DNA of 63,602 bases, counting the filler. It is 5 parts of 5 records of this genome, joined end to end, with 100 filler letters (N's around TTAATTAATTAA, not from the genome) between each part and the next. Parts side by side here need not be neighbours in the genome. Positions count along the whole stretch, not along the records: positions 22,873 to 45,644 come from SRR31156797_21461; 4 more parts are not named here. One strand, written 5' to 3'. Below, one piece after another: positions 1-63,602 of the stretch. The notes under the pieces are model-generated. The model ran no database searches. It was given only the letters and a program-made list of their open reading frames with translations, and was not told the origin of the DNA. Position 1 is the first letter of the stretch. Every line of letters begins with the position of its first letter. The translations under genes were made by a program, and so were the position numbers.

Positions 1-905
1 AGCATTATATTCATTACACCTATTCCACCTACAAATAATGAAATCGTTGCAACTGAACTAATAAAAATATTCGCCATCGATAGAATTTTATTAAACGCAT
101 CTAAACCCTGAACCATTTTTTCTACTTTATAGAGCCCTTTATTTTTTTTGACTCTTTCAAGCATCTTTATTGCATCTCCGCTTATCTTACTCTTTTCTTT
201 AATATCTTTAATTTTTAGATTTATACTATTTCTATTCTCAACATAGAGATATTTTTTTAGAGATTTATGAGGGATATACATGAAGAAAATATCCTCTTTT
301 GTAGTTTCAGCGAGTTTTTTCATGATATTTTCTATTACGCCTACAACTAAATATGTTTGAGTTCCAAAATATGTTTTTATCTCCAGTTCTTTTCCTACAG
401 CATTTACTTTCCCGAACTTTTTCACCGCAAGTGTATCATCTATTATTGCTACTTTTTTAGTTAGTTTATTATCCTCAGGAAGTAAACCTCTCCCGTATAA
501 TAACTTAAACGAATATGTCTTTAATACATCTTCGTTACCACTTGATATCTCTACCCAGCTTCTGTCTTCACCACTATTCGGCAGATCAATCTGTGCATAT
601 GTATCTGCAACTAATAATACTGATTCAACTCCGGGTATCTTTTTTAAATAATTAATATCTTCTTCCGTTAAGAGATCTTTTTGTTTTATACCTACATTAG
701 GTTTTGGCGATACTTGTATATTTATGTTATTTTTACTTATTTCATTTAAATTTTTCAATATCCCGTCTTGAAAACCTCTTCCAAGTGTTGAGATTAAAAT
801 AACAGAAGATATCCCTATTATTATTCCAAGCATCGTTAAAAAAGATCTCATTTTATTTGTTCGCAGTGTAGATATTGAAGAAATAAAACTCTCTTTTAAA
901 TTCAC
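1..905 (-). CDS. MacB/FtsX-family ABC transporter permease (3'-truncated by window edge)
   Basis: Missing from the ORF track; read manually from GTG at 905 (GTGA overlap with upstream stop): MNLKESFISSISTLRTNKMRSFLTMLGIIIGISSVI, the classic MacB permease N-terminus; follows MFP gene. Confidence 0.9.
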   Translation of the reverse strand, partial: MNLKESFISSISTLRTNKMRSFLTMLGIIIGISSVILISTLGRGFQDGILKNLNEISKNNINIQVSPKPNVGIKQKDLLTEEDINYLKKIPGVESVLLVADTYAQIDLPNSGEDRSWVEISSGNEDVLKTYSFKLLYGRGLLPEDNKLTKKVAIIDDTLAVKKFGKVNAVGKELEIKTYFGTQTYLVVGVIENIMKKLAETTKEDIFFMYIPHKSLKKYLYVENRNSINLKIKDIKEKSKISGDAIKMLERVKKNKGLYKVEKMVQGLDAFNKILSMANIFISSVATISLFVGGIGVMNIM

Positions 906-2335
906 GATTTTTCCTCCTGTTCCTCTACCTGAACTATATCATTATCCTGAAGCTCTGCACTTGGATTTTCTATGATAATATCACTCTCTTTGATATCAGT
1001 TCCTTTAACTAATATCTCTGCCTCATTTATATTTTCCAGCCCTGTTTGCACTTCCACTTTTTTCGCTACATCATCATCTAATTTATAAATATATTTTTTG
1101 TCTTCTTCATAAACTAAACTAATCACAGGTACCACAAATGTATCCTCTTTTTTATTAGTCACTATTTCCAAATTCACATCATAGCCTGGTTTTAATCCAA
1201 AATTTTCATCTATAACTGCTATTTCTACTTTTACAACATTTTCAGAATATCCCTGTCCTTCAGCAGAACTAGCTATATTTTGTATCTTAGAAATTTCCCC
1301 AAGATAATAATTTTCATCTGTTGATTCAGATTTTATTTTTACTTTATCTCCCATTTTTACTTTGCTTATATTATAAGTCGCTATCTCTGTTTCTATTATT
1401 TTTGAGCTTGTATCTGCAAGTTCCATTAAGGCCCTTTCTGTATCAACCAGCATATTTTTCTCAGCTATTTGTGCCAGTATTGAACCACTAAAGCTACTAA
1501 TTATATTCTCTTTTAATTTAGATAAATTTTCCTCTTTTTCTGATAACTGAATCTCAAGTTTCTTTATATTATTTTCACTGATTCTTATGTTTGTTGCTCT
1601 ATTAAACTTTTCCTGCTCATGGTTATTAACTAGAGTAGTATAGTTATTTTTTTCATATTGCAATGTTTGTTTGTAATTTTCCAGTTCAATTTTTTTACTT
1701 GAAATCTCTATGTTTTTCCCTCTCAATTCCTCTTCTAAGCTTAATTTACCATACTCTTCACTGTTTAGATCATTTCTAGATATTCCACCCAGTTCAAATA
1801 ATCTCTCTTTTGATTCAAAACTTTTTAATGCCCTTTCATGTTTTGTTTTAATATTCTCTTTTTGATAGTTCAATAAATTAAGCTCTTCAGTTAAAGAGTT
1901 CAGTTTTGATTTTATCTCTCTTATCTCTTTTTCTTTTCCCATTACTTCTATATTATTGATTGGCTGATTTAGCATAGCTAAATTTAATTTTTCATTGTCT
2001 AAATCCAGATTTAGCATATTTATTTCTCTAATTAAACTATTTCTATCTGAATCATCAAATTCAATTAGCACATCTCCTTTTTCTATTAAATCTCCAATTT
2101 TATAATTAACTTTCGCTATCTTTTGAGAAGTTGCAACATAGATTTTTTTAATCTCTTTTGCACCAACTTTTCCTTTTGCCTTTACTAGCTCTTCTATAGA
2201 TTTTTTCTCTATTTCATATGGACTTACTGTTACTACTGATTTTAATTTCTCACTTTGATTCTTTTTATATACAGTAAAACCTCCAACTCCGGCAAGTACT
2301 GCAACTATTAATAAAATTATTATTTTCTTTTTCAT
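902..2335 (-). CDS. Efflux membrane fusion protein (MacA/HlyD-like periplasmic adaptor)
   Basis: N-terminal TM anchor, lipoyl-like half motif (KVNYKIGDLIEKGDVLIEFD), long coiled coil, C-terminal LKPGYDV..VVPVISL..VQTGLEN; lies between TolC and permease. Confidence 0.88.
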   Translation of the reverse strand: MKKKIIILLIVAVLAGVGGFTVYKKNQSEKLKSVVTVSPYEIEKKSIEELVKAKGKVGAKEIKKIYVATSQKIAKVNYKIGDLIEKGDVLIEFDDSDRNSLIREINMLNLDLDNEKLNLAMLNQPINNIEVMGKEKEIREIKSKLNSLTEELNLLNYQKENIKTKHERALKSFESKERLFELGGISRNDLNSEEYGKLSLEEELRGKNIEISSKKIELENYKQTLQYEKNNYTTLVNNHEQEKFNRATNIRISENNIKKLEIQLSEKEENLSKLKENIISSFSGSILAQIAEKNMLVDTERALMELADTSSKIIETEIATYNISKVKMGDKVKIKSESTDENYYLGEISKIQNIASSAEGQGYSENVVKVEIAVIDENFGLKPGYDVNLEIVTNKKEDTFVVPVISLVYEEDKKYIYKLDDDVAKKVEVQTGLENINEAEILVKGTDIKESDIIIENPSAELQDNDIVQVEEQEEKS

Positions 2336-2353
2336 TTCACTCTCTCCCGTTTA

Positions 2354-3616
2354 TTAGTTAACTTTAGTTAAAAAGTCCACTGCATTAATATTTAATACGA
2401 AACTGATAATATCCCAATTATTATTAATATACTCCAACTGAACTTCTTCTGTTTCCTGACGTTTTTTTGCAAACTCTATATAACTTATATGATTCGCTTT
2501 ATATATCTCATTATATATTTTTAGTTCTCTCTCTTTATAATTCTTTTGCTCTGTTAATCGCTTCTGCTCATTTAGCAAAATCTCATATTCCATCTTAGAT
2601 TTTTTAATTGCATCTTCTTTGTCAGATTTTACTTTTTCCAGGCTAAGATTACTGTTTTCTTTATCAAGTTCTGCCGCTTTTTTATTATAACTAAGCAGTT
2701 CAAAGTCTTTGGTTAAATTTAAACCTATTCTATAACCTTTTTCTTTAATATTATATGTTGTATATGCAGAAAGCTTTGGCAAATCATCCGTTTCCACAAA
2801 TTTTAATTCTTTCTCACTTAACTTATTTTCCAGTAAAGCTATCTCCTCTTCAATTCTGTTTATATTCTCAAACTTTACTTCCTGAATTTGTTCTATAGAC
2901 AGTAGCTCTGTTTGAGAGTTATTTTCCACTCCAACATCAGAGAATAATTTTTCCCGATTGTTTATAATCTGTTTTTTTAGATTTTCTCTACTGTTTTCAT
3001 TAGTTAATAAATCTAGATTTAAAAGCTCTAAATCAATTCTTTTTACTTCCCCATTCTCATATTTTATATCCAGTTGCTTTTTTTCATTTAGTAACAATTC
3101 ATATGAATGCTCTTTAAGCTGAAGCTCTTTTTCTAATTTTTTTACTGTTATATATTTTTCTATTATTCCTGATATTTTTGATAACTTTTCATTGTTTCTC
3201 TGCTTTTCCGATATCTGATTTTGTATTTTTGTAGTATCATAACTATGCTTATATTCATTATTTATGAACTCATTTAACTCTTTTCTTAAAGTCAAATTAT
3301 TAGATGTAACTTCATTCTCTTTATGATCATAACTTAAGCTATGACTAAATATTCCATATGACAAAGAGTAATCTAACATGTGACTCTCTGTTCCTGAATA
3401 ATTTTTATCATCGAAATACTCATCTAAACTCAAACTTAATTTTGAATATTTCCCTAATTTTAACTCTTTTTCTTTTAACTCCTCTTTTTTAATAGTATTT
3501 TCCTGTATTCTAACATCTGTAGATTTAGTCAAATAACTATTAATAAAAAATTCTAAATCATACTGCTGTGCATATAAATTTGATACTATACACATAAATA
3601 ATATTATTCTCTTCAC
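2354..3616 (-). CDS. TolC-family outer membrane efflux protein
   Basis: Signal peptide; helical repeats with KYENGEVKRIDLE and LPKLSAYTTY motifs; operon context. Start placed at GTG 3616 behind GGAGG (ORF track starts at 3628). Confidence 0.75.
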   Translation of the reverse strand: MKRIILFMCIVSNLYAQQYDLEFFINSYLTKSTDVRIQENTIKKEELKEKELKLGKYSKLSLSLDEYFDDKNYSGTESHMLDYSLSYGIFSHSLSYDHKENEVTSNNLTLRKELNEFINNEYKHSYDTTKIQNQISEKQRNNEKLSKISGIIEKYITVKKLEKELQLKEHSYELLLNEKKQLDIKYENGEVKRIDLELLNLDLLTNENSRENLKKQIINNREKLFSDVGVENNSQTELLSIEQIQEVKFENINRIEEEIALLENKLSEKELKFVETDDLPKLSAYTTYNIKEKGYRIGLNLTKDFELLSYNKKAAELDKENSNLSLEKVKSDKEDAIKKSKMEYEILLNEQKRLTEQKNYKERELKIYNEIYKANHISYIEFAKKRQETEEVQLEYINNNWDIISFVLNINAVDFLTKVN

Positions 3617-3645
3617 TGTTTCCTCCATTTCGTATATTTAATATT

Positions 3646-4158
3646 TTATTTCTCTTCAAATACCAATTCCTTGTTCTCAGACAAACTAACCGCTACATGA
3701 TACTCTTCCAATCCTTCCAGACCAATTATACCTGTGATTTTTATATCCGTTGGTAATAACTCCTTTACTTCATCATCTTCCTCTAGTATTTCCTGAAGTT
3801 CCATCAATATTGTCGGTACTTTTTTCAATTTAAGGCTCCCCACTTGAAGCTCTTTGGATTTTGCCAAACCTATTTTTACTTTCTCTCCATCGTCTAATTT
3901 TACTTTCATGTTAAAATATGATTTTATCCCTGCTGATTTTGCTGTTTCTCTATCCAGAAGAAAGCTATCATCTTCTTCATCTACCAAACAGTGTATCTTT
4001 TTACCGTTAATCATCACTTCAATTATTGGTAATGGATCAAAATATACAAAGTTAACTACACTCATTTGCTTATCTGATAACCATTCTTTTTTAGGTGCTG
4101 CTGACACCTTTAGTATAATTATTGTAAAAAATGTTAAAACTATTATTATTCTATTCAT
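3646..4158 (-). CDS. Secreted retropepsin-like (aspartyl protease fold) protein, catalytic motif degenerate
   Basis: Signal peptide; PIIEVMINGKKIHCLVD and ITGIIG match Asp_protease_2-type motifs but D-T-G reads D-E-E; GGAGG RBS. Confidence 0.7.
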   Translation of the reverse strand: MNRIIIVLTFFTIIILKVSAAPKKEWLSDKQMSVVNFVYFDPLPIIEVMINGKKIHCLVDEEDDSFLLDRETAKSAGIKSYFNMKVKLDDGEKVKIGLAKSKELQVGSLKLKKVPTILMELQEILEEDDEVKELLPTDIKITGIIGLEGLEEYHVAVSLSENKELVFEEK

Positions 4159-4286
4159 TTTACCTCCAAATAAATTTACTCTATTTTGATTTTTATTTCT
4201 TTTATGCTATAATTATATCCAAATAAAGCTGAGTTTAGAATTTTACTTAAGTGTTATTTTGAGTATTATTCTTCATTTAGTTTTAA

Positions 4287-4303
4287 TAATACTTTAAGTA
4301 TTA
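4287..4303. promoter_or_regulatory. Palindromic operator, probable LuxR-type HTH site
   Basis: TAATACT-TTA-AGTATTA perfect inverted repeat between divergent genes; degenerate copies at 4243-4268. Confidence 0.55.
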
Positions 4304-4365
4304 CTATGTATTATTATTGTAAATAAAGGGATTGAAGATGATGTATCTAAAGAGAGGAAAGTTTG

Positions 4366-5226
4366 ATGATTACTATATTTTATTTTATAGCACTAACTTT
4401 TAGTGCTTTATCTAACATAGTTTTATATATTTATTACAAAATAACAGAGGATAAATATTCATTTGACTTTTTAATCATCAATTTGATTTTTCTATTTTTT
4501 GTAATTTCTTTATTTCCTCTACAAAATATAAATAATGAACTTTACACTCCATTAAGTATATTTAGTTTTTCACCGGAAACTATCAGTACAGCTTTTTTAA
4601 TAATTCTTTTTTATGAGTTTATGTTTAAAAAAAGAGTTGCTGGCAAATACAAATATCTTATTCCTCTTGCTATAATTATTTTTAGTATAAATGTATTTGA
4701 TATACTCTTCCTAAAAGAAAGTATGATCTTATCAAATATTTTGGCTGAAATAATGAATGCTGTTTTTTTTATAGAGATGTTAGTTATTTTTATCTTTTTC
4801 ATCAATCGAATAGAAGATTATATAAAAAAGCAAGTTATGAAATTAATTATTATTCTATTAATATATATGCCATTAGAGGCTATTCTGGAATATACTTATA
4901 AAACTTCGTCGGAGATCATTTCTCAGGCAATATTTAGTGGAGTTTTGTGTTATTATTTTATTAATAAAGTAATTAAAAGAATTGAAGAGTATAAAGCTAT
5001 TGCAGAAAGAGATTCAAATGATATTTATGATTCATTTAAAGAAAAATTTATTAAATATGGAATTACGAAACGAGAACAGGAGATTGTAAAATTAATTTTA
5101 ACGGGGAAAAGTAATCAGAATATTGCTGACGAGCTTTTTATTAGTATAAATACTGTTAAAATTCATATCTATAATATTTACAAAAAATTTGATATAAAAA
5201 AGAGAGCTGATCTCTTTAATTTATAA
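4366..5226 (+). CDS. Membrane-anchored LuxR-family transcriptional regulator (paralogue 1)
   Basis: About 6-7 hydrophobic segments followed by LuxR HTH ITKREQEIVKLILTGKSNQNIADELFISINTVKIHIYNIYKK. Confidence 0.88.
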   Translation: MITIFYFIALTFSALSNIVLYIYYKITEDKYSFDFLIINLIFLFFVISLFPLQNINNELYTPLSIFSFSPETISTAFLIILFYEFMFKKRVAGKYKYLIPLAIIIFSINVFDILFLKESMILSNILAEIMNAVFFIEMLVIFIFFINRIEDYIKKQVMKLIIILLIYMPLEAILEYTYKTSSEIISQAIFSGVLCYYFINKVIKRIEEYKAIAERDSNDIYDSFKEKFIKYGITKREQEIVKLILTGKSNQNIADELFISINTVKIHIYNIYKKFDIKKRADLFNL

Positions 5227-5240
5227 CAGGAGAGTTAAAA

Positions 5241-6110
5241 ATGAGTGTTTATCTTTATTTAATTGTTTTTATAACACAGATCATACTAGTTACTCTATTA
5301 TATATTTATCATAAACTTAATGACTCGAAAGCTGTTTATGATTTCTTTATTTTAAACACCTTTTATTCAGTAGCACCTATACTTTTTATCACTCAGGAAA
5401 TCATAAAGAGTGGATTTTATAAAGAAATTTTATTCAAATTAGCTTTGGCTGTAACTTTTTCCTCTTATTTTTTCTTAACAAGTTACCTATATGAAGTACT
5501 CTCTAATAAAATTATTCAAAAAAAATATCACTATATCTCAGCTATATCTTGTTTTGTAATCTTTATTAGTTTAATTGATCTCATCAGCTTTAAATTCTCC
5601 AGAGAAATTTATATTGATATCGAAAATGGATTTTTTCTATTCTCTTTTGTTATATTTATAATAATCCTAATTATTCAGTTTAATAAGATCAATCCTGAAA
5701 TGCAGGGAAAAATTATAAAGGGATTTATGTTACTGCTTGTTTCTGTTTCTCTTGAGGAGCTAATTGATTATATATTTAAGCTCCCTGAATATAATGAAAC
5801 TTTTTTGACTTATAATCTTTTTTTTATAGGCTACACTCTTAAGAAAATCTTATCTGATATTGAGCAACTTAAAAATGGTGATTTTACAGATAAAAAAGTT
5901 AATCTTTCACTTATTGAAGAAAAATTTATTAAATTCGGAGTAACTGCAAGAGAAAAGGAGATAATTTTTTTACTGATGAATGGAAAAAGTAATCAAAATA
6001 TTGCAGATGAACTGTTTATAAGTATCAATACTGTTAAAATTCATATCTACAATATTTATAAAAAGTTCAATGTAAATAAAAGAGCTGAATTACTAAATTT
6101 ATTAAAATAA
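5241..6110 (+). CDS. Membrane-anchored LuxR-family transcriptional regulator (paralogue 2)
   Basis: Same architecture; HTH VTAREKEIIFLLMNGKSNQNIADELFISINTVKIHIYNIYKK; AGGAG RBS. Confidence 0.88.
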   Translation: MSVYLYLIVFITQIILVTLLYIYHKLNDSKAVYDFFILNTFYSVAPILFITQEIIKSGFYKEILFKLALAVTFSSYFFLTSYLYEVLSNKIIQKKYHYISAISCFVIFISLIDLISFKFSREIYIDIENGFFLFSFVIFIIILIIQFNKINPEMQGKIIKGFMLLLVSVSLEELIDYIFKLPEYNETFLTYNLFFIGYTLKKILSDIEQLKNGDFTDKKVNLSLIEEKFIKFGVTAREKEIIFLLMNGKSNQNIADELFISINTVKIHIYNIYKKFNVNKRAELLNLLK

Positions 6111-6140
6111 AAATCGCTCCAGCTTAGCAGAGCGATTTTT
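6109..6140. terminator. Bidirectional intrinsic terminator
   Basis: AAAAATCGCTC...GAGCGATTTTT hairpin between convergent genes. Confidence 0.8.
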
Positions 6141-6145
6141 ATTTT

Positions 6146-6615
6146 CTATTTTTTTCTAAGTATATAATCTATGAAACCCTGCCTGATCATTTTACCGGCA
6201 TAAATTCTTTGAATTATTCTTGTTTCTTTTATTAATAACTCCATATCTTCAAAATATTTATCTCCTTCAATATGATCAAAATATGAGTGGATTACTTCTG
6301 TTCCATCAGCTTCTTCCTGTTCATATTGATTATTACCGAAATCACTTCCTGTCCCACATCTGAAATCATCGGTAGACAGTAGGTTTACAAATATTAAACC
6401 TCCCGGTTTTAATACTCTCTTTAACTCAGTAATCGATTTATCAATATCAGATTTCTTCATATGAAAAACCGAATTATACGAGTATACATAATCAAAACTG
6501 TTATCAGGAAATTCCAATTTTCTCATATCCCCAACTTCTATATTAAGAGCCTGTTCCTTTGTTTCTCCAAACTCATTTGCTATTTTAGCTTGATTTTCAT
6601 CAAACTCAATTCCAG
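6146..6615 (-). CDS. Class I SAM-dependent methyltransferase (5'-truncated at contig end)
   Basis: Frame open to contig edge (GIEFDENQ...VGDMRKLEFPDNSFDYVYS...RVLKPGG motifs). Confidence 0.85.
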
Positions 6616-6715
6616 NNNNNNNNNNNNNNNNNNNNNNNNNNNNNNNNNNNNNNNNNNNNTTAATTAATTAANNNNNNNNNNNNNNNNNNNNNNNNNNNNN
6701 NNNNNNNNNNNNNNN
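6616..6715. other. Artificial contig-joining linker
   Basis: N44-TTAATTAATTAA-N44, stops in all six frames; genes truncated on both sides. Confidence 0.98.
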
Positions 6716-7519
6716 GTATTTTTGTTTTCCTTCCCACATGTAATAAGTTTTACCCGTTATTGAATTGGCACTTTTGAGTTGTTTAAAGAATTCTGCATTA
6801 CTGAAGTTTTTACCTTCACTAGTTGGGTGAATTATAAAGTTTCCTTCATCATCAACCATAAAAGGATATCCTGACTCAAAATATGTTTTAGCTTTAAAAA
6901 TATTTTTTAGTTCACCCAAGTCTTTTTCAGGAACACCAACTCCAACCATTCCCACAATATTTCCATCAACTCTAATCGGTGAGTAGGCAGTGAGATTCCA
7001 TTCATCTATTACAATAGCCCTTCCTGAAAATTGACCTCCTGATAATACTGTTGTCACTACCGGCGAACTTCTAGGCACAACAGTTCCAACTCCTCTATTT
7101 CCATTAGTTATAACAGAGGTTGATATTCTTTCAAATCCTTGACTATTTTGCTTAAAAAGTGTAACAGAGCTTTTTGTTATAGATTTCATTTCATCTACAA
7201 AGGCATAGCTCTCTTCAAGGTTTTCACCATTGAGGTACCAGGCACCTTCTTCAATGTATATTCCACCGCTAGCAATTATAATTTTCTCGACAGTTTTAAG
7301 TGCATTGTTTACAGCAGTTTGGTTTTGACTAACTTGTAATTCAATTACACGGGCCAAATCTTCTACTTGCTCAAACATTCGAATATCTGTATCCTCAATA
7401 ATTTTATCCCTTTGAGAATTCACCATGTAGATTCCCAATGCTGTTAAAAGAATAGCAATAGTAATACTTAGAAAGAAATTTAGTCTAAATCCGATTTTAA
7501 AGTCTTTGATTCTTTTCAT
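6716..7519 (-). CDS. Cache-domain membrane sensor, probably methyl-accepting chemotaxis protein (3'-truncated)
   Basis: KIGFRL + TM helix, Cache motifs (ERISTSV..GNRGVGT, TAYSPIRVDGNIVGMVGVG, SGYPFMVDDEGNFIIHP); signalling domain lost at contig edge. Confidence 0.7.
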
Positions 7520-7554
7520 AATGTTTGATTTTTAGTTGATTTTGGTATTAATAA

Positions 7555-7570
7555 TCAATGGATATGCCAA
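7555..7570 (-). promoter_or_regulatory. Sigma54 -24/-12 promoter
   Basis: Minus strand TTGGCATATCCATTGA fits TGGCA-N6-TTG spacing, 36 nt upstream of the Cache sensor start. Confidence 0.65.
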
Positions 7571-7638
7571 AGCAATTTAAGTAGCAGTAGATGAGCGCTT
7601 TAGAAGGAGTGGTGTTGTGCGGGAAAATCATTGAATTC

Positions 7639-7670
7639 TACGAAATATCGTACATATACGAAATATCGTA
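7639..7670. promoter_or_regulatory. Tandem palindromic upstream activator sequence
   Basis: TACGAAATATCGTA twice (7639-7652, 7657-7670), 70-100 nt upstream of the sigma54 promoter and directly after the activator gene. Confidence 0.7.
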
Positions 7671-7671
7671 G

Positions 7672-9117
7672 TTATTTGGGGCGTGTAATTTTTAATTTTT
7701 TCATCCGTGATTCGAGGGTAGTGGGATTTATGTCTAATAATTTTGCTGCACCATTAATTCCTCTGATTTTCCATTGGCAATGTTTCAATGCTTTCAGAAT
7801 ATGACTTTTTTCATTTTCAGCCAATGTTTTTATGTAATTGTCATTTTTATCTTTAGTTGAAATATCTAACCAGCTACCAATTTGAAGTTTTGTTCCAGAG
7901 CTTAGTACATAGGATCTTTCGATAATATTTTCTAATTCACGAACATTGCCGGGCCAGTGGTAGGCCATTAATTTGTCCATACTTTTTTGGGGTAATGTGG
8001 TGATGTTTTTACCCATTTTCTTATTTAGCTTGCTAACGAAATATTCCACCAGAATTGGGATATCCTCTTTGTGGTCTCTTAGCGGAGGAAGATGTATAGG
8101 GAGTATGTTGAGGCGGTAAAATAAATCTTGTCTGAATTCACCTTTCTCAATAGCCTGATCCAGGTTTCTATTGGTGGCTGCAATAAGTCTGAAATTTGAT
8201 TTAATGACTTTATTTCCACCTAAACGTTCTAATTCTGATTCTTGTAAAACTCTGAGTATCTTTGGTTGTAAGGCAATGGGTAATTCACCAATTTCGTCCA
8301 GAAATAAGGTGCCGTTATGAGCCAATTCAATTTTTCCATATTTTAATCGATGAGCGCCTGTAAATGCACCTTTTTCATAGCCGAATAATTCACTTTCAAT
8401 AAGACTTTCAGGAATGGCACCACAGTTTATTTTAACTAAAATTTTCGATGATCGGGGACTTAACCGGTGTATGGCATTGGCGAATAACTCTTTTCCGGTA
8501 CCCGATTCTCCAAGTAATAATATGGTAGAGTCTGATTGGGCAGCTTGTTTTACTTGCTGCATAATCTCTTTCATTACGTTGCTTTTGCCAATAATCTCCT
8601 TGAAGTCAGCGTGTTCTGTGTATACTTGCTTAAGTTGTGTATTTTCTTCTTCAAGTTTCTTTTTTAGCTCCGATATTTCGGAGTTTGATTTTTGAAGCTT
8701 TTTGTTTTGAGCCAGTAAATTATTAAGAAGGTCGATATTTTTTTTGCGAAGCTCTGAAGATTTTAGGGCGTTGTTAATTGTTTGTTTCAAATCTTCTATG
8801 TCCCATGGTTTTAGCAGATATTTAAATACACCTCCCTGGTTAACAGCTTTCATTACCACATCATTATCTGCATATGCTGTAAGCAATATTACAGCTACCC
8901 AGGGAAAGACTTTGTTTATTATTTCGGCAACCTCAAGTCCTGTCAATTGAGGCATGCGCTGATCAGTGATGACAACCTGTATGTTTTCTTTTTGAATTAT
9001 ATCTTCAGCCTCAGTTGGTTTTGAGGTAGTATAAACCTCATAAAATCTGCTAAATGCAGCTTCAAAGGTTAGTAAGTTATCTCTTTCGTCATCTATGTAA
9101 AGTACTTTCTTCATCAT
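7672..9117 (-). CDS. Sigma54-dependent response regulator (REC-AAA+-Fis HTH)
   Basis: Receiver (YIDDE, TDQRMP, KPW), Walker A GESGTGKE, GAFTGA, FLDEIGE, WPGNVRELEN, C-terminal HTH. Confidence 0.95.
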   Translation of the reverse strand: MMKKVLYIDDERDNLLTFEAAFSRFYEVYTTSKPTEAEDIIQKENIQVVITDQRMPQLTGLEVAEIINKVFPWVAVILLTAYADNDVVMKAVNQGGVFKYLLKPWDIEDLKQTINNALKSSELRKKNIDLLNNLLAQNKKLQKSNSEISELKKKLEEENTQLKQVYTEHADFKEIIGKSNVMKEIMQQVKQAAQSDSTILLLGESGTGKELFANAIHRLSPRSSKILVKINCGAIPESLIESELFGYEKGAFTGAHRLKYGKIELAHNGTLFLDEIGELPIALQPKILRVLQESELERLGGNKVIKSNFRLIAATNRNLDQAIEKGEFRQDLFYRLNILPIHLPPLRDHKEDIPILVEYFVSKLNKKMGKNITTLPQKSMDKLMAYHWPGNVRELENIIERSYVLSSGTKLQIGSWLDISTKDKNDNYIKTLAENEKSHILKALKHCQWKIRGINGAAKLLDINPTTLESRMKKLKITRPK

Positions 9118-11586
9118 TTATTTCATTGGTACTTTTATCGTAAAAGTCGTTCCCTTACCGGGTTCAGATTTCACATTTATTTGTCCGTTATGGTCTTCAA
9201 TTATTCCGTGGACAATGGATAAACCAATACCGGTTCCTATACCAACAGGTTTTGTGGTATAGAAAGGGTCAAATATTTTAGCTACAGTTTGCTCATCCAT
9301 TCCATGGCCGGTATCAGATATTTTAAATTGGAATAGTTCTTTTTGTTTGTTTACTTCTGTTTTAATCTTAATTGTTCCTTTATCTTCTATAGCTTGGATG
9401 GCATTTAGGGTTATGTTTAAAATTACCTGACCTAATTTTCCGGGGTAACACAATAACTCTATTTGTGGAGCAAGATCCAGCTCAATTTCAATTCGGTTTT
9501 TGTATTTGTTTCTGAGTATTACCAGCGTTGAATCTATTATTTCCTGTATATTGGCTATTGTTTTTTCTTCATTATCTAACCTCGAGAATGTGCGTAACCC
9601 TTTAATAATTTCTGTAGTTCTGGTTATCCCATTTTGAATAGGTTGCATCAGTTTTGGAATATTTGTCATTGCTCTGTCAACACGATAGTTTTCTCTCAAT
9701 TTTTTTATTACCGGCTTACAAGTACCATTTTCTTTGTCCACGCATTTCAAGTCCCTTTGTTTCACATATTCAATTAAATCATCCAACGCCATTTTTAATC
9801 CCACAACACCATTGCTAATGAAATTAATAGGGTTATTAATCTCGTGTGCAATACCTGAGGTTAACACCCCAATTGAGGCCATTTTTTCGCTCTGAATTAA
9901 TTGGGATTGGGTAGTTCGTAAGGTTTCCAGGGCTTCTTGTAATTCTTCTTTTTGAGATTCTAATTCCTTGTTAATTTCACTTAAATAATCGTTTGATATT
10001 AGCAGTTCACTATTTAATGCGGTAATCTCTTCAGTTCGTTTTTTTACCTCTAATTCAAGGTCTCGTTGATGGGCCTCCAGTTTTTTTCGGAGCTCTTTTT
10101 CAGCGGTTAAATCATATGAATAAACTACATATCCTTTAATTTTTTTATGTACTTTGTATGGAGACCATATCGCTTTGATATGTTTGATTTGATTTTCATA
10201 TTCTACATCAATCTCTTTTTCAACTACTTTACCTTTTTTTATGTCGTCAATAGGAGCTACTTTAAAATGTTCTACAAGTTTTTGGTCGGGAAAACTATTT
10301 AATTCTTTCGAAGTTAAATCGCCCCAACGTTTTTTCGAAAAACCACTTTGGGCTATAATAGTACCTTCAAAATCAATAACCCACATTTCTGTTGATGTTG
10401 AATCAATAACTGAACGCAAAACAGACTCTCTTTCAATCAACTCATTTTTTAATAGTATTCTATCGGTAATGTCTCTTATAACTCCTTGAATTATAGTTTC
10501 TTTGTTTGCTGATTTAATCCTTTTAATTTTTGCATCACCATAGCGAATATCTCCTGATTTGTGTTTCCATCTAAATTCAAGGCTATCGTTATGTTTACTT
10601 GAAGTTATTTTACGAAAAATGACAACCATAGTATTATAATCCTGAAACATTAAGGTAGGAATCTTAGTGAAATGTTTGTTTATAAAATCACTTTCTTCGA
10701 AACCGGTCATTGCAACAAATGCTGAATTTACAGATAAAATAGTGCCGGTTTTAGTTAAAGTGATGATTCCATCTGGAGATAATTCAACAATATTTCGATA
10801 TTTTTCTTCGCTTTCAGAAACTTTGAATAGTGCATTTTTATTATCATCAATATCTCTAATTATAGCTTGGTGAAGTCCTTCTTCTTTTCCTGGAATTTTA
10901 CTAAGGGAAACTTCCGCGTAAAAAGGAGTTCCATCAGCTTTTAAATGGACCCATTCAAAAAATTGTGGTTTTCCTTCAAGGCATTTGTTGATTAATTCCT
11001 TGGCAGCTTTTTCAGACAATCTGCCGTCAGGTTGTTTGTGAGGGTTTAAATTATTGAATGATTTAATGAAATCAGGATCATTCCTTGCTCCATAGATATC
11101 AAGTGCCTTGTCGTTAAATTCTAATAATTGGTTATAATTGTAAATGAGGATAGCATCATTTGAGTTTTCGAATAGAAGTTTATATCTCGATTCTTGTTCT
11201 TCTTGCTGTTTTTGAGCTTTTTTTAGTTCTGTTATATCCTCTACAATACCAATATTATTGAATTTATTTAAGTCTTCGTTCCAAAATGGTCGAATTGATA
11301 AACGTACATCAATTACTGATTGATTTTTTTTCTTAAAGCGGTATTCAAAAATGGATAGCTCCTTTTTCCCTTCAATGGTTTGGAGCATTTCGTGTCTCAT
11401 TTCAGGCTTTTCGTATAAATCGTTTTCTAGTGATTCAATGTGATTAAATACGTCTTCTTTAGATTCATATCCAAGTATACGAACTAATTCATTATTTAAA
11501 TCCAGAAATTTCCCTTCAGGTGTGGTTTCGAAAATACCAATTGGGGCATTTTCAAATAAACGCTCTATTTGTTTGAAATGATCCAT
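9118..11586 (-). CDS. Multi-PAS cytoplasmic sensor histidine kinase (NtrB-like)
   Basis: Several PAS/PAC repeats, H-box SGIAHEINNP, DTGHGM, FDPFYTTK, GTGIGL; abuts the response regulator. Confidence 0.93.
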   Translation of the reverse strand: MDHFKQIERLFENAPIGIFETTPEGKFLDLNNELVRILGYESKEDVFNHIESLENDLYEKPEMRHEMLQTIEGKKELSIFEYRFKKKNQSVIDVRLSIRPFWNEDLNKFNNIGIVEDITELKKAQKQQEEQESRYKLLFENSNDAILIYNYNQLLEFNDKALDIYGARNDPDFIKSFNNLNPHKQPDGRLSEKAAKELINKCLEGKPQFFEWVHLKADGTPFYAEVSLSKIPGKEEGLHQAIIRDIDDNKNALFKVSESEEKYRNIVELSPDGIITLTKTGTILSVNSAFVAMTGFEESDFINKHFTKIPTLMFQDYNTMVVIFRKITSSKHNDSLEFRWKHKSGDIRYGDAKIKRIKSANKETIIQGVIRDITDRILLKNELIERESVLRSVIDSTSTEMWVIDFEGTIIAQSGFSKKRWGDLTSKELNSFPDQKLVEHFKVAPIDDIKKGKVVEKEIDVEYENQIKHIKAIWSPYKVHKKIKGYVVYSYDLTAEKELRKKLEAHQRDLELEVKKRTEEITALNSELLISNDYLSEINKELESQKEELQEALETLRTTQSQLIQSEKMASIGVLTSGIAHEINNPINFISNGVVGLKMALDDLIEYVKQRDLKCVDKENGTCKPVIKKLRENYRVDRAMTNIPKLMQPIQNGITRTTEIIKGLRTFSRLDNEEKTIANIQEIIDSTLVILRNKYKNRIEIELDLAPQIELLCYPGKLGQVILNITLNAIQAIEDKGTIKIKTEVNKQKELFQFKISDTGHGMDEQTVAKIFDPFYTTKPVGIGTGIGLSIVHGIIEDHNGQINVKSEPGKGTTFTIKVPMK

Positions 11587-11644
11587 TCAATTTTTTTAAG
11601 AAAATCTAATTTACAAAATTGAAAGGATATACTGCAATATTATC

Positions 11645-13177
11645 TTATAGATGCCTTTTTTTTCTTCGTCTTTTTCTGTAAAGAATGAAACCACTTATAA
11701 CTACCAATATGGAAATAATTCCGGTTAAGGGTACGATTAGTATATAAAAATCACTTAATAAAGCACTAAAAATTCGTCCGGTATGTAATTCAAGCGCAAA
11801 GTTCCAAAGTGATATAGGAGAACTTTCTTTAATGCTTTCAGGCATTAGTGGGAATTTGTCTGAATGCCATAATGTTTGCACACCTTTGTCGTAATCAACC
11901 ATAAATAAGTTACCTGAATTGTGTCTGATGATACCCGATGTGGCAAATTGACCAACTGGTCTTCCCAAAGGCATACCTTTGTATAATTGACCTTTAGCAT
12001 AATCAAATATTTCAGGATGAGCAGGATGCCATAAAAATAGGCCACTGAATGAGCCAATTAAGTAAGCGCCTTCTTTAAATGGCTCAAGTACAGTTATTCC
12101 CATCACACTTAATGGGGGTTGGTATTTAAATTTTTCTGGTTTATCCTTGTTAAAATTTGTTCTGAAAAGTCCTTCGGATGTACCAAGAACAAACAGTTTG
12201 CGATTTTTATCATAATGTAGATCTCTTAATTTATCGTACCATGGATTAGGTTGGTCCAGATGAGTATATTTGATTGGTGAAACTTTTACATTGGCTATTG
12301 GAATAAGTAATGGGGGACGCAAAAACATGCCACTCAAAAACAAGATTATTAAGAAAATAATAAGCCAGTTTCCTGTATTATTATGCCACTTTAATGACCA
12401 CTTGTTGATTTTGGCTATTTTTTTCGCTGATTTACCTTTACGCTTTCGTTTTTTAATCCATCCCGGAAAGAAAAAGAAAATAATACCTGTTAAGGATATA
12501 AAAATTGTGATAATGCCCAGCAAATCTGTGATTAGTTTTCCAGGCAATCCAAAAATTTCACCGGAATGTATCTGCCATAAAATTTCAAATAGTGTTACTT
12601 CTTTTTTATAACCATTAGGTGCAGCCATTTCGTGGTGTTTCAATTTAGTTTCTACTCCTTTATCTTCACCTTTATAAAAATTGGAGCGGTTTATAGCAAA
12701 TACTGAATCATTTTTGCTTTGAATACCTACAAATTGATTTGATTTACTGTCAACTTTAAGCTTCTTCCAAATATTACATGTCCAATTATAAGCATATAAA
12801 CCTGTTAGTGTTCCAGCATATAGGTTTCCATTTTTAGTTAAATGCAAGTCATAAATTTTACGGTTGTCAATGCCTTTGGGAAATCCCTGATTGAATGACT
12901 TGAAGTTATTAAAGGTGGTATCTGTGAGCCATATACCAATATTGCCGTAGATCAATATACTGTCATGGCCAATGGTTAAGTTTCCCTTCAGCGCAGCAAG
13001 GTTCCAGTTCTTATATTGATAGTTTTCAGGGAGGTACTTTCTTGGGATATCAATGCCGGAAATAACATTCCTGTGATTCATTAATATGCCGGAAACAGCA
13101 AAATAAATTAGTATGAATGCAATGATAAGGCCAGGCCATTTATGGAGCCTTTTGAATATTTTTTTTGATTTGCTCAT
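11645..13177 (-). CDS. PepSY-associated TM helix domain membrane protein
   Basis: LHKWPGL..SGILMNH, QIHSGE, LKWHN, LELHTGR His-bearing TM motifs. Confidence 0.85.
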   Translation of the reverse strand: MSKSKKIFKRLHKWPGLIIAFILIYFAVSGILMNHRNVISGIDIPRKYLPENYQYKNWNLAALKGNLTIGHDSILIYGNIGIWLTDTTFNNFKSFNQGFPKGIDNRKIYDLHLTKNGNLYAGTLTGLYAYNWTCNIWKKLKVDSKSNQFVGIQSKNDSVFAINRSNFYKGEDKGVETKLKHHEMAAPNGYKKEVTLFEILWQIHSGEIFGLPGKLITDLLGIITIFISLTGIIFFFFPGWIKKRKRKGKSAKKIAKINKWSLKWHNNTGNWLIIFLIILFLSGMFLRPPLLIPIANVKVSPIKYTHLDQPNPWYDKLRDLHYDKNRKLFVLGTSEGLFRTNFNKDKPEKFKYQPPLSVMGITVLEPFKEGAYLIGSFSGLFLWHPAHPEIFDYAKGQLYKGMPLGRPVGQFATSGIIRHNSGNLFMVDYDKGVQTLWHSDKFPLMPESIKESSPISLWNFALELHTGRIFSALLSDFYILIVPLTGIISILVVISGFILYRKRRRKKRHL

Positions 13178-13234
13178 TGGTTGTAAGTATTACTATATAA
13201 CTTATTACTACCAATGAATATGAAGCTTTAATAT

Positions 13235-13651
13235 CTAATTTTTATCATACTTTATGCCCAGTGTAATGTAGGCTTCTATAATTTTAGGATTATTTTGATC
13301 AGGATATCTTAATCCTTCTTTTATAACATGCATATCATGCATGGATACTTCATAATCATTGGGATCAGCATCTGAAGTATCTGAATGCATTTTTTGGAGT
13401 TTTATTAATGAATCAGCCAGTTTTTTCTTTGCCATCAGCATCACTTTTTGCTGTAAAATATTAAGCCTGTCTCTATTTCCTTTCAAAGAAACTGTAACAA
13501 TTACAGAGTCCGGAGCTGATTGTGCTTCAATTTTCTCATCAACTTTTTTCTGATTATCTGGTTGAGGTTGTTTTTTCCTCTCACCGCAACTCAAAACTAA
13601 AAATGTGGCGAGAATAAATATAATAAATGAAAAAGTTTTGTTGAATTTCAT
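13235..13651 (-). CDS. Hypothetical lipoprotein
   Basis: Signal peptide with lipobox VLSC. Confidence 0.6.
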   Translation of the reverse strand: MKFNKTFSFIIFILATFLVLSCGERKKQPQPDNQKKVDEKIEAQSAPDSVIVTVSLKGNRDRLNILQQKVMLMAKKKLADSLIKLQKMHSDTSDADPNDYEVSMHDMHVIKEGLRYPDQNNPKIIEAYITLGIKYDKN

Positions 13652-13730
13652 ATAATAAAATTTTCATCCAATATACATAAAATATGCTTCAGTTGCTTCT
13701 ACAAATAAATCAGAAAAAAAGATGCGATAG

Positions 13731-13746
13731 TGTAACATATGATACA
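13731..13746. promoter_or_regulatory. Crp/Fnr-family (HcpR-like) binding site
   Basis: TGTAAC-ATAT-GATACA near-perfect palindrome upstream of cupin-ferredoxin-nrfHA. Confidence 0.5.
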
Positions 13747-13792
13747 GTTTATACTTTCGGATTAGGGTAATTTTAGATTAAAATTAGAAAAC

Positions 13793-14119
13793 ATGGAAAT
13801 AAATTATTGGAAAGAAAAATCAATTATTGAAAATCCTCATAATCTGGATGCCAGGGAAGTGTATCATCACAAATATGCGCAAATAATGCATATGCAATTG
13901 AATCCCGGGCAAATTGTGGAACCACATTCATCTCCTGTTGACATTGTATTTGTGATACTTGAAGGTGAAGTAGAAATCCAGATAGATCAGGAAGAGCAAA
14001 TAGTAAAAAAAGATGCTGTTATTCACAGTCCTGCAAATCTTTTGCATGGCTTGAAAAATGACTCTAAGGATGTTGTTAGAATTATGGTGATAAAGACCCC
14101 TAGTCCGATTAAATTTTGA
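13793..14119 (+). CDS. Cupin domain protein
   Basis: LNPGQIVEPHS..VILEGEVEI..PANLLHGLKN cupin motifs. Confidence 0.88.
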   Translation: MEINYWKEKSIIENPHNLDAREVYHHKYAQIMHMQLNPGQIVEPHSSPVDIVFVILEGEVEIQIDQEEQIVKKDAVIHSPANLLHGLKNDSKDVVRIMVIKTPSPIKF

Positions 14120-14168
14120 AACCCAAACATTTTGTAGTATTTTATATGATTAAGAATAGGAGGTAATT

Positions 14169-14360
14169 ATGAGTATTAAAAAAGCTTGGATTGAAGACGG
14201 ATGTACAGCTTGCGGAATTTGTGAGGAAGTATGTCCGGATGTATTTAAAGTTAATGATGAAGCCGAAGTAGTTGAAGGTGCTGATTTAAATGCAAATGAG
14301 GGTTGCATTAAAGAAGCTGCCGAAGAATGCCCGGTGGAAGTAATTAAATACGAAGAGTAA
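14169..14360 (+). CDS. Single-cluster [4Fe-4S] ferredoxin
   Basis: CTACGICEEVCP...EAAEECP; GGAGG RBS. Confidence 0.92.
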   Translation: MSIKKAWIEDGCTACGICEEVCPDVFKVNDEAEVVEGADLNANEGCIKEAAEECPVEVIKYEE

Positions 14361-14362
14361 TA

Positions 14363-14402
14363 AAAAAAGGGTGAGAAACGCACTTGCTTTCTCATCCTTT
14401 TT
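14363..14402 (+). terminator. Intrinsic terminator-like hairpin between ferredoxin and nrfH
   Basis: AAAAAGGGTGAGAAA...TTTCTCATCCTTTTT. Confidence 0.65.
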
Positions 14403-14418
14403 AAATAAAAATGAATAT

Positions 14419-15000
14419 ATGAAAAACCCATTTCGAAAGTTTATCCCACCACCCGCATGGCGAGTGCCGGTTATTGTGCTTGGTGGCATTTTCGCAGGAG
14501 CTTTCTTTTATACTCTTTATATTTCTAAAGCTCACTCGTACCTTTCGGATGATCCCGCGACATGTGTGAATTGCCATATAATGGCTCCTCAGTTTGCATC
14601 TTGGGAACATAGTTCTCACCGTGAGCATACTGATTGCAATAGCTGTCATGTTCCTCATGACAATGTATTTCGTAAGTACTTTTTTAAAGCACAAGATGGA
14701 TTACGACATGCTACAATTTTTACAATGAGGGCAGAACCACAGGTCATCAGAATTAAAGAGCAAGGAGCAAATGTGGTACAAGAAAATTGTATCAGATGCC
14801 ATAGCGATTTGGTAACAGACCATAAATTGCTGGCTCAAACGCAGGATTATCAATTTTTCAGACAAGAGCGAAAATGCTGGGAATGTCACCAAAATGTTCC
14901 TCATGGTGATGTACGGAGTATTTCAAGTAGTCCCAATGCAAGAGTTCCGGTACCACCAAGTCCGGTGCCAGATTGGTTGAAAACATTAATTAATGACTAA
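14419..15000 (+). CDS. nrfH: Cytochrome c nitrite reductase small subunit NrfH
   Basis: N-terminal TM; four CxxCH (CVNCH, CNSCH, CIRCH, CWECH); ATG 14419 preferred over GTG 14371, which lies in the hairpin. Confidence 0.95.
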   Translation: MKNPFRKFIPPPAWRVPVIVLGGIFAGAFFYTLYISKAHSYLSDDPATCVNCHIMAPQFASWEHSSHREHTDCNSCHVPHDNVFRKYFFKAQDGLRHATIFTMRAEPQVIRIKEQGANVVQENCIRCHSDLVTDHKLLAQTQDYQFFRQERKCWECHQNVPHGDVRSISSSPNARVPVPPSPVPDWLKTLIND

Positions 15001-16564
15001 ATTAAAAAATAAACATATGAGTACTTTAAGTGAAAAAGTGAAAAAAAAGCCATGGCTGGGATGGTTAATATTCTTTGCCAGTATGATCATTGTATTTGTA
15101 TTGGGATTGTTAGCATCCTCAGTGATGGAGCGTAGAGCTGAAGCAGTATTTGCTTATCAGCCAAAAGTGGACCATGAACAATTTGAACCTCGTAACGAAG
15201 TGTGGGGTGAAAATTTTCCTCGTGAATATCAGAGTTTCCTGAAAACAGCTGATACTTCATTTCGAAGTAAGCATAACGGATCTGCCATGGTAGATATGTT
15301 GGAAGAGGATCCACGTTTGGTAGTACTTTGGGCTGGATATGGGTTTTCAAAAGAGTATAACCAGGGACGAGGCCATATGCATGCTGTTGAAGATATACAA
15401 AAGATTTTGAGAACAGGCGCACCGGTTGATGGGAAGAAGAGTCCAATGCCAAATACATGTTGGACATGTAAAAGCCCGGATGTTCCACGCGTTATGCATC
15501 GATACATTGAAGAGGAGGGTGATTTCACAAAAGGTGTTGCAAAGTTTTATAGTGGAAGCTGGGAAGAGTTAGGTCATGAAATAGTGAATCCAATTGGGTG
15601 TGCTGATTGCCATGATGCAGAAACAATGAATTTGCGTATTTCCCGCCCTGCCTTAATTGAGGCTTTTAATCGACAAGGAAAAGACATAACTAAGTCTACA
15701 CATCAGGAAATGCGCATTTTAACATGTGCTCAGTGTCATGTGGAGTATTATTTCAATAAGGAAAAAGTTCCAGGAAGTCCATATCTTACTTTCCCATGGG
15801 ACGGCGGAATGACCATGGAAGCTATGGAGGCTTATTATGACAACATGGAGTTTTCTGATTGGACGCATAAATTGAGTAAAGCACCTATGTTAAAGGCGCA
15901 GCATCCAGATTATGAAATATTTATGACTGGTGTCCATGCAAAACGTGGTGTGGCTTGTGCTGACTGTCATATGCCTTATGTAAGTGAAGGAGGACAGAAA
16001 TTTTCGAGCCATCATATAGTTAGCCCGTTAAAGCATGTGTCTAAAACTTGTCAGGTATGTCACCGCGAAGAAACCGAAAGTTTGGTGCAGGATGTATATG
16101 AAAGGCAGGATAAGATAATTGAGAGCCGCAACCAGTTAGAAAAACTATTAGTAAGGGCTCATGTTGAAGCCAAAAAAGCCTGGGAGCTAGGAGCTACTGA
16201 GGAGCAGATGAAAGAGATTTTAATGGATATCAGACATGGTCAATGGCGTTGGGATTACGTGGCAGCAAGTCATGGAGCTTCATTCCACTCGCCTGTGGAA
16301 AGTGGACGGGTAATTTCAAAAGGAATTACAAAAGCTTCGGAAGCAAGAGTAAAATTGGCTCGATTGTTAGCTGATCTTGGATATAATAAGCCTGTAGAGT
16401 ATCCTGATATTTCAACTAAAGCAAAAGCTCAGAAATATATTGGTTTAGATATGGAGAAACTGAACAGTGAAAAAGAGAAGTTTTTAGAAGAAGTTGTGGA
16501 TGTTTGGCTTGAAAAGGCAAAAGAAAGGGAGGCTAAATATTCAGTAAAAAAATTGAATCAATAA
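14993..16564 (+). CDS. nrfA: Ammonia-forming cytochrome c nitrite reductase NrfA
   Basis: CWTCK Lys-ligated heme motif plus four CxxCH; KAQHPDYE; alternative start at 15017. Confidence 0.97.
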   Translation: MTKLKNKHMSTLSEKVKKKPWLGWLIFFASMIIVFVLGLLASSVMERRAEAVFAYQPKVDHEQFEPRNEVWGENFPREYQSFLKTADTSFRSKHNGSAMVDMLEEDPRLVVLWAGYGFSKEYNQGRGHMHAVEDIQKILRTGAPVDGKKSPMPNTCWTCKSPDVPRVMHRYIEEEGDFTKGVAKFYSGSWEELGHEIVNPIGCADCHDAETMNLRISRPALIEAFNRQGKDITKSTHQEMRILTCAQCHVEYYFNKEKVPGSPYLTFPWDGGMTMEAMEAYYDNMEFSDWTHKLSKAPMLKAQHPDYEIFMTGVHAKRGVACADCHMPYVSEGGQKFSSHHIVSPLKHVSKTCQVCHREETESLVQDVYERQDKIIESRNQLEKLLVRAHVEAKKAWELGATEEQMKEILMDIRHGQWRWDYVAASHGASFHSPVESGRVISKGITKASEARVKLARLLADLGYNKPVEYPDISTKAKAQKYIGLDMEKLNSEKEKFLEEVVDVWLEKAKEREAKYSVKKLNQ

Positions 16565-16585
16565 ATAGAACGTTTTTCGAATTAA

Positions 16586-16616
16586 AAAGGCCACTTGAAA
16601 TTTTCAAGTGGCCTTT
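16586..16616. terminator. Intrinsic terminator after nrfA (probably bidirectional)
   Basis: AAAGGCCACTTGAAA-T-TTTCAAGTGGCCTTT perfect stem. Confidence 0.8.
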
Positions 16617-16691
16617 ACTCTAGCGATAATAGAGACAAAATCTTAATCTAAAAACCAAATATATGTTTTTACGAAAAAATAGTTTCTGCTA

Positions 16692-16952
16692 TTAGCGGTC
16701 ATTGAATTCGCGACGTGGGCGAGCTTCATTGACAATCATTTTACGACCTTCATACTCTGATTCGTGCAGAGCTTCCATAGCGGCGCGTGCTTCAGCATCG
16801 TCTGGCATTTCTACAAAAGCGAAACCTTTGCTGCGTCCACTCATTTTGTCATTGATGATTTTAACTGATTCAACCTGTCCATAATCTTCAAAAATTGCTT
16901 TCAGGTCATCCTCTTTAATTCTGTAATTTAAATTACCTACGTAAATGTTCAT
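16692..16952 (-). CDS. RRM (RNP) RNA-binding protein, Bacteroidota RbpA/B-like
   Basis: RNP2 IYVGNL, RNP1 KGFAFVEM, VNEARPR. Confidence 0.95.
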   Translation of the reverse strand: MNIYVGNLNYRIKEDDLKAIFEDYGQVESVKIINDKMSGRSKGFAFVEMPDDAEARAAMEALHESEYEGRKMIVNEARPRREFNDR

Positions 16953-16988
16953 TGTGAAAAAATTTAATTAAAAAAAGAAATGTAAAAT

Positions 16989-17044
16989 CTCGGAACAAAC
17001 ACACTAAAGAAATAAACCCCAGGGCGGGCGTTCCGTATAGAGAC
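16989..17044 (-). promoter_or_regulatory. Structured 5' UTR hairpin of the RRM gene
   Basis: GC-rich island in AT-rich leader; CGGAACG...UGUUCCG closing stem with inner CUGGGG/CUUUAG pairing; TAATTTGC -7 box near 17093-17100. Confidence 0.45.
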
Positions 17045-17282
17045 ATTTTTGTTTGATAAGTATTTCAAAAAATTAAATAATAATATTCAGTAGCAAATTA
17101 AAGACAAAAGAAATTATTAAACAAAAATATTTTGTGAATAAAATGTCAAAAAGTCCTTAAAAGTCATGTATTTAAGTTAATTTTTTCCATTTAAGATGAA
17201 TTTTAGTTTAATGTTTTGTTATTAATGGAAAACCTAAAGAACACTTTATAGCTTAACAGGTTATATTAGAAAGTATAAGTTT

Positions 17283-18914
17283 ATGTATAGCACATCCATC
17301 AATATTTTTCCGAAGTTAAGTGAGGAACAAATTCATTACTTAAATGATTTTGGAAGTAAAGTAGCTTTTAATCAGGGTGATATAATAATAAATTTGGGAG
17401 AGCGTAACTATGACTTGTTCATTGTTTTAGACGGTAAAATAAATATTCTTGATCCTTACGATAATAATAAATTAATTACCTGTCATGGCCCGGGTGAGTT
17501 TACGGGAGATAGCGATATGCTTTCAGATCGGGCAGCTATGTTTCGTGCTGTGGCAAAAACTGATGGAGAAGCCTTACAAATATCCCATGCACGTTTAAAA
17601 GAAGTGCTGGCGCAAAACTCTGAACTTAATGATTTGTTCGTAAAAGTATTCATTATGCGTAGAGCTGATGTGCTACAAAATCATGCGGGTGGCTATACAC
17701 TTGTGGGATCAAGATATTCAAAGTCAACTTATCACATTAGGGAGTTTTTTTCAAAAAATCATATTCGTTTTACCTGGTTAGACCTGGAGCGTGATAAAGA
17801 AAGCAATGAAATTCTTAGTCGCTTGAATATTCCTATTGAAGATACACCAATAGTAATTGACCCGGATGCCAATGTATATCGTAATCCAAGCCTGGAAGAA
17901 ATTGCCAATTATACCGGTCTTTCGGCTCTTGAATTACAGGACAGATATGATGTTTTAATTGTGGGAGCAGGGCCAGCCGGATTAGCAAGTAGTGTATATG
18001 GAGCATCAGAAGGTTTGAGCGTAATTACAATTGATCAGATTGGTCCGGGTGGACAAGCTGGTAATAGTTCATTAATTGAAAACTACCTTGGATTTCCGAC
18101 AGGATTATCTGGTGCTGAATTGGCCAATCGGGCTTATTTGCAAGCTCAGAAATTTGGCTGTACTATTTCAGTACCATTTATAGCCAAGAAATTGCATTAT
18201 CATGGGAATTATTTTGAGCTGGAACTAAGTAATGGAAATTCCATTAAAGCCTCAAGTGTAATTGCTGCCACTGGTGCAAATTACAGGAACTTAAATGTGC
18301 CCGGTATTGAAAAATACCAGGGAAAAGGTATTTATTATGGAGCCACACCCAATGAAGCAAGGAATTGCAGAGCTGAAGAGGTTGTTGTGATTGGTGGTGG
18401 AAATTCAGCCGGCCAGGCAGCTTTATTTCTGGCAAAATGTGCTGCAAAAGTGCATCTGGTTATAAGGGGAGAAAGCCTGGTGAAAAGTATGTCATCTTAC
18501 CTTATAAATAGGATAGAAAACAATCACAAAATTGAATTACATACACATGAAGAGTTAACAGGTATCGAAGGTGATAAAGTTATTGAGCAGGTTGAGTTCA
18601 GAAATAATAAAACCAATGCTACTAAAAAACTTCGGTTAAGTCATATCTTTTTATTTATTGGTGCAGAACCTGCCAATGAATGGCTTTCGCACCTCGTTTG
18701 TACTGATAATAAAGGGTTTATTATTACAGGTAATGATTTAAATCAGAATCATTTGCAAGATTGGAAATTGAACCGAATGCCTTTTCCATTAGAAACCTGT
18801 ATCCCGGGATTATTTGTTGTGGGAGATTTGAGAAGTGGTTCAACAAAAAGAGTAGCATCAGCAGTAGGTGAAGGGTCAATGGCTATCAGCTATGTACACC
18901 AAATTCTGGCATAA
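17283..18914 (+). CDS. cNMP-binding domain/thioredoxin reductase-like flavoprotein fusion
   Basis: cNMP fold (GPGEFTGD..AMFRAVA), GAGPAG FAD motif, IENYLGFP, GGGNSAGQAA, VVGDLRSGSTKRVASAVGEG. Confidence 0.9.
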   Translation: MYSTSINIFPKLSEEQIHYLNDFGSKVAFNQGDIIINLGERNYDLFIVLDGKINILDPYDNNKLITCHGPGEFTGDSDMLSDRAAMFRAVAKTDGEALQISHARLKEVLAQNSELNDLFVKVFIMRRADVLQNHAGGYTLVGSRYSKSTYHIREFFSKNHIRFTWLDLERDKESNEILSRLNIPIEDTPIVIDPDANVYRNPSLEEIANYTGLSALELQDRYDVLIVGAGPAGLASSVYGASEGLSVITIDQIGPGGQAGNSSLIENYLGFPTGLSGAELANRAYLQAQKFGCTISVPFIAKKLHYHGNYFELELSNGNSIKASSVIAATGANYRNLNVPGIEKYQGKGIYYGATPNEARNCRAEEVVVIGGGNSAGQAALFLAKCAAKVHLVIRGESLVKSMSSYLINRIENNHKIELHTHEELTGIEGDKVIEQVEFRNNKTNATKKLRLSHIFLFIGAEPANEWLSHLVCTDNKGFIITGNDLNQNHLQDWKLNRMPFPLETCIPGLFVVGDLRSGSTKRVASAVGEGSMAISYVHQILA

Positions 18915-19076
18915 AAACAAAGTGGTATGACGAATGCCATACCACTTCTACACACTAAAATAAGCTACTGTATTACGCTATAGTTTCGACTATTAGCGCA
19001 AATAGCCTAAGCCTTTATAATATTTTTAAGCAAAATCGATTTGAGTTGAGTTTTTAATATGGTTCTAATCAATTAA
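18914..19076 (-). ncRNA. Candidate structured small RNA (~160 nt)
   Basis: TATTTTGC -7 box at 19083-19090, hairpin CGCU-A-AUAGU-CGAA-ACUAU-AGCG, terminator AAGUGGUAUG...CAUACCACUU-UGUUUUU; no ORF. Confidence 0.5.
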
Positions 19077-19304
19077 TTGCCTGCAAAATACTTAACGCGT
19101 TTTCATCTTCTTTTGTTGCTTTTATTTACAACAAAAAATAAAAATTGTTCACAAAAATAGTATTTCACGTATTTATACTTGCTTTTATGAACCTGTTATA
19201 GGACAGTTTTAGATATTTTTGAGTTCTTTTTACTTTGAGTATTTAGATAATAATTGATTTTTTGTATTCGAATGTTTATTTTTAACTGGTTAAAAAAATG
19301 TGAA

Positions 19305-20045
19305 ATGGAAATCTTAGGAATAGATATAGGCGGTTCCGGAATTAAAGGAACTATTGTCAATACTGAAACAGGAGAATTTGTTGAAGAAAGACATCGAATA
19401 CCAACCGAACATCCTGCAACGGTTGAGAAAATTGCCAATAGCGTTCATGAAATTGTGAAACACTTCAATTATAATGGACCAATTGGTTGTGGTTTCCCGG
19501 CTGTAGTGCAAAATGGTATTGTAAAAACAGCATCAAATATTGATAATAGTTGGATAGGGGTGAATGTGGATGAAATATTGACAAAAACTACTGGAATGCC
19601 TACCTATGTTTTCAACGATGCAGATGCTGCCGGGGCGGGAGAGTTGGAGTTTGGTTGTGTCAAAGGTTTTCGTGGTTTGGCAATATTTCTGACCATTGGA
19701 ACCGGAATTGGTTCTGCCATTATCAATAATGGGCAGCTTTTAGCAAATACTGAGTTAGGCCACATTTATTTGGAAAATGGATTAAAAGCTGAGCATTACG
19801 CTTCAGATGCAATACGTAAAAGAGATGAGTTAAGCAGAACCGAATGGGGACGAAGATTCAATGTCGTCTTAGAGCGTATTGAAAAAACTTTCTATCCTGA
19901 TCTTTTTGTACTGGGTGGTGGTTCAAGTAAAAAATTTGATAAGTTTGCTGATACCATTACGATTGATACACCTGTAAAACCTGCAGAGTTATTAAACCAG
20001 GCAGGTATTATTGGAGCAGCGTTGTTGGCAGAAAGGAAGCAATAA
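19305..20045 (+). CDS. ppgK: Polyphosphate/ATP glucokinase (ROK family)
   Basis: LGIDIGGSGIKG, FNDADAAG, LTIGTGIGSA, NTELGH, NQAGIIGAA; ATG 19305 preferred. Confidence 0.9.
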   Translation: MEILGIDIGGSGIKGTIVNTETGEFVEERHRIPTEHPATVEKIANSVHEIVKHFNYNGPIGCGFPAVVQNGIVKTASNIDNSWIGVNVDEILTKTTGMPTYVFNDADAAGAGELEFGCVKGFRGLAIFLTIGTGIGSAIINNGQLLANTELGHIYLENGLKAEHYASDAIRKRDELSRTEWGRRFNVVLERIEKTFYPDLFVLGGGSSKKFDKFADTITIDTPVKPAELLNQAGIIGAALLAERKQ

Positions 20046-20065
20046 ATTAGAGAAAAAGTATCCAA

Positions 20066-20914
20066 ATGAAACTATTAGTATTGATTATCTCAATGGCTAT
20101 TGCAATCCAAAGCTTTGGGCAATACGATGATTTTTTTGTAGATCAGGCAACTCATATTGCTTATTCTAAAAGCGATAGTACTCCATATACTGGAGTCTAT
20201 ACCAAGTATTATAGAAAAGGAAATAAAAAATTTGAGTCTGTATTCAAAGATGGTAAAATGAAAACTAGTTGTTTTTGGCATAAGAATGGGAGATTAAGAG
20301 ATAGCGCATTTTATCAAGATGATTATGAGACATTTAAACAGATGTTTTATCAAGAAAATGGAAAACTTAAGAAAATCATAAATACTAAAGTAAATAAGAT
20401 TGAAATTCCTTTAATCTGTGGTATCGATCCAATAGGGATTAATCAGTATTATGATCTTGATGGTAATAAGTATGAAGAGAGGAATTATTTAAATGATTCA
20501 GTTACAGTTTATAGAAAATATGATAGGAATATACTTAAGTCTGAACTACTTTGGACAAGAGGGGATAAAGTGAAAACTTTTGAAGAAAAGTATTTTAGAA
20601 TAGACGGGACAGTAGAAAAAATTGAGCGAACTAAAAGAACATTTTGGCGAGGAGAGTTTTCACACATAATAGAACTTTATGATTTAAAAGAAAATCTTAT
20701 TGAGGTAATTAATTACAAATGAGATTTAAAGCATGGAAAGACAAAGATTTATGATGAAGATGGCTTTTTGAAAGAAGAGCGAAAATACTGGAACAATATG
20801 TTTCAGAATCCAGCAATTATTTATCAAAAAAATGGCGATATATTTGAAGTTTTTTATTCAATTTTAGGAAATGGCGAACCTGGGACTGAGCGGAGCCGCA
20901 AAAAAATATATTGA
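20066..20914 (+). pseudogene. MORN-variant repeat (YwqK-like) exported protein with an in-frame TGA at 20720-20722
   Basis: Signal peptide and YTG..YY..G.K repeats; after the TGA the same frame continues for 63 codons with another repeat (DLKHGKTKIYDEDGFLKEERKY) to TGA at 20914. Confidence 0.7.
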
Positions 20915-21003
20915 TTTAACGTTTGGAAAAAGACCAAAGTTTTTGGGAGAGCAAATCGAAATTAAATAGCCTGATTATTCTATTGCCTTTTTAAACCTTT
21001 ATA

Positions 21004-21178
21004 TCTTCGTTTTAGGGAACTTTACATAAAGGCCGCGAGCGTCTTTGTATCACCGCTCCTCACATACCCGCTCCCCGCTTAGCCGCTATAAGCGGCATAG
21101 CGGATTAAGAAAAGTTGAATCTTATTCTTTTTTCGGGCTGGTCCTATATCTCTTCGTTTTAGGGAACTTTAAATAAAG
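21004..21178. repeat. 28-bp direct repeat flanking a GC-rich REP-like segment
   Basis: TCTTCGTTTTAGGGAACTTTA(c/a)ATAAAG at 21004-21031 and 21151-21178; between them CCGCT repeats and a CCGCT-ATA-AGCGG hairpin. Confidence 0.75.
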
Positions 21179-21715
21179 TGTATAAGATAATACGAATACT
21201 CCTGCAGCTACCGCTGCATTATTTTGATAACGTTTTATACTGTAATGCTCTTCACCTTTACCTGGTAAACCGGTTAACGGAGCTATTACTAACCCATAAA
21301 ACACAGCTAGTCCGGCAGTCCATGCCATTGTATTAGAGAACTTTGTATTGTGTTCTATATATTCAATTTTGTCTAATGGTAAAGTAATATTTTGGGGATA
21401 ATCAAAGTAAAAATTCTGCGACCCGGCATCTTTAGAATATCTTAAGCAAACCTCTTTGCAGGTATATTCAATGTTTGCAATGGTATCATTAATATGTAAA
21501 ATCTTACCACATATATAAAAAGATGTATCCACATTTTTAAGCATTAATGTTACATCCTTATTGTTTGAAAGTAATCTTTCTTTACCAGTATAGTAATCAA
21601 ATAATGTATGCTTAACTTCAGGTAAAGTAATTCGGTGAATGTTTTGACTAAATATATTATTGCTAAGTATTATACTAAGTAATGTAATTATTGCTATTCT
21701 CATTAAAGATTCCAT
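21122..21715 (-). CDS. Hypothetical exported/membrane protein
   Basis: Signal peptide, two C-terminal hydrophobic segments; no recognised motif. Confidence 0.6.
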   Translation of the reverse strand: MESLMRIAIITLLSIILSNNIFSQNIHRITLPEVKHTLFDYYTGKERLLSNNKDVTLMLKNVDTSFYICGKILHINDTIANIEYTCKEVCLRYSKDAGSQNFYFDYPQNITLPLDKIEYIEHNTKFSNTMAWTAGLAVFYGLVIAPLTGLPGKGEEHYSIKRYQNNAAVAAGVFVLSYTLYLKFPKTKRYRTSPKKE

Positions 21716-22275
21716 GGGCTTAAAATAGGTGTTTGTTGAATATTTTTACTAAGAAATTCTTCTATTGACTTCAATCGCATATCACAGAATTTTTTCAGAT
21801 AGGTATGCTCTGGATATTCATTCATTAGTTGCTTATATTTACCAATGATATCAGCTTTGTTTTGCTTCAAATTATTTTCGAATAAATAAATATCAGCTAG
21901 CATTACTTTGCTAATTATCTCATAGTCTTTGCTTTCAATCTTATCTATGAAACGTTTTGCTAAATTGTAACTCGAAATAGTATATTCAATAAGTGCTTTG
22001 GATAAATGGTACTCATCGTTTTCATTAGTGTGATTTCTCAATAGTTTTTTGGCTCCATCAACATCCCAATTGTTTAAAAGAATTATTGTAGAATTTACCA
22101 AATTTGATTTAGAAATTAGTTCATTTGGAATAGGGGTAATTCTTGGATATGCTTCGTAATCTTTAGCATCCAATTTTTCAAAACTGTCGTCAGTTACTAT
22201 TGAAATATTGGTAGCAGTCATGCAGCTTGAAAAAATAAATAGTAATGCAATAAATAGTGCCAGAATTGGTCTCAT
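21703..22275 (-). CDS. Hypothetical lipoprotein, TPR-like helical
   Basis: Lipobox FSSC; helical repeats. Confidence 0.6.
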   Translation of the reverse strand: MRPILALFIALLFIFSSCMTATNISIVTDDSFEKLDAKDYEAYPRITPIPNELISKSNLVNSTIILLNNWDVDGAKKLLRNHTNENDEYHLSKALIEYTISSYNLAKRFIDKIESKDYEIISKVMLADIYLFENNLKQNKADIIGKYKQLMNEYPEHTYLKKFCDMRLKSIEEFLSKNIQQTPILSPWNL

Positions 22276-22376
22276 AGCTTTTATTTTTAATGCTTTAAAT
22301 ATACAAAGGATTAGAGAAATATTCGTTGTAATAAAATGAAAATTTCATAACTTTATGTGAATCAATTTCTTGTATT

Positions 22377-22754
22377 ATGTTTGTTAGAGTGCTCATATTC
22401 TTCATTGTTGTGGGTTTCATTAGTGGGACTACTACAGAACTTCACGCGCAAGTACTAGCAGAAAAAGAGATTAAAAACTCATTTTACGTTACAGGTGGTA
22501 CTTTTGGTTTATGGGTTACAGGTAATATCAATTATGAAAGGCTAATCAGTGCTAATGACAGCAGATTTTTCAAACAATTTCATTTACATGCAGATGCTGG
22601 TCGGTTTTTGACCTGGGGCGCAGAGGGATATTTTTTAAATGCTAAAGCCATTGCTTTAACCGGTCAGAAAAGATCTCATTTGGAAATGGGATTTGGAATT
22701 GCATTCTACTCAGATCCCACTTTTGCAACTGCAACTCCTTCCGGTAATAAGTAA
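22377..22754 (+). CDS. Hypothetical outer-membrane beta-barrel-like protein (probably incomplete at contig end)
   Basis: Signal peptide; KNSFYVTGG..NINYERL..SHLEMGFG pattern typical of small Bacteroidota OMPs; ends 18 nt from contig edge. Confidence 0.55.
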   Translation: MFVRVLIFFIVVGFISGTTTELHAQVLAEKEIKNSFYVTGGTFGLWVTGNINYERLISANDSRFFKQFHLHADAGRFLTWGAEGYFLNAKAIALTGQKRSHLEMGFGIAFYSDPTFATATPSGNK

Positions 22755-22772
22755 GTCTTCTAACGGCACGTA

Positions 22773-22872
22773 NNNNNNNNNNNNNNNNNNNNNNNNNNNN
22801 NNNNNNNNNNNNNNNNTTAATTAATTAANNNNNNNNNNNNNNNNNNNNNNNNNNNNNNNNNNNNNNNNNNNN
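22773..22872. other. Artificial contig-joining linker
   Basis: N44-TTAATTAATTAA-N44. Confidence 0.98.
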
Positions 22873-23169
22873 AACCAACAAATCATCAACAATACCACCA
22901 TTTCCGTTAGGAAAACAGCTATACTGTACCTTTCCAGCACTTAAAGCAGCAACATCGTTGGTAGTTAGTTTCTGAACAAAGTTAAAAGCTTTAGGACCTT
23001 TAACCCAAAATTCTCCCATATGAGACACATCAAAAACACCTAATTTCTTACGAACACAAACGTGCTCATCTTTAATTCCAGTGTATTCGATAGGCATATT
23101 ATAGCCTGCAAATGGTGCCATTTTTGCACCCAATTCTTCGTGAAAACTAGTGAAAGCTGTTCTTTTCAT
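22873..23169 (-). CDS. gcvT: Glycine cleavage system aminomethyltransferase T (3'-truncated)
   Basis: [49 protein letters not shown] at 23169; TACATTTG -7 box about 100 nt upstream. Confidence 0.95.
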
Positions 23170-23312
23170 TGTATTTTGTGTTATGGGTAAACAGTTACTA
23201 AAAAGGAACATTTTGCGTTAAAAGTTCACCCAGGAAAAAACTAGTGTATTATGTTTGCGTTACGCAAGTGCAAATGTAAAAATTTTTCTCAGATATCGTT
23301 TGCATTCTAAAA

Positions 23313-25055
23313 TTAGTTTAGCCCTCCAACTTTTCTGGCAATTCCTAATCGGTAACCTCCTTTAAACAAAACGACAAAGGCATCCTTAACGCCACAAGCG
23401 TCTCTATACTTGGCAGCTTCTTCAAAAGTTTCAAATCCACCTATAGTATATTTGTGCCATCCTTCTACAAATAAATGTTCTATAACAGCCCCACCTTTGT
23501 ATCTTTTAAAGAGATCTTTTGGTCCCATTTCCTTTTTGCAAGCTGCTATTTGAACCCTGTAGATAAAATCTTCCTCCACCAATTCCTGATTCATTGCCAC
23601 CTCTTCAATTCCTGCTGGCTTTCTCGCCATAGGTACCTCAAGTACTTCGATTGGTTCGCTTGTCCGAATAGCTGGTATGGGTTGAACTTCCTCCACCTCA
23701 ACCACTTCTACAGGCTCTTCTTTAACCGCCGGATCAGGAGTTCTCTCTGTATAAATATCAAAACCTCCAAGACCACCACTACGTTCCGATGCAAAATAAA
23801 ATTTACCTTCCGTGTTCTCAAAATAGGTAATATCATTATCCGTACTATTTATTGGTACTCCCATATTCAGAGGTCTTCCCCATTCTCCTGAAACCAATCT
23901 TTCGCATCTGAAAATATCATATCCTCCTATCGTATTGTGACCTCTCGAACTAAAAAACATTTTTTGTCCATCAGTTGTTACAAATACATCTCCCTCATCA
24001 TATTCTGTATTTATATCTCCACCTATATTTATAGGTTTACCCCATTTCCCTGACTCCTCTTTTCTACTTACATATATGTCGCACTCACCAAAACCATTTT
24101 CCCTATCACTCACAAAATAAAGTTCATTCCCCCAAATACAAGCTGAGCTTTCTCGTGAATCTTTCTCATTTATCGATTTCAATTCTTTTCTCAGTTTCCA
24201 TTCACTATTTCTTTTTTCGCCATAAAACAGATCTCCATTCCCTTCTGTTCCATCAAAAAATAAAAACTGTGAATTATTAGTTTCCGACATTAGTGCCACA
24301 CTCGATTTATCTGAAATATCAATATTTAATTTCTCAACATTTCCAAATCCATCTTCCACTCTATCTACAGCATAAATTCTCTCATAATATTTTTGATCCT
24401 TGGGTGATCGAGAATTCTTCTCAACCCCTCTTCGTGAACTAAAATATAATGTATCTTTAAACAGCAGAGGCTTAAAATCGTCATGATTTGAATTCACTTT
24501 ACCAACAAGCTCAATTTGAAATTGCTCCTCTTCTGATAGAAGTTTCTTTCCACTCTTGCATTCCAAAATATGCTTTTTGCTTAAGGCAACCAATTCCTTT
24601 TGATCTTTATATTTGTTTAATTGAACCAACTCAATATTCATTTTAAAATGAGTTATGGCTTTTGAAAATAAATTTTGATACTGATAGGCAAGTCCCAACA
24701 AGTAATGAATGTCTTCACTTACATCCGGATTTAATGTTTCCGCATCTATTAAAAAAGATAAAGCTTGATCCTTTGGTCCTGCAATTAAATAACAAATTCC
24801 TATGTTATAATTTAATTCTGGATTTTTTTGATTCAGTTTATGTGCCTCTAACAACATATCAAGAGACTGGCTGGCATACCCAATTCCTTTGGAATAAAGC
24901 AAAGCGGCATTCTTAATTTGCTTGTAAGCATGCTTTCGATCAGATAATCGCTCAGTAAATTCAGTCTTATTTACATCCAAAAAGTTTTGACCTGAAACAG
25001 AACTAAATCCAATAAATAAAAAAAGAAAAATAAAAGTAGTAAATCTCCAATTCAT
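23313..25055 (-). CDS. TPR + PD40 (WD40-like) + SPOR-like domain periplasmic protein
   Basis: Signal peptide, TPR helices, PD40 repeats (LYFSSRR, LYFVSDR, MFFSSRGH, FYFASERSGGLGGFDIY), C-terminal YRVQIAA..KYTIG..DAFVV. Confidence 0.8.
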   Translation of the reverse strand: MNWRFTTFIFLFLFIGFSSVSGQNFLDVNKTEFTERLSDRKHAYKQIKNAALLYSKGIGYASQSLDMLLEAHKLNQKNPELNYNIGICYLIAGPKDQALSFLIDAETLNPDVSEDIHYLLGLAYQYQNLFSKAITHFKMNIELVQLNKYKDQKELVALSKKHILECKSGKKLLSEEEQFQIELVGKVNSNHDDFKPLLFKDTLYFSSRRGVEKNSRSPKDQKYYERIYAVDRVEDGFGNVEKLNIDISDKSSVALMSETNNSQFLFFDGTEGNGDLFYGEKRNSEWKLRKELKSINEKDSRESSACIWGNELYFVSDRENGFGECDIYVSRKEESGKWGKPINIGGDINTEYDEGDVFVTTDGQKMFFSSRGHNTIGGYDIFRCERLVSGEWGRPLNMGVPINSTDNDITYFENTEGKFYFASERSGGLGGFDIYTERTPDPAVKEEPVEVVEVEEVQPIPAIRTSEPIEVLEVPMARKPAGIEEVAMNQELVEEDFIYRVQIAACKKEMGPKDLFKRYKGGAVIEHLFVEGWHKYTIGGFETFEEAAKYRDACGVKDAFVVLFKGGYRLGIARKVGGLN

Positions 25056-25383
25056 AAGTTAAAAGGTTAGTTTAAATTAGATTCCACTAAATTAAAGAAT
25101 TCCAAACTCTATTCTCAATAAAAGCAATTTAAAATATCAATTATTAATAATAAAAATAAATAGAATCCTAATCACAAAACCACACGCCAAACAATCAATA
25201 AATACGAAGGATATAAGTATCTTAATCCATCTATTTTCAATAGGTAGTTTGAAAATTAATTAGTATTATTGCATTAACAAAAGATGTTAAACCTTTCAGA
25301 TTTTCAGAATAATGCGTTGCATTTACAAATATGTGCAAATTGAGAATTGAAAGTTTTTTGTATAACATGTTTATCCCAAAAGA

Positions 25384-25839
25384 ATGACTCAAGGACACAA
25401 AATCACTGATTTATCCTATTTGAAAGAGATGTCGGGTAACGACAAGAGTATAATTGAAGAGATGATTGAAATATTCATTGAACAAATTCCCGAATTTACA
25501 GATGAAATTTCATCAAATTTTGACACTCGAGATTGGGCTGGATTAGGCGCAATTGCTCACAAGGCAAAATCATCAGTTCGAACGATGGGTATGGAATATA
25601 TAGGAGATTGTCTTGAACAATTAGAGCATTTCTCAAAAGGAAACCTTAAATTTGAATTACAAATAAAAAAAGAAAAAGGTGTTGAATTAAGTCCTGATGA
25701 TGAAAAAAATTGGAGCAATGTGATGAATGAAACCAGCAATGACGTTGATCTAAAACACATTCCTGATCTCGTTGAATGTTTCCTAACCAACTGTCCACTT
25801 GCTATTGAAGAACTTAAAACAACATTACAACAACTTTAA
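25384..25839 (+). CDS. Hpt (histidine phosphotransfer) domain protein
   Basis: DLSYLKEMSG..IAHKAKSSVRTMG. Confidence 0.85.
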   Translation: MTQGHKITDLSYLKEMSGNDKSIIEEMIEIFIEQIPEFTDEISSNFDTRDWAGLGAIAHKAKSSVRTMGMEYIGDCLEQLEHFSKGNLKFELQIKKEKGVELSPDDEKNWSNVMNETSNDVDLKHIPDLVECFLTNCPLAIEELKTTLQQL

Positions 25840-25854
25840 ACCATAACTGAAGCT

Positions 25855-26205
25855 ATGAACATCGAAACCAAAAACGTTGATTCTATTACTATAATGAAAT
25901 TGGGTGAAACCAATCGTTTATATGCCCTTAATGCAGGAATTGCAAAAGATAAAATGAACGAAGTTTTAACTCAACCAGAATCGAGACTTGTTGTAGATTT
26001 TGAAGCAATTAGTTTTATTGATAGTTCTGGTTTTGGAGCCTTACTCTCTGCTTTAAAAACATCAAAAGAACATCAAAGTCAAATAAAGCTTTGCAATATC
26101 AACAAGGATGTAATGGAATTAATTGAATTAATGCAATTGGATTCAATTTTTGACATCTTTCAGGATCCAAAGGCTTGTGTAAACAGCTTTTCCAGAGCAG
26201 AATAA
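25855..26205 (+). CDS. STAS-domain anti-sigma-factor antagonist
   Basis: VDFEAISFIDSSGFGAL with phospho-Ser motif. Confidence 0.92.
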   Translation: MNIETKNVDSITIMKLGETNRLYALNAGIAKDKMNEVLTQPESRLVVDFEAISFIDSSGFGALLSALKTSKEHQSQIKLCNINKDVMELIELMQLDSIFDIFQDPKACVNSFSRAE

Positions 26206-26214
26206 ACTCCCATT

Positions 26215-27777
26215 ATGGGCAAAGTCTCACCTCATATACTTGTAGTTGATGACGATGTAGTTATCTTAAAATTTATTGAGTATACTCTAAATGATTTAGG
26301 ATATCAAACAACCTTGTCTAAAAATGGTAAAGATGCTATCAACAAAGCCAAAAGCGAGCATTACGATTTAATTATCTCTGATTTGTACATGCCTCTTATG
26401 GATGGTAATGAGTTAGTGCGACATTTTCGAAGCTTACCTGAATATCAACACACACCATTCATATTCTTATCGGGTAATACTGAGGAAGAAACCTGGATTA
26501 AAAATCTAAATGATGGAGCTGATGATTTTATCACCAAACCCATCAAACAAAAAATATTTGTCTCCAAAATTCAATCGCATTTAAAAAAATCTTTTCTAAG
26601 AAAGGATATTTTAGATGGAGCCCGAAAGAACGACATCAGTTTTAAAAAAGGAAATTTAATCTACTGTGCCAATAGAATCAAACCTTTTCCTCTTCCCCGT
26701 AAATTAATAAAAACAAACATTAGAGTAGTTTATACCGATACGGATTTTTTCATGGCTTTACAGGATGTAAATACATGGGAAATTATTATTGATGACGCCG
26801 CTGTGTGGGCGACTTCCATTCTTGAAAAAATTCATGAAATAGTCTCAAATCACCTCCCAATCAGCATTTTAATATCAGATCCTAATAATAAAGAGCAAAT
26901 GGATTTCTTCCTGAAATTTAAAATCAATAGCTTCCTTTATAAAAAATTGGATTCGAGACTCATTGTTCATCAAATCAACTCTAACATACAGAGAGAGCAC
27001 GAATTAAAAAATAAATATCTCCATGCCTTAAATACAGCAGCAAAAAAATCACCTATACGATTTGAAAACAATTTTTCAGATAATTTAAATGATTATGGAA
27101 TTCAGGTTTTACATGAGCCTTACGACAAGCTGCCTGGTGGTGATTATTATGAAGTTATCAATGTTGATGATCATCGAAAGATTTTAATTTTAGGTGATGT
27201 AATGGGCAAAAAATGGGACGCCTGGTTTTTTGTTCCTGCCTATATTGCTTACATACGAAGTACAATTAATTTTTTCCTGGATAGAGAAGAGTGGAATTTT
27301 GTAGAACACCCAGGAAAATTTCTGGAAATCATTAACAAATCTATTTTTAAAGACATGCAGTTAACAGAGGTATTTACAACCTTAAGTATTATCTCCATCT
27401 CAAGCTTAACCAATAAGGTAAGTGTTGCTTCTGCAGGCGCTTTACGACCGTACTATTATAACAGCTCCGAAGATACGATCTCTCAACTTAATATTGTTGG
27501 CACATTGCTAGGTGTTATAAAAGATGCCAATTACCAAAGTTTGGTTCATGAAATTCAAAAAGGAGATAAGCTTTTATTTTACACCGATGGCTACACAGAG
27601 GCAGTAAATGACAAGAATAATGAAATGATTGGTGATGACGCACTTTTCATGGCTTTAGATAACTTTAAAAAACAGGAAAATTTAACTCCAACCAAAATTG
27701 AAGAAGAAGTGGCACGCTCACATAACGTATCCAAGTTTGATGACGATAGAACACTTCTTGTCATTCAAAGAAATTAA
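26215..27777 (+). CDS. Response regulator fused to SpoIIE/PP2C phosphatase
   Basis: REC (LVVDDD, SDLYMP, DDFITKP); PP2C GGDYY, GDVMGK, YTDGYTE, DDRT. Confidence 0.92.
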   Translation: MGKVSPHILVVDDDVVILKFIEYTLNDLGYQTTLSKNGKDAINKAKSEHYDLIISDLYMPLMDGNELVRHFRSLPEYQHTPFIFLSGNTEEETWIKNLNDGADDFITKPIKQKIFVSKIQSHLKKSFLRKDILDGARKNDISFKKGNLIYCANRIKPFPLPRKLIKTNIRVVYTDTDFFMALQDVNTWEIIIDDAAVWATSILEKIHEIVSNHLPISILISDPNNKEQMDFFLKFKINSFLYKKLDSRLIVHQINSNIQREHELKNKYLHALNTAAKKSPIRFENNFSDNLNDYGIQVLHEPYDKLPGGDYYEVINVDDHRKILILGDVMGKKWDAWFFVPAYIAYIRSTINFFLDREEWNFVEHPGKFLEIINKSIFKDMQLTEVFTTLSIISISSLTNKVSVASAGALRPYYYNSSEDTISQLNIVGTLLGVIKDANYQSLVHEIQKGDKLLFYTDGYTEAVNDKNNEMIGDDALFMALDNFKKQENLTPTKIEEEVARSHNVSKFDDDRTLLVIQRN

Positions 27778-27841
27778 CCAAAATCAATTCTATTTCCCTT
27801 TTTTTTAGCACATTTGCCAAAAATTTAATTGCTAAAAAACA

Positions 27842-28156
27842 ATGAACGAAATTATTGGATGGCTAGGAAGCCTTTTATTTGCCATTTGTGCCCTACCTCA
27901 AGTGATTCATACGTTTAAAACAAGAAAAACGGATGATCTGAGTGAGATTTTTCTTTGGCTTTGGTTCTGGGGAGAAGTTTTTACGTTTAGCTACATTATT
28001 AATGATGATATAGCCAGCAAAAACTATCATATCCCACTCTACTTCAATTACCTGTTTAATTTAGTACTACTATTCTATTTAATTTTTGCAAAATATACTT
28101 ACAACTCTAAACCAACAGGTTTGGCAGTATTATTCCAAAAAATAATTAAAAAATAA
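27842..28156 (+). CDS. PQ-loop/SemiSWEET-family membrane protein
   Basis: IGWLGSLLFAICALPQV; three TM helices. Confidence 0.85.
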   Translation: MNEIIGWLGSLLFAICALPQVIHTFKTRKTDDLSEIFLWLWFWGEVFTFSYIINDDIASKNYHIPLYFNYLFNLVLLFYLIFAKYTYNSKPTGLAVLFQKIIKK

Positions 28157-28177
28157 AGCCGGATTCTCATCCGGCTT
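28156..28177. terminator. Hairpin between convergent genes
   Basis: AAGCCGGAT-TCTC-ATCCGGCTT. Confidence 0.65.
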
Positions 28178-28182
28178 CCCTT

Positions 28183-29256
28183 TTAATGTCTTGATATTGT
28201 ATTTCTTATTTTCTCTCTAATTTCTTTCGATTCTTCCGATAGTAAAAAATTCCTTGTTGAATCAGGAAGAAAATCTAAAACATCATTCAGTCGGTCTTCT
28301 CTAATTGCAGCCCTTACCTTCGATGCTGAAATATAGTTATCCTCATCGCCACTCGTAATTCTTTGGATTTCTTTCAATTCCACTCCATTCGATGGTAGGT
28401 ATTTTATCATCGCTTCGTTGTATGCAGCGGTTACCGGCGAGTACATTTCTGTTCCCACGTATCTTCTGGTGATATTTAAAACCGGTACAATGTAATGCAT
28501 AAAGGTAATTACATCCAACTCTGCCTGTTTGGCTGCAATATCACATTCTTTTTCTTCCTTTAAAAAATAGCAAGGAAAAATGGTACCCGAAACCACATAG
28601 TTTCCACCTTTTACCATCACCAAATTATCGATATGACCAAGCTCTTCTTCAATCAATCTCCATCTAATATCAAAAGTAAACGAAGAACGATCCTCCTCAA
28701 CAATAAACAGATAAACCAATCGATTCTCCTTACATGCTTTCTCAATCAAGTATTTGTGTCCTTTCGTAAATGGGTTACAGTTTACAACCACAGCTGCTAC
28801 CTCCCCAACACTCACCTCTCTTCTTATTGATCTTAGGTAATCCTGATATGTTTTAACATTCTCATATCCAAATTCCAGAACTGAGAACAATGGTTCTGCC
28901 GTTGCAATTTCGGTAAATCCTAAGCCTTTAAACACTTCCAAATTTCGAGGCTTAGTGTAAACAAAAATATGTTTGTGCTTTAAAATTACCAAATCGATAA
29001 GGTGTGTCACAATTTGAGCAAAAGCCGCACCTTCTCTAAATTTTGGAGCTACTGCAACATACTTCAGCACTCTTCCCTGATAGGATCCTGTACCAATAAC
29101 CTCTCCGTTCAAATTATACAAAATCATTGAATAATCTACATCCTGAGATTCGAAAACGAAGCCTAAAGGTTCTAAAAATTCCGAAATTAGTTTTATATCA
29201 AAGGGGTTATTTAAATCCAAGGATTCTTCTCTGTAATCTGTATTTTCGACGCCCAT
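28183..29256 (-). CDS. citC: [Citrate (pro-3S)-lyase] ligase
   Basis: GNAT-like N-domain; VNCNPFTKGHKYL, RYVGTE, ISASKVR; in cit cluster. Confidence 0.93.
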   Translation of the reverse strand: MGVENTDYREESLDLNNPFDIKLISEFLEPLGFVFESQDVDYSMILYNLNGEVIGTGSYQGRVLKYVAVAPKFREGAAFAQIVTHLIDLVILKHKHIFVYTKPRNLEVFKGLGFTEIATAEPLFSVLEFGYENVKTYQDYLRSIRREVSVGEVAAVVVNCNPFTKGHKYLIEKACKENRLVYLFIVEEDRSSFTFDIRWRLIEEELGHIDNLVMVKGGNYVVSGTIFPCYFLKEEKECDIAAKQAELDVITFMHYIVPVLNITRRYVGTEMYSPVTAAYNEAMIKYLPSNGVELKEIQRITSGDEDNYISASKVRAAIREDRLNDVLDFLPDSTRNFLLSEESKEIREKIRNTISRH

Positions 29257-29288
29257 CCTTTTCCGTTAGTTTTGTTTAGTTAGTTTTC

Positions 29289-29302
29289 TGTGTGTGTGTG
29301 TG
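29289..29302. repeat. (TG)7 simple sequence repeat in the citC leader
   Basis: tgtgtgtgtgtgtg 33-46 nt upstream of the citC start. Confidence 0.85.
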
Positions 29303-29443
29303 ATTTTTTTGTACTTCTTCTCAGTATTCAATTATATGAGATTTTACTGAAAATTCATCCTTCCATTAACATGTTTCAGAGGTTATAAATACATCAAAAA
29401 TCATGATAAATGTTATTTGTTTTTAGTTCTCGATTTAGTAGCG

Positions 29444-30835
29444 TTAAGCATATTTTTTATTTACCGTAAAAACAAAATAACTAACAGCTAATAAATCGGC
29501 TGATCCTCCAGGCGAAATATGATTTTTCGAACAAAAATTCATCAACTCTTTGTACTTCTCCTCAAAATCAGTTTCAGCAAAACAATCAAATGCTTTTTGC
29601 GCTTTCTGTTTTAATTCTTCTAAAGCCTCCACACCCTTTCTAAATAATATATTGCTATCCTCATTGTTAGCAATTAAAGCCAAAAGAGTATGTGTTAATG
29701 ATTTTTGAAGTAATAAATCAGTAATAATATTTTTATCCTGTAAATGTGAACTTAAAACCGGTATAGCATGCTCGAATACACTAGGTAATCCAGCTTGAAC
29801 TTCTCCTCTAATTCCTTGCCCTTTCTTTCCATACTTCTGAAAACACTCTTCTCCATGAGTTTTGCTTTTAGAATATAATTTTTTTCCCAATTCATTTTCA
29901 ACCAAATTGCCATTCAATCCTGTAAGCAATTCAACAAATAATTGATAGGAAAAGTTTTGGTGAGCAATTAGATATGAACTGATAAAAAGAGAAAATCCCA
30001 AAAGGAAAATTGCTCCCTTATGAGTATTTACCCCATTTGTTTCAGCAAACATATCTTCCTCCATCAACAAACCTATTCGACGCAATTCAGGTAAGGCACT
30101 TTTTAGATTTTCTCCTTTAAATGCATAACCAAATTCAGCAATCTCTTTAAAATACACAGATAAGACTGCACTGGAATTAATAAAGGTTGAAAAATCCATA
30201 TCATCGTGAGATCCGCTAGAAAAGCGATCTACCAATCCTGGTTTTGGAGATAAAGAAACCTCGTGCAATAAAGATTTTAGAGCTGTTGCAGCAAGATTTT
30301 TGCAAACTTTATCTTGACGAATCAAATTCAAATATTGCTTTATATCCTCATCTATCTTGGAACGCATTTCTTCGTAGGAATGTTTTTGTGCCCTCATACA
30401 AGCAATAGCTGCCTGCTGATTGCAGAAATAACAGAGTTTTGCTTTACCAGATGAAACCGGATTCCCCTCCTTATCGGTTATATCAACATCCAATAGTCGT
30501 CCTAAAGGATGTTCTTCTTCAAACTGCTCGGTAATTTCTTTAATTTCACAAATTGACAAGGTATCTGTAACTATGGGAACCAAATAAAAATCACCAGCCT
30601 TATCTGTTTCGCAATATTCTTGATCTGTATCAATATCAATCCTATTTGCTAAAAGAAAACGTTTCAGTTTCTTTAATGAATGCTTAAAAAACTGCGTACT
30701 TAATTCATTCGATTTTGGATAACCAGGAATATTCAGATTCAGACTTAAAGAAGCTACAACTTGCTTAGCAAGCAGCTTTCTTTTCTCAGCTCGATTATCC
30801 TTGGCTTCTAATAATTTCTTAATCACCTTATCCAT
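29444..30835 (-). CDS. citXG: Fused CitX-CitG (holo-ACP synthase / triphosphoribosyl-dephospho-CoA synthase)
   Basis: CitX: LNIPGYPK, GRLLDVDI, CYFC..ACMRAQKHS; CitG: EVSLSPKPGLVD, NTHKGAIF, SPGGSADLL. Confidence 0.9.
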   Translation of the reverse strand: MDKVIKKLLEAKDNRAEKRKLLAKQVVASLSLNLNIPGYPKSNELSTQFFKHSLKKLKRFLLANRIDIDTDQEYCETDKAGDFYLVPIVTDTLSICEIKEITEQFEEEHPLGRLLDVDITDKEGNPVSSGKAKLCYFCNQQAAIACMRAQKHSYEEMRSKIDEDIKQYLNLIRQDKVCKNLAATALKSLLHEVSLSPKPGLVDRFSSGSHDDMDFSTFINSSAVLSVYFKEIAEFGYAFKGENLKSALPELRRIGLLMEEDMFAETNGVNTHKGAIFLLGFSLFISSYLIAHQNFSYQLFVELLTGLNGNLVENELGKKLYSKSKTHGEECFQKYGKKGQGIRGEVQAGLPSVFEHAIPVLSSHLQDKNIITDLLLQKSLTHTLLALIANNEDSNILFRKGVEALEELKQKAQKAFDCFAETDFEEKYKELMNFCSKNHISPGGSADLLAVSYFVFTVNKKYA

Positions 30836-30926
30836 CAGTTCCGCCCCTTCTGTATTCCCATTTAAAAATACACCCTAAAAGTAAAACTACAATTAGGGTG
30901 CACAAAATATTTATTTAAGATTCTAT

Positions 30927-32498
30927 CTAAGATAGATTTTCGACATTATAAATTACATCGATAATAGTACCATCTCGATACTCAACCAATGCAACAATTT
31001 TATCTCCCAATTGCTTTTCAGCTGGAACACCAGTCATGTTATCCACTTCCTCTTTCAAGTCTCGGATATCAACAACCTTTACACCAGATTTTTTCAAGGC
31101 TGCAGCAAGATTTGGTTTCGATGGATTCACACAAACACCTCTTTCTGTTACTACCACATCAACACTTTCACCTGGAGTAACCACTGTGTGAACACGATCT
31201 TTCACAATTGGCAAACGACCACGGAAAGATGGACATACAACAACAGTTAAATTTGCTCCTGAAGCAGTATCGGAGTGCCCCCCTGATGCTCCACGAATTT
31301 CTCCTGAAGAACCTGTAATTACATTAACGTTGAAATCTACATCAACCTCTAATGCTCCCAATACCACAACATCCAACTTGTTGGTCATAGAACCACAGTT
31401 GTTTGGATTTGCATATTGATCACAAGTAATTTCGATATGATTTGGGTTATTCAACACAGAAGTACTTACTGCTGCATCAAATGACTGTACGTCGAAAATA
31501 GCCTGAAAAAGACCTTCTTCCAGCATGTCAACACCATAAGATGTTACACCACCAATCATGAAACTACCTTTAATATCTTTGCGTTTCATATCCTCGCGAA
31601 GGAATTTGGCAACAGCCAAAGATGCTCCTCCAGCACCAACCTGAAACGACATACCATTTTTGAACAAACCTGAATGCTCAATCACATTAGCTGCGATTCT
31701 TGCAATACGCAAGTCCATTGGTGAACTTGTGATACGAGTAGTACCCGAAGCAATTTTAGTTGCATCACCAATAGAATCAACTCTTACTACATAATCAACA
31801 AAATGCTGACGAACAGTTGATGGTACACAAGGATATTCTACCAAGTTATCAGTAACAACGATAACATTCTTGGAATATCTTGCATCAATATCAGCATATC
31901 CCATTGATCCGAAAGCTGAAGGTCCGTGAGATCCTGTTGAGTTACCTTCCTCATCAGAAGCCGAAGCAGCTAGTACTGATAAATCTGGTTTAATACGTCC
32001 GGTTAAAAAATCGCGAACACGACCACCATGAGAGTGAATTATTGCAGGGTGTTTTAATTTACCCATAGAAATAATTTCTCCTAATCTTCCACGGATTCCC
32101 GATGAAAAGATTTTCGTAATCATACCACTTTCTACGTAAGGTACTAAACCATCGTGTGCTGATGTTAAAGAAGAAGAAGCCAAAGTAATATCTTTGATTC
32201 CCATCTTATCAAGTATTTTAATGGTTTGCATTAAAACACCATCTCCACCACGCAAATGGTGATGACAAGTAACTGTCATGCCATCAAATGGATTACAATT
32301 CTTAATCGCCTCTTCTAAATTATCACATAACTTAGATGTATGCGCTTTTTTTGCTTTTAGTGTTCTCGAAATATTTGTAGATGGAACTTCATCTCCAATA
32401 ATATTTTCCCAAACTCCCTGGAAAGGTTTTAGCTCTCCCAAGCCTTCTATATATTCAGGAATTTCAACTCCCAATGCATTTTTCATGTCTATATTCAA
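30927..32498 (-). CDS. citF: Citrate lyase alpha subunit (citrate CoA-transferase)
   Basis: HHHLRGGD, HSHGGR, FQVGAGGASLAV, GASGGHSDTA, VEYRDGTIID. Confidence 0.96.
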   Translation of the reverse strand: MNIDMKNALGVEIPEYIEGLGELKPFQGVWENIIGDEVPSTNISRTLKAKKAHTSKLCDNLEEAIKNCNPFDGMTVTCHHHLRGGDGVLMQTIKILDKMGIKDITLASSSLTSAHDGLVPYVESGMITKIFSSGIRGRLGEIISMGKLKHPAIIHSHGGRVRDFLTGRIKPDLSVLAASASDEEGNSTGSHGPSAFGSMGYADIDARYSKNVIVVTDNLVEYPCVPSTVRQHFVDYVVRVDSIGDATKIASGTTRITSSPMDLRIARIAANVIEHSGLFKNGMSFQVGAGGASLAVAKFLREDMKRKDIKGSFMIGGVTSYGVDMLEEGLFQAIFDVQSFDAAVSTSVLNNPNHIEITCDQYANPNNCGSMTNKLDVVVLGALEVDVDFNVNVITGSSGEIRGASGGHSDTASGANLTVVVCPSFRGRLPIVKDRVHTVVTPGESVDVVVTERGVCVNPSKPNLAAALKKSGVKVVDIRDLKEEVDNMTGVPAEKQLGDKIVALVEYRDGTIIDVIYNVENLS

Positions 32499-32511
32499 TT
32501 AAGAAACCAAA

Positions 32512-33408
32512 TTAACCAACACTCTTCTCAATCTCTTCAAGATCGATATTAGCATATTCTAAAACTGTAATTGCACGTTGCACAACTGGTGCGTCAATCA
32601 TTTTACCATCAATAGCAAATACACCAATACCCGCTTTTTTATTTTTGATAAATTCTGAATACACACGATACGCTTTACGCACTTCATTTTCGGTTGGGTT
32701 AAACACTTCGTGAACTGTATCAACCTGTCTTGGATTAATAAGTGCTTTACCAGCAAAACCAATTTTCTTGATGTATTCAGTCTCTTCACGTAGACCTTCT
32801 TCATCATTAACATCAGCAAAAACAGTATCCAAAACATCCAAATTGTTAGCCTTACCAGCCATCACAATTCTCTTTCTTGCATAATCGATACCAACACCGT
32901 CTGGTGTTTTCACAATTCCCATATCCGCAGTTAAATCCTGACCTCCAATAGTAATTGCATCGATTCTAGGATCAGCAGATGCTATATCATACACATTAGC
33001 TACACCTTTTGCTGTTTCAATCATCACGTGAATAGACATGGTCGGTTTCTTAATTCCATGCTTTTTTTCTATTCTGCGAACCTCTTTCATAAATTCCTTC
33101 ACATCATCAACCGACTCTGTTTTAGGAAAACGAATATTATCTGGCTGCATTGGAACAATCTCTTCCAAATCGGCTAAACCAAAAGGTGTATGCATATTGT
33201 TAACACGTACACAAACTTCGGTACCGTAAAACTCTACAGTTTGCAACATGCTACGAACCAAAATACGAGCAGCATCTTTTTGATTTAATGCAACTGCATC
33301 TTCAAGGTCTAATAATACAGCATCACATCCGTACACTCCTGCTTGTTGAATCATTGCCGGATTATTTCCCGGAATGTACAACATTGATCTTCTTTTTCTT
33401 TTAGCCAT
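32512..33408 (-). CDS. citE: Citrate lyase beta subunit (citryl-ACP lyase)
   Basis: RRSMLYIPGNNP, DLEDAV, IETAKG, GKMIDAP. Confidence 0.96.
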   Translation of the reverse strand: MAKRKRRSMLYIPGNNPAMIQQAGVYGCDAVLLDLEDAVALNQKDAARILVRSMLQTVEFYGTEVCVRVNNMHTPFGLADLEEIVPMQPDNIRFPKTESVDDVKEFMKEVRRIEKKHGIKKPTMSIHVMIETAKGVANVYDIASADPRIDAITIGGQDLTADMGIVKTPDGVGIDYARKRIVMAGKANNLDVLDTVFADVNDEEGLREETEYIKKIGFAGKALINPRQVDTVHEVFNPTENEVRKAYRVYSEFIKNKKAGIGVFAIDGKMIDAPVVQRAITVLEYANIDLEEIEKSVG

Positions 33409-33695
33409 TACATTGTACCCTCCTGAATACCTAAAGAACGTTTAACTGCAGTTTCAACTCTCGCTTTAATTGTTGGTGTTAGCGCTCCTTTATCCTTTGC
33501 AATCAAGTGTACATCTTCAATACCAAGATCATTTAGCACTTGATTTACTGTAGTTTTGATATCTTCTTCGAACTGTAACATTACTGTTGAAGAAATATCA
33601 ACCTGGAGTCCGGTTCCCTGCTCAACTGGCTCAATCAAGATCATGATATCACTTGATTCAAAAGTTCCGGCCTGCGCTTTAAACTTAGGTGTCAT
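33408..33695 (-). CDS. citD: Citrate lyase acyl carrier protein (gamma)
   Basis: AGTFESSD prosthetic-group Ser motif, DKGAL..IKARVETAV; 1-nt overlap with citE. Confidence 0.95.
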   Translation of the reverse strand: MTPKFKAQAGTFESSDIMILIEPVEQGTGLQVDISSTVMLQFEEDIKTTVNQVLNDLGIEDVHLIAKDKGALTPTIKARVETAVKRSLGIQEGTM

Positions 33696-33862
33696 TGTTA
33701 ACGATATTTGTTTAATTATTCCGTAAGAATTCTATAAATTGATTATGCAAATTTTAATGTCTTTGAATAGAAATCAAAGCACTTTTAAAGATTTTTGTAG
33801 TTAATTACTTAGTGTTATAAAACACACTCAGCAAGCCGCCTATTATCAGCACATTACAAATA

Positions 33863-33876
33863 AGCAAACGTTTGTA
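33863..33876. promoter_or_regulatory. LacI-family-like operator upstream of citD
   Basis: AGCAAACGTTTGTA palindrome; second copy CGCAAACGTTTTC at 34175-34187. Confidence 0.5.
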
Positions 33877-34003
33877 AGTATATACATTTCTTACTATTCT
33901 AATGAATTTATAAACTCATTTTATTAGATCTCTACTTATTCCAGCCTTAAAAATCTTCGAATCTGTTAAAGAAAGAACAATTTTTATTTCTAAAACATAC
34001 AAT

Positions 34004-34142
34004 TACAACAAAGGCTCCGAAAAAACGGAGCCTTAATTGTTAGTGATTAGTTAGTGGTTAGAAATTCTTGCCATAAAGACAAGAAAATCAAAGGTGTGAT
34101 TAGTAAAGTATACAATGGTAATTGTGTTCTTACTTTTCAAAT
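34004..34142 (-). ncRNA. Candidate small RNA with CUAAC repeats (putative sponge)
   Basis: Full Bacteroidota promoter TTTG(34180-34177)-N21-TATATTGC(34155-34148); UCUAACCACUAACUAAUCACUAACAA tract; terminator AAGGCUCCG-UUUUUU-CGGAGCCUU-UGUUG. Confidence 0.55.
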
Positions 34143-34370
34143 ACGTCGCAATATAAGTGTTATTTTTTATATTACGCAAACGTTTTCTGAAAAAAATCTA
34201 TTTTAATTATGCAAATTTTACTGATCAACTAAAAATACATTTCAAGGTATAATAATAGTAGATTGATTAAAGATTTTTTTCCGTTAATAATTTTGAGTGA
34301 TCGATTAATGGTATGTTACTTCAATTCTAAGCACTTAAATAATTTACACTTTTCAATACCTAAAAATCAT

Positions 34371-34401
34371 CGATTAATACATTTATACAAGCTATTAATC
34401 G
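34371..34401. promoter_or_regulatory. Inverted repeat upstream of the sRNA promoter
   Basis: CGATTAATA-N13-TATTAATCG; extra TCGATTAAT half site at 34301. Confidence 0.45.
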
Positions 34402-34444
34402 GTAATTAAATCAAAATTAAGAGGCTAAGACTATTTTTGAATCA

Positions 34445-34564
34445 TCAATTTAGGTAGTAGTAAGTTAGATTAGTAAAAATTTGTTAGTGTTAGAGTTAAC
34501 TTGAACTGTTCCGCACAATCAGTTCTGAATAAAATAGCCTTTGTACCACAAGGCTATTTTTTTT
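34445..34564 (+). ncRNA. Candidate UUAG-repeat small RNA (~120 nt)
   Basis: TATTTTTG -7 box at 34432-34439; seven UAG motifs; GAACUG/CAGUUC hairpin; terminator AAAAUAGCCUU...AAGGCUAUUUU plus U tract. Confidence 0.6.
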
Positions 34565-34631
34565 GCAATAAAAAAAAGGAGCAATCAAGCACATTCCTTA
34601 ACTACTCCTTTTCGATTTTGACAATTATATT

Positions 34632-36065
34632 TTAAACTGCACCTACAAGAGAAACGGATGAAATAGTATCTCCCATTCCCACTAATGTTACTGGTTTTTC
34701 TATTAAAATAGTTGGTACAGCTATCACTTCAAGTTCATTATTTTCAAAAATACCTGTTGATAACAAATCATTTTCGCCCAAATGCATTTTCACCGTTTCC
34801 GATAAAGACTGAAGCTCATTTAATCCTACATCCGACACTTTATGATCTTTTGCCCACAATAGAACATCTTTTGCATCAATTGCACCTGTTCCTGCCTTTG
34901 CTGCAGCTACTGTTGCCGCCAATTGCATTCCATTGCGATTCTTTAAAGGATTTACCTTAAAACCTTTTTCCTGAAGTGTTACATACAATCCAAACATATG
35001 CAATTGCATTCTTGGGCATTTTGTATATTCATAAATCTTCAGCATTCCTTCAAACAAATTTGATGAGTTAGTGTTTTTCTCACATTTTGCTGCCAATTCA
35101 TCCTCTCCAATTACTTCCAGAATATCTATTAGTTCACGCTCATTAAAACCAAGACTATCCACGCTTTCAACCAAACTATCAATTAGGTGTTTTCGAACCA
35201 CTTTATCTTGCGTTGAAGCTACCTCTAAATGCAATAGATTATTTGGGCAAGATTTTCTCCAATCAGCGATCATTTTTTTGGAAAGATCTATTCGGTCAGC
35301 TCCTTTTGTCCCATCAGCTAAGTTCTCATGCAACATTTGATATCCGGATAGAATAATGTATTCCGGGTTAATATCATCTTTCGACATTCTTTTATCAAAA
35401 TTCTCATCCACATGCAATTTGAAATTTAAAGGATCATAAGTGGCAATAAAACGATTTGCCTTAGGGCAAGTATAAGTTACGCCATCAACAGTAATGGTAT
35501 CCCCCTTATCAAATTCAATAATCCAGTGAATTAATGCATTCTCATTTGCTCTATCTACTTTCGAAGCTTGTTGAATATCTCCATCTGCATTTGTGGTAAC
35601 AAGATTAGGAAGATTTAAAAACAACTGACCTTGTTCTTTTGGAGCAGAAGCACAGTGCACATAAACATTTTGCACTCCGCAAACTGCCATTACATTAGCT
35701 ACAATTCCTCCTTGTCCACCCATTTGCATTTTATCGTAGCCTACATTTTTATTCAACCATTCAAACACTTCCACTTCTTCTATCAACCACTCTTCGGCAA
35801 TACCACCTTTAAAGCAATGCAAAAAACCACGAATCGCATCTTCATTAGTACGAATTGCTTTTTCACCTGTCGAAACAATAGAATCAACCTTAAGGTTATT
35901 ATCGGTAATAAGTTTTTCAATACTTTTTCCGCTTACCTTAATTACCGCATCAACATTTGCATTAAACGCACTAATTAAACCCTTAATATTGCTCATTTTT
36001 TCCAATTGAGCAGGAGCTGATTTATAGTTTTCGAGCCAAGCAGTTTTTAATTCACTTAAAGACAT
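34632..36065 (-). CDS. ADP-dependent glucokinase/phosphofructokinase family
   Basis: FNANVDA, QMGGQGGIVAN, IHWIIEF, ANRFIATYD, ILSGYQ, HLEVAS, SLGFNERE, VGMGDTISS; ATG 36065 preferred. Confidence 0.92.
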   Translation of the reverse strand: MSLSELKTAWLENYKSAPAQLEKMSNIKGLISAFNANVDAVIKVSGKSIEKLITDNNLKVDSIVSTGEKAIRTNEDAIRGFLHCFKGGIAEEWLIEEVEVFEWLNKNVGYDKMQMGGQGGIVANVMAVCGVQNVYVHCASAPKEQGQLFLNLPNLVTTNADGDIQQASKVDRANENALIHWIIEFDKGDTITVDGVTYTCPKANRFIATYDPLNFKLHVDENFDKRMSKDDINPEYIILSGYQMLHENLADGTKGADRIDLSKKMIADWRKSCPNNLLHLEVASTQDKVVRKHLIDSLVESVDSLGFNERELIDILEVIGEDELAAKCEKNTNSSNLFEGMLKIYEYTKCPRMQLHMFGLYVTLQEKGFKVNPLKNRNGMQLAATVAAAKAGTGAIDAKDVLLWAKDHKVSDVGLNELQSLSETVKMHLGENDLLSTGIFENNELEVIAVPTILIEKPVTLVGMGDTISSVSLVGAV

Positions 36066-36208
36066 ATGGTGTGATTTTATATTATTATTCCAGATTTCAA
36101 CACTAAATATACTCAGCAAAGAAATAGAATAAAAGTCCTTTTACTTTAAAACTTTTGGGAAAACAAACGAAAAATCACTGCAATGGTTTGCAGTAAATCT
36201 GTAAAAAA

Positions 36209-36238
36209 AGACCTTTGGGAATAAATCTCCAAAGGTCT
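36209..36238 (-). terminator. Intrinsic terminator after the SPFH gene
   Basis: AGACCTTTGG...CCAAAGGTCT followed by a T-run on the minus strand. Confidence 0.75.
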
Positions 36239-36262
36239 CAGCTGAATTTTGAAAATTAAAAA

Positions 36263-37573
36263 CTATTTTTTCAATTTAGTATCCATTAATTGTTTAGCCA
36301 TCGCAGCACCAATTAAAGACTCGAGTGGCATTTTTCCATTCTTACCACCATCACCTGTAATCATTACATCAGGAAACTTAATTTTAGCAATTTCTTTAGC
36401 TACACCAATTGCAATTTCTTTCTCAATTTGTGCTCGTTCCTGAGGTGTTAAACCTGCCGAAACTAATTTTGCATTCTGATAAGATTCAGCATCAGCAGCA
36501 ACTTTCTTGGCTGCAGATTTCAATTTTTCTGTCTCTAAAGCTATTGCAGCCAAACGCTTGTTTGTTTCCTCTTGCTTTAGCTTAGTTTCAATCGAAATCA
36601 AAGCTTTCACCTGCTCTTTTTCCTGAGTAACACGCTCACCAGCTTTATCTCTTTCCCCTTCGGCAACAATACGCGCCTGAGCATCTTTCGCAGTTTTAAT
36701 TTTTTGTTGTTCCAACTGTCTTTTTGCTGATTCATCTCTCTGAGCTTCCAATCTTTTCTTAAAAACCTCTTCCAAAATCACATCATCAACAATAACTTGA
36801 GCTACAATAATATTATTTTCATTGATATCATGAGGAATACGAATCAATTTGCCACTAGCATCTTTTCTCTTCTTTACCTCATAACGGGTTTGAATTTCCT
36901 TAACGGCTCGGTTATTTTCCTCAATAGCTGATACAATTGTATCTCTGTATTCCAACTTTTCAACACTATATGCTCCAGCTTTTAATTGATCTTCAACTGC
37001 CACCCTAAAATCGGAAGCTGATCCCGAAATATAATCCTGGGCAGCAAACATATAACCTGTGTTCGACACAACCTCACGAACAGTAGGAATTAATGTATTA
37101 TGAGCTAAATTTTGCAATGATCTAAACTCAATAGCCATTTCAATAAATGACTCCTTATCTGTTGGCAATTGAAAACGAGTAGATAGTTTTGCCGATGCTG
37201 TCACCTGATCAATAAATCGAATTGGAATTGGATTCATCACCCCTTCAATATTATCTCTTTTTTCTCCTTTACTCACAACTTTTACATCGATATATTTTTG
37301 CCATGGTATAATTTTAGCAAATCCTCTCCACTTAATACCTTCTGTCATTACAGCATCTTTACCACCATTAGGATAAACAACAAAATACTGATATCCGGGT
37401 TCTGCCCAAAAAAACATAAATGGCATAATAATCATAAAAAAACCCATAACAATCACTCCAAACGAAAAACGAGCGGTAAGCTTCGAAAATAGTTGTAGCT
37501 TACTAACTAGAAATGGCTTCAAAAATAGCAATACAAGTCCTAATAGGACAACAATAACTCCTAATACAATCAT
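36263..37573 (-). CDS. SPFH/Band 7 (prohibitin-like) membrane protein
   Basis: Two N-terminal TMs, IPIRFID, AE-rich C-terminal coiled coil. Confidence 0.8.
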   Translation of the reverse strand: MIVLGVIVVLLGLVLLFLKPFLVSKLQLFSKLTARFSFGVIVMGFFMIIMPFMFFWAEPGYQYFVVYPNGGKDAVMTEGIKWRGFAKIIPWQKYIDVKVVSKGEKRDNIEGVMNPIPIRFIDQVTASAKLSTRFQLPTDKESFIEMAIEFRSLQNLAHNTLIPTVREVVSNTGYMFAAQDYISGSASDFRVAVEDQLKAGAYSVEKLEYRDTIVSAIEENNRAVKEIQTRYEVKKRKDASGKLIRIPHDINENNIIVAQVIVDDVILEEVFKKRLEAQRDESAKRQLEQQKIKTAKDAQARIVAEGERDKAGERVTQEKEQVKALISIETKLKQEETNKRLAAIALETEKLKSAAKKVAADAESYQNAKLVSAGLTPQERAQIEKEIAIGVAKEIAKIKFPDVMITGDGGKNGKMPLESLIGAAMAKQLMDTKLKK

Positions 37574-38059
37574 AAAATTAAATGGTTTAATTGGTTTATT
37601 AATTCAAGGACCAAAGTATAATTTATTTTTCAATTCAATGATATACTTATGTTGCTTTTCGACCAAGCCTATTTTATGACTTTGAAATGGCTTTTTCACC
37701 AGTTTTATGAAAATTAAAATAATTGAGTTAATAAAACACTTAATTTAATTCTGTACCAAAACAATCAAATTTTATTAATCACCAATCAAACAGCCTGTTT
37801 GTAGATTATTTAATAAATTTCGACTCTAAAATTGTATCATTTTCGTACATATATAAACGATATTCAATTCGTGGTCATTGAGGTTATCACAAAATCATCA
37901 AAAATTGAAATTCGAGTAAGAATAGTCCATCAACCTAAATGAATATTTACTAAATATTTTAAAAGACATGCTGATAAACAATTAAAACAATAGAGATACA
38001 TCTGGATATTTATATATATTTGTCAACTGAATTCAAAAACAAAAGAAAATATTATAAAT

Positions 38060-38473
38060 ATGAAAGCAACAACTACCTGGACAAAAGGAATGTCGTCGGT
38101 AATTACCAACAACAGAGGTCATGAAATTACAATTGATTTACCTGATGGTAAAGGAGGTGAAAATCTTGGTGCAACAGCTTTTGAAGTATGCTTAATGAGC
38201 TACTCTGGTTGTGTAAACACTATCTTCAATGTAGTCGCTAAAAAGATGAGAATTGAGTTTACATCTTTAGAAGTTGATACAACAGCTCAACAGCAAAATG
38301 GAGCTCCAACTTTTACGGATGTTGAAGTTGAGTTAAGAATTGATTCAGATGCTAATGATGATAAGATTAAAAAATGCCTTGAGCAAACACTAAAGATGTG
38401 TCCTGTTGGAGTTCTATTTCATCAGGCAGGTGTTAATACTACATACAAAATTGTAAAAATGCAGAAAGCATAG
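38060..38473 (+). CDS. OsmC/Ohr-family protein
   Basis: IDLP..GGENLGATAFE..SYSGC...KMCPV. Confidence 0.88.
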   Translation: MKATTTWTKGMSSVITNNRGHEITIDLPDGKGGENLGATAFEVCLMSYSGCVNTIFNVVAKKMRIEFTSLEVDTTAQQQNGAPTFTDVEVELRIDSDANDDKIKKCLEQTLKMCPVGVLFHQAGVNTTYKIVKMQKA

Positions 38474-38495
38474 GTTGAATACCACATAATTCCAC

Positions 38496-38525
38496 AAATC
38501 CCTTACCTATGGTAAGGGATTTTTT
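38496..38525 (+). terminator. Intrinsic terminator after osmC
   Basis: AAATCCCTTACC-TAT-GGTAAGGGATTT plus T-run. Confidence 0.85.
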
Positions 38526-38566
38526 CATGCAAAAATCCAATCTTATTTACTTTACAGTTAATTATA

Positions 38567-38752
38567 CGGTAAATTCCAATTTTATCGACCATACATGGCA
38601 CTCATATATCATTCGGATGAAATTCCGAGGGGTATAAATCTTACAATTAGGAGGTTAGGATAAAAATCCACACGAATTTTATGAATTAAAAATGAACGCG
38701 GACGAAAATCCAAAGGCATTTCACACATAGAAAATGTATACGGATAATAATT
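38567..38752. repeat. Phased array of short GGAY-RAAA-WTCC palindromes
   Basis: GGA starts at 38615, 38658, 38700, 38742 (43/42/42-nt spacing); degenerate copy at 38567. Confidence 0.5.
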
Positions 38753-38909
38753 AGAGGTATGTATTTAAAAAAAATGAACATATTTTTCAATTCGTCAAAC
38801 ATTTTTATTCTATTATTAACAAATCATTAACGCTGTAAACACAGCCCAACTATTGTTTAGCTAAAAAATAAAAGACTAATTTGTATTCTATTATTAAAAA
38901 TAAAGAATC

Positions 38910-39491
38910 ATGAAGAATTTATTTGTGTTAGCTATACTACTGATCAGCTTTACAAGTTTCGGTCAGAATGAAAAAAGCAGCATAAATGTTGGCGATAAAG
39001 CTCCATCTTTTACCGCTAAAGACCAAAATGGAACAATTGTAAAAAGTGATGATATTCTTGCCAATGAACAATTGATTGTCGTTTTCTATCGTGGACAATG
39101 GTGTCCTTTATGTAATAAGCACCTTTCTCACTTGCAAGACAATGTAGAGAAGTTTAATAAAGCAGGAGCCAGACTGGTTGCTATATCACCTGAAATACCA
39201 GTAAGTGTTGATAAAACAGTTGAAAAAACAAATGCAGAATACTCTATTCTTTACGATGAAAACAGCAAAATAATGAAGGAGTATGGTGTTGATTTTGTGT
39301 TATCAGAAAAACTTCAAAAAAAATACAAAGAGTATGGAATTGATTTAACAGTTTCTAATGGTAACGATAATCAAATGCTTCCTGTTCCTGCAACCTACGT
39401 TATTGGAAAAGATGGTAAGGTAAAATATGTGCAATATGATCCGAATTATAAAAATAGATCCAATGCAAAAGATATTTTAATGCATTTGTAA
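38910..39491 (+). CDS. Peroxiredoxin-like AhpC/TSA family protein (exported)
   Basis: Signal peptide; VGDKAPSF, FYRGQWCPLC, PVPATYVI. Confidence 0.9.
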   Translation: MKNLFVLAILLISFTSFGQNEKSSINVGDKAPSFTAKDQNGTIVKSDDILANEQLIVVFYRGQWCPLCNKHLSHLQDNVEKFNKAGARLVAISPEIPVSVDKTVEKTNAEYSILYDENSKIMKEYGVDFVLSEKLQKKYKEYGIDLTVSNGNDNQMLPVPATYVIGKDGKVKYVQYDPNYKNRSNAKDILMHL

Positions 39492-39499
39492 AAAATAGG

Positions 39500-39530
39500 A
39501 AGAGCCGCAGTTTTGAACTGTGGCTCTTTT
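39500..39530. terminator. Bidirectional terminator
   Basis: AAGAGCCGCAGTT-TTG-AACTGTGGCTCTT between convergent genes. Confidence 0.75.
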
Positions 39531-40387
39531 TATATAATTCGTTTGTTATAAATCCTGTAATCTTTTGGCGACATTTTAAAGTGTGTCTTGAAAACTCGGT
39601 AGAAATAGCCAATATTTCCGTATCCACAATCTGAAGCAATTGCTTTCACAGAAGCATCGGTCATTATCAATAACCTTGCAGCATATTTTATTTTAGCCTC
39701 GTTGACTGTATCCGTTAAGGTTTTTCCGGTATACTTTTTTAGAATTCTATTGCAATGATCGAGCGATTTATTTGCTAATGATAAAAAACCATCTACACCT
39801 TGCTTAAAAGCAGCAGGAGAATTGTAGTTCTCCAAAGCAGACTGAAGCCAGTATGGCATATCAGGATTAAAGCTCTCGTATGTTGGTTCAATGATTTCAA
39901 AAATAAAAAGAAGCATTCGATCCAAATGAATGTTATTCTTTCTTTGATTGATGACATGGTCAACCTTTCCACTCAACAGACTCAATTCCTCTTTGGGTAT
40001 TCGAAAACTAAAAGGCAAATGGCTAATAGTCCAAAAATAGAGGTTGGTATCAGGAAAATACCTCATCCTATAATAATCCAATGTGGAGCTTTTAAAGGCA
40101 AGATTGGTTATTGTTAATCCTTTAGCAGCTGATTTAGCAATAAAGGTATGCTCATCACCTGGACGAATAGTACACAAATAGCCAGGAAATACTTTCACTT
40201 TCTCATCATTAATCAAGTGATATCCTTCACCTTCTTCAATCCAAAAAATCTCTGCATAATCATGGGTATGCATCTCAATATCACCTTTCGAACGCAATGT
40301 TACTCGCGCCAAATGATAAGCATCTTCGGGATTAGTAAGAAAAGAGTCCAGATGAAATTTCATGATTAATGTTTGCGGTTTATTCAC
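39530..40387 (-). CDS. AraC-family regulator (cupin sensor; ChbR-like)
   Basis: HTHDYAEIF..GEGYH cupin; IASDCGYGNIGYFYRVFK..SPKDYR HTH. Confidence 0.92.
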   Translation of the reverse strand: MNKPQTLIMKFHLDSFLTNPEDAYHLARVTLRSKGDIEMHTHDYAEIFWIEEGEGYHLINDEKVKVFPGYLCTIRPGDEHTFIAKSAAKGLTITNLAFKSSTLDYYRMRYFPDTNLYFWTISHLPFSFRIPKEELSLLSGKVDHVINQRKNNIHLDRMLLFIFEIIEPTYESFNPDMPYWLQSALENYNSPAAFKQGVDGFLSLANKSLDHCNRILKKYTGKTLTDTVNEAKIKYAARLLIMTDASVKAIASDCGYGNIGYFYRVFKTHFKMSPKDYRIYNKRII

Positions 40388-40465
40388 GACAAAATAGAAT
40401 TTTTATTCAGCAAAAAAAAGGATTGTATCTGAATACAATCCCTCATTAAAAACGATTATTTATAG

Positions 40466-41896
40466 TTATTCTAAGCCTAAATTCTTTTTTATCTTTTCTG
40501 GAAGGAATGATTTCTTTGCAAACGGATGAGCCTCTGTATTAAACACATAGTCATCCAAATTAAAAACTCCCGTTTCCTCTGTAAAAGTTAAGTATAAATA
40601 TTTCATTGTTTCCGCAAAGAAAAAAGTAGGCATGTAATCTTTTTTCTCCATTGTTCTAACATCATTAACAGATGAGAAAGCAACTTCAGTTCTGCAGTAT
40701 TTCTTGATATCCAACCAGTATTGATCAACCATATCGTAATATTTCTGTTTTCCTGTAATGTGATACAAATAATAGGCTGATTCAATAATTTCAGGATTCA
40801 AATCATAAGCCGGATAAGTCGGTTCACCTTGTTTGTAATCGTAGATCATAGGTTCCAAACCATATTTATTCCAAAGTCCATCCCAGGTATTCTGAGTTTT
40901 TTCAGCTCTTCTTAGGTCTCCATCCAAAGCTAAAATGGACTGGAAGAATGCATCGTACAAAGTTACAATGCTGGCAAATTGTCTTCCAGAATGCGGATCG
41001 ATGCAATCGCGTGTACCAGTGTGCATATTTACTCGACCATACCACAATGTTGAATCTGTTTCTTCCGCCACATGTTTATTGATAGCAGCAATACTTTCAT
41101 CCCACATTTTTTGCGAATCCTTATCGCCAAACAACAACATACTCTTGTATAAATACTCATAGTACGAATCAGCTCCAGCACAAATATGAGAATGATCGTT
41201 TAACCATTCGCCGGTTTCTACATTGATTAAATCGGCTACCAAATTCAAGTCGGAACGTCGTTCCCAAATAGCTAAATTAGCTTTCTTCGCTGTTTGATAA
41301 TAAATTGGATTTCCAGTGTAATAACTCAAAATTCCCAATTCGAACATATAGGAAGCTGCTTCAGCTAAATTAATCTTAGCTCCTTTTGTTTCGCCAGTTT
41401 TCAAGTTCACCCAGTAGTAAGGTATTCCGGTTGGAGAATCGAACGCTTTCAACATTCTTTTCCCAAAATCTTCAGCTTTTTCAAGAATTCTTGGATCTGG
41501 ATTGTATTCATACATTGCCAATAAACCACCCATAATTCGGATATTCACCTCGAATGTTTTCACAAATAAATCCTTGTCCCAACTAATACTATCTATCAAA
41601 TAATTTTCAACTTCTTTAGCTTGCTCGTCAAGTCCCATTACCTTCATGGTACTATAGGCATCAATAGGTGAGATGTGCAATGATTCCTTGTACCAATCTT
41701 GGTATGATTTTGATAATGGTAATAATACATCATGTCCCCATGCATACTTTTTATAAGCATCCCAAGATCTTACAAATTCATCCTTAACTTCCTGTGCCAA
41801 TGGATTAATTTTCACCTCTTCCTTTTTTGCTTGCTTAGGCTGGCAAGCAGCTAACACAATGGCAAAAACAATTAACAAATAACTTAGCTTCTTCAT
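40466..41896 (-). CDS. Glycoside hydrolase family 47 (alpha-1,2-mannosidase-like) lipoprotein
   Basis: Lipobox LAAC; YAWGHD, FEVNIR.MGGLL, DSYYEYLYK, PEIIES, FFFAETMKYLYL, FNTEAHP; ATG 41896 preferred. Confidence 0.92.
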   Translation of the reverse strand: MKKLSYLLIVFAIVLAACQPKQAKKEEVKINPLAQEVKDEFVRSWDAYKKYAWGHDVLLPLSKSYQDWYKESLHISPIDAYSTMKVMGLDEQAKEVENYLIDSISWDKDLFVKTFEVNIRIMGGLLAMYEYNPDPRILEKAEDFGKRMLKAFDSPTGIPYYWVNLKTGETKGAKINLAEAASYMFELGILSYYTGNPIYYQTAKKANLAIWERRSDLNLVADLINVETGEWLNDHSHICAGADSYYEYLYKSMLLFGDKDSQKMWDESIAAINKHVAEETDSTLWYGRVNMHTGTRDCIDPHSGRQFASIVTLYDAFFQSILALDGDLRRAEKTQNTWDGLWNKYGLEPMIYDYKQGEPTYPAYDLNPEIIESAYYLYHITGKQKYYDMVDQYWLDIKKYCRTEVAFSSVNDVRTMEKKDYMPTFFFAETMKYLYLTFTEETGVFNLDDYVFNTEAHPFAKKSFLPEKIKKNLGLE

Positions 41897-42128
41897 TATT
41901 AATTCAATTTTATTTTTCGTCTCTTCTATCACAACTACATCCACCCAGAATTATTACTAAGAAGATCTATGCAATTGTGATTCAAAAATACCTTATCAGA
42001 AAATTAATAAATGATACAAAAAAGACTTTTAATGTGAATTTACTACACTACAGCGATATTACCTTCAGCTTCGTTAAAATTAAAATCAAAAAAAAGGTTG
42101 ATTGTAAATCAACCTTTCCATTATAATT

Positions 42129-45100
42129 TTATTTCTGACGTTTTCGGGTAATACGAATATGTCCTTCAGGCAAGATAGTAACCCAGAAAATTTCGATAAG
42201 AAGTATTGCTCTTCGCAGTACATCAAAATACAAAGAGAAATAAAAGATGATAGTAGTTAGCCAAATGATAATCACATTGAACCAAAAAGTATCAATTAAG
42301 AAATTACCGATTCTCTTTTGGGATGCAAAAAAGTGTGCCCGCCCATTCTTATAAATAGGCGTCTGAAAAACAGGATCTTTTAATTGGATATACTCTTCCT
42401 TATACTTTATAAGCTTATTGATTTCCCTACGGTTTAATACAATTTGTTCAATGGCTTCGTTATGGTAATCTTGCTTAAACTCAATTACCTTTTTACGATC
42501 TCCCAAATTACTGATTAAGTCACCAAAAACTTTATCACGTTCATTCGATTGGGTTTTATACTCAGACCATCCCGCTTGTTTTATTTGTTCTAACCACGAA
42601 TTTACCTTTTCCTTAGAATGACGCAATCCTATCCGGGATATTTCTAAATCATCAGGAAGATTATAAATATTCGATAGTTTAATCAATTCATTTTTTATCA
42701 ATCGAAAATCTTTTTCATTCTCTTTTTTTAACCATGAATTATAAGTTTGTTTCAGAGAAGGAAGCAAGAATGATGAGCGAAAAGAGACTTCACTCATTTT
42801 TTGTTCATACGGAAAAAATTGAGATTGAAAATCATTATTCTTGAACTGCTCTACCACCAAAGCTTCGTATGCCCAACGAGATGTCATCAAATCACCAACT
42901 ATAGGAACATATTTTTGAGTCGTAATTGCCGGGTGAAGTTTATTAAAACTTACAATTACACCCGAGAATAAAAGTTGAGGCACCAAAATAAAGGGAATAG
43001 AAACGTAAACAGCAACTACCGAATTCAGTCCTGCTGACAAGTTTAATCCAATTAAATTGGCACAGGCAGAAGCTGTATAAAGTACCAGCCAGTACTCCAA
43101 ACTAAGTCCCTTAATCTCAAGAATAGTATTGGCAAACAACACAAATAAAAATGTTTGAATTGCTGAAATACTTAGCAGAATAATAACCTTTGAATTCAAA
43201 TAACTGGAGCGACTCAAATTAAGAAACTGCTCACGTTTCATCATTCTTCTATCATGAAGTATTTCTTCAGCAGATATGATCAAACCCAAAAACAAGGCAA
43301 CCACAACTGCCATAAATATGAATGACGGGATATTCTCATTCTGAGAAAATATATAGGTAGGATGATCAACATCTGCTCCACTGATATACTTTGTAAAATA
43401 TCCCAAAATAATCGCGAGCAAAGGCGCTTCCATCAAAGTAATCAACATATATTGCCGATTGCTAAGTTTTGATTTTACATCTCTTGATAAATAGATTTTC
43501 AACTGATCCCAACGCTTTGGAATACTAAAATAATTTTTAGGTATAAGTTTCTTACGTTTTGGTTTAGTAACCTTAGTTTTATTTTCAATGTTCTCCCGAT
43601 ATAGCTCATACCACTCCTCAGAACTTCTCTTACGCTTACGAATCTGCTTACCATATTCGTTCATCATACGCGCTTCGATAATGCGCAAAATTTGTTCAGA
43701 ACTTACATTCCCACAAGTCAAACACTCACTTTCATCAGCTTTCACATAATGCGATTGTGTTTTAAAATAAACTACCGCATCAATTGGGTTTCCGAAGTAA
43801 ATGACCTTCCCTCCCTGGTCCATCATCACCAGTTTATCCAGCAATTTAAAAATATCAGAAGATGGTTGATGTATATTACAGATCACAAGTTTTCCTTTTA
43901 AAACCTGTCTTTTTAAAAGAATCATCACCTTTTCGGAATCCATACTCGACAAACCCGAAGTAGGTTCGTCTACAAAAAGAACTGACGGTTCTCGCATCAA
44001 CTCCAAGGCAATATTTAAGCGCTTTCGCTGACCTCCGCTCAACACCTTATTAATTGGATCACCCACTTTAAGATCACGAGCCTCAACCAGATCAAAATCT
44101 TCAATTGTTTTATCGATAATTTCCTCTATTATATCATCAGAAGTATCGTCAAAACACAATTTGGCATTATAGTACAAATTCTCATAAACAGTCAATTCTT
44201 CAACCAATAAGTCATCTTGCGGTACATAACCAATAACTCCCCTAAGTTTTTCTTTATCGATATGAAGATTGTAGCCATTTATAAAAATTTCTCCATTCTT
44301 TAAAGGTAGATTTCCATTCAAAACATTCAAAAATGTAGATTTACCAGTACCACTACCACCCATTACACCAACCATTTGACCTGATTCCATTTTCATGCTA
44401 ACAGGTTGCAAACCATTATTTGATCCGGGAAAATTAAATTCTACTTCTTTGGCAATAAATTCAATATCTGATAAATTTCTACGCTCGATAAATACCGAAG
44501 AAATCTGGGAGTAATAAATCGGATCTATCCGAGGACTTCGAACCACAGATCCAAACGAAAGAATATAGCCCCTATCCAATTTCACATTGTGCCCATTCAG
44601 AAAGAGATTGTACTCACCAAAATACTTCATTATTAAAGTATTGGTACTTTCTAAATGCAGAATAAATATTCGTCCTCGCAATCGGGGACTATGGATATGT
44701 TTAACCACTTCATGTTCCCAATTTTCATTGCTATCAATTAGGAGTAAATGTTCATTAAATGGAATTGAATATTCATCTCCAATTAAAAACTGGCGACTAT
44801 ATTCAAACTCATGCTTTGGAATACGAAATGCTTTAGAAACGGTTTTTACAAAATCAAGTTCTTCAGGACCCGTAAACTCTGTATCATCAATAAACTCAAG
44901 CAATTGCAGCATCACCCAAACTTTTTGTTCCTGTTCAGCCTCCTCGGCTAATTTCAAACAAATATTTGCGACTTGTTCATGCTTTTTACGCAGAGAATCT
45001 TTATTTCCATCCTCGTAATACGATTCTTTTAAAAAACGATCGAAATTTTCAAGGTAGCGCTCAATCCACTCCTTACTAAACTGTTTCTGAAGCCAACTTG

Positions 45101-45197
45101 CAACAACATCACGTGCCGCCATCTCAAAACCAAGCTTTTGCTCATCCACAATAATGGCAAAAAGTCGCATCAAAGCATTCAGTAAGGATTCATTCAT
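42129..45197 (-). CDS. TerB-like + FHA-like + ABCG/White-type ATPase + ABC2 permease fusion
   Basis: GGSGTGKST, LSGGQRKR, VLFVDEPTSGL, NIHQPS, then six-TM permease; NBD-before-TMD order. Confidence 0.85.
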   Translation of the reverse strand: MNESLLNALMRLFAIIVDEQKLGFEMAARDVVASWLQKQFSKEWIERYLENFDRFLKESYYEDGNKDSLRKKHEQVANICLKLAEEAEQEQKVWVMLQLLEFIDDTEFTGPEELDFVKTVSKAFRIPKHEFEYSRQFLIGDEYSIPFNEHLLLIDSNENWEHEVVKHIHSPRLRGRIFILHLESTNTLIMKYFGEYNLFLNGHNVKLDRGYILSFGSVVRSPRIDPIYYSQISSVFIERRNLSDIEFIAKEVEFNFPGSNNGLQPVSMKMESGQMVGVMGGSGTGKSTFLNVLNGNLPLKNGEIFINGYNLHIDKEKLRGVIGYVPQDDLLVEELTVYENLYYNAKLCFDDTSDDIIEEIIDKTIEDFDLVEARDLKVGDPINKVLSGGQRKRLNIALELMREPSVLFVDEPTSGLSSMDSEKVMILLKRQVLKGKLVICNIHQPSSDIFKLLDKLVMMDQGGKVIYFGNPIDAVVYFKTQSHYVKADESECLTCGNVSSEQILRIIEARMMNEYGKQIRKRKRSSEEWYELYRENIENKTKVTKPKRKKLIPKNYFSIPKRWDQLKIYLSRDVKSKLSNRQYMLITLMEAPLLAIILGYFTKYISGADVDHPTYIFSQNENIPSFIFMAVVVALFLGLIISAEEILHDRRMMKREQFLNLSRSSYLNSKVIILLSISAIQTFLFVLFANTILEIKGLSLEYWLVLYTASACANLIGLNLSAGLNSVVAVYVSIPFILVPQLLFSGVIVSFNKLHPAITTQKYVPIVGDLMTSRWAYEALVVEQFKNNDFQSQFFPYEQKMSEVSFRSSFLLPSLKQTYNSWLKKENEKDFRLIKNELIKLSNIYNLPDDLEISRIGLRHSKEKVNSWLEQIKQAGWSEYKTQSNERDKVFGDLISNLGDRKKVIEFKQDYHNEAIEQIVLNRREINKLIKYKEEYIQLKDPVFQTPIYKNGRAHFFASQKRIGNFLIDTFWFNVIIIWLTTIIFYFSLYFDVLRRAILLIEIFWVTILPEGHIRITRKRQK

Positions 45198-45485
45198 GAG
45201 GTAAAGTTAGAATTATTGGCGCTAATGGTCTTGGTTTCTGACAAGGCACTAATTTAGACAATTTACTTGAGCTATGGAATAAAACATTTTTACAAAAATT
45301 AAATCAAAAGCAACTTAATCTATATTTATTCGATTTCATTAGAAAACAATCAGTCCAACGAATCGTACTTAATCATCGATAAAACACAAAATACAACGGT
45401 TTAATGCTTCTTTCCATGTAGTTTTTTAATCTTTTTTAACACTTCTTATCATGAGTTAACCTTTGATTTTCATACCTTTGGTAAT

Positions 45486-45580
45486 GTACTACAACAAGTA
45501 GTATTTTTCATAGATTAAAGATTTAGGTTAGTAATTAGTGGTTAGAGAGAATCCCGGACGCCCGTTCGGGATTTTTCTTT
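45486..45580 (+). ncRNA. Candidate UUAG-repeat small RNA (~95 nt)
   Basis: TACCTTTG -7 box at 45473-45480; 5' hairpin UACUAC-AACAA-GUAGUA; UUUAGGUUAGUAAUUAGUGGUUAG core; terminator AUCCCGGAC-GCCC-GUUCGGGAU-UUUUCUUU. Confidence 0.7.
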
Positions 45581-45644
45581 GCTATAACTTTAATAAAGTA
45601 CTATTAACTCTTCTTTTATAATCCTTTAACATTTTTTTGATCCA

Positions 45645-45744
45645 NNNNNNNNNNNNNNNNNNNNNNNNNNNNNNNNNNNNNNNNNNNNTTAATTAATTAA
45701 NNNNNNNNNNNNNNNNNNNNNNNNNNNNNNNNNNNNNNNNNNNN
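45645..45744. other. Artificial contig-joining linker
   Basis: N44-TTAATTAATTAA-N44. Confidence 0.98.
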
Positions 45745-45912
45745 TCGGTACGAACCTTTAAAAACAAACGGGATTTTTAATTTATCAGAAATGCGAACTA
45801 TCTTTTCAGCAATTTCAAAAGCCATTTCTTCTCCCTCGATGGCACATGGTCCGGCAAGCAGAAAAAAATTCCCGGAGTCGGTATATTTCAGGTTCTTAAT
45901 TTGTGGAATCAT
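45745..45912 (-). CDS. kdsA: KDO8P synthase (3'-truncated)
   Basis: FFLLAGPCAIEG..IPFVFKGSYR. Confidence 0.9.
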
Positions 45913-46110
45913 AGTTTCGTTTTTGTTAATTGCAAAAATAGTAAGTTATGTCGATTCAACAATGTTTAAAGAAATATTGGATTTCTTTTCACAGGAAGAT
46001 ATACCTAATACTACAGGATGCACATCTATCGTATATTCATTTTATTCACTTTAAATTTCTTATTTTTAGATGTAATTCTGTGTATTTTAAAAACTAACAT
46101 AACTAAAATC

Positions 46111-48831
46111 ATGAAACGAATTCAATTCCTTATCATTTTTGCTTTATTTCTGGTTCATATTTCTGAAGCAAAAATTAAACCGTTACAATTAACCTGTGAA
46201 TATTTGGAAAACCCCGGAGTAGTTGATGTTGAGCAACCCCGTTTATCGTGGATAAATATTGCTGAAGAAGGCGAGTTTGGACAAGTGCAAACAGCATGGC
46301 AAATCAGGGTTGCCGATACAAAAGAGCAACTTGAAAGTCCAAATTTATGGGAAAGTAAAAAGATTGAATCCAATCAATCTACCCGTGTAAAATACGATGG
46401 TAAAAAATTAAAATCGCGGCAGGATTGCTGGTGGCAGGTACGTGTTTGGGATAAAAACGGCGAAGTATCAGATTGGAGTGAACCTGCGTTCTGGCACATG
46501 GGATTATTAAATGAAAAAGACTGGAAAGCAACCTGGATTGGTGCACCCTGGCAGGGAGAGGAAACTTTGGCAAAACCGCGAAATCGAAATGCAGTAATCC
46601 CGGAAGAACTTCCCCCACCGGCACCGCTATTCCGGAAAGAGTTTAATGTTCAAAAAGAAATAAAAAAAGCGGTTGCTTATGTTACCGGGCTGGGATATTT
46701 TGAAATGTATTTGAATGGAGAAAAAGTAGGAGACGATGTGTTGGTTCCCAACCAGACAAATTATGGAAAACGGCCGGAACTGGTTAATCAGGGAATTCCA
46801 CTTCCCGATGATTTCAGAGAATATAAAGTAATGTATATGGCTTATGATATTTCGGAAATGTTAAAACCGGGAGAAAACTGTGTGGGAAGTATTTTAGGAA
46901 ACGGATTTTACAATCCCGCAAAACATTGGGCTTTGGGTTACGGAACTCCTCGATTCCTGGCTCAAATTCATGTTACTTATTCCGATGGTTCTGAAGAGAT
47001 TATTGTGAGTGACGAAACATGGAAAGCTTCGAAAAGTGCCATTTTAATGGATATGGTTTATTATGGCGAACATTACGATGCACGCTTGGAACAACCGGGC
47101 TGGTGTACCGCAGATTTTGATGATTCTGCATGGGAAAGTGCAATAAAACGAAATGCCCCTGAGGGGAAATTAGCAGCTCATACGGCTTATCCCGATAAAG
47201 TAGTTGAACAACTGAAACCTGTGCGAATAGAAAGAATGTACAACGGAAATTATAAGGTCGATTTTGGTGTTGAGATTTCAGGCTGGGTACGACTTATAAA
47301 TGCAGAGGGACCGGAAGGGCATAAAATTGAAATCAAATATTTAAGTAATACGTATTCAGGCGATAATTCCTATATATTTAGCGGAAAAGGAAAAGAAAAT
47401 TATGCTGCCCGTTTTAACTGGTTTGTTTTCAGGGAAGTGGAAATTGTAAACTGGCCGGACGTATTGAATCCTGAACAGATTATTGCCGAAGTGGTAAATA
47501 CACAAATTGAAGAATCTGCAGTCTTTGAAACCTCAAATCAGTTATTTAATGGTATTAATAAAATTTGGAAACGCAGCCAAACCGATAATATGCACGGTGG
47601 AATTGCCAGCGATTGTCCGCACCGCGAGCGCTCTCCTTATACCGGCGACGGGCAGGTTGCATGTATTACGGTAATGCATAATTTCGATGCTAGAAATTTT
47701 TATCAAAAATGGATTCAGGATATTATTGGAGCTCAAATTGTTGAAACCGGATATGTACCAAACGGAGCACCCTGGCAACCCGGTTGCGGGGGAGGAGTAG
47801 CCTGGGGAGCCGCTATAAATATTATGCCGTGGGAGTTTTATCTTCATTATGGTTCGAAAGATATTTTAGAGGATTCTTATACGGCAATGAAAGAATATGT
47901 GCGTTACATGCAGACCTGGATCGACGATGACGGAATTATGTATTCGCAACGTGTAGGTAGGAATGGAAATGTATTACGTTGGTTTAATTTAGGCGATTGG
48001 GTAACACCCGGAGAATTACCGGCCGACGATCTTGTACATACATTTTATTTCTGGCGATGTGCCGATTTAACCTCAAAATCGGCAAAAGCACTGGGAAATT
48101 TAGAGGAGGCAAAATATTATTCTGATTTGGCCAAAGCAACAAAAGAAGCTTTTCAAAAGCGGTTTTATAATGAGGAAAAAGGGAGTTACGGTATTGGTGG
48201 AGGAAATATTTTTGCCCTGAAAATGGGGGTACCCGAAAATCAGTATCAAAAAGTAATTTCAGCATTAAAAAAAGATATCAAAGAAAACGATGGTCATTTG
48301 GATACCGGAATTTTTGGAACCCAGTTTTTTTTCGAAGTATTAACTGAAAACGGAATGCACGATTTGGCTTTTGAAGCCATGAATAAAAAAGATGAACCGG
48401 GATATGGCCGCTGGCTGGAACTGGGGGCAACAACATCGTGGGAACACTGGGACACAGGAGGCTCACACAATCACCCGATGTTTGGTGGCGGAATGGTCTG
48501 GTTGTACCGTAAACTGGCAGGAATGAATGCCGATGAAAATGAACCCGGTTACCGCCATATTATATTTAAACCGCAACCGGTCGATGAAGTTTCTTATTCA
48601 AAATATTATAATCAAACTTCTTTTGGTGAAGCCGGAATTTTTTGGGAAAAATCGGATGCAGATTTTTCAATGGAAATAACAGTTCCCGTGGGGAGCTATG
48701 CTACTGTTTATGTGCCGGCAAACAAGAACCAGAATGTTACATCTTCTGAATTTACTGAAACAGTTGGAGAAGAATTGAATTATAAAATTTATAAAGTAGG
48801 AAGCGGGAACTACAATTTTACGGTTGAGTAG
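46111..48831 (+). CDS. Glycoside hydrolase family 78 (alpha-L-rhamnosidase-like)
   Basis: LTCEYLENP, YGEHYDAR, SDCPHRERSPYTGD, GATTSWEHW, SHNHPMFG; ATG 46111 with signal peptide. Confidence 0.93.
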   Translation: MKRIQFLIIFALFLVHISEAKIKPLQLTCEYLENPGVVDVEQPRLSWINIAEEGEFGQVQTAWQIRVADTKEQLESPNLWESKKIESNQSTRVKYDGKKLKSRQDCWWQVRVWDKNGEVSDWSEPAFWHMGLLNEKDWKATWIGAPWQGEETLAKPRNRNAVIPEELPPPAPLFRKEFNVQKEIKKAVAYVTGLGYFEMYLNGEKVGDDVLVPNQTNYGKRPELVNQGIPLPDDFREYKVMYMAYDISEMLKPGENCVGSILGNGFYNPAKHWALGYGTPRFLAQIHVTYSDGSEEIIVSDETWKASKSAILMDMVYYGEHYDARLEQPGWCTADFDDSAWESAIKRNAPEGKLAAHTAYPDKVVEQLKPVRIERMYNGNYKVDFGVEISGWVRLINAEGPEGHKIEIKYLSNTYSGDNSYIFSGKGKENYAARFNWFVFREVEIVNWPDVLNPEQIIAEVVNTQIEESAVFETSNQLFNGINKIWKRSQTDNMHGGIASDCPHRERSPYTGDGQVACITVMHNFDARNFYQKWIQDIIGAQIVETGYVPNGAPWQPGCGGGVAWGAAINIMPWEFYLHYGSKDILEDSYTAMKEYVRYMQTWIDDDGIMYSQRVGRNGNVLRWFNLGDWVTPGELPADDLVHTFYFWRCADLTSKSAKALGNLEEAKYYSDLAKATKEAFQKRFYNEEKGSYGIGGGNIFALKMGVPENQYQKVISALKKDIKENDGHLDTGIFGTQFFFEVLTENGMHDLAFEAMNKKDEPGYGRWLELGATTSWEHWDTGGSHNHPMFGGGMVWLYRKLAGMNADENEPGYRHIIFKPQPVDEVSYSKYYNQTSFGEAGIFWEKSDADFSMEITVPVGSYATVYVPANKNQNVTSSEFTETVGEELNYKIYKVGSGNYNFTVE

Positions 48832-48872
48832 GATACTGTGCTAATACCCGAAAAAGTAAAACCGATGTAATA

Positions 48873-48912
48873 TTCAGGAAGTAAAACATTAATTTTGTTT
48901 TACTTCCTGAAT
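48873..48912. terminator. Bidirectional terminator
   Basis: TTCAGGAAGTAAAACA...TGTTTTACTTCCTGAA. Confidence 0.75.
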
Positions 48913-48918
48913 TAACAG

Positions 48919-49780
48919 TTATTCCTCCTCGAAATATGCTGAATACTCAACAGGCATCGAATTCAGTTCGCGGATTTCAATATCCTTATAAAAAACCTCA
49001 GCTGCTTCACTTTGCAACTGAATTTTTCCTTTATCTAAAGCGATTGATTTTCCGTTTTCAATGTATCGTGAGTTCTTAAGAATCATAACAACATGTTCGT
49101 TATCCATGTGAATGCTTTTTCCTTCAAAACAAATTAGTTCCAGCGTATTCCATTCTCCGTGTGGTTTCTCGAAATTGGCACTGCGCAAACAAAATCCCTG
49201 GATTTCTTCCCCGTTTCCGAGCGAAATAAAAGGCTGGCTTTCATCGGCTACCGGATTCATAATGTATTCCGGAATATAAGCTTTTATATCGATGGCTGAA
49301 CTTGCCTGGCTCCAGAAATCTCCCATATGGCCTTCCATTATCTGAAACTCCTGTGAAAGCATCCACGAACGCCAGTGTTCTGCTCCAAGTGGACCAATTG
49401 AATGATATAAAATTCCGGAATCGCGAAGCAGTTTTTTTCTGGGTTCATATTTTTTATCTCCCCATTTTACTTTTAACCGAAAATGATAATTATCGTATTC
49501 TTCTTTTGTAAAAACACATCCGTAAATCTCGCCGCTTACTTTTAAAACCGGTTCATTTTCTTCGGTAATAACGGTAAAAACCTTATAATCATCTTTGTTC
49601 TTTCCAATGGGGTCAATCAGGTTTCCTTCTTTGTCTTTGGGTTGTTGCCCATCGTAACCATCCTCGAATTTATTTATCCCAATGAGATAATTCTTTATCG
49701 AGCAGATTTGTCCAACCCGAATTCTCATTTGTTGAAAAAACAGTTATCAGTGTTATGGCAATAATAATTAGGCTTTTCAT
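48919..49780 (-). pseudogene. DUF1080 (3-keto-disaccharide hydrolase family) gene, frameshifted near 49670
   Basis: ATG 49780 gives MKSLIIIA..WTNLLDKELSHWDK then TAA; the catalytic part (RDSGILYH, EFQIMEG, GKIQLQSE) is in another frame. Confidence 0.75.
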
Positions 49781-49837
49781 TTCAATTAATTTCTGTTGAT
49801 GTAAAATTCTTACTTAATTCGAAAAATAAATTTACGA

Positions 49838-51235
49838 CTATATTTTTAATGAGTTTAAATCTTGTATTGTTATTGGTTTTGCCAGGATTTTTCGATTGCG
49901 GTCGATTATAAACATGGTTGGTGTGGCATAAATATTATAATCTTCGGTTACTTTCCCGTCCCATTCCATAAGGTCTGAAACATTAAACCACGATTCGGTT
50001 TTTAAGTTAAAAACTGCATTCTGCCATTCTTCTTTTGAAGTATCGAGCGAAACTGCGATTACTTCAAATTCCGTGTTTTGCTGTTGTATCCAGTCTTTGA
50101 TTAATGGAATCATTTCGTTACAATGTGGGCACCAACTGGCCCAAAAGAGTAAAAGTGTTTTTTCTTTTTGAACTTCAGAAAGTCGCACCGGATCGTTATT
50201 AATATCGTTCAGTATAAAATCGGGAACTTCTGTTCCAATTTTCATTTTTGTGGATAAAAGCTTGCGTTCCAACGTAGTTTTCTCGTCGGTTTGGCAGGTT
50301 GTTTCTGAATACTTTTCGGCAATGTAATCAATTACATTTTCCATTTTTAACACTTCAAAACCATGTACCAGATAATCGAGTATGAACTCATACACTTCCT
50401 GGTTTTTATTTACACTTTTCAGTATTAAATCCACAGCCTCGATGTACGCACCTTCCCGTTGTGAATTATTAAAACTGCGTTGATTAAAACGGGTTAAATA
50501 TTCGAAAATACAGTTGGTAAATAAATTTGAATTAATTAATGTTTCGTTATCAAATTTAACTGTTTTGAAATATTCATTCCTGAAGATTTCATTTCTTTGG
50601 AGTTGTGACAAGTTCCCGTCAAGAAAAGGTTTTCTGAACGTTCTTATCATTTCCGCCGCGAGCAGATTTTGATTTTTTCCCGCGGTTTCTGTTATATATT
50701 TATCTCTTTCGGTTTGCAGTTGATTGTATTTTTTTACCCGTTCTGTAAGTTCCGTAATGTTGTTTTGTTCCTGATAATAATCGATTTCCATTTCCAGTAA
50801 ATTAATCTCATTTTGAAAATTATCTTCAATTTTTTGAAATTCAAACCAAACCCTGTTTTCTTCCGAAAGAATAACAAGTAAACTGTCGGATGGAGCTTTA
50901 AAATTGGTTTCAAAAATGAGGTGTTCATTATTAAAAATAAAATCGAGCTGCTGCGGTGGCTCGTTCATAATTTTTGCTTCCAGTGTTTTACCTAAAATAA
51001 GCCGGTACATTCCCGGTTTTTTTTTGGTTGAAAAATTAAACTGAACGGAATTATTTTTTGCAAAAGCACTATCGGTTGGAATAAATTTATCGCCTTTAAT
51101 TTGCCCAAGAATTACCTGGTTATTCGGTTGTTTTTTTATTTGCACATCTAACGTAAAAGTTTGCGCAAATAACTGAGTAGGCAATATTAACAGGAGAATT
51201 AAACGGGTTATTGTATGAACGAGATTCTTAATCAT
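49838..51235 (-). CDS. TlpA/redoxin-domain exported protein
   Basis: Signal peptide; C-terminal FWASWCPHC, YNIYATPTMFIID. Confidence 0.88.
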   Translation of the reverse strand: MIKNLVHTITRLILLLILPTQLFAQTFTLDVQIKKQPNNQVILGQIKGDKFIPTDSAFAKNNSVQFNFSTKKKPGMYRLILGKTLEAKIMNEPPQQLDFIFNNEHLIFETNFKAPSDSLLVILSEENRVWFEFQKIEDNFQNEINLLEMEIDYYQEQNNITELTERVKKYNQLQTERDKYITETAGKNQNLLAAEMIRTFRKPFLDGNLSQLQRNEIFRNEYFKTVKFDNETLINSNLFTNCIFEYLTRFNQRSFNNSQREGAYIEAVDLILKSVNKNQEVYEFILDYLVHGFEVLKMENVIDYIAEKYSETTCQTDEKTTLERKLLSTKMKIGTEVPDFILNDINNDPVRLSEVQKEKTLLLFWASWCPHCNEMIPLIKDWIQQQNTEFEVIAVSLDTSKEEWQNAVFNLKTESWFNVSDLMEWDGKVTEDYNIYATPTMFIIDRNRKILAKPITIQDLNSLKI

Positions 51236-51334
51236 AAAAAAAGGATTACGATGATAAAATTAGCAAAAATGATAAAATATAAGTGGTGTACTTTTTTTAT
51301 TCTATTTTTAGAGTGAAAATTTATACCAGCAAAA

Positions 51335-52720
51335 ATGAATAAAGCACGATTGACCTTATATTTCGGAATTCTTTCTCTATTCGGTTTTTTTCTTCAGGCC
51401 GAAGCAAATGTTTCTATCCCTGAAATTTTTTCGAATAACATGGTTCTTCAGCAAAATTCGGAAGTTAAATTCTGGGGGTGGGCAAAATCGGGCGAAACGG
51501 TTCGCATAAAAACCGGATGGACAGATGAGGAGAGTTCGATAAGAGTTGGCAGCCAGGGAACCTGGGAAATTATTGTGAAAACACCAAAAGCGGGCGGACC
51601 ATTTGAAATAAGTATAAAAGGGTATAACGAAATAGTTTTATCGAATGTGCTGATTGGTGAAGTTTGGATTTGCTCTGGTCAGTCGAATATGGAATGGACA
51701 GCTGCTGCAGGGATAAATAATGGTGAAGAAGAAATAGAAAATGCCAAATCTCCGGAAATCAGATTTTTTACCGTACAAAACAGTACATCTCATTTTCCGC
51801 AAGACCATTTTACTGGCAGCTGGATCGATTGTACTCCGGAGACCATGAAAAATTTTAGTGCCATTGCATATTTTTTTGGCCGAAAGTTACAGGAAGAGCT
51901 GGGCGTTCCGGTAGGATTAATAAATTCGAGTTGGGGAGGTACACCAGTTGAAGCGTGGATGCCTGAAGACGCTATTCGGAATGACGATTTTCTGAATGAA
52001 GCCGCTGGTAAGCAAACTCCGGTTCCCTGGGGGCCGGTTGAGCCGGGAAGAATTTATAATTCCATGATTTCTCCTTTAATCCCATTTCGAATTGCAGGTG
52101 CGTTGTGGTACCAGGGAGAGGGAAATACAGTAAATGGTTATGCTTACACCGAGTTGTTGTCGGAACTGATAACCAGCTGGCGAAACAATTGGGGATATAA
52201 CTTTCCATTTTATTTTGCCCAGATAGCTCCTTATAAATATGAAAAACCACTGGAAGGTGTTGTGGTAAGAGAAGCACAACGAAAGGCTCTGAGAGTTGAA
52301 AATACGGGTATGTTGGTGCTTAGCGATATTGGAGACACGCTCGATATTCATCCAAGAAATAAACAGGACGTTGGTTTACGTTTTGCTAATATGGCGTTAA
52401 ACCGTTTTTATAAAACCCTTCAGATTGAAGATTCGGGGCCGCTTTTTAAAACCATGGAGATTGAAAATAATAAAGCTGTTATTTCTTTTGACCATGCTAA
52501 CGGATTGTTTGTAAAGGGAGACAACCTGAATTGTTTTGAAGTGGCAGGTAAAAATGGAAAGTTCTTTCCGGCCGATGCTAAAATAAGAGGAGAGCAAGTA
52601 GTGGTTCAGTCGAAAAAAGTAGCAAAACCTGTTAACGTGCGATTTGCATGGAAGAACACGGCAACACCCAATTTATTTAATGGCGCCCGATTACCGGCTT
52701 CTTGTTTTTATGCCGAGTAA
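51335..52720 (+). CDS. Sialate O-acetylesterase (SGNH) family
   Basis: GEVWICSGQSNM, WGGT, WYQGE, DIHPRNK. Confidence 0.92.
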   Translation: MNKARLTLYFGILSLFGFFLQAEANVSIPEIFSNNMVLQQNSEVKFWGWAKSGETVRIKTGWTDEESSIRVGSQGTWEIIVKTPKAGGPFEISIKGYNEIVLSNVLIGEVWICSGQSNMEWTAAAGINNGEEEIENAKSPEIRFFTVQNSTSHFPQDHFTGSWIDCTPETMKNFSAIAYFFGRKLQEELGVPVGLINSSWGGTPVEAWMPEDAIRNDDFLNEAAGKQTPVPWGPVEPGRIYNSMISPLIPFRIAGALWYQGEGNTVNGYAYTELLSELITSWRNNWGYNFPFYFAQIAPYKYEKPLEGVVVREAQRKALRVENTGMLVLSDIGDTLDIHPRNKQDVGLRFANMALNRFYKTLQIEDSGPLFKTMEIENNKAVISFDHANGLFVKGDNLNCFEVAGKNGKFFPADAKIRGEQVVVQSKKVAKPVNVRFAWKNTATPNLFNGARLPASCFYAE

Positions 52721-53434
52721 TTAAAGAAAGTTTTTATCAAGGAATTCCTGGAATTTTTCTTTGTACTGTTCGCTAACCGGAATATAGATTTTACCAAAAA
52801 CGATACGGCTTCTTTCGATGGTGTCTATTTTTTCAAGGTTAACTATAAACGATCGATGCACGCGCATAAATTTTTCGGAAGGCAGTTTTGCTTCCAACGA
52901 TTTTAGCGTATTTAGCGATAATATTGGTTTCTCATCGTTTTGAAGGTAAACTTTTACATAATCTTTTAAGCCTTCAACATATTTAATGTCGTTGAAATTA
53001 ATACGCCTTATTTTATATTCCGATTTTAGAAAAAGAAATTCATTATTGGCTTCAATTTTTTCATTGGCATTACTTTCGAGCGCAATAAGTTTTTTTGCTT
53101 TTTTTGCAGCATTTAAAAATTCTTCGTAGCTAAAAGGTTTTAAAAGGTAGTCAACGGCTTCGAGTTTAAATCCTTCGAGGGCATATTTTTCGTAGGCTGT
53201 GGTAAATACAATTTTTGGCCGGTTTTCCAGGATTCGGGTGAATTCTATTCCAGAAAGATCGGGCATATGAATGTCAAGAAAAATTAAATCCACAGATTCT
53301 CCTGAAAGAAAATCCATTGCATCCATTGGATTATCAAAAGTTGCCACTAATTCAAGAAACGGTGTTTTGGTAATGTATCCTTTAACCAATTGTAAGGCCA
53401 GCGGTTCATCATCAATGGCAAGTGTTCGTATCAT
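52721..53434 (-). CDS. LytTR-family response regulator
   Basis: IDDEPLA, FLDIHMP, DYLLKP; FMRVHRSFIVN. Confidence 0.95.
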   Translation of the reverse strand: MIRTLAIDDEPLALQLVKGYITKTPFLELVATFDNPMDAMDFLSGESVDLIFLDIHMPDLSGIEFTRILENRPKIVFTTAYEKYALEGFKLEAVDYLLKPFSYEEFLNAAKKAKKLIALESNANEKIEANNEFLFLKSEYKIRRINFNDIKYVEGLKDYVKVYLQNDEKPILSLNTLKSLEAKLPSEKFMRVHRSFIVNLEKIDTIERSRIVFGKIYIPVSEQYKEKFQEFLDKNFL

Positions 53435-53478
53435 TTTTCAGTAATAATTTTGAATAAAAAGTAGTTCAATAGAAAATT

Positions 53479-53523
53479 AATTTAGCCAATAAAAATAATC
53501 AAATTCATATTGGCTAAATTTTT
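53479..53523 (-). terminator. Terminator-like hairpin after GH3
   Basis: AATTTAGCCAATA...TATTGGCTAAATT. Confidence 0.6.
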
Positions 53524-53535
53524 TATAAGAGATTT

Positions 53536-55620
53536 TTACATATCATATGATAATCCATGTCCAAATTCAAATGCTTTATTTGGTGCATCAAAAGGTACAT
53601 CTTCCAGCTGAGATTTTACATCTTCCATAGTTGCCGGAATTTCGAACGGAAGTTTTCCTTTAGGATTGAATTTACCAAAAACCACATCGAGTAAAGCATT
53701 GTCCAGTGCATCGAAAACCATAATTGAAGCTTGTGCAATTTCTTTTAATTCTGCTGGTAAAACCACACTTGTTCCCGAAGGATTAAACGCAACAACCATC
53801 GGTTTTTCTGATTTTGCCAATTCCTTAATTCCATCCCAAATTTCTTGTGCAACTTCAATATTTACTTCGCTTTCTGCACCCAGTAGATCGCCCAGCGATA
53901 ACTTTTCGCCATCGGGAGTTTCTCCTTTTTGAATGGCCGAAAATATTGCCGATGTTAGCTCCTGAGGATCTTCTATTCCGGCAAAAGCAGGTAACGATTT
54001 TGCGGCTTCAATTAAAGTGCTCATGCCTCCTTCTTCTTTTGTTGTGGATGTACGAACCAGGATTAGATCGGCATCAGAAATATTTTCAACTACAGTTGCA
54101 TATTGAGCTGCAATTTCTTTATCGATTCCCTCAACATATAATTTTGTATTTTCTTGTAATGGAAGTATTCCTTCGTTAGTTAATAAAACTATCGATTCCA
54201 GTTGTGCCTGGTACCCGTTTGCCTGGTTAATATCGTTTTGAAGAATTTGTGATGCTGCATCGGGATCAACATAAGGATCTTCGAATAAGCCCAGCATGAA
54301 GTGCCATTGCAAAATACGTTTTGCGGCTAAATTTATTCGGTCTTCAGTAACTCTTCCTTCGTTAACCAATTCAATAAGTAATTGATTTTCCGTTTCACTT
54401 CCCATCTGATCGACACCGGCATTAACGACCATTGCCATATTTTCTTTTAATGAAGTTTTTCCGGCAAACCTTGGGTTCATTGGGCCAACTCGTCCAACAA
54501 CTCCCCAGTCGGTACAAATGGCACCTTTAAATCCAAGTTGATTATATAAAACTTCGGTTGACCAATAGGGGGAAAAACAAACATTAAATGTGTCAACATA
54601 AGTTCCGCTGTAGTAACCCATTACGGCCAGTGCGCCTTTTTCAATGCCTTTTTTCCATGGCAGGAGCTGGTAGTCAAGATTATCGCCCGGGTAAACTAAC
54701 ATATCCGAAGAACCATCTTCATGCGGGCCTGAACCGGGCCAGTGTTTTAAATGAACTAAAACTTTTTCCGATCCAATATTTTCGCCCTGGGCACCATCCA
54801 TAAATGCGGCCATCATTTCGGCGGTAAGTTCAGCATCTTCGGCAAAACATCCCATATTTCGGCTCCAGCGTGGTTCTGTCATTAGGTCTATTTGTGGACC
54901 GAGAATCATATGTAAACCAACGGCTCGATATTCTTCAGCAACAGCTTCTCCAAATTTCTTTAATAATTCAGGATTGCGTGATGCAGTGATTCCAACCTGC
55001 CCTTCTTTGCTTGGCCATTGCGAAAAGTATTGTACTCCGCTAACATGTGCTCCCAGTGTTGCTCCATGACGGGGATCGGTAGAGAACATCACGGGGATTC
55101 CAAGTCTTGATTCCTCTGCATATTCCTGAACTGCGTTCGACCATGCGGCAAATTCTTTTGGTGGTGCTACTCCGTTATTCAGGATATTTCTAAAATTTCT
55201 TTCAACAATGTATGTTTTTACATCGGCACCGGTTTGCATCTGACCATTGGCCATTTCATTATCACCATTTCCACCGGGGCCAATTGGTCCGGCATAAGCC
55301 TCCTGGCTTAATTCCAGTTGGGTGTCGTATATTAATTTACCGTCGGCAGGAATTGCAATATTCGGATGAAACATCAGACCTGCTTTTTCTTCCAGTGTCA
55401 TTAGACTTACGAGATTGTTAATGCGCTGCTCAACGGGCAACCGCCAGTCTTCATAGGCATCCAGTTCACCGTTTTTATTCAGGTCTTTAAACTGGTATTC
55501 ATCTACATCGATGATTTTTACTTTTTGAGCTTCCAGGGTGGGTTGGTCATATTCGACTTTGGTGGTACATTGTACAAAAGCCAAAACCGAAATTAAAGCT
55601 AAGATAGTTAGGTTTTTCAT
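53536..55620 (-). CDS. Glycoside hydrolase family 3 lipoprotein (beta-glucosidase-like)
   Basis: Lipoprotein signal (VQC); FKDLNKNG, RLGIP..STDPRH, EPRWSR, KHWPG, CTDWG nucleophile, PKGKLPFE. Confidence 0.92.
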   Translation of the reverse strand: MKNLTILALISVLAFVQCTTKVEYDQPTLEAQKVKIIDVDEYQFKDLNKNGELDAYEDWRLPVEQRINNLVSLMTLEEKAGLMFHPNIAIPADGKLIYDTQLELSQEAYAGPIGPGGNGDNEMANGQMQTGADVKTYIVERNFRNILNNGVAPPKEFAAWSNAVQEYAEESRLGIPVMFSTDPRHGATLGAHVSGVQYFSQWPSKEGQVGITASRNPELLKKFGEAVAEEYRAVGLHMILGPQIDLMTEPRWSRNMGCFAEDAELTAEMMAAFMDGAQGENIGSEKVLVHLKHWPGSGPHEDGSSDMLVYPGDNLDYQLLPWKKGIEKGALAVMGYYSGTYVDTFNVCFSPYWSTEVLYNQLGFKGAICTDWGVVGRVGPMNPRFAGKTSLKENMAMVVNAGVDQMGSETENQLLIELVNEGRVTEDRINLAAKRILQWHFMLGLFEDPYVDPDAASQILQNDINQANGYQAQLESIVLLTNEGILPLQENTKLYVEGIDKEIAAQYATVVENISDADLILVRTSTTKEEGGMSTLIEAAKSLPAFAGIEDPQELTSAIFSAIQKGETPDGEKLSLGDLLGAESEVNIEVAQEIWDGIKELAKSEKPMVVAFNPSGTSVVLPAELKEIAQASIMVFDALDNALLDVVFGKFNPKGKLPFEIPATMEDVKSQLEDVPFDAPNKAFEFGHGLSYDM

Positions 55621-55667
55621 TTTGTGTTAGTTCTTGAATTAGTAAAAACTTTTTGTTTTTGTATATT

Positions 55668-55909
55668 TTATTCTGTTAAATTAATTTCCAGTTGAACGGT
55701 AAAATTCTGTTCCGATTGGGAAATATCTAAATTGTGTTTTGAAGGAAATAACAGATTCAATCTCTTTTTTACATTTTCCAAACCTATACCCGAATGATTT
55801 TCATCTATTTCTTTATCTGTTTGACGACCAATACTGTTTTTACATGAAAACTGGATCTGTGATTCATCAATTTTCATAAAAATATGGATAAACGATTTTT
55901 CGCGATAAC
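55668..55909 (-). CDS. LytS-type sensor histidine kinase, C-terminal fragment
   Basis: HSGIGLENVKKRLNLLFP G-box; truncated at contig edge. Confidence 0.85.
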
Positions 55910-56009
55910 NNNNNNNNNNNNNNNNNNNNNNNNNNNNNNNNNNNNNNNNNNNNTTAATTAATTAANNNNNNNNNNNNNNNNNNNNNNNNNNNNNNNNNNN
56001 NNNNNNNNN
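55910..56009. other. Artificial contig-joining linker
   Basis: N44-TTAATTAATTAA-N44. Confidence 0.98.
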
Positions 56010-56435
56010 CATAAATGCATCTAAGTGACAGGCACTTCCTGTTTGTATTTGTACTGCTTTGATATCTTTTGCTTTTAATCTATCTGCATCTTTGTTTGTT
56101 TCTAAGTCACCCTCAACTACACCATATTTAAAATCTGCAAGTTCGGCAAGGTTTTCTAGAAGAGTAGTTTTCCCACTTCCTGGACTACTCATTAGGTTTA
56201 TTCCTAATACTTTATGATTATCAAAGTGTGCTCTATTGTGTGCTGCTTCGTGGTCATTTTTATCTAAAATCTTTTGAATAACAGAGATTGTTTTACTGTC
56301 ATTTAATTGTGGATTATGATGAAGTGTTTCATGAGCTGCTTGGTGAGATGATGAGTCTCCATGTTGATGTTCATGAGAGTGTTCATGTCCGTGGTGATGA
56401 TGGTCAGTTATACTACATCCGCAATCTGTACACAT
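56010..56435 (-). CDS. hypB: Hydrogenase nickel incorporation GTPase HypB (3'-truncated)
   Basis: MCTDCGC, His-rich stretch, MSSPGSGKTTLLE, EGDLET, CHLDA. Confidence 0.97.
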
Positions 56436-56585
56436 TGTATTTCCTTTTTATGAATAATTGTTCAATTTCTTAGCAAGTCTAGTGAATTAAAACTAAAATT
56501 AAACTAATAATATGATACACTTATGTATTATTTGAACTAAGAATTTTTATATGTTTCAATATACGATTAAAAAAGGATTTTATTA

Positions 56586-57692
56586 ATGGCAGGTATTCTA
56601 GGTTACTTATCAATTCTATCTGATGATATTAGTACTTTAGCAGGAAAAAGTATGGCTACTGCTTCAAAGAGTATTGCTTCATCATTTGATGATGTGGGAA
56701 TTTTATTTGATGATATAGTTACTTATACAAAAATGGCAAGTAGTAAATCTTCAGCAATTTTAGTTGATGATTTAGCAGCAATTTCAAGTTTTACAAACGA
56801 AACAACATCTGATATTTTAAAAAGAGAGTTAAAGAAAGCTAACTCAGTTACTCAACTAAAAGAAAACATCAATACCCTTGATGAGAAAGAGAAAGATGAA
56901 GTTCTAAAAGAGTTAAACAAGCTTAAAAAAGATGCAATGAAAAGTGCTCAAAAAAATGCAGCAAAAAGGGAACTTCCAATTGTTTATAAAATTGCAGTTG
57001 GAAGTGTAAAAAATAAACTAATTATTATTCCTATTGTTTTATTACTAAGTTATATTGCTCCTTGGCTAATCTCTCCAATACTAATCTTAGGTGGTATTTT
57101 TTTAGCTTTTGAAGGTGTTGAAGCGATTTTAGAAAAGATGTTTCACCATGAAGAAAATAATACCCAAAATACAAAAGAGAAAAGTCTTTCAAGTGAAGAG
57201 TTTGAGAATCAAAAAGTTAAAAGTGCAATAAAAACAGACTTTATTTTATCTTTTGAGATTATAGTTATTGCTCTTAGTCTTTTAGACGATTCTAGTTTTA
57301 TAATCAAATTATCAGTACTATTTTTAGTTGGATTAATTGCAACAATTGGTGTTTATGGAATAGTTGCTATGATAATCAAACTTGATGATGTAGGTTTTTA
57401 TTTAGAAGAGAAAAAATCTATTTTACTTCAAAGGATTGGTTCATCACTTGTTGCTTCAATGCCAATCATAATAAAAGTAATTTCAGTTATAGGAACTGTT
57501 GCTATGTTAGCAGTTGGTGGAGGAATTGTTGCTCATCAAACACATCTACTTCATTATGTTGAACCATTTTTAAGTAGTTTCGAAAAAATAGAAGGATTCC
57601 TAACTTTTACTACTGAGATTCTATTTGGATTAGTAATTGGTTTCATAACAGTTAAAATTGTAGATTTAGTAAAACCACTAATAAAAAAATGA
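56586..57692 (+). CDS. DUF808/YedI-family inner membrane protein
   Basis: DD repeats, RELPIVYKIAVGSVKNK, LAFEGVE, AIKTDFILSFEI, IIKLDDVG, GTVAMLAVGGGI. Confidence 0.88.
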   Translation: MAGILGYLSILSDDISTLAGKSMATASKSIASSFDDVGILFDDIVTYTKMASSKSSAILVDDLAAISSFTNETTSDILKRELKKANSVTQLKENINTLDEKEKDEVLKELNKLKKDAMKSAQKNAAKRELPIVYKIAVGSVKNKLIIIPIVLLLSYIAPWLISPILILGGIFLAFEGVEAILEKMFHHEENNTQNTKEKSLSSEEFENQKVKSAIKTDFILSFEIIVIALSLLDDSSFIIKLSVLFLVGLIATIGVYGIVAMIIKLDDVGFYLEEKKSILLQRIGSSLVASMPIIIKVISVIGTVAMLAVGGGIVAHQTHLLHYVEPFLSSFEKIEGFLTFTTEILFGLVIGFITVKIVDLVKPLIKK

Positions 57693-58336
57693 TTTGTCCA
57701 TATTGTAACAGCAAAAGAGTTTACAACTTAAAAGATGACTACAAAAAATGTAGTCAATGCAAAAAGAAGTTTTCTCCTAAAAAGATTGAAACAGATTATA
57801 GAGTTATAGAATTCTTTTGCAACAATATAAATGCCAATAAATGTGCAAAAATACTAAACCTAAACTATAGAACTGTACAAAATAGATATATGCTTTTTAG
57901 GAAACTAATTTCGCTTTTTTTAGAGGATGTTTATTATAGTTCGATAAATGACAACAGTTCTTATGAAGAGTATTATTACTTTTCAAATAGACAAAAAAGA
58001 AACAAAAAAAAGTCACTTTATGATGCAATAAATGTGATTGGGTTTTATTCAAACAGAAGAGTTTTTACTCTACTTATGCCAAAACTAAGAAGATATGACA
58101 AAGGTGAAGATGAAAAAAGTTTTGAAAACTATTTAAAATGGCATAAAATCTATTCTCAATACTCTTACTCAACTCCTTTGAATATTTTTTGGAAGTATTT
58201 AGAAGAGAATCTTAAAAAATATAAAGGTGTTACAGAAGATAACTTCTTTTACTATTTAAAAGAGTGTGAATTTAAATTTAACTATTTGCAAAATAAACAA
58301 ATTGAGATACTAAAAGAACTCTATCATCAAAACTAA
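57689..58336 (+). CDS. IS1595/IS1016 transposase-derived protein (Zn ribbon + HTH, DDE degenerate)
   Basis: CPYC..CSQC..F ribbon, HTH, C-terminal KYKGV..NFFYYLKECEFKFN signature; no E.DE.Y motif, no terminal IRs seen; ATGA overlap with upstream gene. Confidence 0.75.
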   Translation: MICPYCNSKRVYNLKDDYKKCSQCKKKFSPKKIETDYRVIEFFCNNINANKCAKILNLNYRTVQNRYMLFRKLISLFLEDVYYSSINDNSSYEEYYYFSNRQKRNKKKSLYDAINVIGFYSNRRVFTLLMPKLRRYDKGEDEKSFENYLKWHKIYSQYSYSTPLNIFWKYLEENLKKYKGVTEDNFFYYLKECEFKFNYLQNKQIEILKELYHQN

Positions 58337-58433
58337 ATAAGTTTATTTATATTTTAAAAAGAAAATTTTTATCCATTGGCTAAAGAAATTATAATCTTAT
58401 CTGAATATAATATCAAAAATTTTAAGGACTTTT

Positions 58434-58727
58434 ATGTTTAGTACTGCATTAAATAGATTTAGATTAATCTCTGCTATTGAAGGTTTATCTTATTTAGTTT
58501 TAGTTTTTATAGCAATGCCGATTAAATACATTGGAGGGGATCCAATTCCTGTAAAAATATGTGGAATGACCCATGGTATTTTATTTATTATTTTTATGAT
58601 TTCATTATTTGAAATAAAAGTTAAAGAAAATATAAGTACAGGTTTTATGTTCCAACTTTTTGTTTTATCACTTATCCCTTTTGGGGCTGTTTTTATTGAA
58701 AAAAGAGTAAAAAGACAAAGCATCTAA
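58434..58727 (+). CDS. DUF3817 membrane protein
   Basis: FRLISAIEGLSYLVL..AMPIKY..GMTHG..SLIPFG. Confidence 0.88.
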   Translation: MFSTALNRFRLISAIEGLSYLVLVFIAMPIKYIGGDPIPVKICGMTHGILFIIFMISLFEIKVKENISTGFMFQLFVLSLIPFGAVFIEKRVKRQSI

Positions 58728-58728
58728 T

Positions 58729-59205
58729 ATGTTTTTATTTGAAACTGGCTTTATAAGTTCAAAAGCACCACTATTTCTTGATTTACTAACTATTTACTTT
58801 GCTTTTTTACCTATTTTGTTAGCACTAAGCATCTTTTATGCTATAAAAAAAAGGTACAAACTTCATTTTTACAGTCAGTCTATTATTTTACTAGTAACAT
58901 TAATTGCTGTTGTAATTTTTGAAATAGGTGTTAGAGTTACTGGTGGTTTTTTAGAGTATGCAAACAACTCAACATCAATTCCATATACTTTCTTATTTAC
59001 TTTTTTAATAGTTCATATAATAATAGCTATTTTAGCTATTGCAGGATGGCTGTACCTTTATATAAGTTCTTATTTGAGTATAAAAGAAAAAGGATTTGAA
59101 GCTTTGCAAAATAGCAACCATAAAAAAAAAGGTAAATGGATTTTTATCAGTTTAAGTATAAGTTGCTATATGGGTTTAACACTCTATTTTTATTTATTTT
59201 TATAA
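58729..59205 (+). CDS. DUF420 family membrane protein
   Basis: Four TMs with His residues: AIKKRYKLH, LIVHIIIA, HKKKGK. Confidence 0.8.
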   Translation: MFLFETGFISSKAPLFLDLLTIYFAFLPILLALSIFYAIKKRYKLHFYSQSIILLVTLIAVVIFEIGVRVTGGFLEYANNSTSIPYTFLFTFLIVHIIIAILAIAGWLYLYISSYLSIKEKGFEALQNSNHKKKGKWIFISLSISCYMGLTLYFYLFL

Positions 59206-61437
59206 ATAGTGGGTTTGAGAATATATTTGTCCAACAGCAATTCCACCATCATTTAATGGAATCTTTTGGGAGAAGTAGTATTCTCTTTTCTCTTCTTCAA
59301 GTTTTTTTATAACAGCTTCTAATAAGGTTTTATTTTGAAAAACTCCACCTGTTAACACAACTGGCAAACTCAAGTACTCTTTTGAAATATCTATTATAAT
59401 ATTTAAAAGCATATTTATAAACTTTGAACATATAACTTCTTTATCTTTTTCTTTTATAATCTCTTTTATAAACTTATCTAAGAGTATTTCATCTTTTTCA
59501 ATCTCATATGTGTATGCTTCTTTTATAGAAGAGTTATAATTCATCTCAATAAATAAACCACTTTGCCCCTCATAACTTTGAGAATGAAGTAATCCACTTA
59601 AAGATGCAACTGCATCAAACAATCTTCCTATTGAGCTAGTCAAAGGTGCGTTTAATCCTTTTTGCCAAATAGTATGCATCATTTTTATTTCATTTTTTGA
59701 AAACTCGTTTACCGTTGCATTATCTAACTCATAAATCTCATCTAAAGTAAATGAATCAAACAGTAAAGATAAAGCTATTCTTTTAGGCTCTTTTATAGAC
59801 TTTTCTGCACCAATTAATCTAAAATATTTTATATGTTTGATTCTTTTATATTTTAGTTTAGAAGCAACAAAAACCTCTCCTCCCCAAATATTTCTATCAT
59901 CTCCATATCCTGTTCCATCAAAAGAAAAAGCAAGAACATCGTTTTTTAATTTATACTCTGCCATTGTTGCAAGTACATGGGCATAATGATGTTGAATTTG
60001 AACTACCTCTTTACCCACTTGCTCTTTTGCCCATTTTACACTTTCATAATTTGGGTGTTTATCACAAATTATCACTTCTGGTTCAAAGTTATAAAATCTT
60101 TTAAAAGTCTCAATAGTTCTTTCAAAATACTCCAAAGATACCAGTGAGTTTAAATCTCCAATATGTGGAGATAAAATAAGATTATCTTCAAAAGCAATAG
60201 CTATTGTAGATTTTTGGTTTGCACCTAGTGCTAATAATGGTTTGTCAACACTTCTATTTAGTTTTATATGAGAAGGTGCATAACCTCTTGCATTTCTTAA
60301 TACTGATAATTTATCATCAATAACTTGAACCACAGAATCATCACAAGCATTTACAATATCTCTATTGAAATCCAAAACAAAATCAACAACATTCCCTAGT
60401 TTAATTAGAAGTTCGTCTTTTGTTCTTATTATTGGTTCATCCGATAAGTTTGCACTTGTAGCTACTATTGGGTTTTCTAAGTATTTAAATAAGATTATAT
60501 GCATTGGAGTATAAGCTATAAAACACCCTAATCTATCAATTTCTGGCGCAACAAAAAAACTTAATGCTGAATTTTTTTGTTTGATTAAAGTTATTGGTTT
60601 CTCTTTTGATAAAATAACCTCTTTTTCTTTTTGTGTAAATGTAGCATACTCTTCAACCTGATTTATGTCTTTAAACATCACAGCAAAAGGCTTAAAGGGT
60701 CTATTTTTTCTTGACCTTAGTTCTATTAAAGCATCACTATTAGTAGCATCACAAACTAAATGAAAGCCACCCATTCCTTTTAAAGCTACAATCTCACCCT
60801 CTTTAATCTTTTGGGCTAACATTTTTATTGCTTCAAGATTTGTACTTAATTTATCATTTGATTTAGTATCATAAAGAATGATTTCAGGACCACATTTTTC
60901 ACAAGCTATTGGTTGAGCATGATATCTTCTATTTGTTGGTTCATAATACTCTTCTTTGCAATCTTCACACATAGGAAAGTCTTTCATAGAAGTATTTACT
61001 CTATCATAAGGAACAGTTTTAATAATAGAATATCTTGGACCACAATTTGTGCAGTTTGTCAAAGCATAGTTGTATCTAAAGTTTGTTTCATCATTGATAT
61101 CATTTATACAATCATCGCATATTGCAATATCTGGAGAGATTATTGTTGATTTATTTGAGTTTGATTGACTTTCAACTATTTTAAAATCATCAAACCCTTC
61201 TTTATTTTGGTCATATAATTTTATTGAATCAATTTTAGCTAAAGGTGGTGGGTCTTTTTTAAGTTTTTCTATAAAGTTTTCTATTTGAGTTGGCATCCCT
61301 TCCAAAAAGATATTTACACCTTTTTCGTCGTTGTTTACCCAACCCTTTAAAGAGTTTTCAAGTGCTAGTTTATACACAAAAGGTCTAAAGCCTACACCTT
61401 GAACAATACCTTTTACTTCTAGTTTAACTGCATCCAT
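59200..61437 (-). CDS. hypF: Carbamoyltransferase HypF
   Basis: GIVQGVGFRPFVY, two Zn fingers, KGMGGFHL, QHHYAH, DGTGYG, NDGGIAVGQ. Confidence 0.97.
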   Translation of the reverse strand: MDAVKLEVKGIVQGVGFRPFVYKLALENSLKGWVNNDEKGVNIFLEGMPTQIENFIEKLKKDPPPLAKIDSIKLYDQNKEGFDDFKIVESQSNSNKSTIISPDIAICDDCINDINDETNFRYNYALTNCTNCGPRYSIIKTVPYDRVNTSMKDFPMCEDCKEEYYEPTNRRYHAQPIACEKCGPEIILYDTKSNDKLSTNLEAIKMLAQKIKEGEIVALKGMGGFHLVCDATNSDALIELRSRKNRPFKPFAVMFKDINQVEEYATFTQKEKEVILSKEKPITLIKQKNSALSFFVAPEIDRLGCFIAYTPMHIILFKYLENPIVATSANLSDEPIIRTKDELLIKLGNVVDFVLDFNRDIVNACDDSVVQVIDDKLSVLRNARGYAPSHIKLNRSVDKPLLALGANQKSTIAIAFEDNLILSPHIGDLNSLVSLEYFERTIETFKRFYNFEPEVIICDKHPNYESVKWAKEQVGKEVVQIQHHYAHVLATMAEYKLKNDVLAFSFDGTGYGDDRNIWGGEVFVASKLKYKRIKHIKYFRLIGAEKSIKEPKRIALSLLFDSFTLDEIYELDNATVNEFSKNEIKMMHTIWQKGLNAPLTSSIGRLFDAVASLSGLLHSQSYEGQSGLFIEMNYNSSIKEAYTYEIEKDEILLDKFIKEIIKEKDKEVICSKFINMLLNIIIDISKEYLSLPVVLTGGVFQNKTLLEAVIKKLEEEKREYYFSQKIPLNDGGIAVGQIYSQTHYL

Positions 61438-61455
61438 AAATCTTCCAATATTTTT

Positions 61456-63078
61456 TTATAATTGTATTGGAAAATCCTTATTATAATATAATTTAAGTTG
61501 TTTACTGAAAATTTTGTCTGATAAATTATTTATAAACTCTTCTGCCACTAAATCACCTGCAAAAGAGATTCCATCTAGTTTAAACTCTTCTTGAATAGTA
61601 TCAAGTAAATCACTTAAAAAGTATAAATAGTTTTCAACATATCCAAATGCCAATGTTTTTTCATCAACTCCTGCAAGTTTGAAGCTCATTCCACTTTTTA
61701 TTAAACTTACGAAATCAAACTCTTTATTAAAAAGCTTTTCACTTTGTTTTACTTTATAATCTATTCTTGGACCCTTTTGAAGAAGAGATTTAGAAGCTAA
61801 ATCATAAATATCAGAAACACTCAATATATTTGCTGCAACTTTCCATAAACTATTCATAGAATTTGTTGAAAACTCTATATCTTTGTCATTTAGTTTTTCA
61901 AATATTTCAGGAAATTTAGTTTTATAATTATCAAGAAGTTTATCTCCATTTTCACTTTTTGAGATTTTTTCAAATAACTCATTATAAGTTTTTGGAATCT
62001 TGTATTTAACAATATCAATAACACCATCAATTTTTGGAGAGTATAAAGACACTGCATCATCATATTTTGATGAAAAGAAAATATTTACAATAGATTTTTC
62101 ATATAAATTGTTTTCATCAATTAATACTAAAAATTGTGATTTTGAAGCCTCATCAAACTTTTTATAAAGTTGGTCAAATCTTTTATTGTATGTGCTATTT
62201 TCTAATAAAAATATTTTATTTTTTGTAATAGAAACTTTTGGAGGAATAATACTATTTTCATATTCAACTTCATAATCAAAATCACTCTCATCAGAAAAAG
62301 TCAAAAAGTTAATATTTAAATCTTTTAACTCTTTTGCAAGTAGGTATAAAACTAAATCCCATGGGTAAGATACATTTATCTTCTCAAAATCTACATTTGT
62401 ATTTACTTTATACATTGCATTTATATTAAAATCAACTGATGGCTTTTCTATACTTTGAAGAAGCATTGTTTTTTGTTTTGAGCCAACGACCAGATTATTT
62501 AACTTATCTAAATCCAAACAAATTAATTTTTGGTTCTCTTTTTCAAGTTTTGTAAACTTTTTAATAGTAAATTGCATTTTAGAGTTTTTGATTTTTATTG
62601 TTTTTTCTTGAGCAAGTAAACTTGCAAGAAATTCAAAACTCTGTTTAAAAGAATCAAAATTATACTCTTTATTTTTATCTTTTATACTCAATGATTTTGT
62701 ATTGGAAGTTGTACCACAAACTAGACAATTTATGAAGGGATTATAATAATTTGTCGTTTTTATATTTTCAATTTCTGCTAAACAATTTGAACAATAAGAC
62801 GCTTGTACACTATCTGGGGTAATGTGATAGTTTACTTGAGGCATTTGCGGTACAACTTCCAATACAAAATCTTTTAAAAATATTGATAATGGTAACTCTT
62901 GCGAGATTTCATCTGAAATTTTTAGAAGATTCTCTTCACTATCCTCAATATATAAATAGATGAAATTTTCATCTCTATCTATTTTATATATAGTCTGTTT
63001 TTTTGAAATTATGTTATTTAATATAAATACATAAGTATCACCATTTGATAAAAATTCAAACTTATATTTTAGGACCAT
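61456..63078 (-). CDS. hydE: Hydrogenase accessory protein HydE (Campylobacterota type; degenerate HypF-like)
   Basis: Position between hydD and hypF; GPRIDY and SGMSFKLAGV motifs; one CxxC..CxxC finger. Confidence 0.7.
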   Translation of the reverse strand: MVLKYKFEFLSNGDTYVFILNNIISKKQTIYKIDRDENFIYLYIEDSEENLLKISDEISQELPLSIFLKDFVLEVVPQMPQVNYHITPDSVQASYCSNCLAEIENIKTTNYYNPFINCLVCGTTSNTKSLSIKDKNKEYNFDSFKQSFEFLASLLAQEKTIKIKNSKMQFTIKKFTKLEKENQKLICLDLDKLNNLVVGSKQKTMLLQSIEKPSVDFNINAMYKVNTNVDFEKINVSYPWDLVLYLLAKELKDLNINFLTFSDESDFDYEVEYENSIIPPKVSITKNKIFLLENSTYNKRFDQLYKKFDEASKSQFLVLIDENNLYEKSIVNIFFSSKYDDAVSLYSPKIDGVIDIVKYKIPKTYNELFEKISKSENGDKLLDNYKTKFPEIFEKLNDKDIEFSTNSMNSLWKVAANILSVSDIYDLASKSLLQKGPRIDYKVKQSEKLFNKEFDFVSLIKSGMSFKLAGVDEKTLAFGYVENYLYFLSDLLDTIQEEFKLDGISFAGDLVAEEFINNLSDKIFSKQLKLYYNKDFPIQL

Positions 63079-63602
63079 TTACTATTTCTCTTTTAAATGA
63101 AATTTTTGCGATATCTTCTATTGAGATATCTTTATTTTTTATCTCACAATCTATATTCATCTGTTTTAATGAATCAATAATTGTTTTTTCCATTGTTGCA
63201 GTTGCTGCTACAATCTCTTGGCTTAAATCAAAAGTTGTATCATCTGCAACTCTTTTTGGAATAATTCCTAAAACATGAGTTTCAGGTAAGTCACCATTCA
63301 TCTTTATCATATTTAAAGTTTGTAACATTTCGATTTCATGAGCACTACCTTGCCAATCAACTTCTGAAGGTGCTGCTAAATAATCAAAAAAGTAAACATC
63401 TCCTGGTTTACTGTTTAGTGCATCAATACAATCTACAACATAAACTTTATCGTATTTAACAATTGTAGGAATAAGTCTTTGAGCTAAAGTTCCTCCATCA
63501 ACAATCTCTACATTGTGTTCTTCTGAAGCAAACTTATACTTTTCATCTATATAATGCACAAAATGTGCACCCATTCCTTCATCTTGGAATAGGATATTTC
63601 CT
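63062..63602 (-). CDS. hydD: Hydrogenase maturation endopeptidase HydD/HyaD (5'-truncated)
   Basis: Frame open to window end: GNILFQDEGMG, VDGGTL, VVDCID, SAHEIE. Confidence 0.93.
   Translation of the reverse strand, partial: GNILFQDEGMGAHFVHYIDEKYKFASEEHNVEIVDGGTLAQRLIPTIVKYDKVYVVDCIDALNSKPGDVYFFDYLAAPSEVDWQGSAHEIEMLQTLNMIKMNGDLPETHVLGIIPKRVADDTTFDLSQEIVAATATMEKTIIDSLKQMNIDCEIKNKDISIEDIAKISFKREIVNGPKI

Follow-up and report, generated by a model that had tools for sequence, protein, structure and literature searches.

Three noncoding units on a Marinifilum contig

The stretch of DNA analyzed here (the window; 63,602 nt, five records joined with 100-letter fillers) comes from a marine Marinifilum genome, and its positions 22,873 to 45,644 are record SRR31156797_21461. 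This record carries a citrate lyase gene cluster and three units, A, B, and C, which a preliminary description presented as ORF-less, each bounded by a -7 box and an intrinsic terminator. All three are supported as conserved noncoding genes, and the boxes and terminators of units B and C were recovered; the conserved -7 box of unit A is another than the one given. Four or more TTAG per 40 nt occurred at just three places in the window (34019 to 34079, 34445 to 34504, and 45503 to 45562, all on the plus strand), the last two being the UUAG repeats previously ascribed to B and C, and CTAA reached a maximum of three per 40 nt. Our comparison set consisted of 97 Marinifilaceae genomes (35 in the marine clade and 62 others), searched with covariance models for class C, the family of unit C (R1), and for unit B (R2). 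The features of the record are as follows.

28183-33695, minus strand: citrate lyase cluster citD, citE, citF, citXG, and citC (Pfam), sharing the strand of unit A and downstream of it
29265-29283, minus strand: pair of CUAAC motifs in the leader of citC; weak candidate for a target site (rank 45 of 329)
33864-33875, minus strand: second ACAAACGTTTGC site, between unit A and citD, in the window and L001 only
33998-34143, minus strand: unit A, single-copy CUAAC-repeat RNA; predicted fold with 5' domain, hairpin 2 (34065-34085), unpaired CUAAC block, and terminator
34011-34034, minus strand: terminator hairpin of unit A; the stem varies between genera yet stays paired
34037-34062, minus strand: CUAAC block UCUAACCACUAACUAAUCACUAACAA; predicted to be unpaired, and complementary to C and B (25-mer search, duplexes)
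34149-34156, minus strand: TTATATTG, -7-like box of unit A (TAnnTTG variant), conserved across loci
34174-34187, minus strand: GAAAACGTTTGCGT, palindromic operator of LacI-family type overlapping the -33 TTTG of unit A, conserved in 21 loci
34432-34439, plus strand: TATTTTTG, -7 box of unit B (TAnnTTTG)
34445-34566, plus strand: unit B, single-copy UUAG-repeat RNA (R2) whose terminator loop holds (G)UACCA
34534-34557, plus strand: predicted terminator of unit B, then a T-run
45473-45480, plus strand: TACCTTTG, Bacteroidota-type -7 box of unit C (TAnnTTTG-like), at the same place in related copies
45487-45580, plus strand: unit C, FopS-like class-C small RNA gene (R1, 88.8 bits) with 5' hairpin, unpaired U/A/G-rich seed, and terminator
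45525-45549, plus strand: stretch of the unit C seed with predicted pairing to unit A (GGUUAG-UAA-UUAGUGGUUAGAGA)
45547-45576, plus strand: predicted intrinsic terminator of unit C, with compensatory changes in the family alignment
45645-45744, no strand: contig linker (N44 + TTAATTAATTAA + N44); the contig ends 64 nt past unit C

Unit C (fold z-score, -4.6) appears to be one gene of a multicopy trans-acting small RNA (sRNA) family, distantly related to Bacteroides FopS and GibS. Its unpaired seed, UUUUUCAUAGAUUA..AUUUAGGUUAGUAAUUAGUGGUUAG, leads into the terminator, where 5 of 9 predicted pairs carry compensatory changes in the family alignment. Matches to R1 numbered 7 to 15 per genome in five relatives, in tandem arrays, and 2 to 20 per genome in 25 of the 97 genomes (E < 1e-10), often in tandem, so the genome-wide count bears out the multicopy family proposed earlier. 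A short variant gave 4 to 12 matches per genome in nine additional genomes of the family, and G001, the closest relative, has four more tandem copies after the orthologue of this copy. Unit B had been described as a paralogue of unit C; its R1 score (9.9 bits, E 7.9) shows no detectable homology to class C, only the UUAG motif being common to both. R2 matched exactly once per genome in 21 of the 97 genomes, and the unit B hairpin loop UUCC(A/G)CACA is invariant. Unit B would be a second, single-copy RNA with a UUAG-type seed motif like that of class C. A -33 TTTG and a -7 TAnnTTTG at the usual spacing fit both units B and C exactly.

Is unit C related to FopS? The Rfam FopS model (RF04319; gathering score, 56 bits) aligned over its whole length with positions 45501 to 45582 at 27.8 bits (E 0.016), and class-C copies of relatives scored 31 to 43 bits, again below the cutoff; the sole match above it (78 bits) was in G222, on a 1.9-kb contig. 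Where coordinates were compared, in the four genomes G001, G003, G157, and G158, the sub-threshold matches coincided with class-C copies. The block common to RF04319 and unit C, GU.UUUUUCAU.G.AUUA.A..UU.AGGUUA.UAA (for FopS and class C also read as UUUUUCAU.G.AUUAGAUUUA.GGUUA.UAA), occupies positions in the unpaired 5' seed (R1/R1' of FopS) that are invariant columns of the class-C alignment. Homology to FopS had been left unestablished; similarity is now consistently detectable, though below threshold, and unit C is best described as a putative sub-threshold but consistent relative of FopS. The 5' words UUUUUCAU of class C and FopS are antisense to AUGAAAAA, which fits pairing at start codons. 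Duplexes of this 5' module at or below -12 kcal/mol were predicted for 20 of 329 start regions; 40 shuffled seeds averaged 10.4, with a maximum of 20. The available text on B. thetaiotaomicron FopS describes repression of translation of SusC-like/PUL mRNAs by pairing at the start region (PMC11697453), and by analogy class-C RNAs would block translation through pairing over or close to start codons.

Unit A and the citrate lyase cluster

A 25-mer from unit A (fold z-score, -7.0) was found once per genome in 22 of the 97 genomes, with no control matches, and 15 of the 22 copies were identical. A variant, A', occurred once in each of 8 further genomes, and more variants could be read in G158 and G198, so that unit A, variants included, was present in 32 of the 35 marine-clade genomes. 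G211 has class-C copies, and unit A was not found there between the PFK gene and citD. Mean column identity was 73%; the CUAAC block was nearly invariant across genera, while its flanks diverged.

The hairpin at 34011 to 34034 is terminator-like on both strands in the window, and the Marinifilum U-tail, UUUGUUGU, is weak. In Labilibaculum, Ancylomarina, and G198, 6 to 9 T's (7 to 9 in the two named genera) follow the hairpin on the CUAAC strand, and in these other genera the T-run terminator is found on that strand only. On the promoter side, 21 loci share a TTTG followed after 17 to 19 nt by TATATTG, a one-base variant of the box; this is the element at 34149 to 34156, and the box named in the preliminary description is not the conserved one. 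These data agree with the minus-strand orientation suggested earlier: unit A is most likely transcribed from the minus strand, and would be an independent RNA.

The operator over the unit A promoter (GCAAACGTTTGC in clade 2) is identical to words of footprinted Streptococcus pneumoniae MalR sites (CGCAAACGTTTKSG), and its words also equal ChIP-mapped Escherichia coli PurR sites. No LacI-family gene was found among the Pfam matches in the window. In 13 of 16 loci, unit A precedes citD by 340 to 460 nt and is read from the same strand, and in Labilibaculum both have been relocated away from the PFK gene and are still linked. The link to carbon metabolism that had been proposed is thereby strengthened, with unit A and its LacI-type operator at the head of citDEFXGC. 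A LacI-family repressor could occlude the unit A promoter at this position.

Complementarity of unit A to units C and B

Both complementarities in the preliminary description are exact: 34051 to 34062 of unit A with 45535 to 45546 of unit C (12 nt), and 34037 to 34045 with 34481 to 34489 of unit B (9 nt). The predicted duplex with the unit C seed (20 bp interrupted by a 3-nt bulge; -24.7 kcal/mol) was reached by none of 2,000 mononucleotide shuffles, and that with unit B (-17.2 kcal/mol) by 51 of 2,000. Full-length cofolding of A and C used the same seeds, with a gain of -17.1 kcal/mol. Within their own genomes, A-C duplexes were at or below -19 kcal/mol in 10 of 10 genomes, and A-B duplexes belonged to the lower tail of the shuffles (0 to 21 of 500) in all 12 genomes compared, despite diverged B seeds. 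The CUAAC block therefore outdoes shuffled controls against both partners; because shuffling destroys repeats, these tests show complementarity at the level of the motif (UUAG versus CUAA), not of a specific register. Within the C seed, the predicted partner of unit A is the 3' half rather than the FopS-like 5' end, and the predicted duplexes of unit A with C or B would depend on UCUAACCACUAA.

Energy by itself does not single out unit A. Its window ranked 14th in pairing energy with C among 92,566 40-nt windows (463 kb), about nine windows elsewhere did better (-24.8 to -27.8 kcal/mol), and the five better-scoring places that were mapped to ORFs were all antisense to a gene. We found no lineage-specific covariation between A and C: the own-genome mean was -25.0 versus -23.6 kcal/mol across genomes, with scattered ranks, and A' of G157 reached -19.7 kcal/mol with C of the window versus -15.2 and -17.0 with its own C' copies. 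CUAAC and ACUAACCU sites do exist, as had been noted, upstream of citC (29265 to 29283), the TPR-PD40 gene (25064 to 25071), and the ABC fusion gene (45206 to 45210), but such leader sites are not enriched: CTAAC occurred 17 times in 329 start regions versus 15.1 in shuffles (117 of 300 shuffles reached 17), and 8-mers of the core seed matched 7 genes versus 7.2 for shuffled seeds. At least one CTAAC is present in the citC leader of 8 of 11 clade-1 sequences (the window and 10 loci) and absent from that of the closest relative.

The reading that we tentatively favor, at somewhat less than an even chance, casts unit A as a regulated RNA decoy ("sponge") for FopS-like sRNAs. Its nearly invariant, unpaired CUAAC block would base-pair with the C and B seeds; once induced, unit A would titrate or destabilize these sRNAs and so relieve their targets. 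With one A gene facing 7 to 20 C genes, titration would need strong expression of unit A, and G211, the pairing with the 3' half of the C seed, and the lack of covariation also speak against the decoy reading. No transcript was seen; the one RNA run aligned yielded short pieces within coding regions only. Sequence, conservation, copy number, synteny, complementarity, and the promoter and operator motifs are observed here; from them we infer that the units are transcribed, that they pair in vivo, which way regulation runs, and what is targeted.

One alternative, which we consider unlikely, makes unit A the regulated 5' leader (or attenuator) of citDEFXGC, with a transcription start at the operator-controlled promoter and the hairpin at 34011 to 34034 as a conditional terminator. 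C and B would then act in trans on the read-through or stability of this leader, and unit A would be their target. The shared orientation and spacing with citD speak for it, as do the weak Marinifilum U-tail and the fact that most loci have no AAACGTTT operator close to citD other than that of the unit A promoter. However, a conserved promoter-like element (GAAAGAC..TAAAATTTG) about 50 to 100 nt upstream of citD suggests that citD probably has its own start, and the T-runs of Labilibaculum, Ancylomarina, and G198 point to a strong terminator. Moreover, the terminator stem does not include the CUAAC block, and it is not obvious how pairing at the block would open the stem. Could the complementarity exist without any RNA-RNA function? 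Unit A might be an inverted UUAG-type copy or an independent low-complexity repeat whose block is conserved for other reasons, e.g., as a protein- or DNA-level site. Its plus strand (TTGTTAGTGATTAGTTAGTGGTTAGA) does resemble the C seed, with 12 identical bases, and both the missing covariation and the equally strong chance sites elsewhere in the 463 kb speak for this account. We nevertheless regard it as improbable, given a block that is nearly invariant between diverging flanks, unpaired between two covarying hairpins, and on the strand of the promoter and terminator. The variants A' and G198-A differ in sequence and retain CUAACC repeats, and in 12 of 12 genomes complementarity to B has survived the rearrangement of B seeds.

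The UUAG repeats of C and B could instead be binding sites of an RNA-binding protein, making these RNAs CsrB-type protein sponges whose titration unit A modulates or to which it is unrelated. A multicopy family whose unpaired region repeats a single short motif four to eight times would suit such a role, and the 5' region of FopS is bound and antagonized by the RRM-1 protein RbpB in B. thetaiotaomicron, according to the available text (PMC11697453). Searches for RRM-1 (PF00076), Hfq, and CsrA genes argue against it, each returning 0 of 5 clade genomes while positive controls worked (B. thetaiotaomicron for PF00076); no candidate protein emerged. Across the 35 marine-clade genomes, PF00076 gave a single weak partial match (G209, 23.4 bits) versus 56 of the 62 other family genomes; the RRM component of the system proposed earlier is not borne out, and we judge the protein-sponge explanation very unlikely. 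We know of no sRNA chaperone in the lineage of unit A.

Going beyond the decoy reading, the clade may combine many FopS-like sRNAs, with RRM-1, Hfq, and CsrA not found, and a LacI-controlled unit A that has taken over the antagonist role of RbpB, coupling citrate or sugar status to release of FopS-type translational repression in an all-RNA regulator/anti-regulator pair. This wider scheme is speculative, and we think it fairly unlikely. If it is true, the FopS family is old and widespread in Bacteroidia, reaches free-living marine anaerobes, and works without an RRM-1 partner; unit A would be a conserved RNA with features suited to an anti-sRNA, none having been described for Bacteroidota in the literature searched. 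The word "sponge" has no occurrence in the available text of the FopS paper (PMC11697453) or of a 2026 review. In the proposal, one defined operon, that of citrate lyase, and a defined operator are linked with posttranscriptional control, and it is testable in cultured strains (Marinifilum fragile, M. flexuosum, and Labilibaculum species).

Comparison with FopS and with known sponges

To our knowledge, FopS and RbpB are so far known from gut Bacteroidaceae alone. Like FopS and GibS (RF04319 and RF04182) as far as the available descriptions go, class C has canonical TAnnTTTG promoters and an unpaired 5' seed followed by one terminator. Copy numbers are similar in the same sources, with 14 FopS copies in B. 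thetaiotaomicron (12 to 15 in Bacteroides) and 7 to 20 class-C matches per genome here (PMC11697453). FopS is described there as about 65 to 70 nt, made up of a single-stranded 5' segment and one Rho-independent terminator, whereas class C is about 94 nt, with 14 to 20 extra 5' nt (an extension or a hairpin) and an added 3' seed module, which in clade 1 is AUUAGUGGUUAG. Unlike FopS, class-C copies often stand in tandem arrays; their hosts are marine Marinifilaceae rather than Bacteroidaceae, and RbpB-type RRM-1 proteins, the partner of FopS in Bacteroides, were not found in the marine clade.

Sponges and decoys of sRNAs in Proteobacteria and Firmicutes include SroC for GcvB, the 3'ETS-leuZ fragment, the chb mRNA trap for ChiX, and RosA. 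Like these, unit A exposes sequence complementary to the seed of a trans-acting sRNA and is predicted to be conditionally expressed. Rather than a by-product of an mRNA or tRNA precursor, unit A seems to be a dedicated gene, standing alone and with an operator-controlled promoter to itself, and it would act on an entire multicopy family.

Predicted UUAG-repeat RNAs of two distinct classes

Three predicted RNA units and a citrate lyase operon share one contig piece (22873-45644). Five contigs are joined in the window, and thus genes flanking a linker need not be neighbors.

Features of the window
6616-6715, 22773-22872, 45645-45744 and 55910-56009: four linkers (N44 + TTAATTAATTAA + N44) joining the five contigs
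33695-28183 (-): citD-citE-citF-citXG-citC, headed by unit A
34143-33998 (-): unit A, CUAAC-repeat RNA (class A)
34445-34566 (+): unit B, UUAG-repeat RNA (class B)
45487-45580 (+): unit C, FopS-like RNA (class C)
Segments in the predicted pairing of unit A: UCUAACCACUAA and its partner UUAGUGGUUAGA

At least four TTAG per 40 nt were found at only three places in the 63.6-kb window, which are units A, B and C, with all TTAG on the plus strand; CTAA reached a maximum of 3 per 40 nt anywhere in the window. Rfam at gathering thresholds matched no family over the full window. Since an E-value search of 33900-34650 gave chance-level matches only, units A and B match no Rfam family. One RNA run (word share 0.07) yielded only short contigs from relatives, inside coding regions, and was uninformative on the units; the analysis of the units rests on relatives' loci and genomes.

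The preliminary description had proposed that the UUAG units are paralogous members of a family. For unit C, a multicopy family was confirmed by building a covariance model (R1) and counting copies. Searching relatives' loci by pattern revealed 25 more copies of the unit C type, arranged in tandem arrays of 2 to 6 with a period of ~185 to 215 nt, each with a terminator and a TAnnTTTG-like box. When 23 copies were aligned, the center, UUUCAUAGA...AUUUAGGUUA, proved invariant and was predicted to be unpaired, and the terminator covaries, with double changes at five of nine pairs. R1 scored 88.8 bits on unit C of the window and matched 13, 7, 15, 11 and 9 times in the genomes of five relatives; strong matches (E < 1e-10) were present in 25 of the 97 Marinifilaceae genomes, with 2 to 20 per genome. 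A shorter class-C variant (UUUUUCAUAGGUUAGAUUUAGGUUAGUAAGAAAA plus terminator) had 4 to 12 matches in each of nine more genomes (G156-G164). When 151 genomes were sampled evenly across the order, more than two R1 matches were found in G001 only. In G001, the closest relative, four further tandem copies follow the orthologue of unit C and, given that the window's contig ends 64 nt beyond unit C, the assembly probably broke within such an array. Weak R1 matches at 6107-6191 and 21882-21969, both within coding regions, were rejected as noise.

Unit B did not join this family. R1 gave it 9.9 bits (E 7.9), indicating an RNA distinct from class C, so that the proposed paralogy of units B and C is not supported. 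The 17 orthologues of unit B share a stretch of UUAG-type repeats that varies between copies, a hairpin whose loop, UUCC(A/G)CACA, is invariant, and a terminator loop that retains (G)UACCA. The class-B model, R2, had one match and no more in each of 21 of the 97 genomes. In Marinifilum, the class-B copies carry a -7 box of their own. In Labilibaculum (L012-L015 and L003), class B begins right after the apparent stop codon of a same-strand upstream gene (...TTCGATGA); judged by this arrangement, the Labilibaculum RNA may be derived from a 3' UTR.

Beside unit B lies a gene of the ADP-dependent phosphofructokinase/glucokinase family, a sugar kinase gene (34632-36119, minus strand), with 95% identity to a homologue of an uncultured Marinifilum and 76 to 87% identity to homologues of other Marinifilum, Labilibaculum and Ancylomarina. 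Relatives with 46 to 53% identity occur in many metagenome-assembled genomes (MAGs) of gut Alphaproteobacteria as well as in Bacteroidota, an odd distribution that suggests transfer.

Unit A upstream of the citrate lyase operon

Unit A is a single-copy element. Its 25-mer CUAACCACUAACUAAUCACUAACAA (up to three mismatches) was found exactly once per genome in 22 of the 97 genomes, 15 of these copies being identical, and the reversed control pattern had no matches. The flanks have diverged, with a mean column identity of 73%. Sequence changes among genera in hairpin 2 and in the terminator leave their pairing intact. In the window, the terminator hairpin scores as terminator-like on both strands; in Labilibaculum and the Ancylomarina salipaludis group, 7 to 9 T come after it on the CUAAC strand only, which supports the minus-strand orientation originally assigned to unit A.

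The promoter reads A(A/C)ACGTTTGC(G), a spacer of 17 to 19 nt, and TATATTG in 21 loci. Its -33 TTTG lies within a palindrome, and TATATTG is a one-base variant of the -7 box. The palindrome equals words described as footprinted MalR operators (CGCAAACGTTTKSG) and ChIP-mapped PurR sites, e.g., AAGAAAACGTTTGCGT. This identity makes it likely that a LacI-family repressor acts at the unit A promoter, with GAAAACGTTTGCGT as the candidate operator word; no LacI-family gene is encoded in the window.

A motif search placed unit A on the strand of citD, 340 to 460 nt upstream of that gene, in 13 of 16 loci. In Labilibaculum this linkage is kept, both elements being shifted 2.9 kb from the kinase gene. 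A diverged variant, A' (ACUAACCGAUAAGAUCUCACUAACCNCUAAUCC), keeps this promoter and has a strong terminator; it occurs as one copy in each of 8 of the 97 genomes, the clade that carries the short C' variant. The promoter pattern was found in none of five further genomes (G198, G197, G211, G215 and G158). Reading the DNA upstream of citD directly revealed further unit A variants in G198 and G158, and no form of unit A in G211; in G215, citE stands at the contig start. Some form of unit A was thereby located in 32 of the 35 genomes carrying a close citE. G211 (L007 and L222), a Labilibaculum MAG, has class-C matches and is missing both class A and class B; its citD directly follows the kinase gene, behind a bidirectional terminator.

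Several short words recur around these units. TAAAATTTGCATAAT occurs twice on the minus strand (33742-33756 and 34206-34220); one copy, ~50 nt before citD, is kept across genera and resembles a citD -7 box, and the copy upstream of unit A is missing in the closest relative. A CA-rich word recurs as (A)UCACAC or CCACACA in the citC leader of most relatives (29284-29305) and in unit A, within its conserved 5' domain (~34094-34101), and as UUCC(A/G)CACA in the hairpin loop of unit B (34509-34517), which is invariant. In five Ancylomarina-group loci (L213, L214, L215, L216 and L220), several sites show a T-run immediately after (C)ATTAGTGGTTAGA, and some of these sites are homologous between genomes. 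These sites may be 3' ends of further UUAG-type RNAs; the word itself had 15 matches, 5 of them unit A', against 6 in the control, which is not clearly above it.

Complementarity, mRNA leaders and protein partners

Can the CUAAC block of unit A pair with the UUAG units, as the preliminary description had proposed? The unpaired CUAAC block and the seed of unit C form a predicted duplex of 20 bp with a 3-nt bulge at -24.7 kcal/mol, an energy reached by none of 2,000 shuffles, and cofolding of the full-length RNAs used the same segments with a gain of -17.1 kcal/mol. RNAduplex on the full-length RNAs gave looped duplexes, which were discarded as meaningless. For units A and B of the window, pairing was predicted at -17.2 kcal/mol (51 of 2,000 shuffles reached it), and the per-genome values fell in the lower tail in all 12 genomes (0 to 21 of 500 shuffles). 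In Labilibaculum, the A/B duplexes reached -22 to -31 kcal/mol with 11 to 13 perfect pairs, despite differently arranged B seeds. Own-genome A/C pairing was at or below -19 kcal/mol in 10 of 10 genomes. The preliminary observation is real and mostly beyond chance.

Other results speak against a functional pairing. In a scan of 92,566 windows of 40 nt, drawn from the window and 400 kb of G001, class A ranked only 14th; the top four fell on unit C's own antisense strand, about nine elsewhere equaled or beat class A, and all five better-or-equal places that were mapped to ORFs are antisense to a coding gene. Lineage-specific covariation of A and C was not seen, with mean energies of -25.0 for own-genome pairs versus -23.6 for cross-genome pairs, and A' of G157 paired more strongly with C of the window than with its own C'. 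Because of this rank and because own pairs are no better than cross pairs, the support from sequence is motif-level complementarity plus conservation, not compensatory evolution. It is on this ground that complementarity without function has to be weighed, a reading that we consider unlikely beside the near-invariance of the block between diverging flanks and the uniform tail of the A/B energies. Equally improbable in our judgment is the reading of unit A as the leader of the citrate lyase operon and a target of the UUAG RNAs; its position upstream of citD is what this reading would explain, and a terminator lies at its end. Unit A is a conserved and probably regulated RNA, and its exposed block complements class C and unit B; our preferred reading, held tentatively, is that it would act as a decoy for them.

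The proposed layer of CUAAC-bearing mRNA leaders did not rise above shuffled controls in CTAAC counts, core-seed k-mers or duplex ranks. Among 329 start regions called from 463 kb, CTAAC occurred within 50 nt upstream of starts 17 times versus 15.1 in shuffles (117 of 300 reached it); CTAACC alone was mildly enriched (6 versus 2.1; 7 of 300 shuffles). Matches of 7 to 9 nt to the invariant core were equally frequent for shuffled seeds in these regions. With the C seed, the three leaders named originally took ranks 34, 40 and 45 among the 329 regions; with the B seed, they took ranks 8, 20 and 104. In clade 1, 8 of 11 sequences (the window and 10 loci) have one or more CTAAC in the citC leader, and the closest relative has none. 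The 5' module of unit C (UUUUUCAUAG..., antisense of AUGAAAAA) found 20 start regions at or below -12 kcal/mol, where 40 shuffled seeds had a mean of 10.4 and a maximum of 20. The top predicted targets had no common theme.

An RRM protein had also been suggested as the partner of these RNAs, a suggestion at odds with the protein searches. RRM_1 (PF00076) was not found in any of the five clade genomes searched. Across the family, it was present in 57 of 97 genomes, including 56 of the 62 outside the marine clade, and among the 35 marine-clade genomes it matched in G209 only, weakly and partially (23.4 bits); this distribution is clade-level and perhaps reflects one evolutionary event, so these counts are not independent statistics. 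With positive controls included, Hfq and CsrA were each found in 0 of 5 genomes.

Relation to the FopS and GibS RNAs

Literature searches found a single, unrelated paper for Marinifilaceae and small RNAs (sRNAs) and, judged by the records listed, no system of sRNA sponges in Bacteroidota; the word "sponge" does not occur in the FopS paper (PMC11697453) or in a 2026 review of gut commensal sRNAs.

We compared class C with the Rfam 15 models of FopS (RF04319, cut-off 56 bits) and GibS (RF04182), using E-value thresholds. RF04319 aligned end to end to 45501-45582 (+) with 27.8 bits (E 0.016 to 0.019), below its cut-off, and the GibS model gave 20.6 bits on unit C. The letters common to FopS and unit C, GU.UUUUUCAU.G.AUUA.A..UU.AGGUUA.UAA, are the same letters that are invariant in the class-C alignment. 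Across relatives, RF04319 scored 31 to 43 bits in 29 of the 97 genomes, and its matches were the R1 class-C copies in all four marine-clade genomes compared by coordinates (G001, G003, G157 and G158). The cut-off was exceeded in one family genome only, G222. There, a 78-bit FopS match (L203, C202:320-386) sits on a 1.9-kb contig and the rest of the genome is without the family; this match could be contamination or a mobile element.

As described in the FopS paper (PMC11697453), FopS has 14 copies of ~65 to 70 nt each in B. thetaiotaomicron, is conserved within Bacteroidaceae, is antagonized by RbpB, and pairs through its 5' seed beside the start codon of susC-like mRNAs. Homology to FopS had been left open; the similarity proved consistent, and the scores stay below the 56-bit cut-off and thus outside formal Rfam membership. 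Taken together, the sub-cut-off end-to-end alignment, the common invariant letters and the coinciding matches in relatives lead us to read class C as a new and distant branch of the known FopS/GibS type of sRNA.
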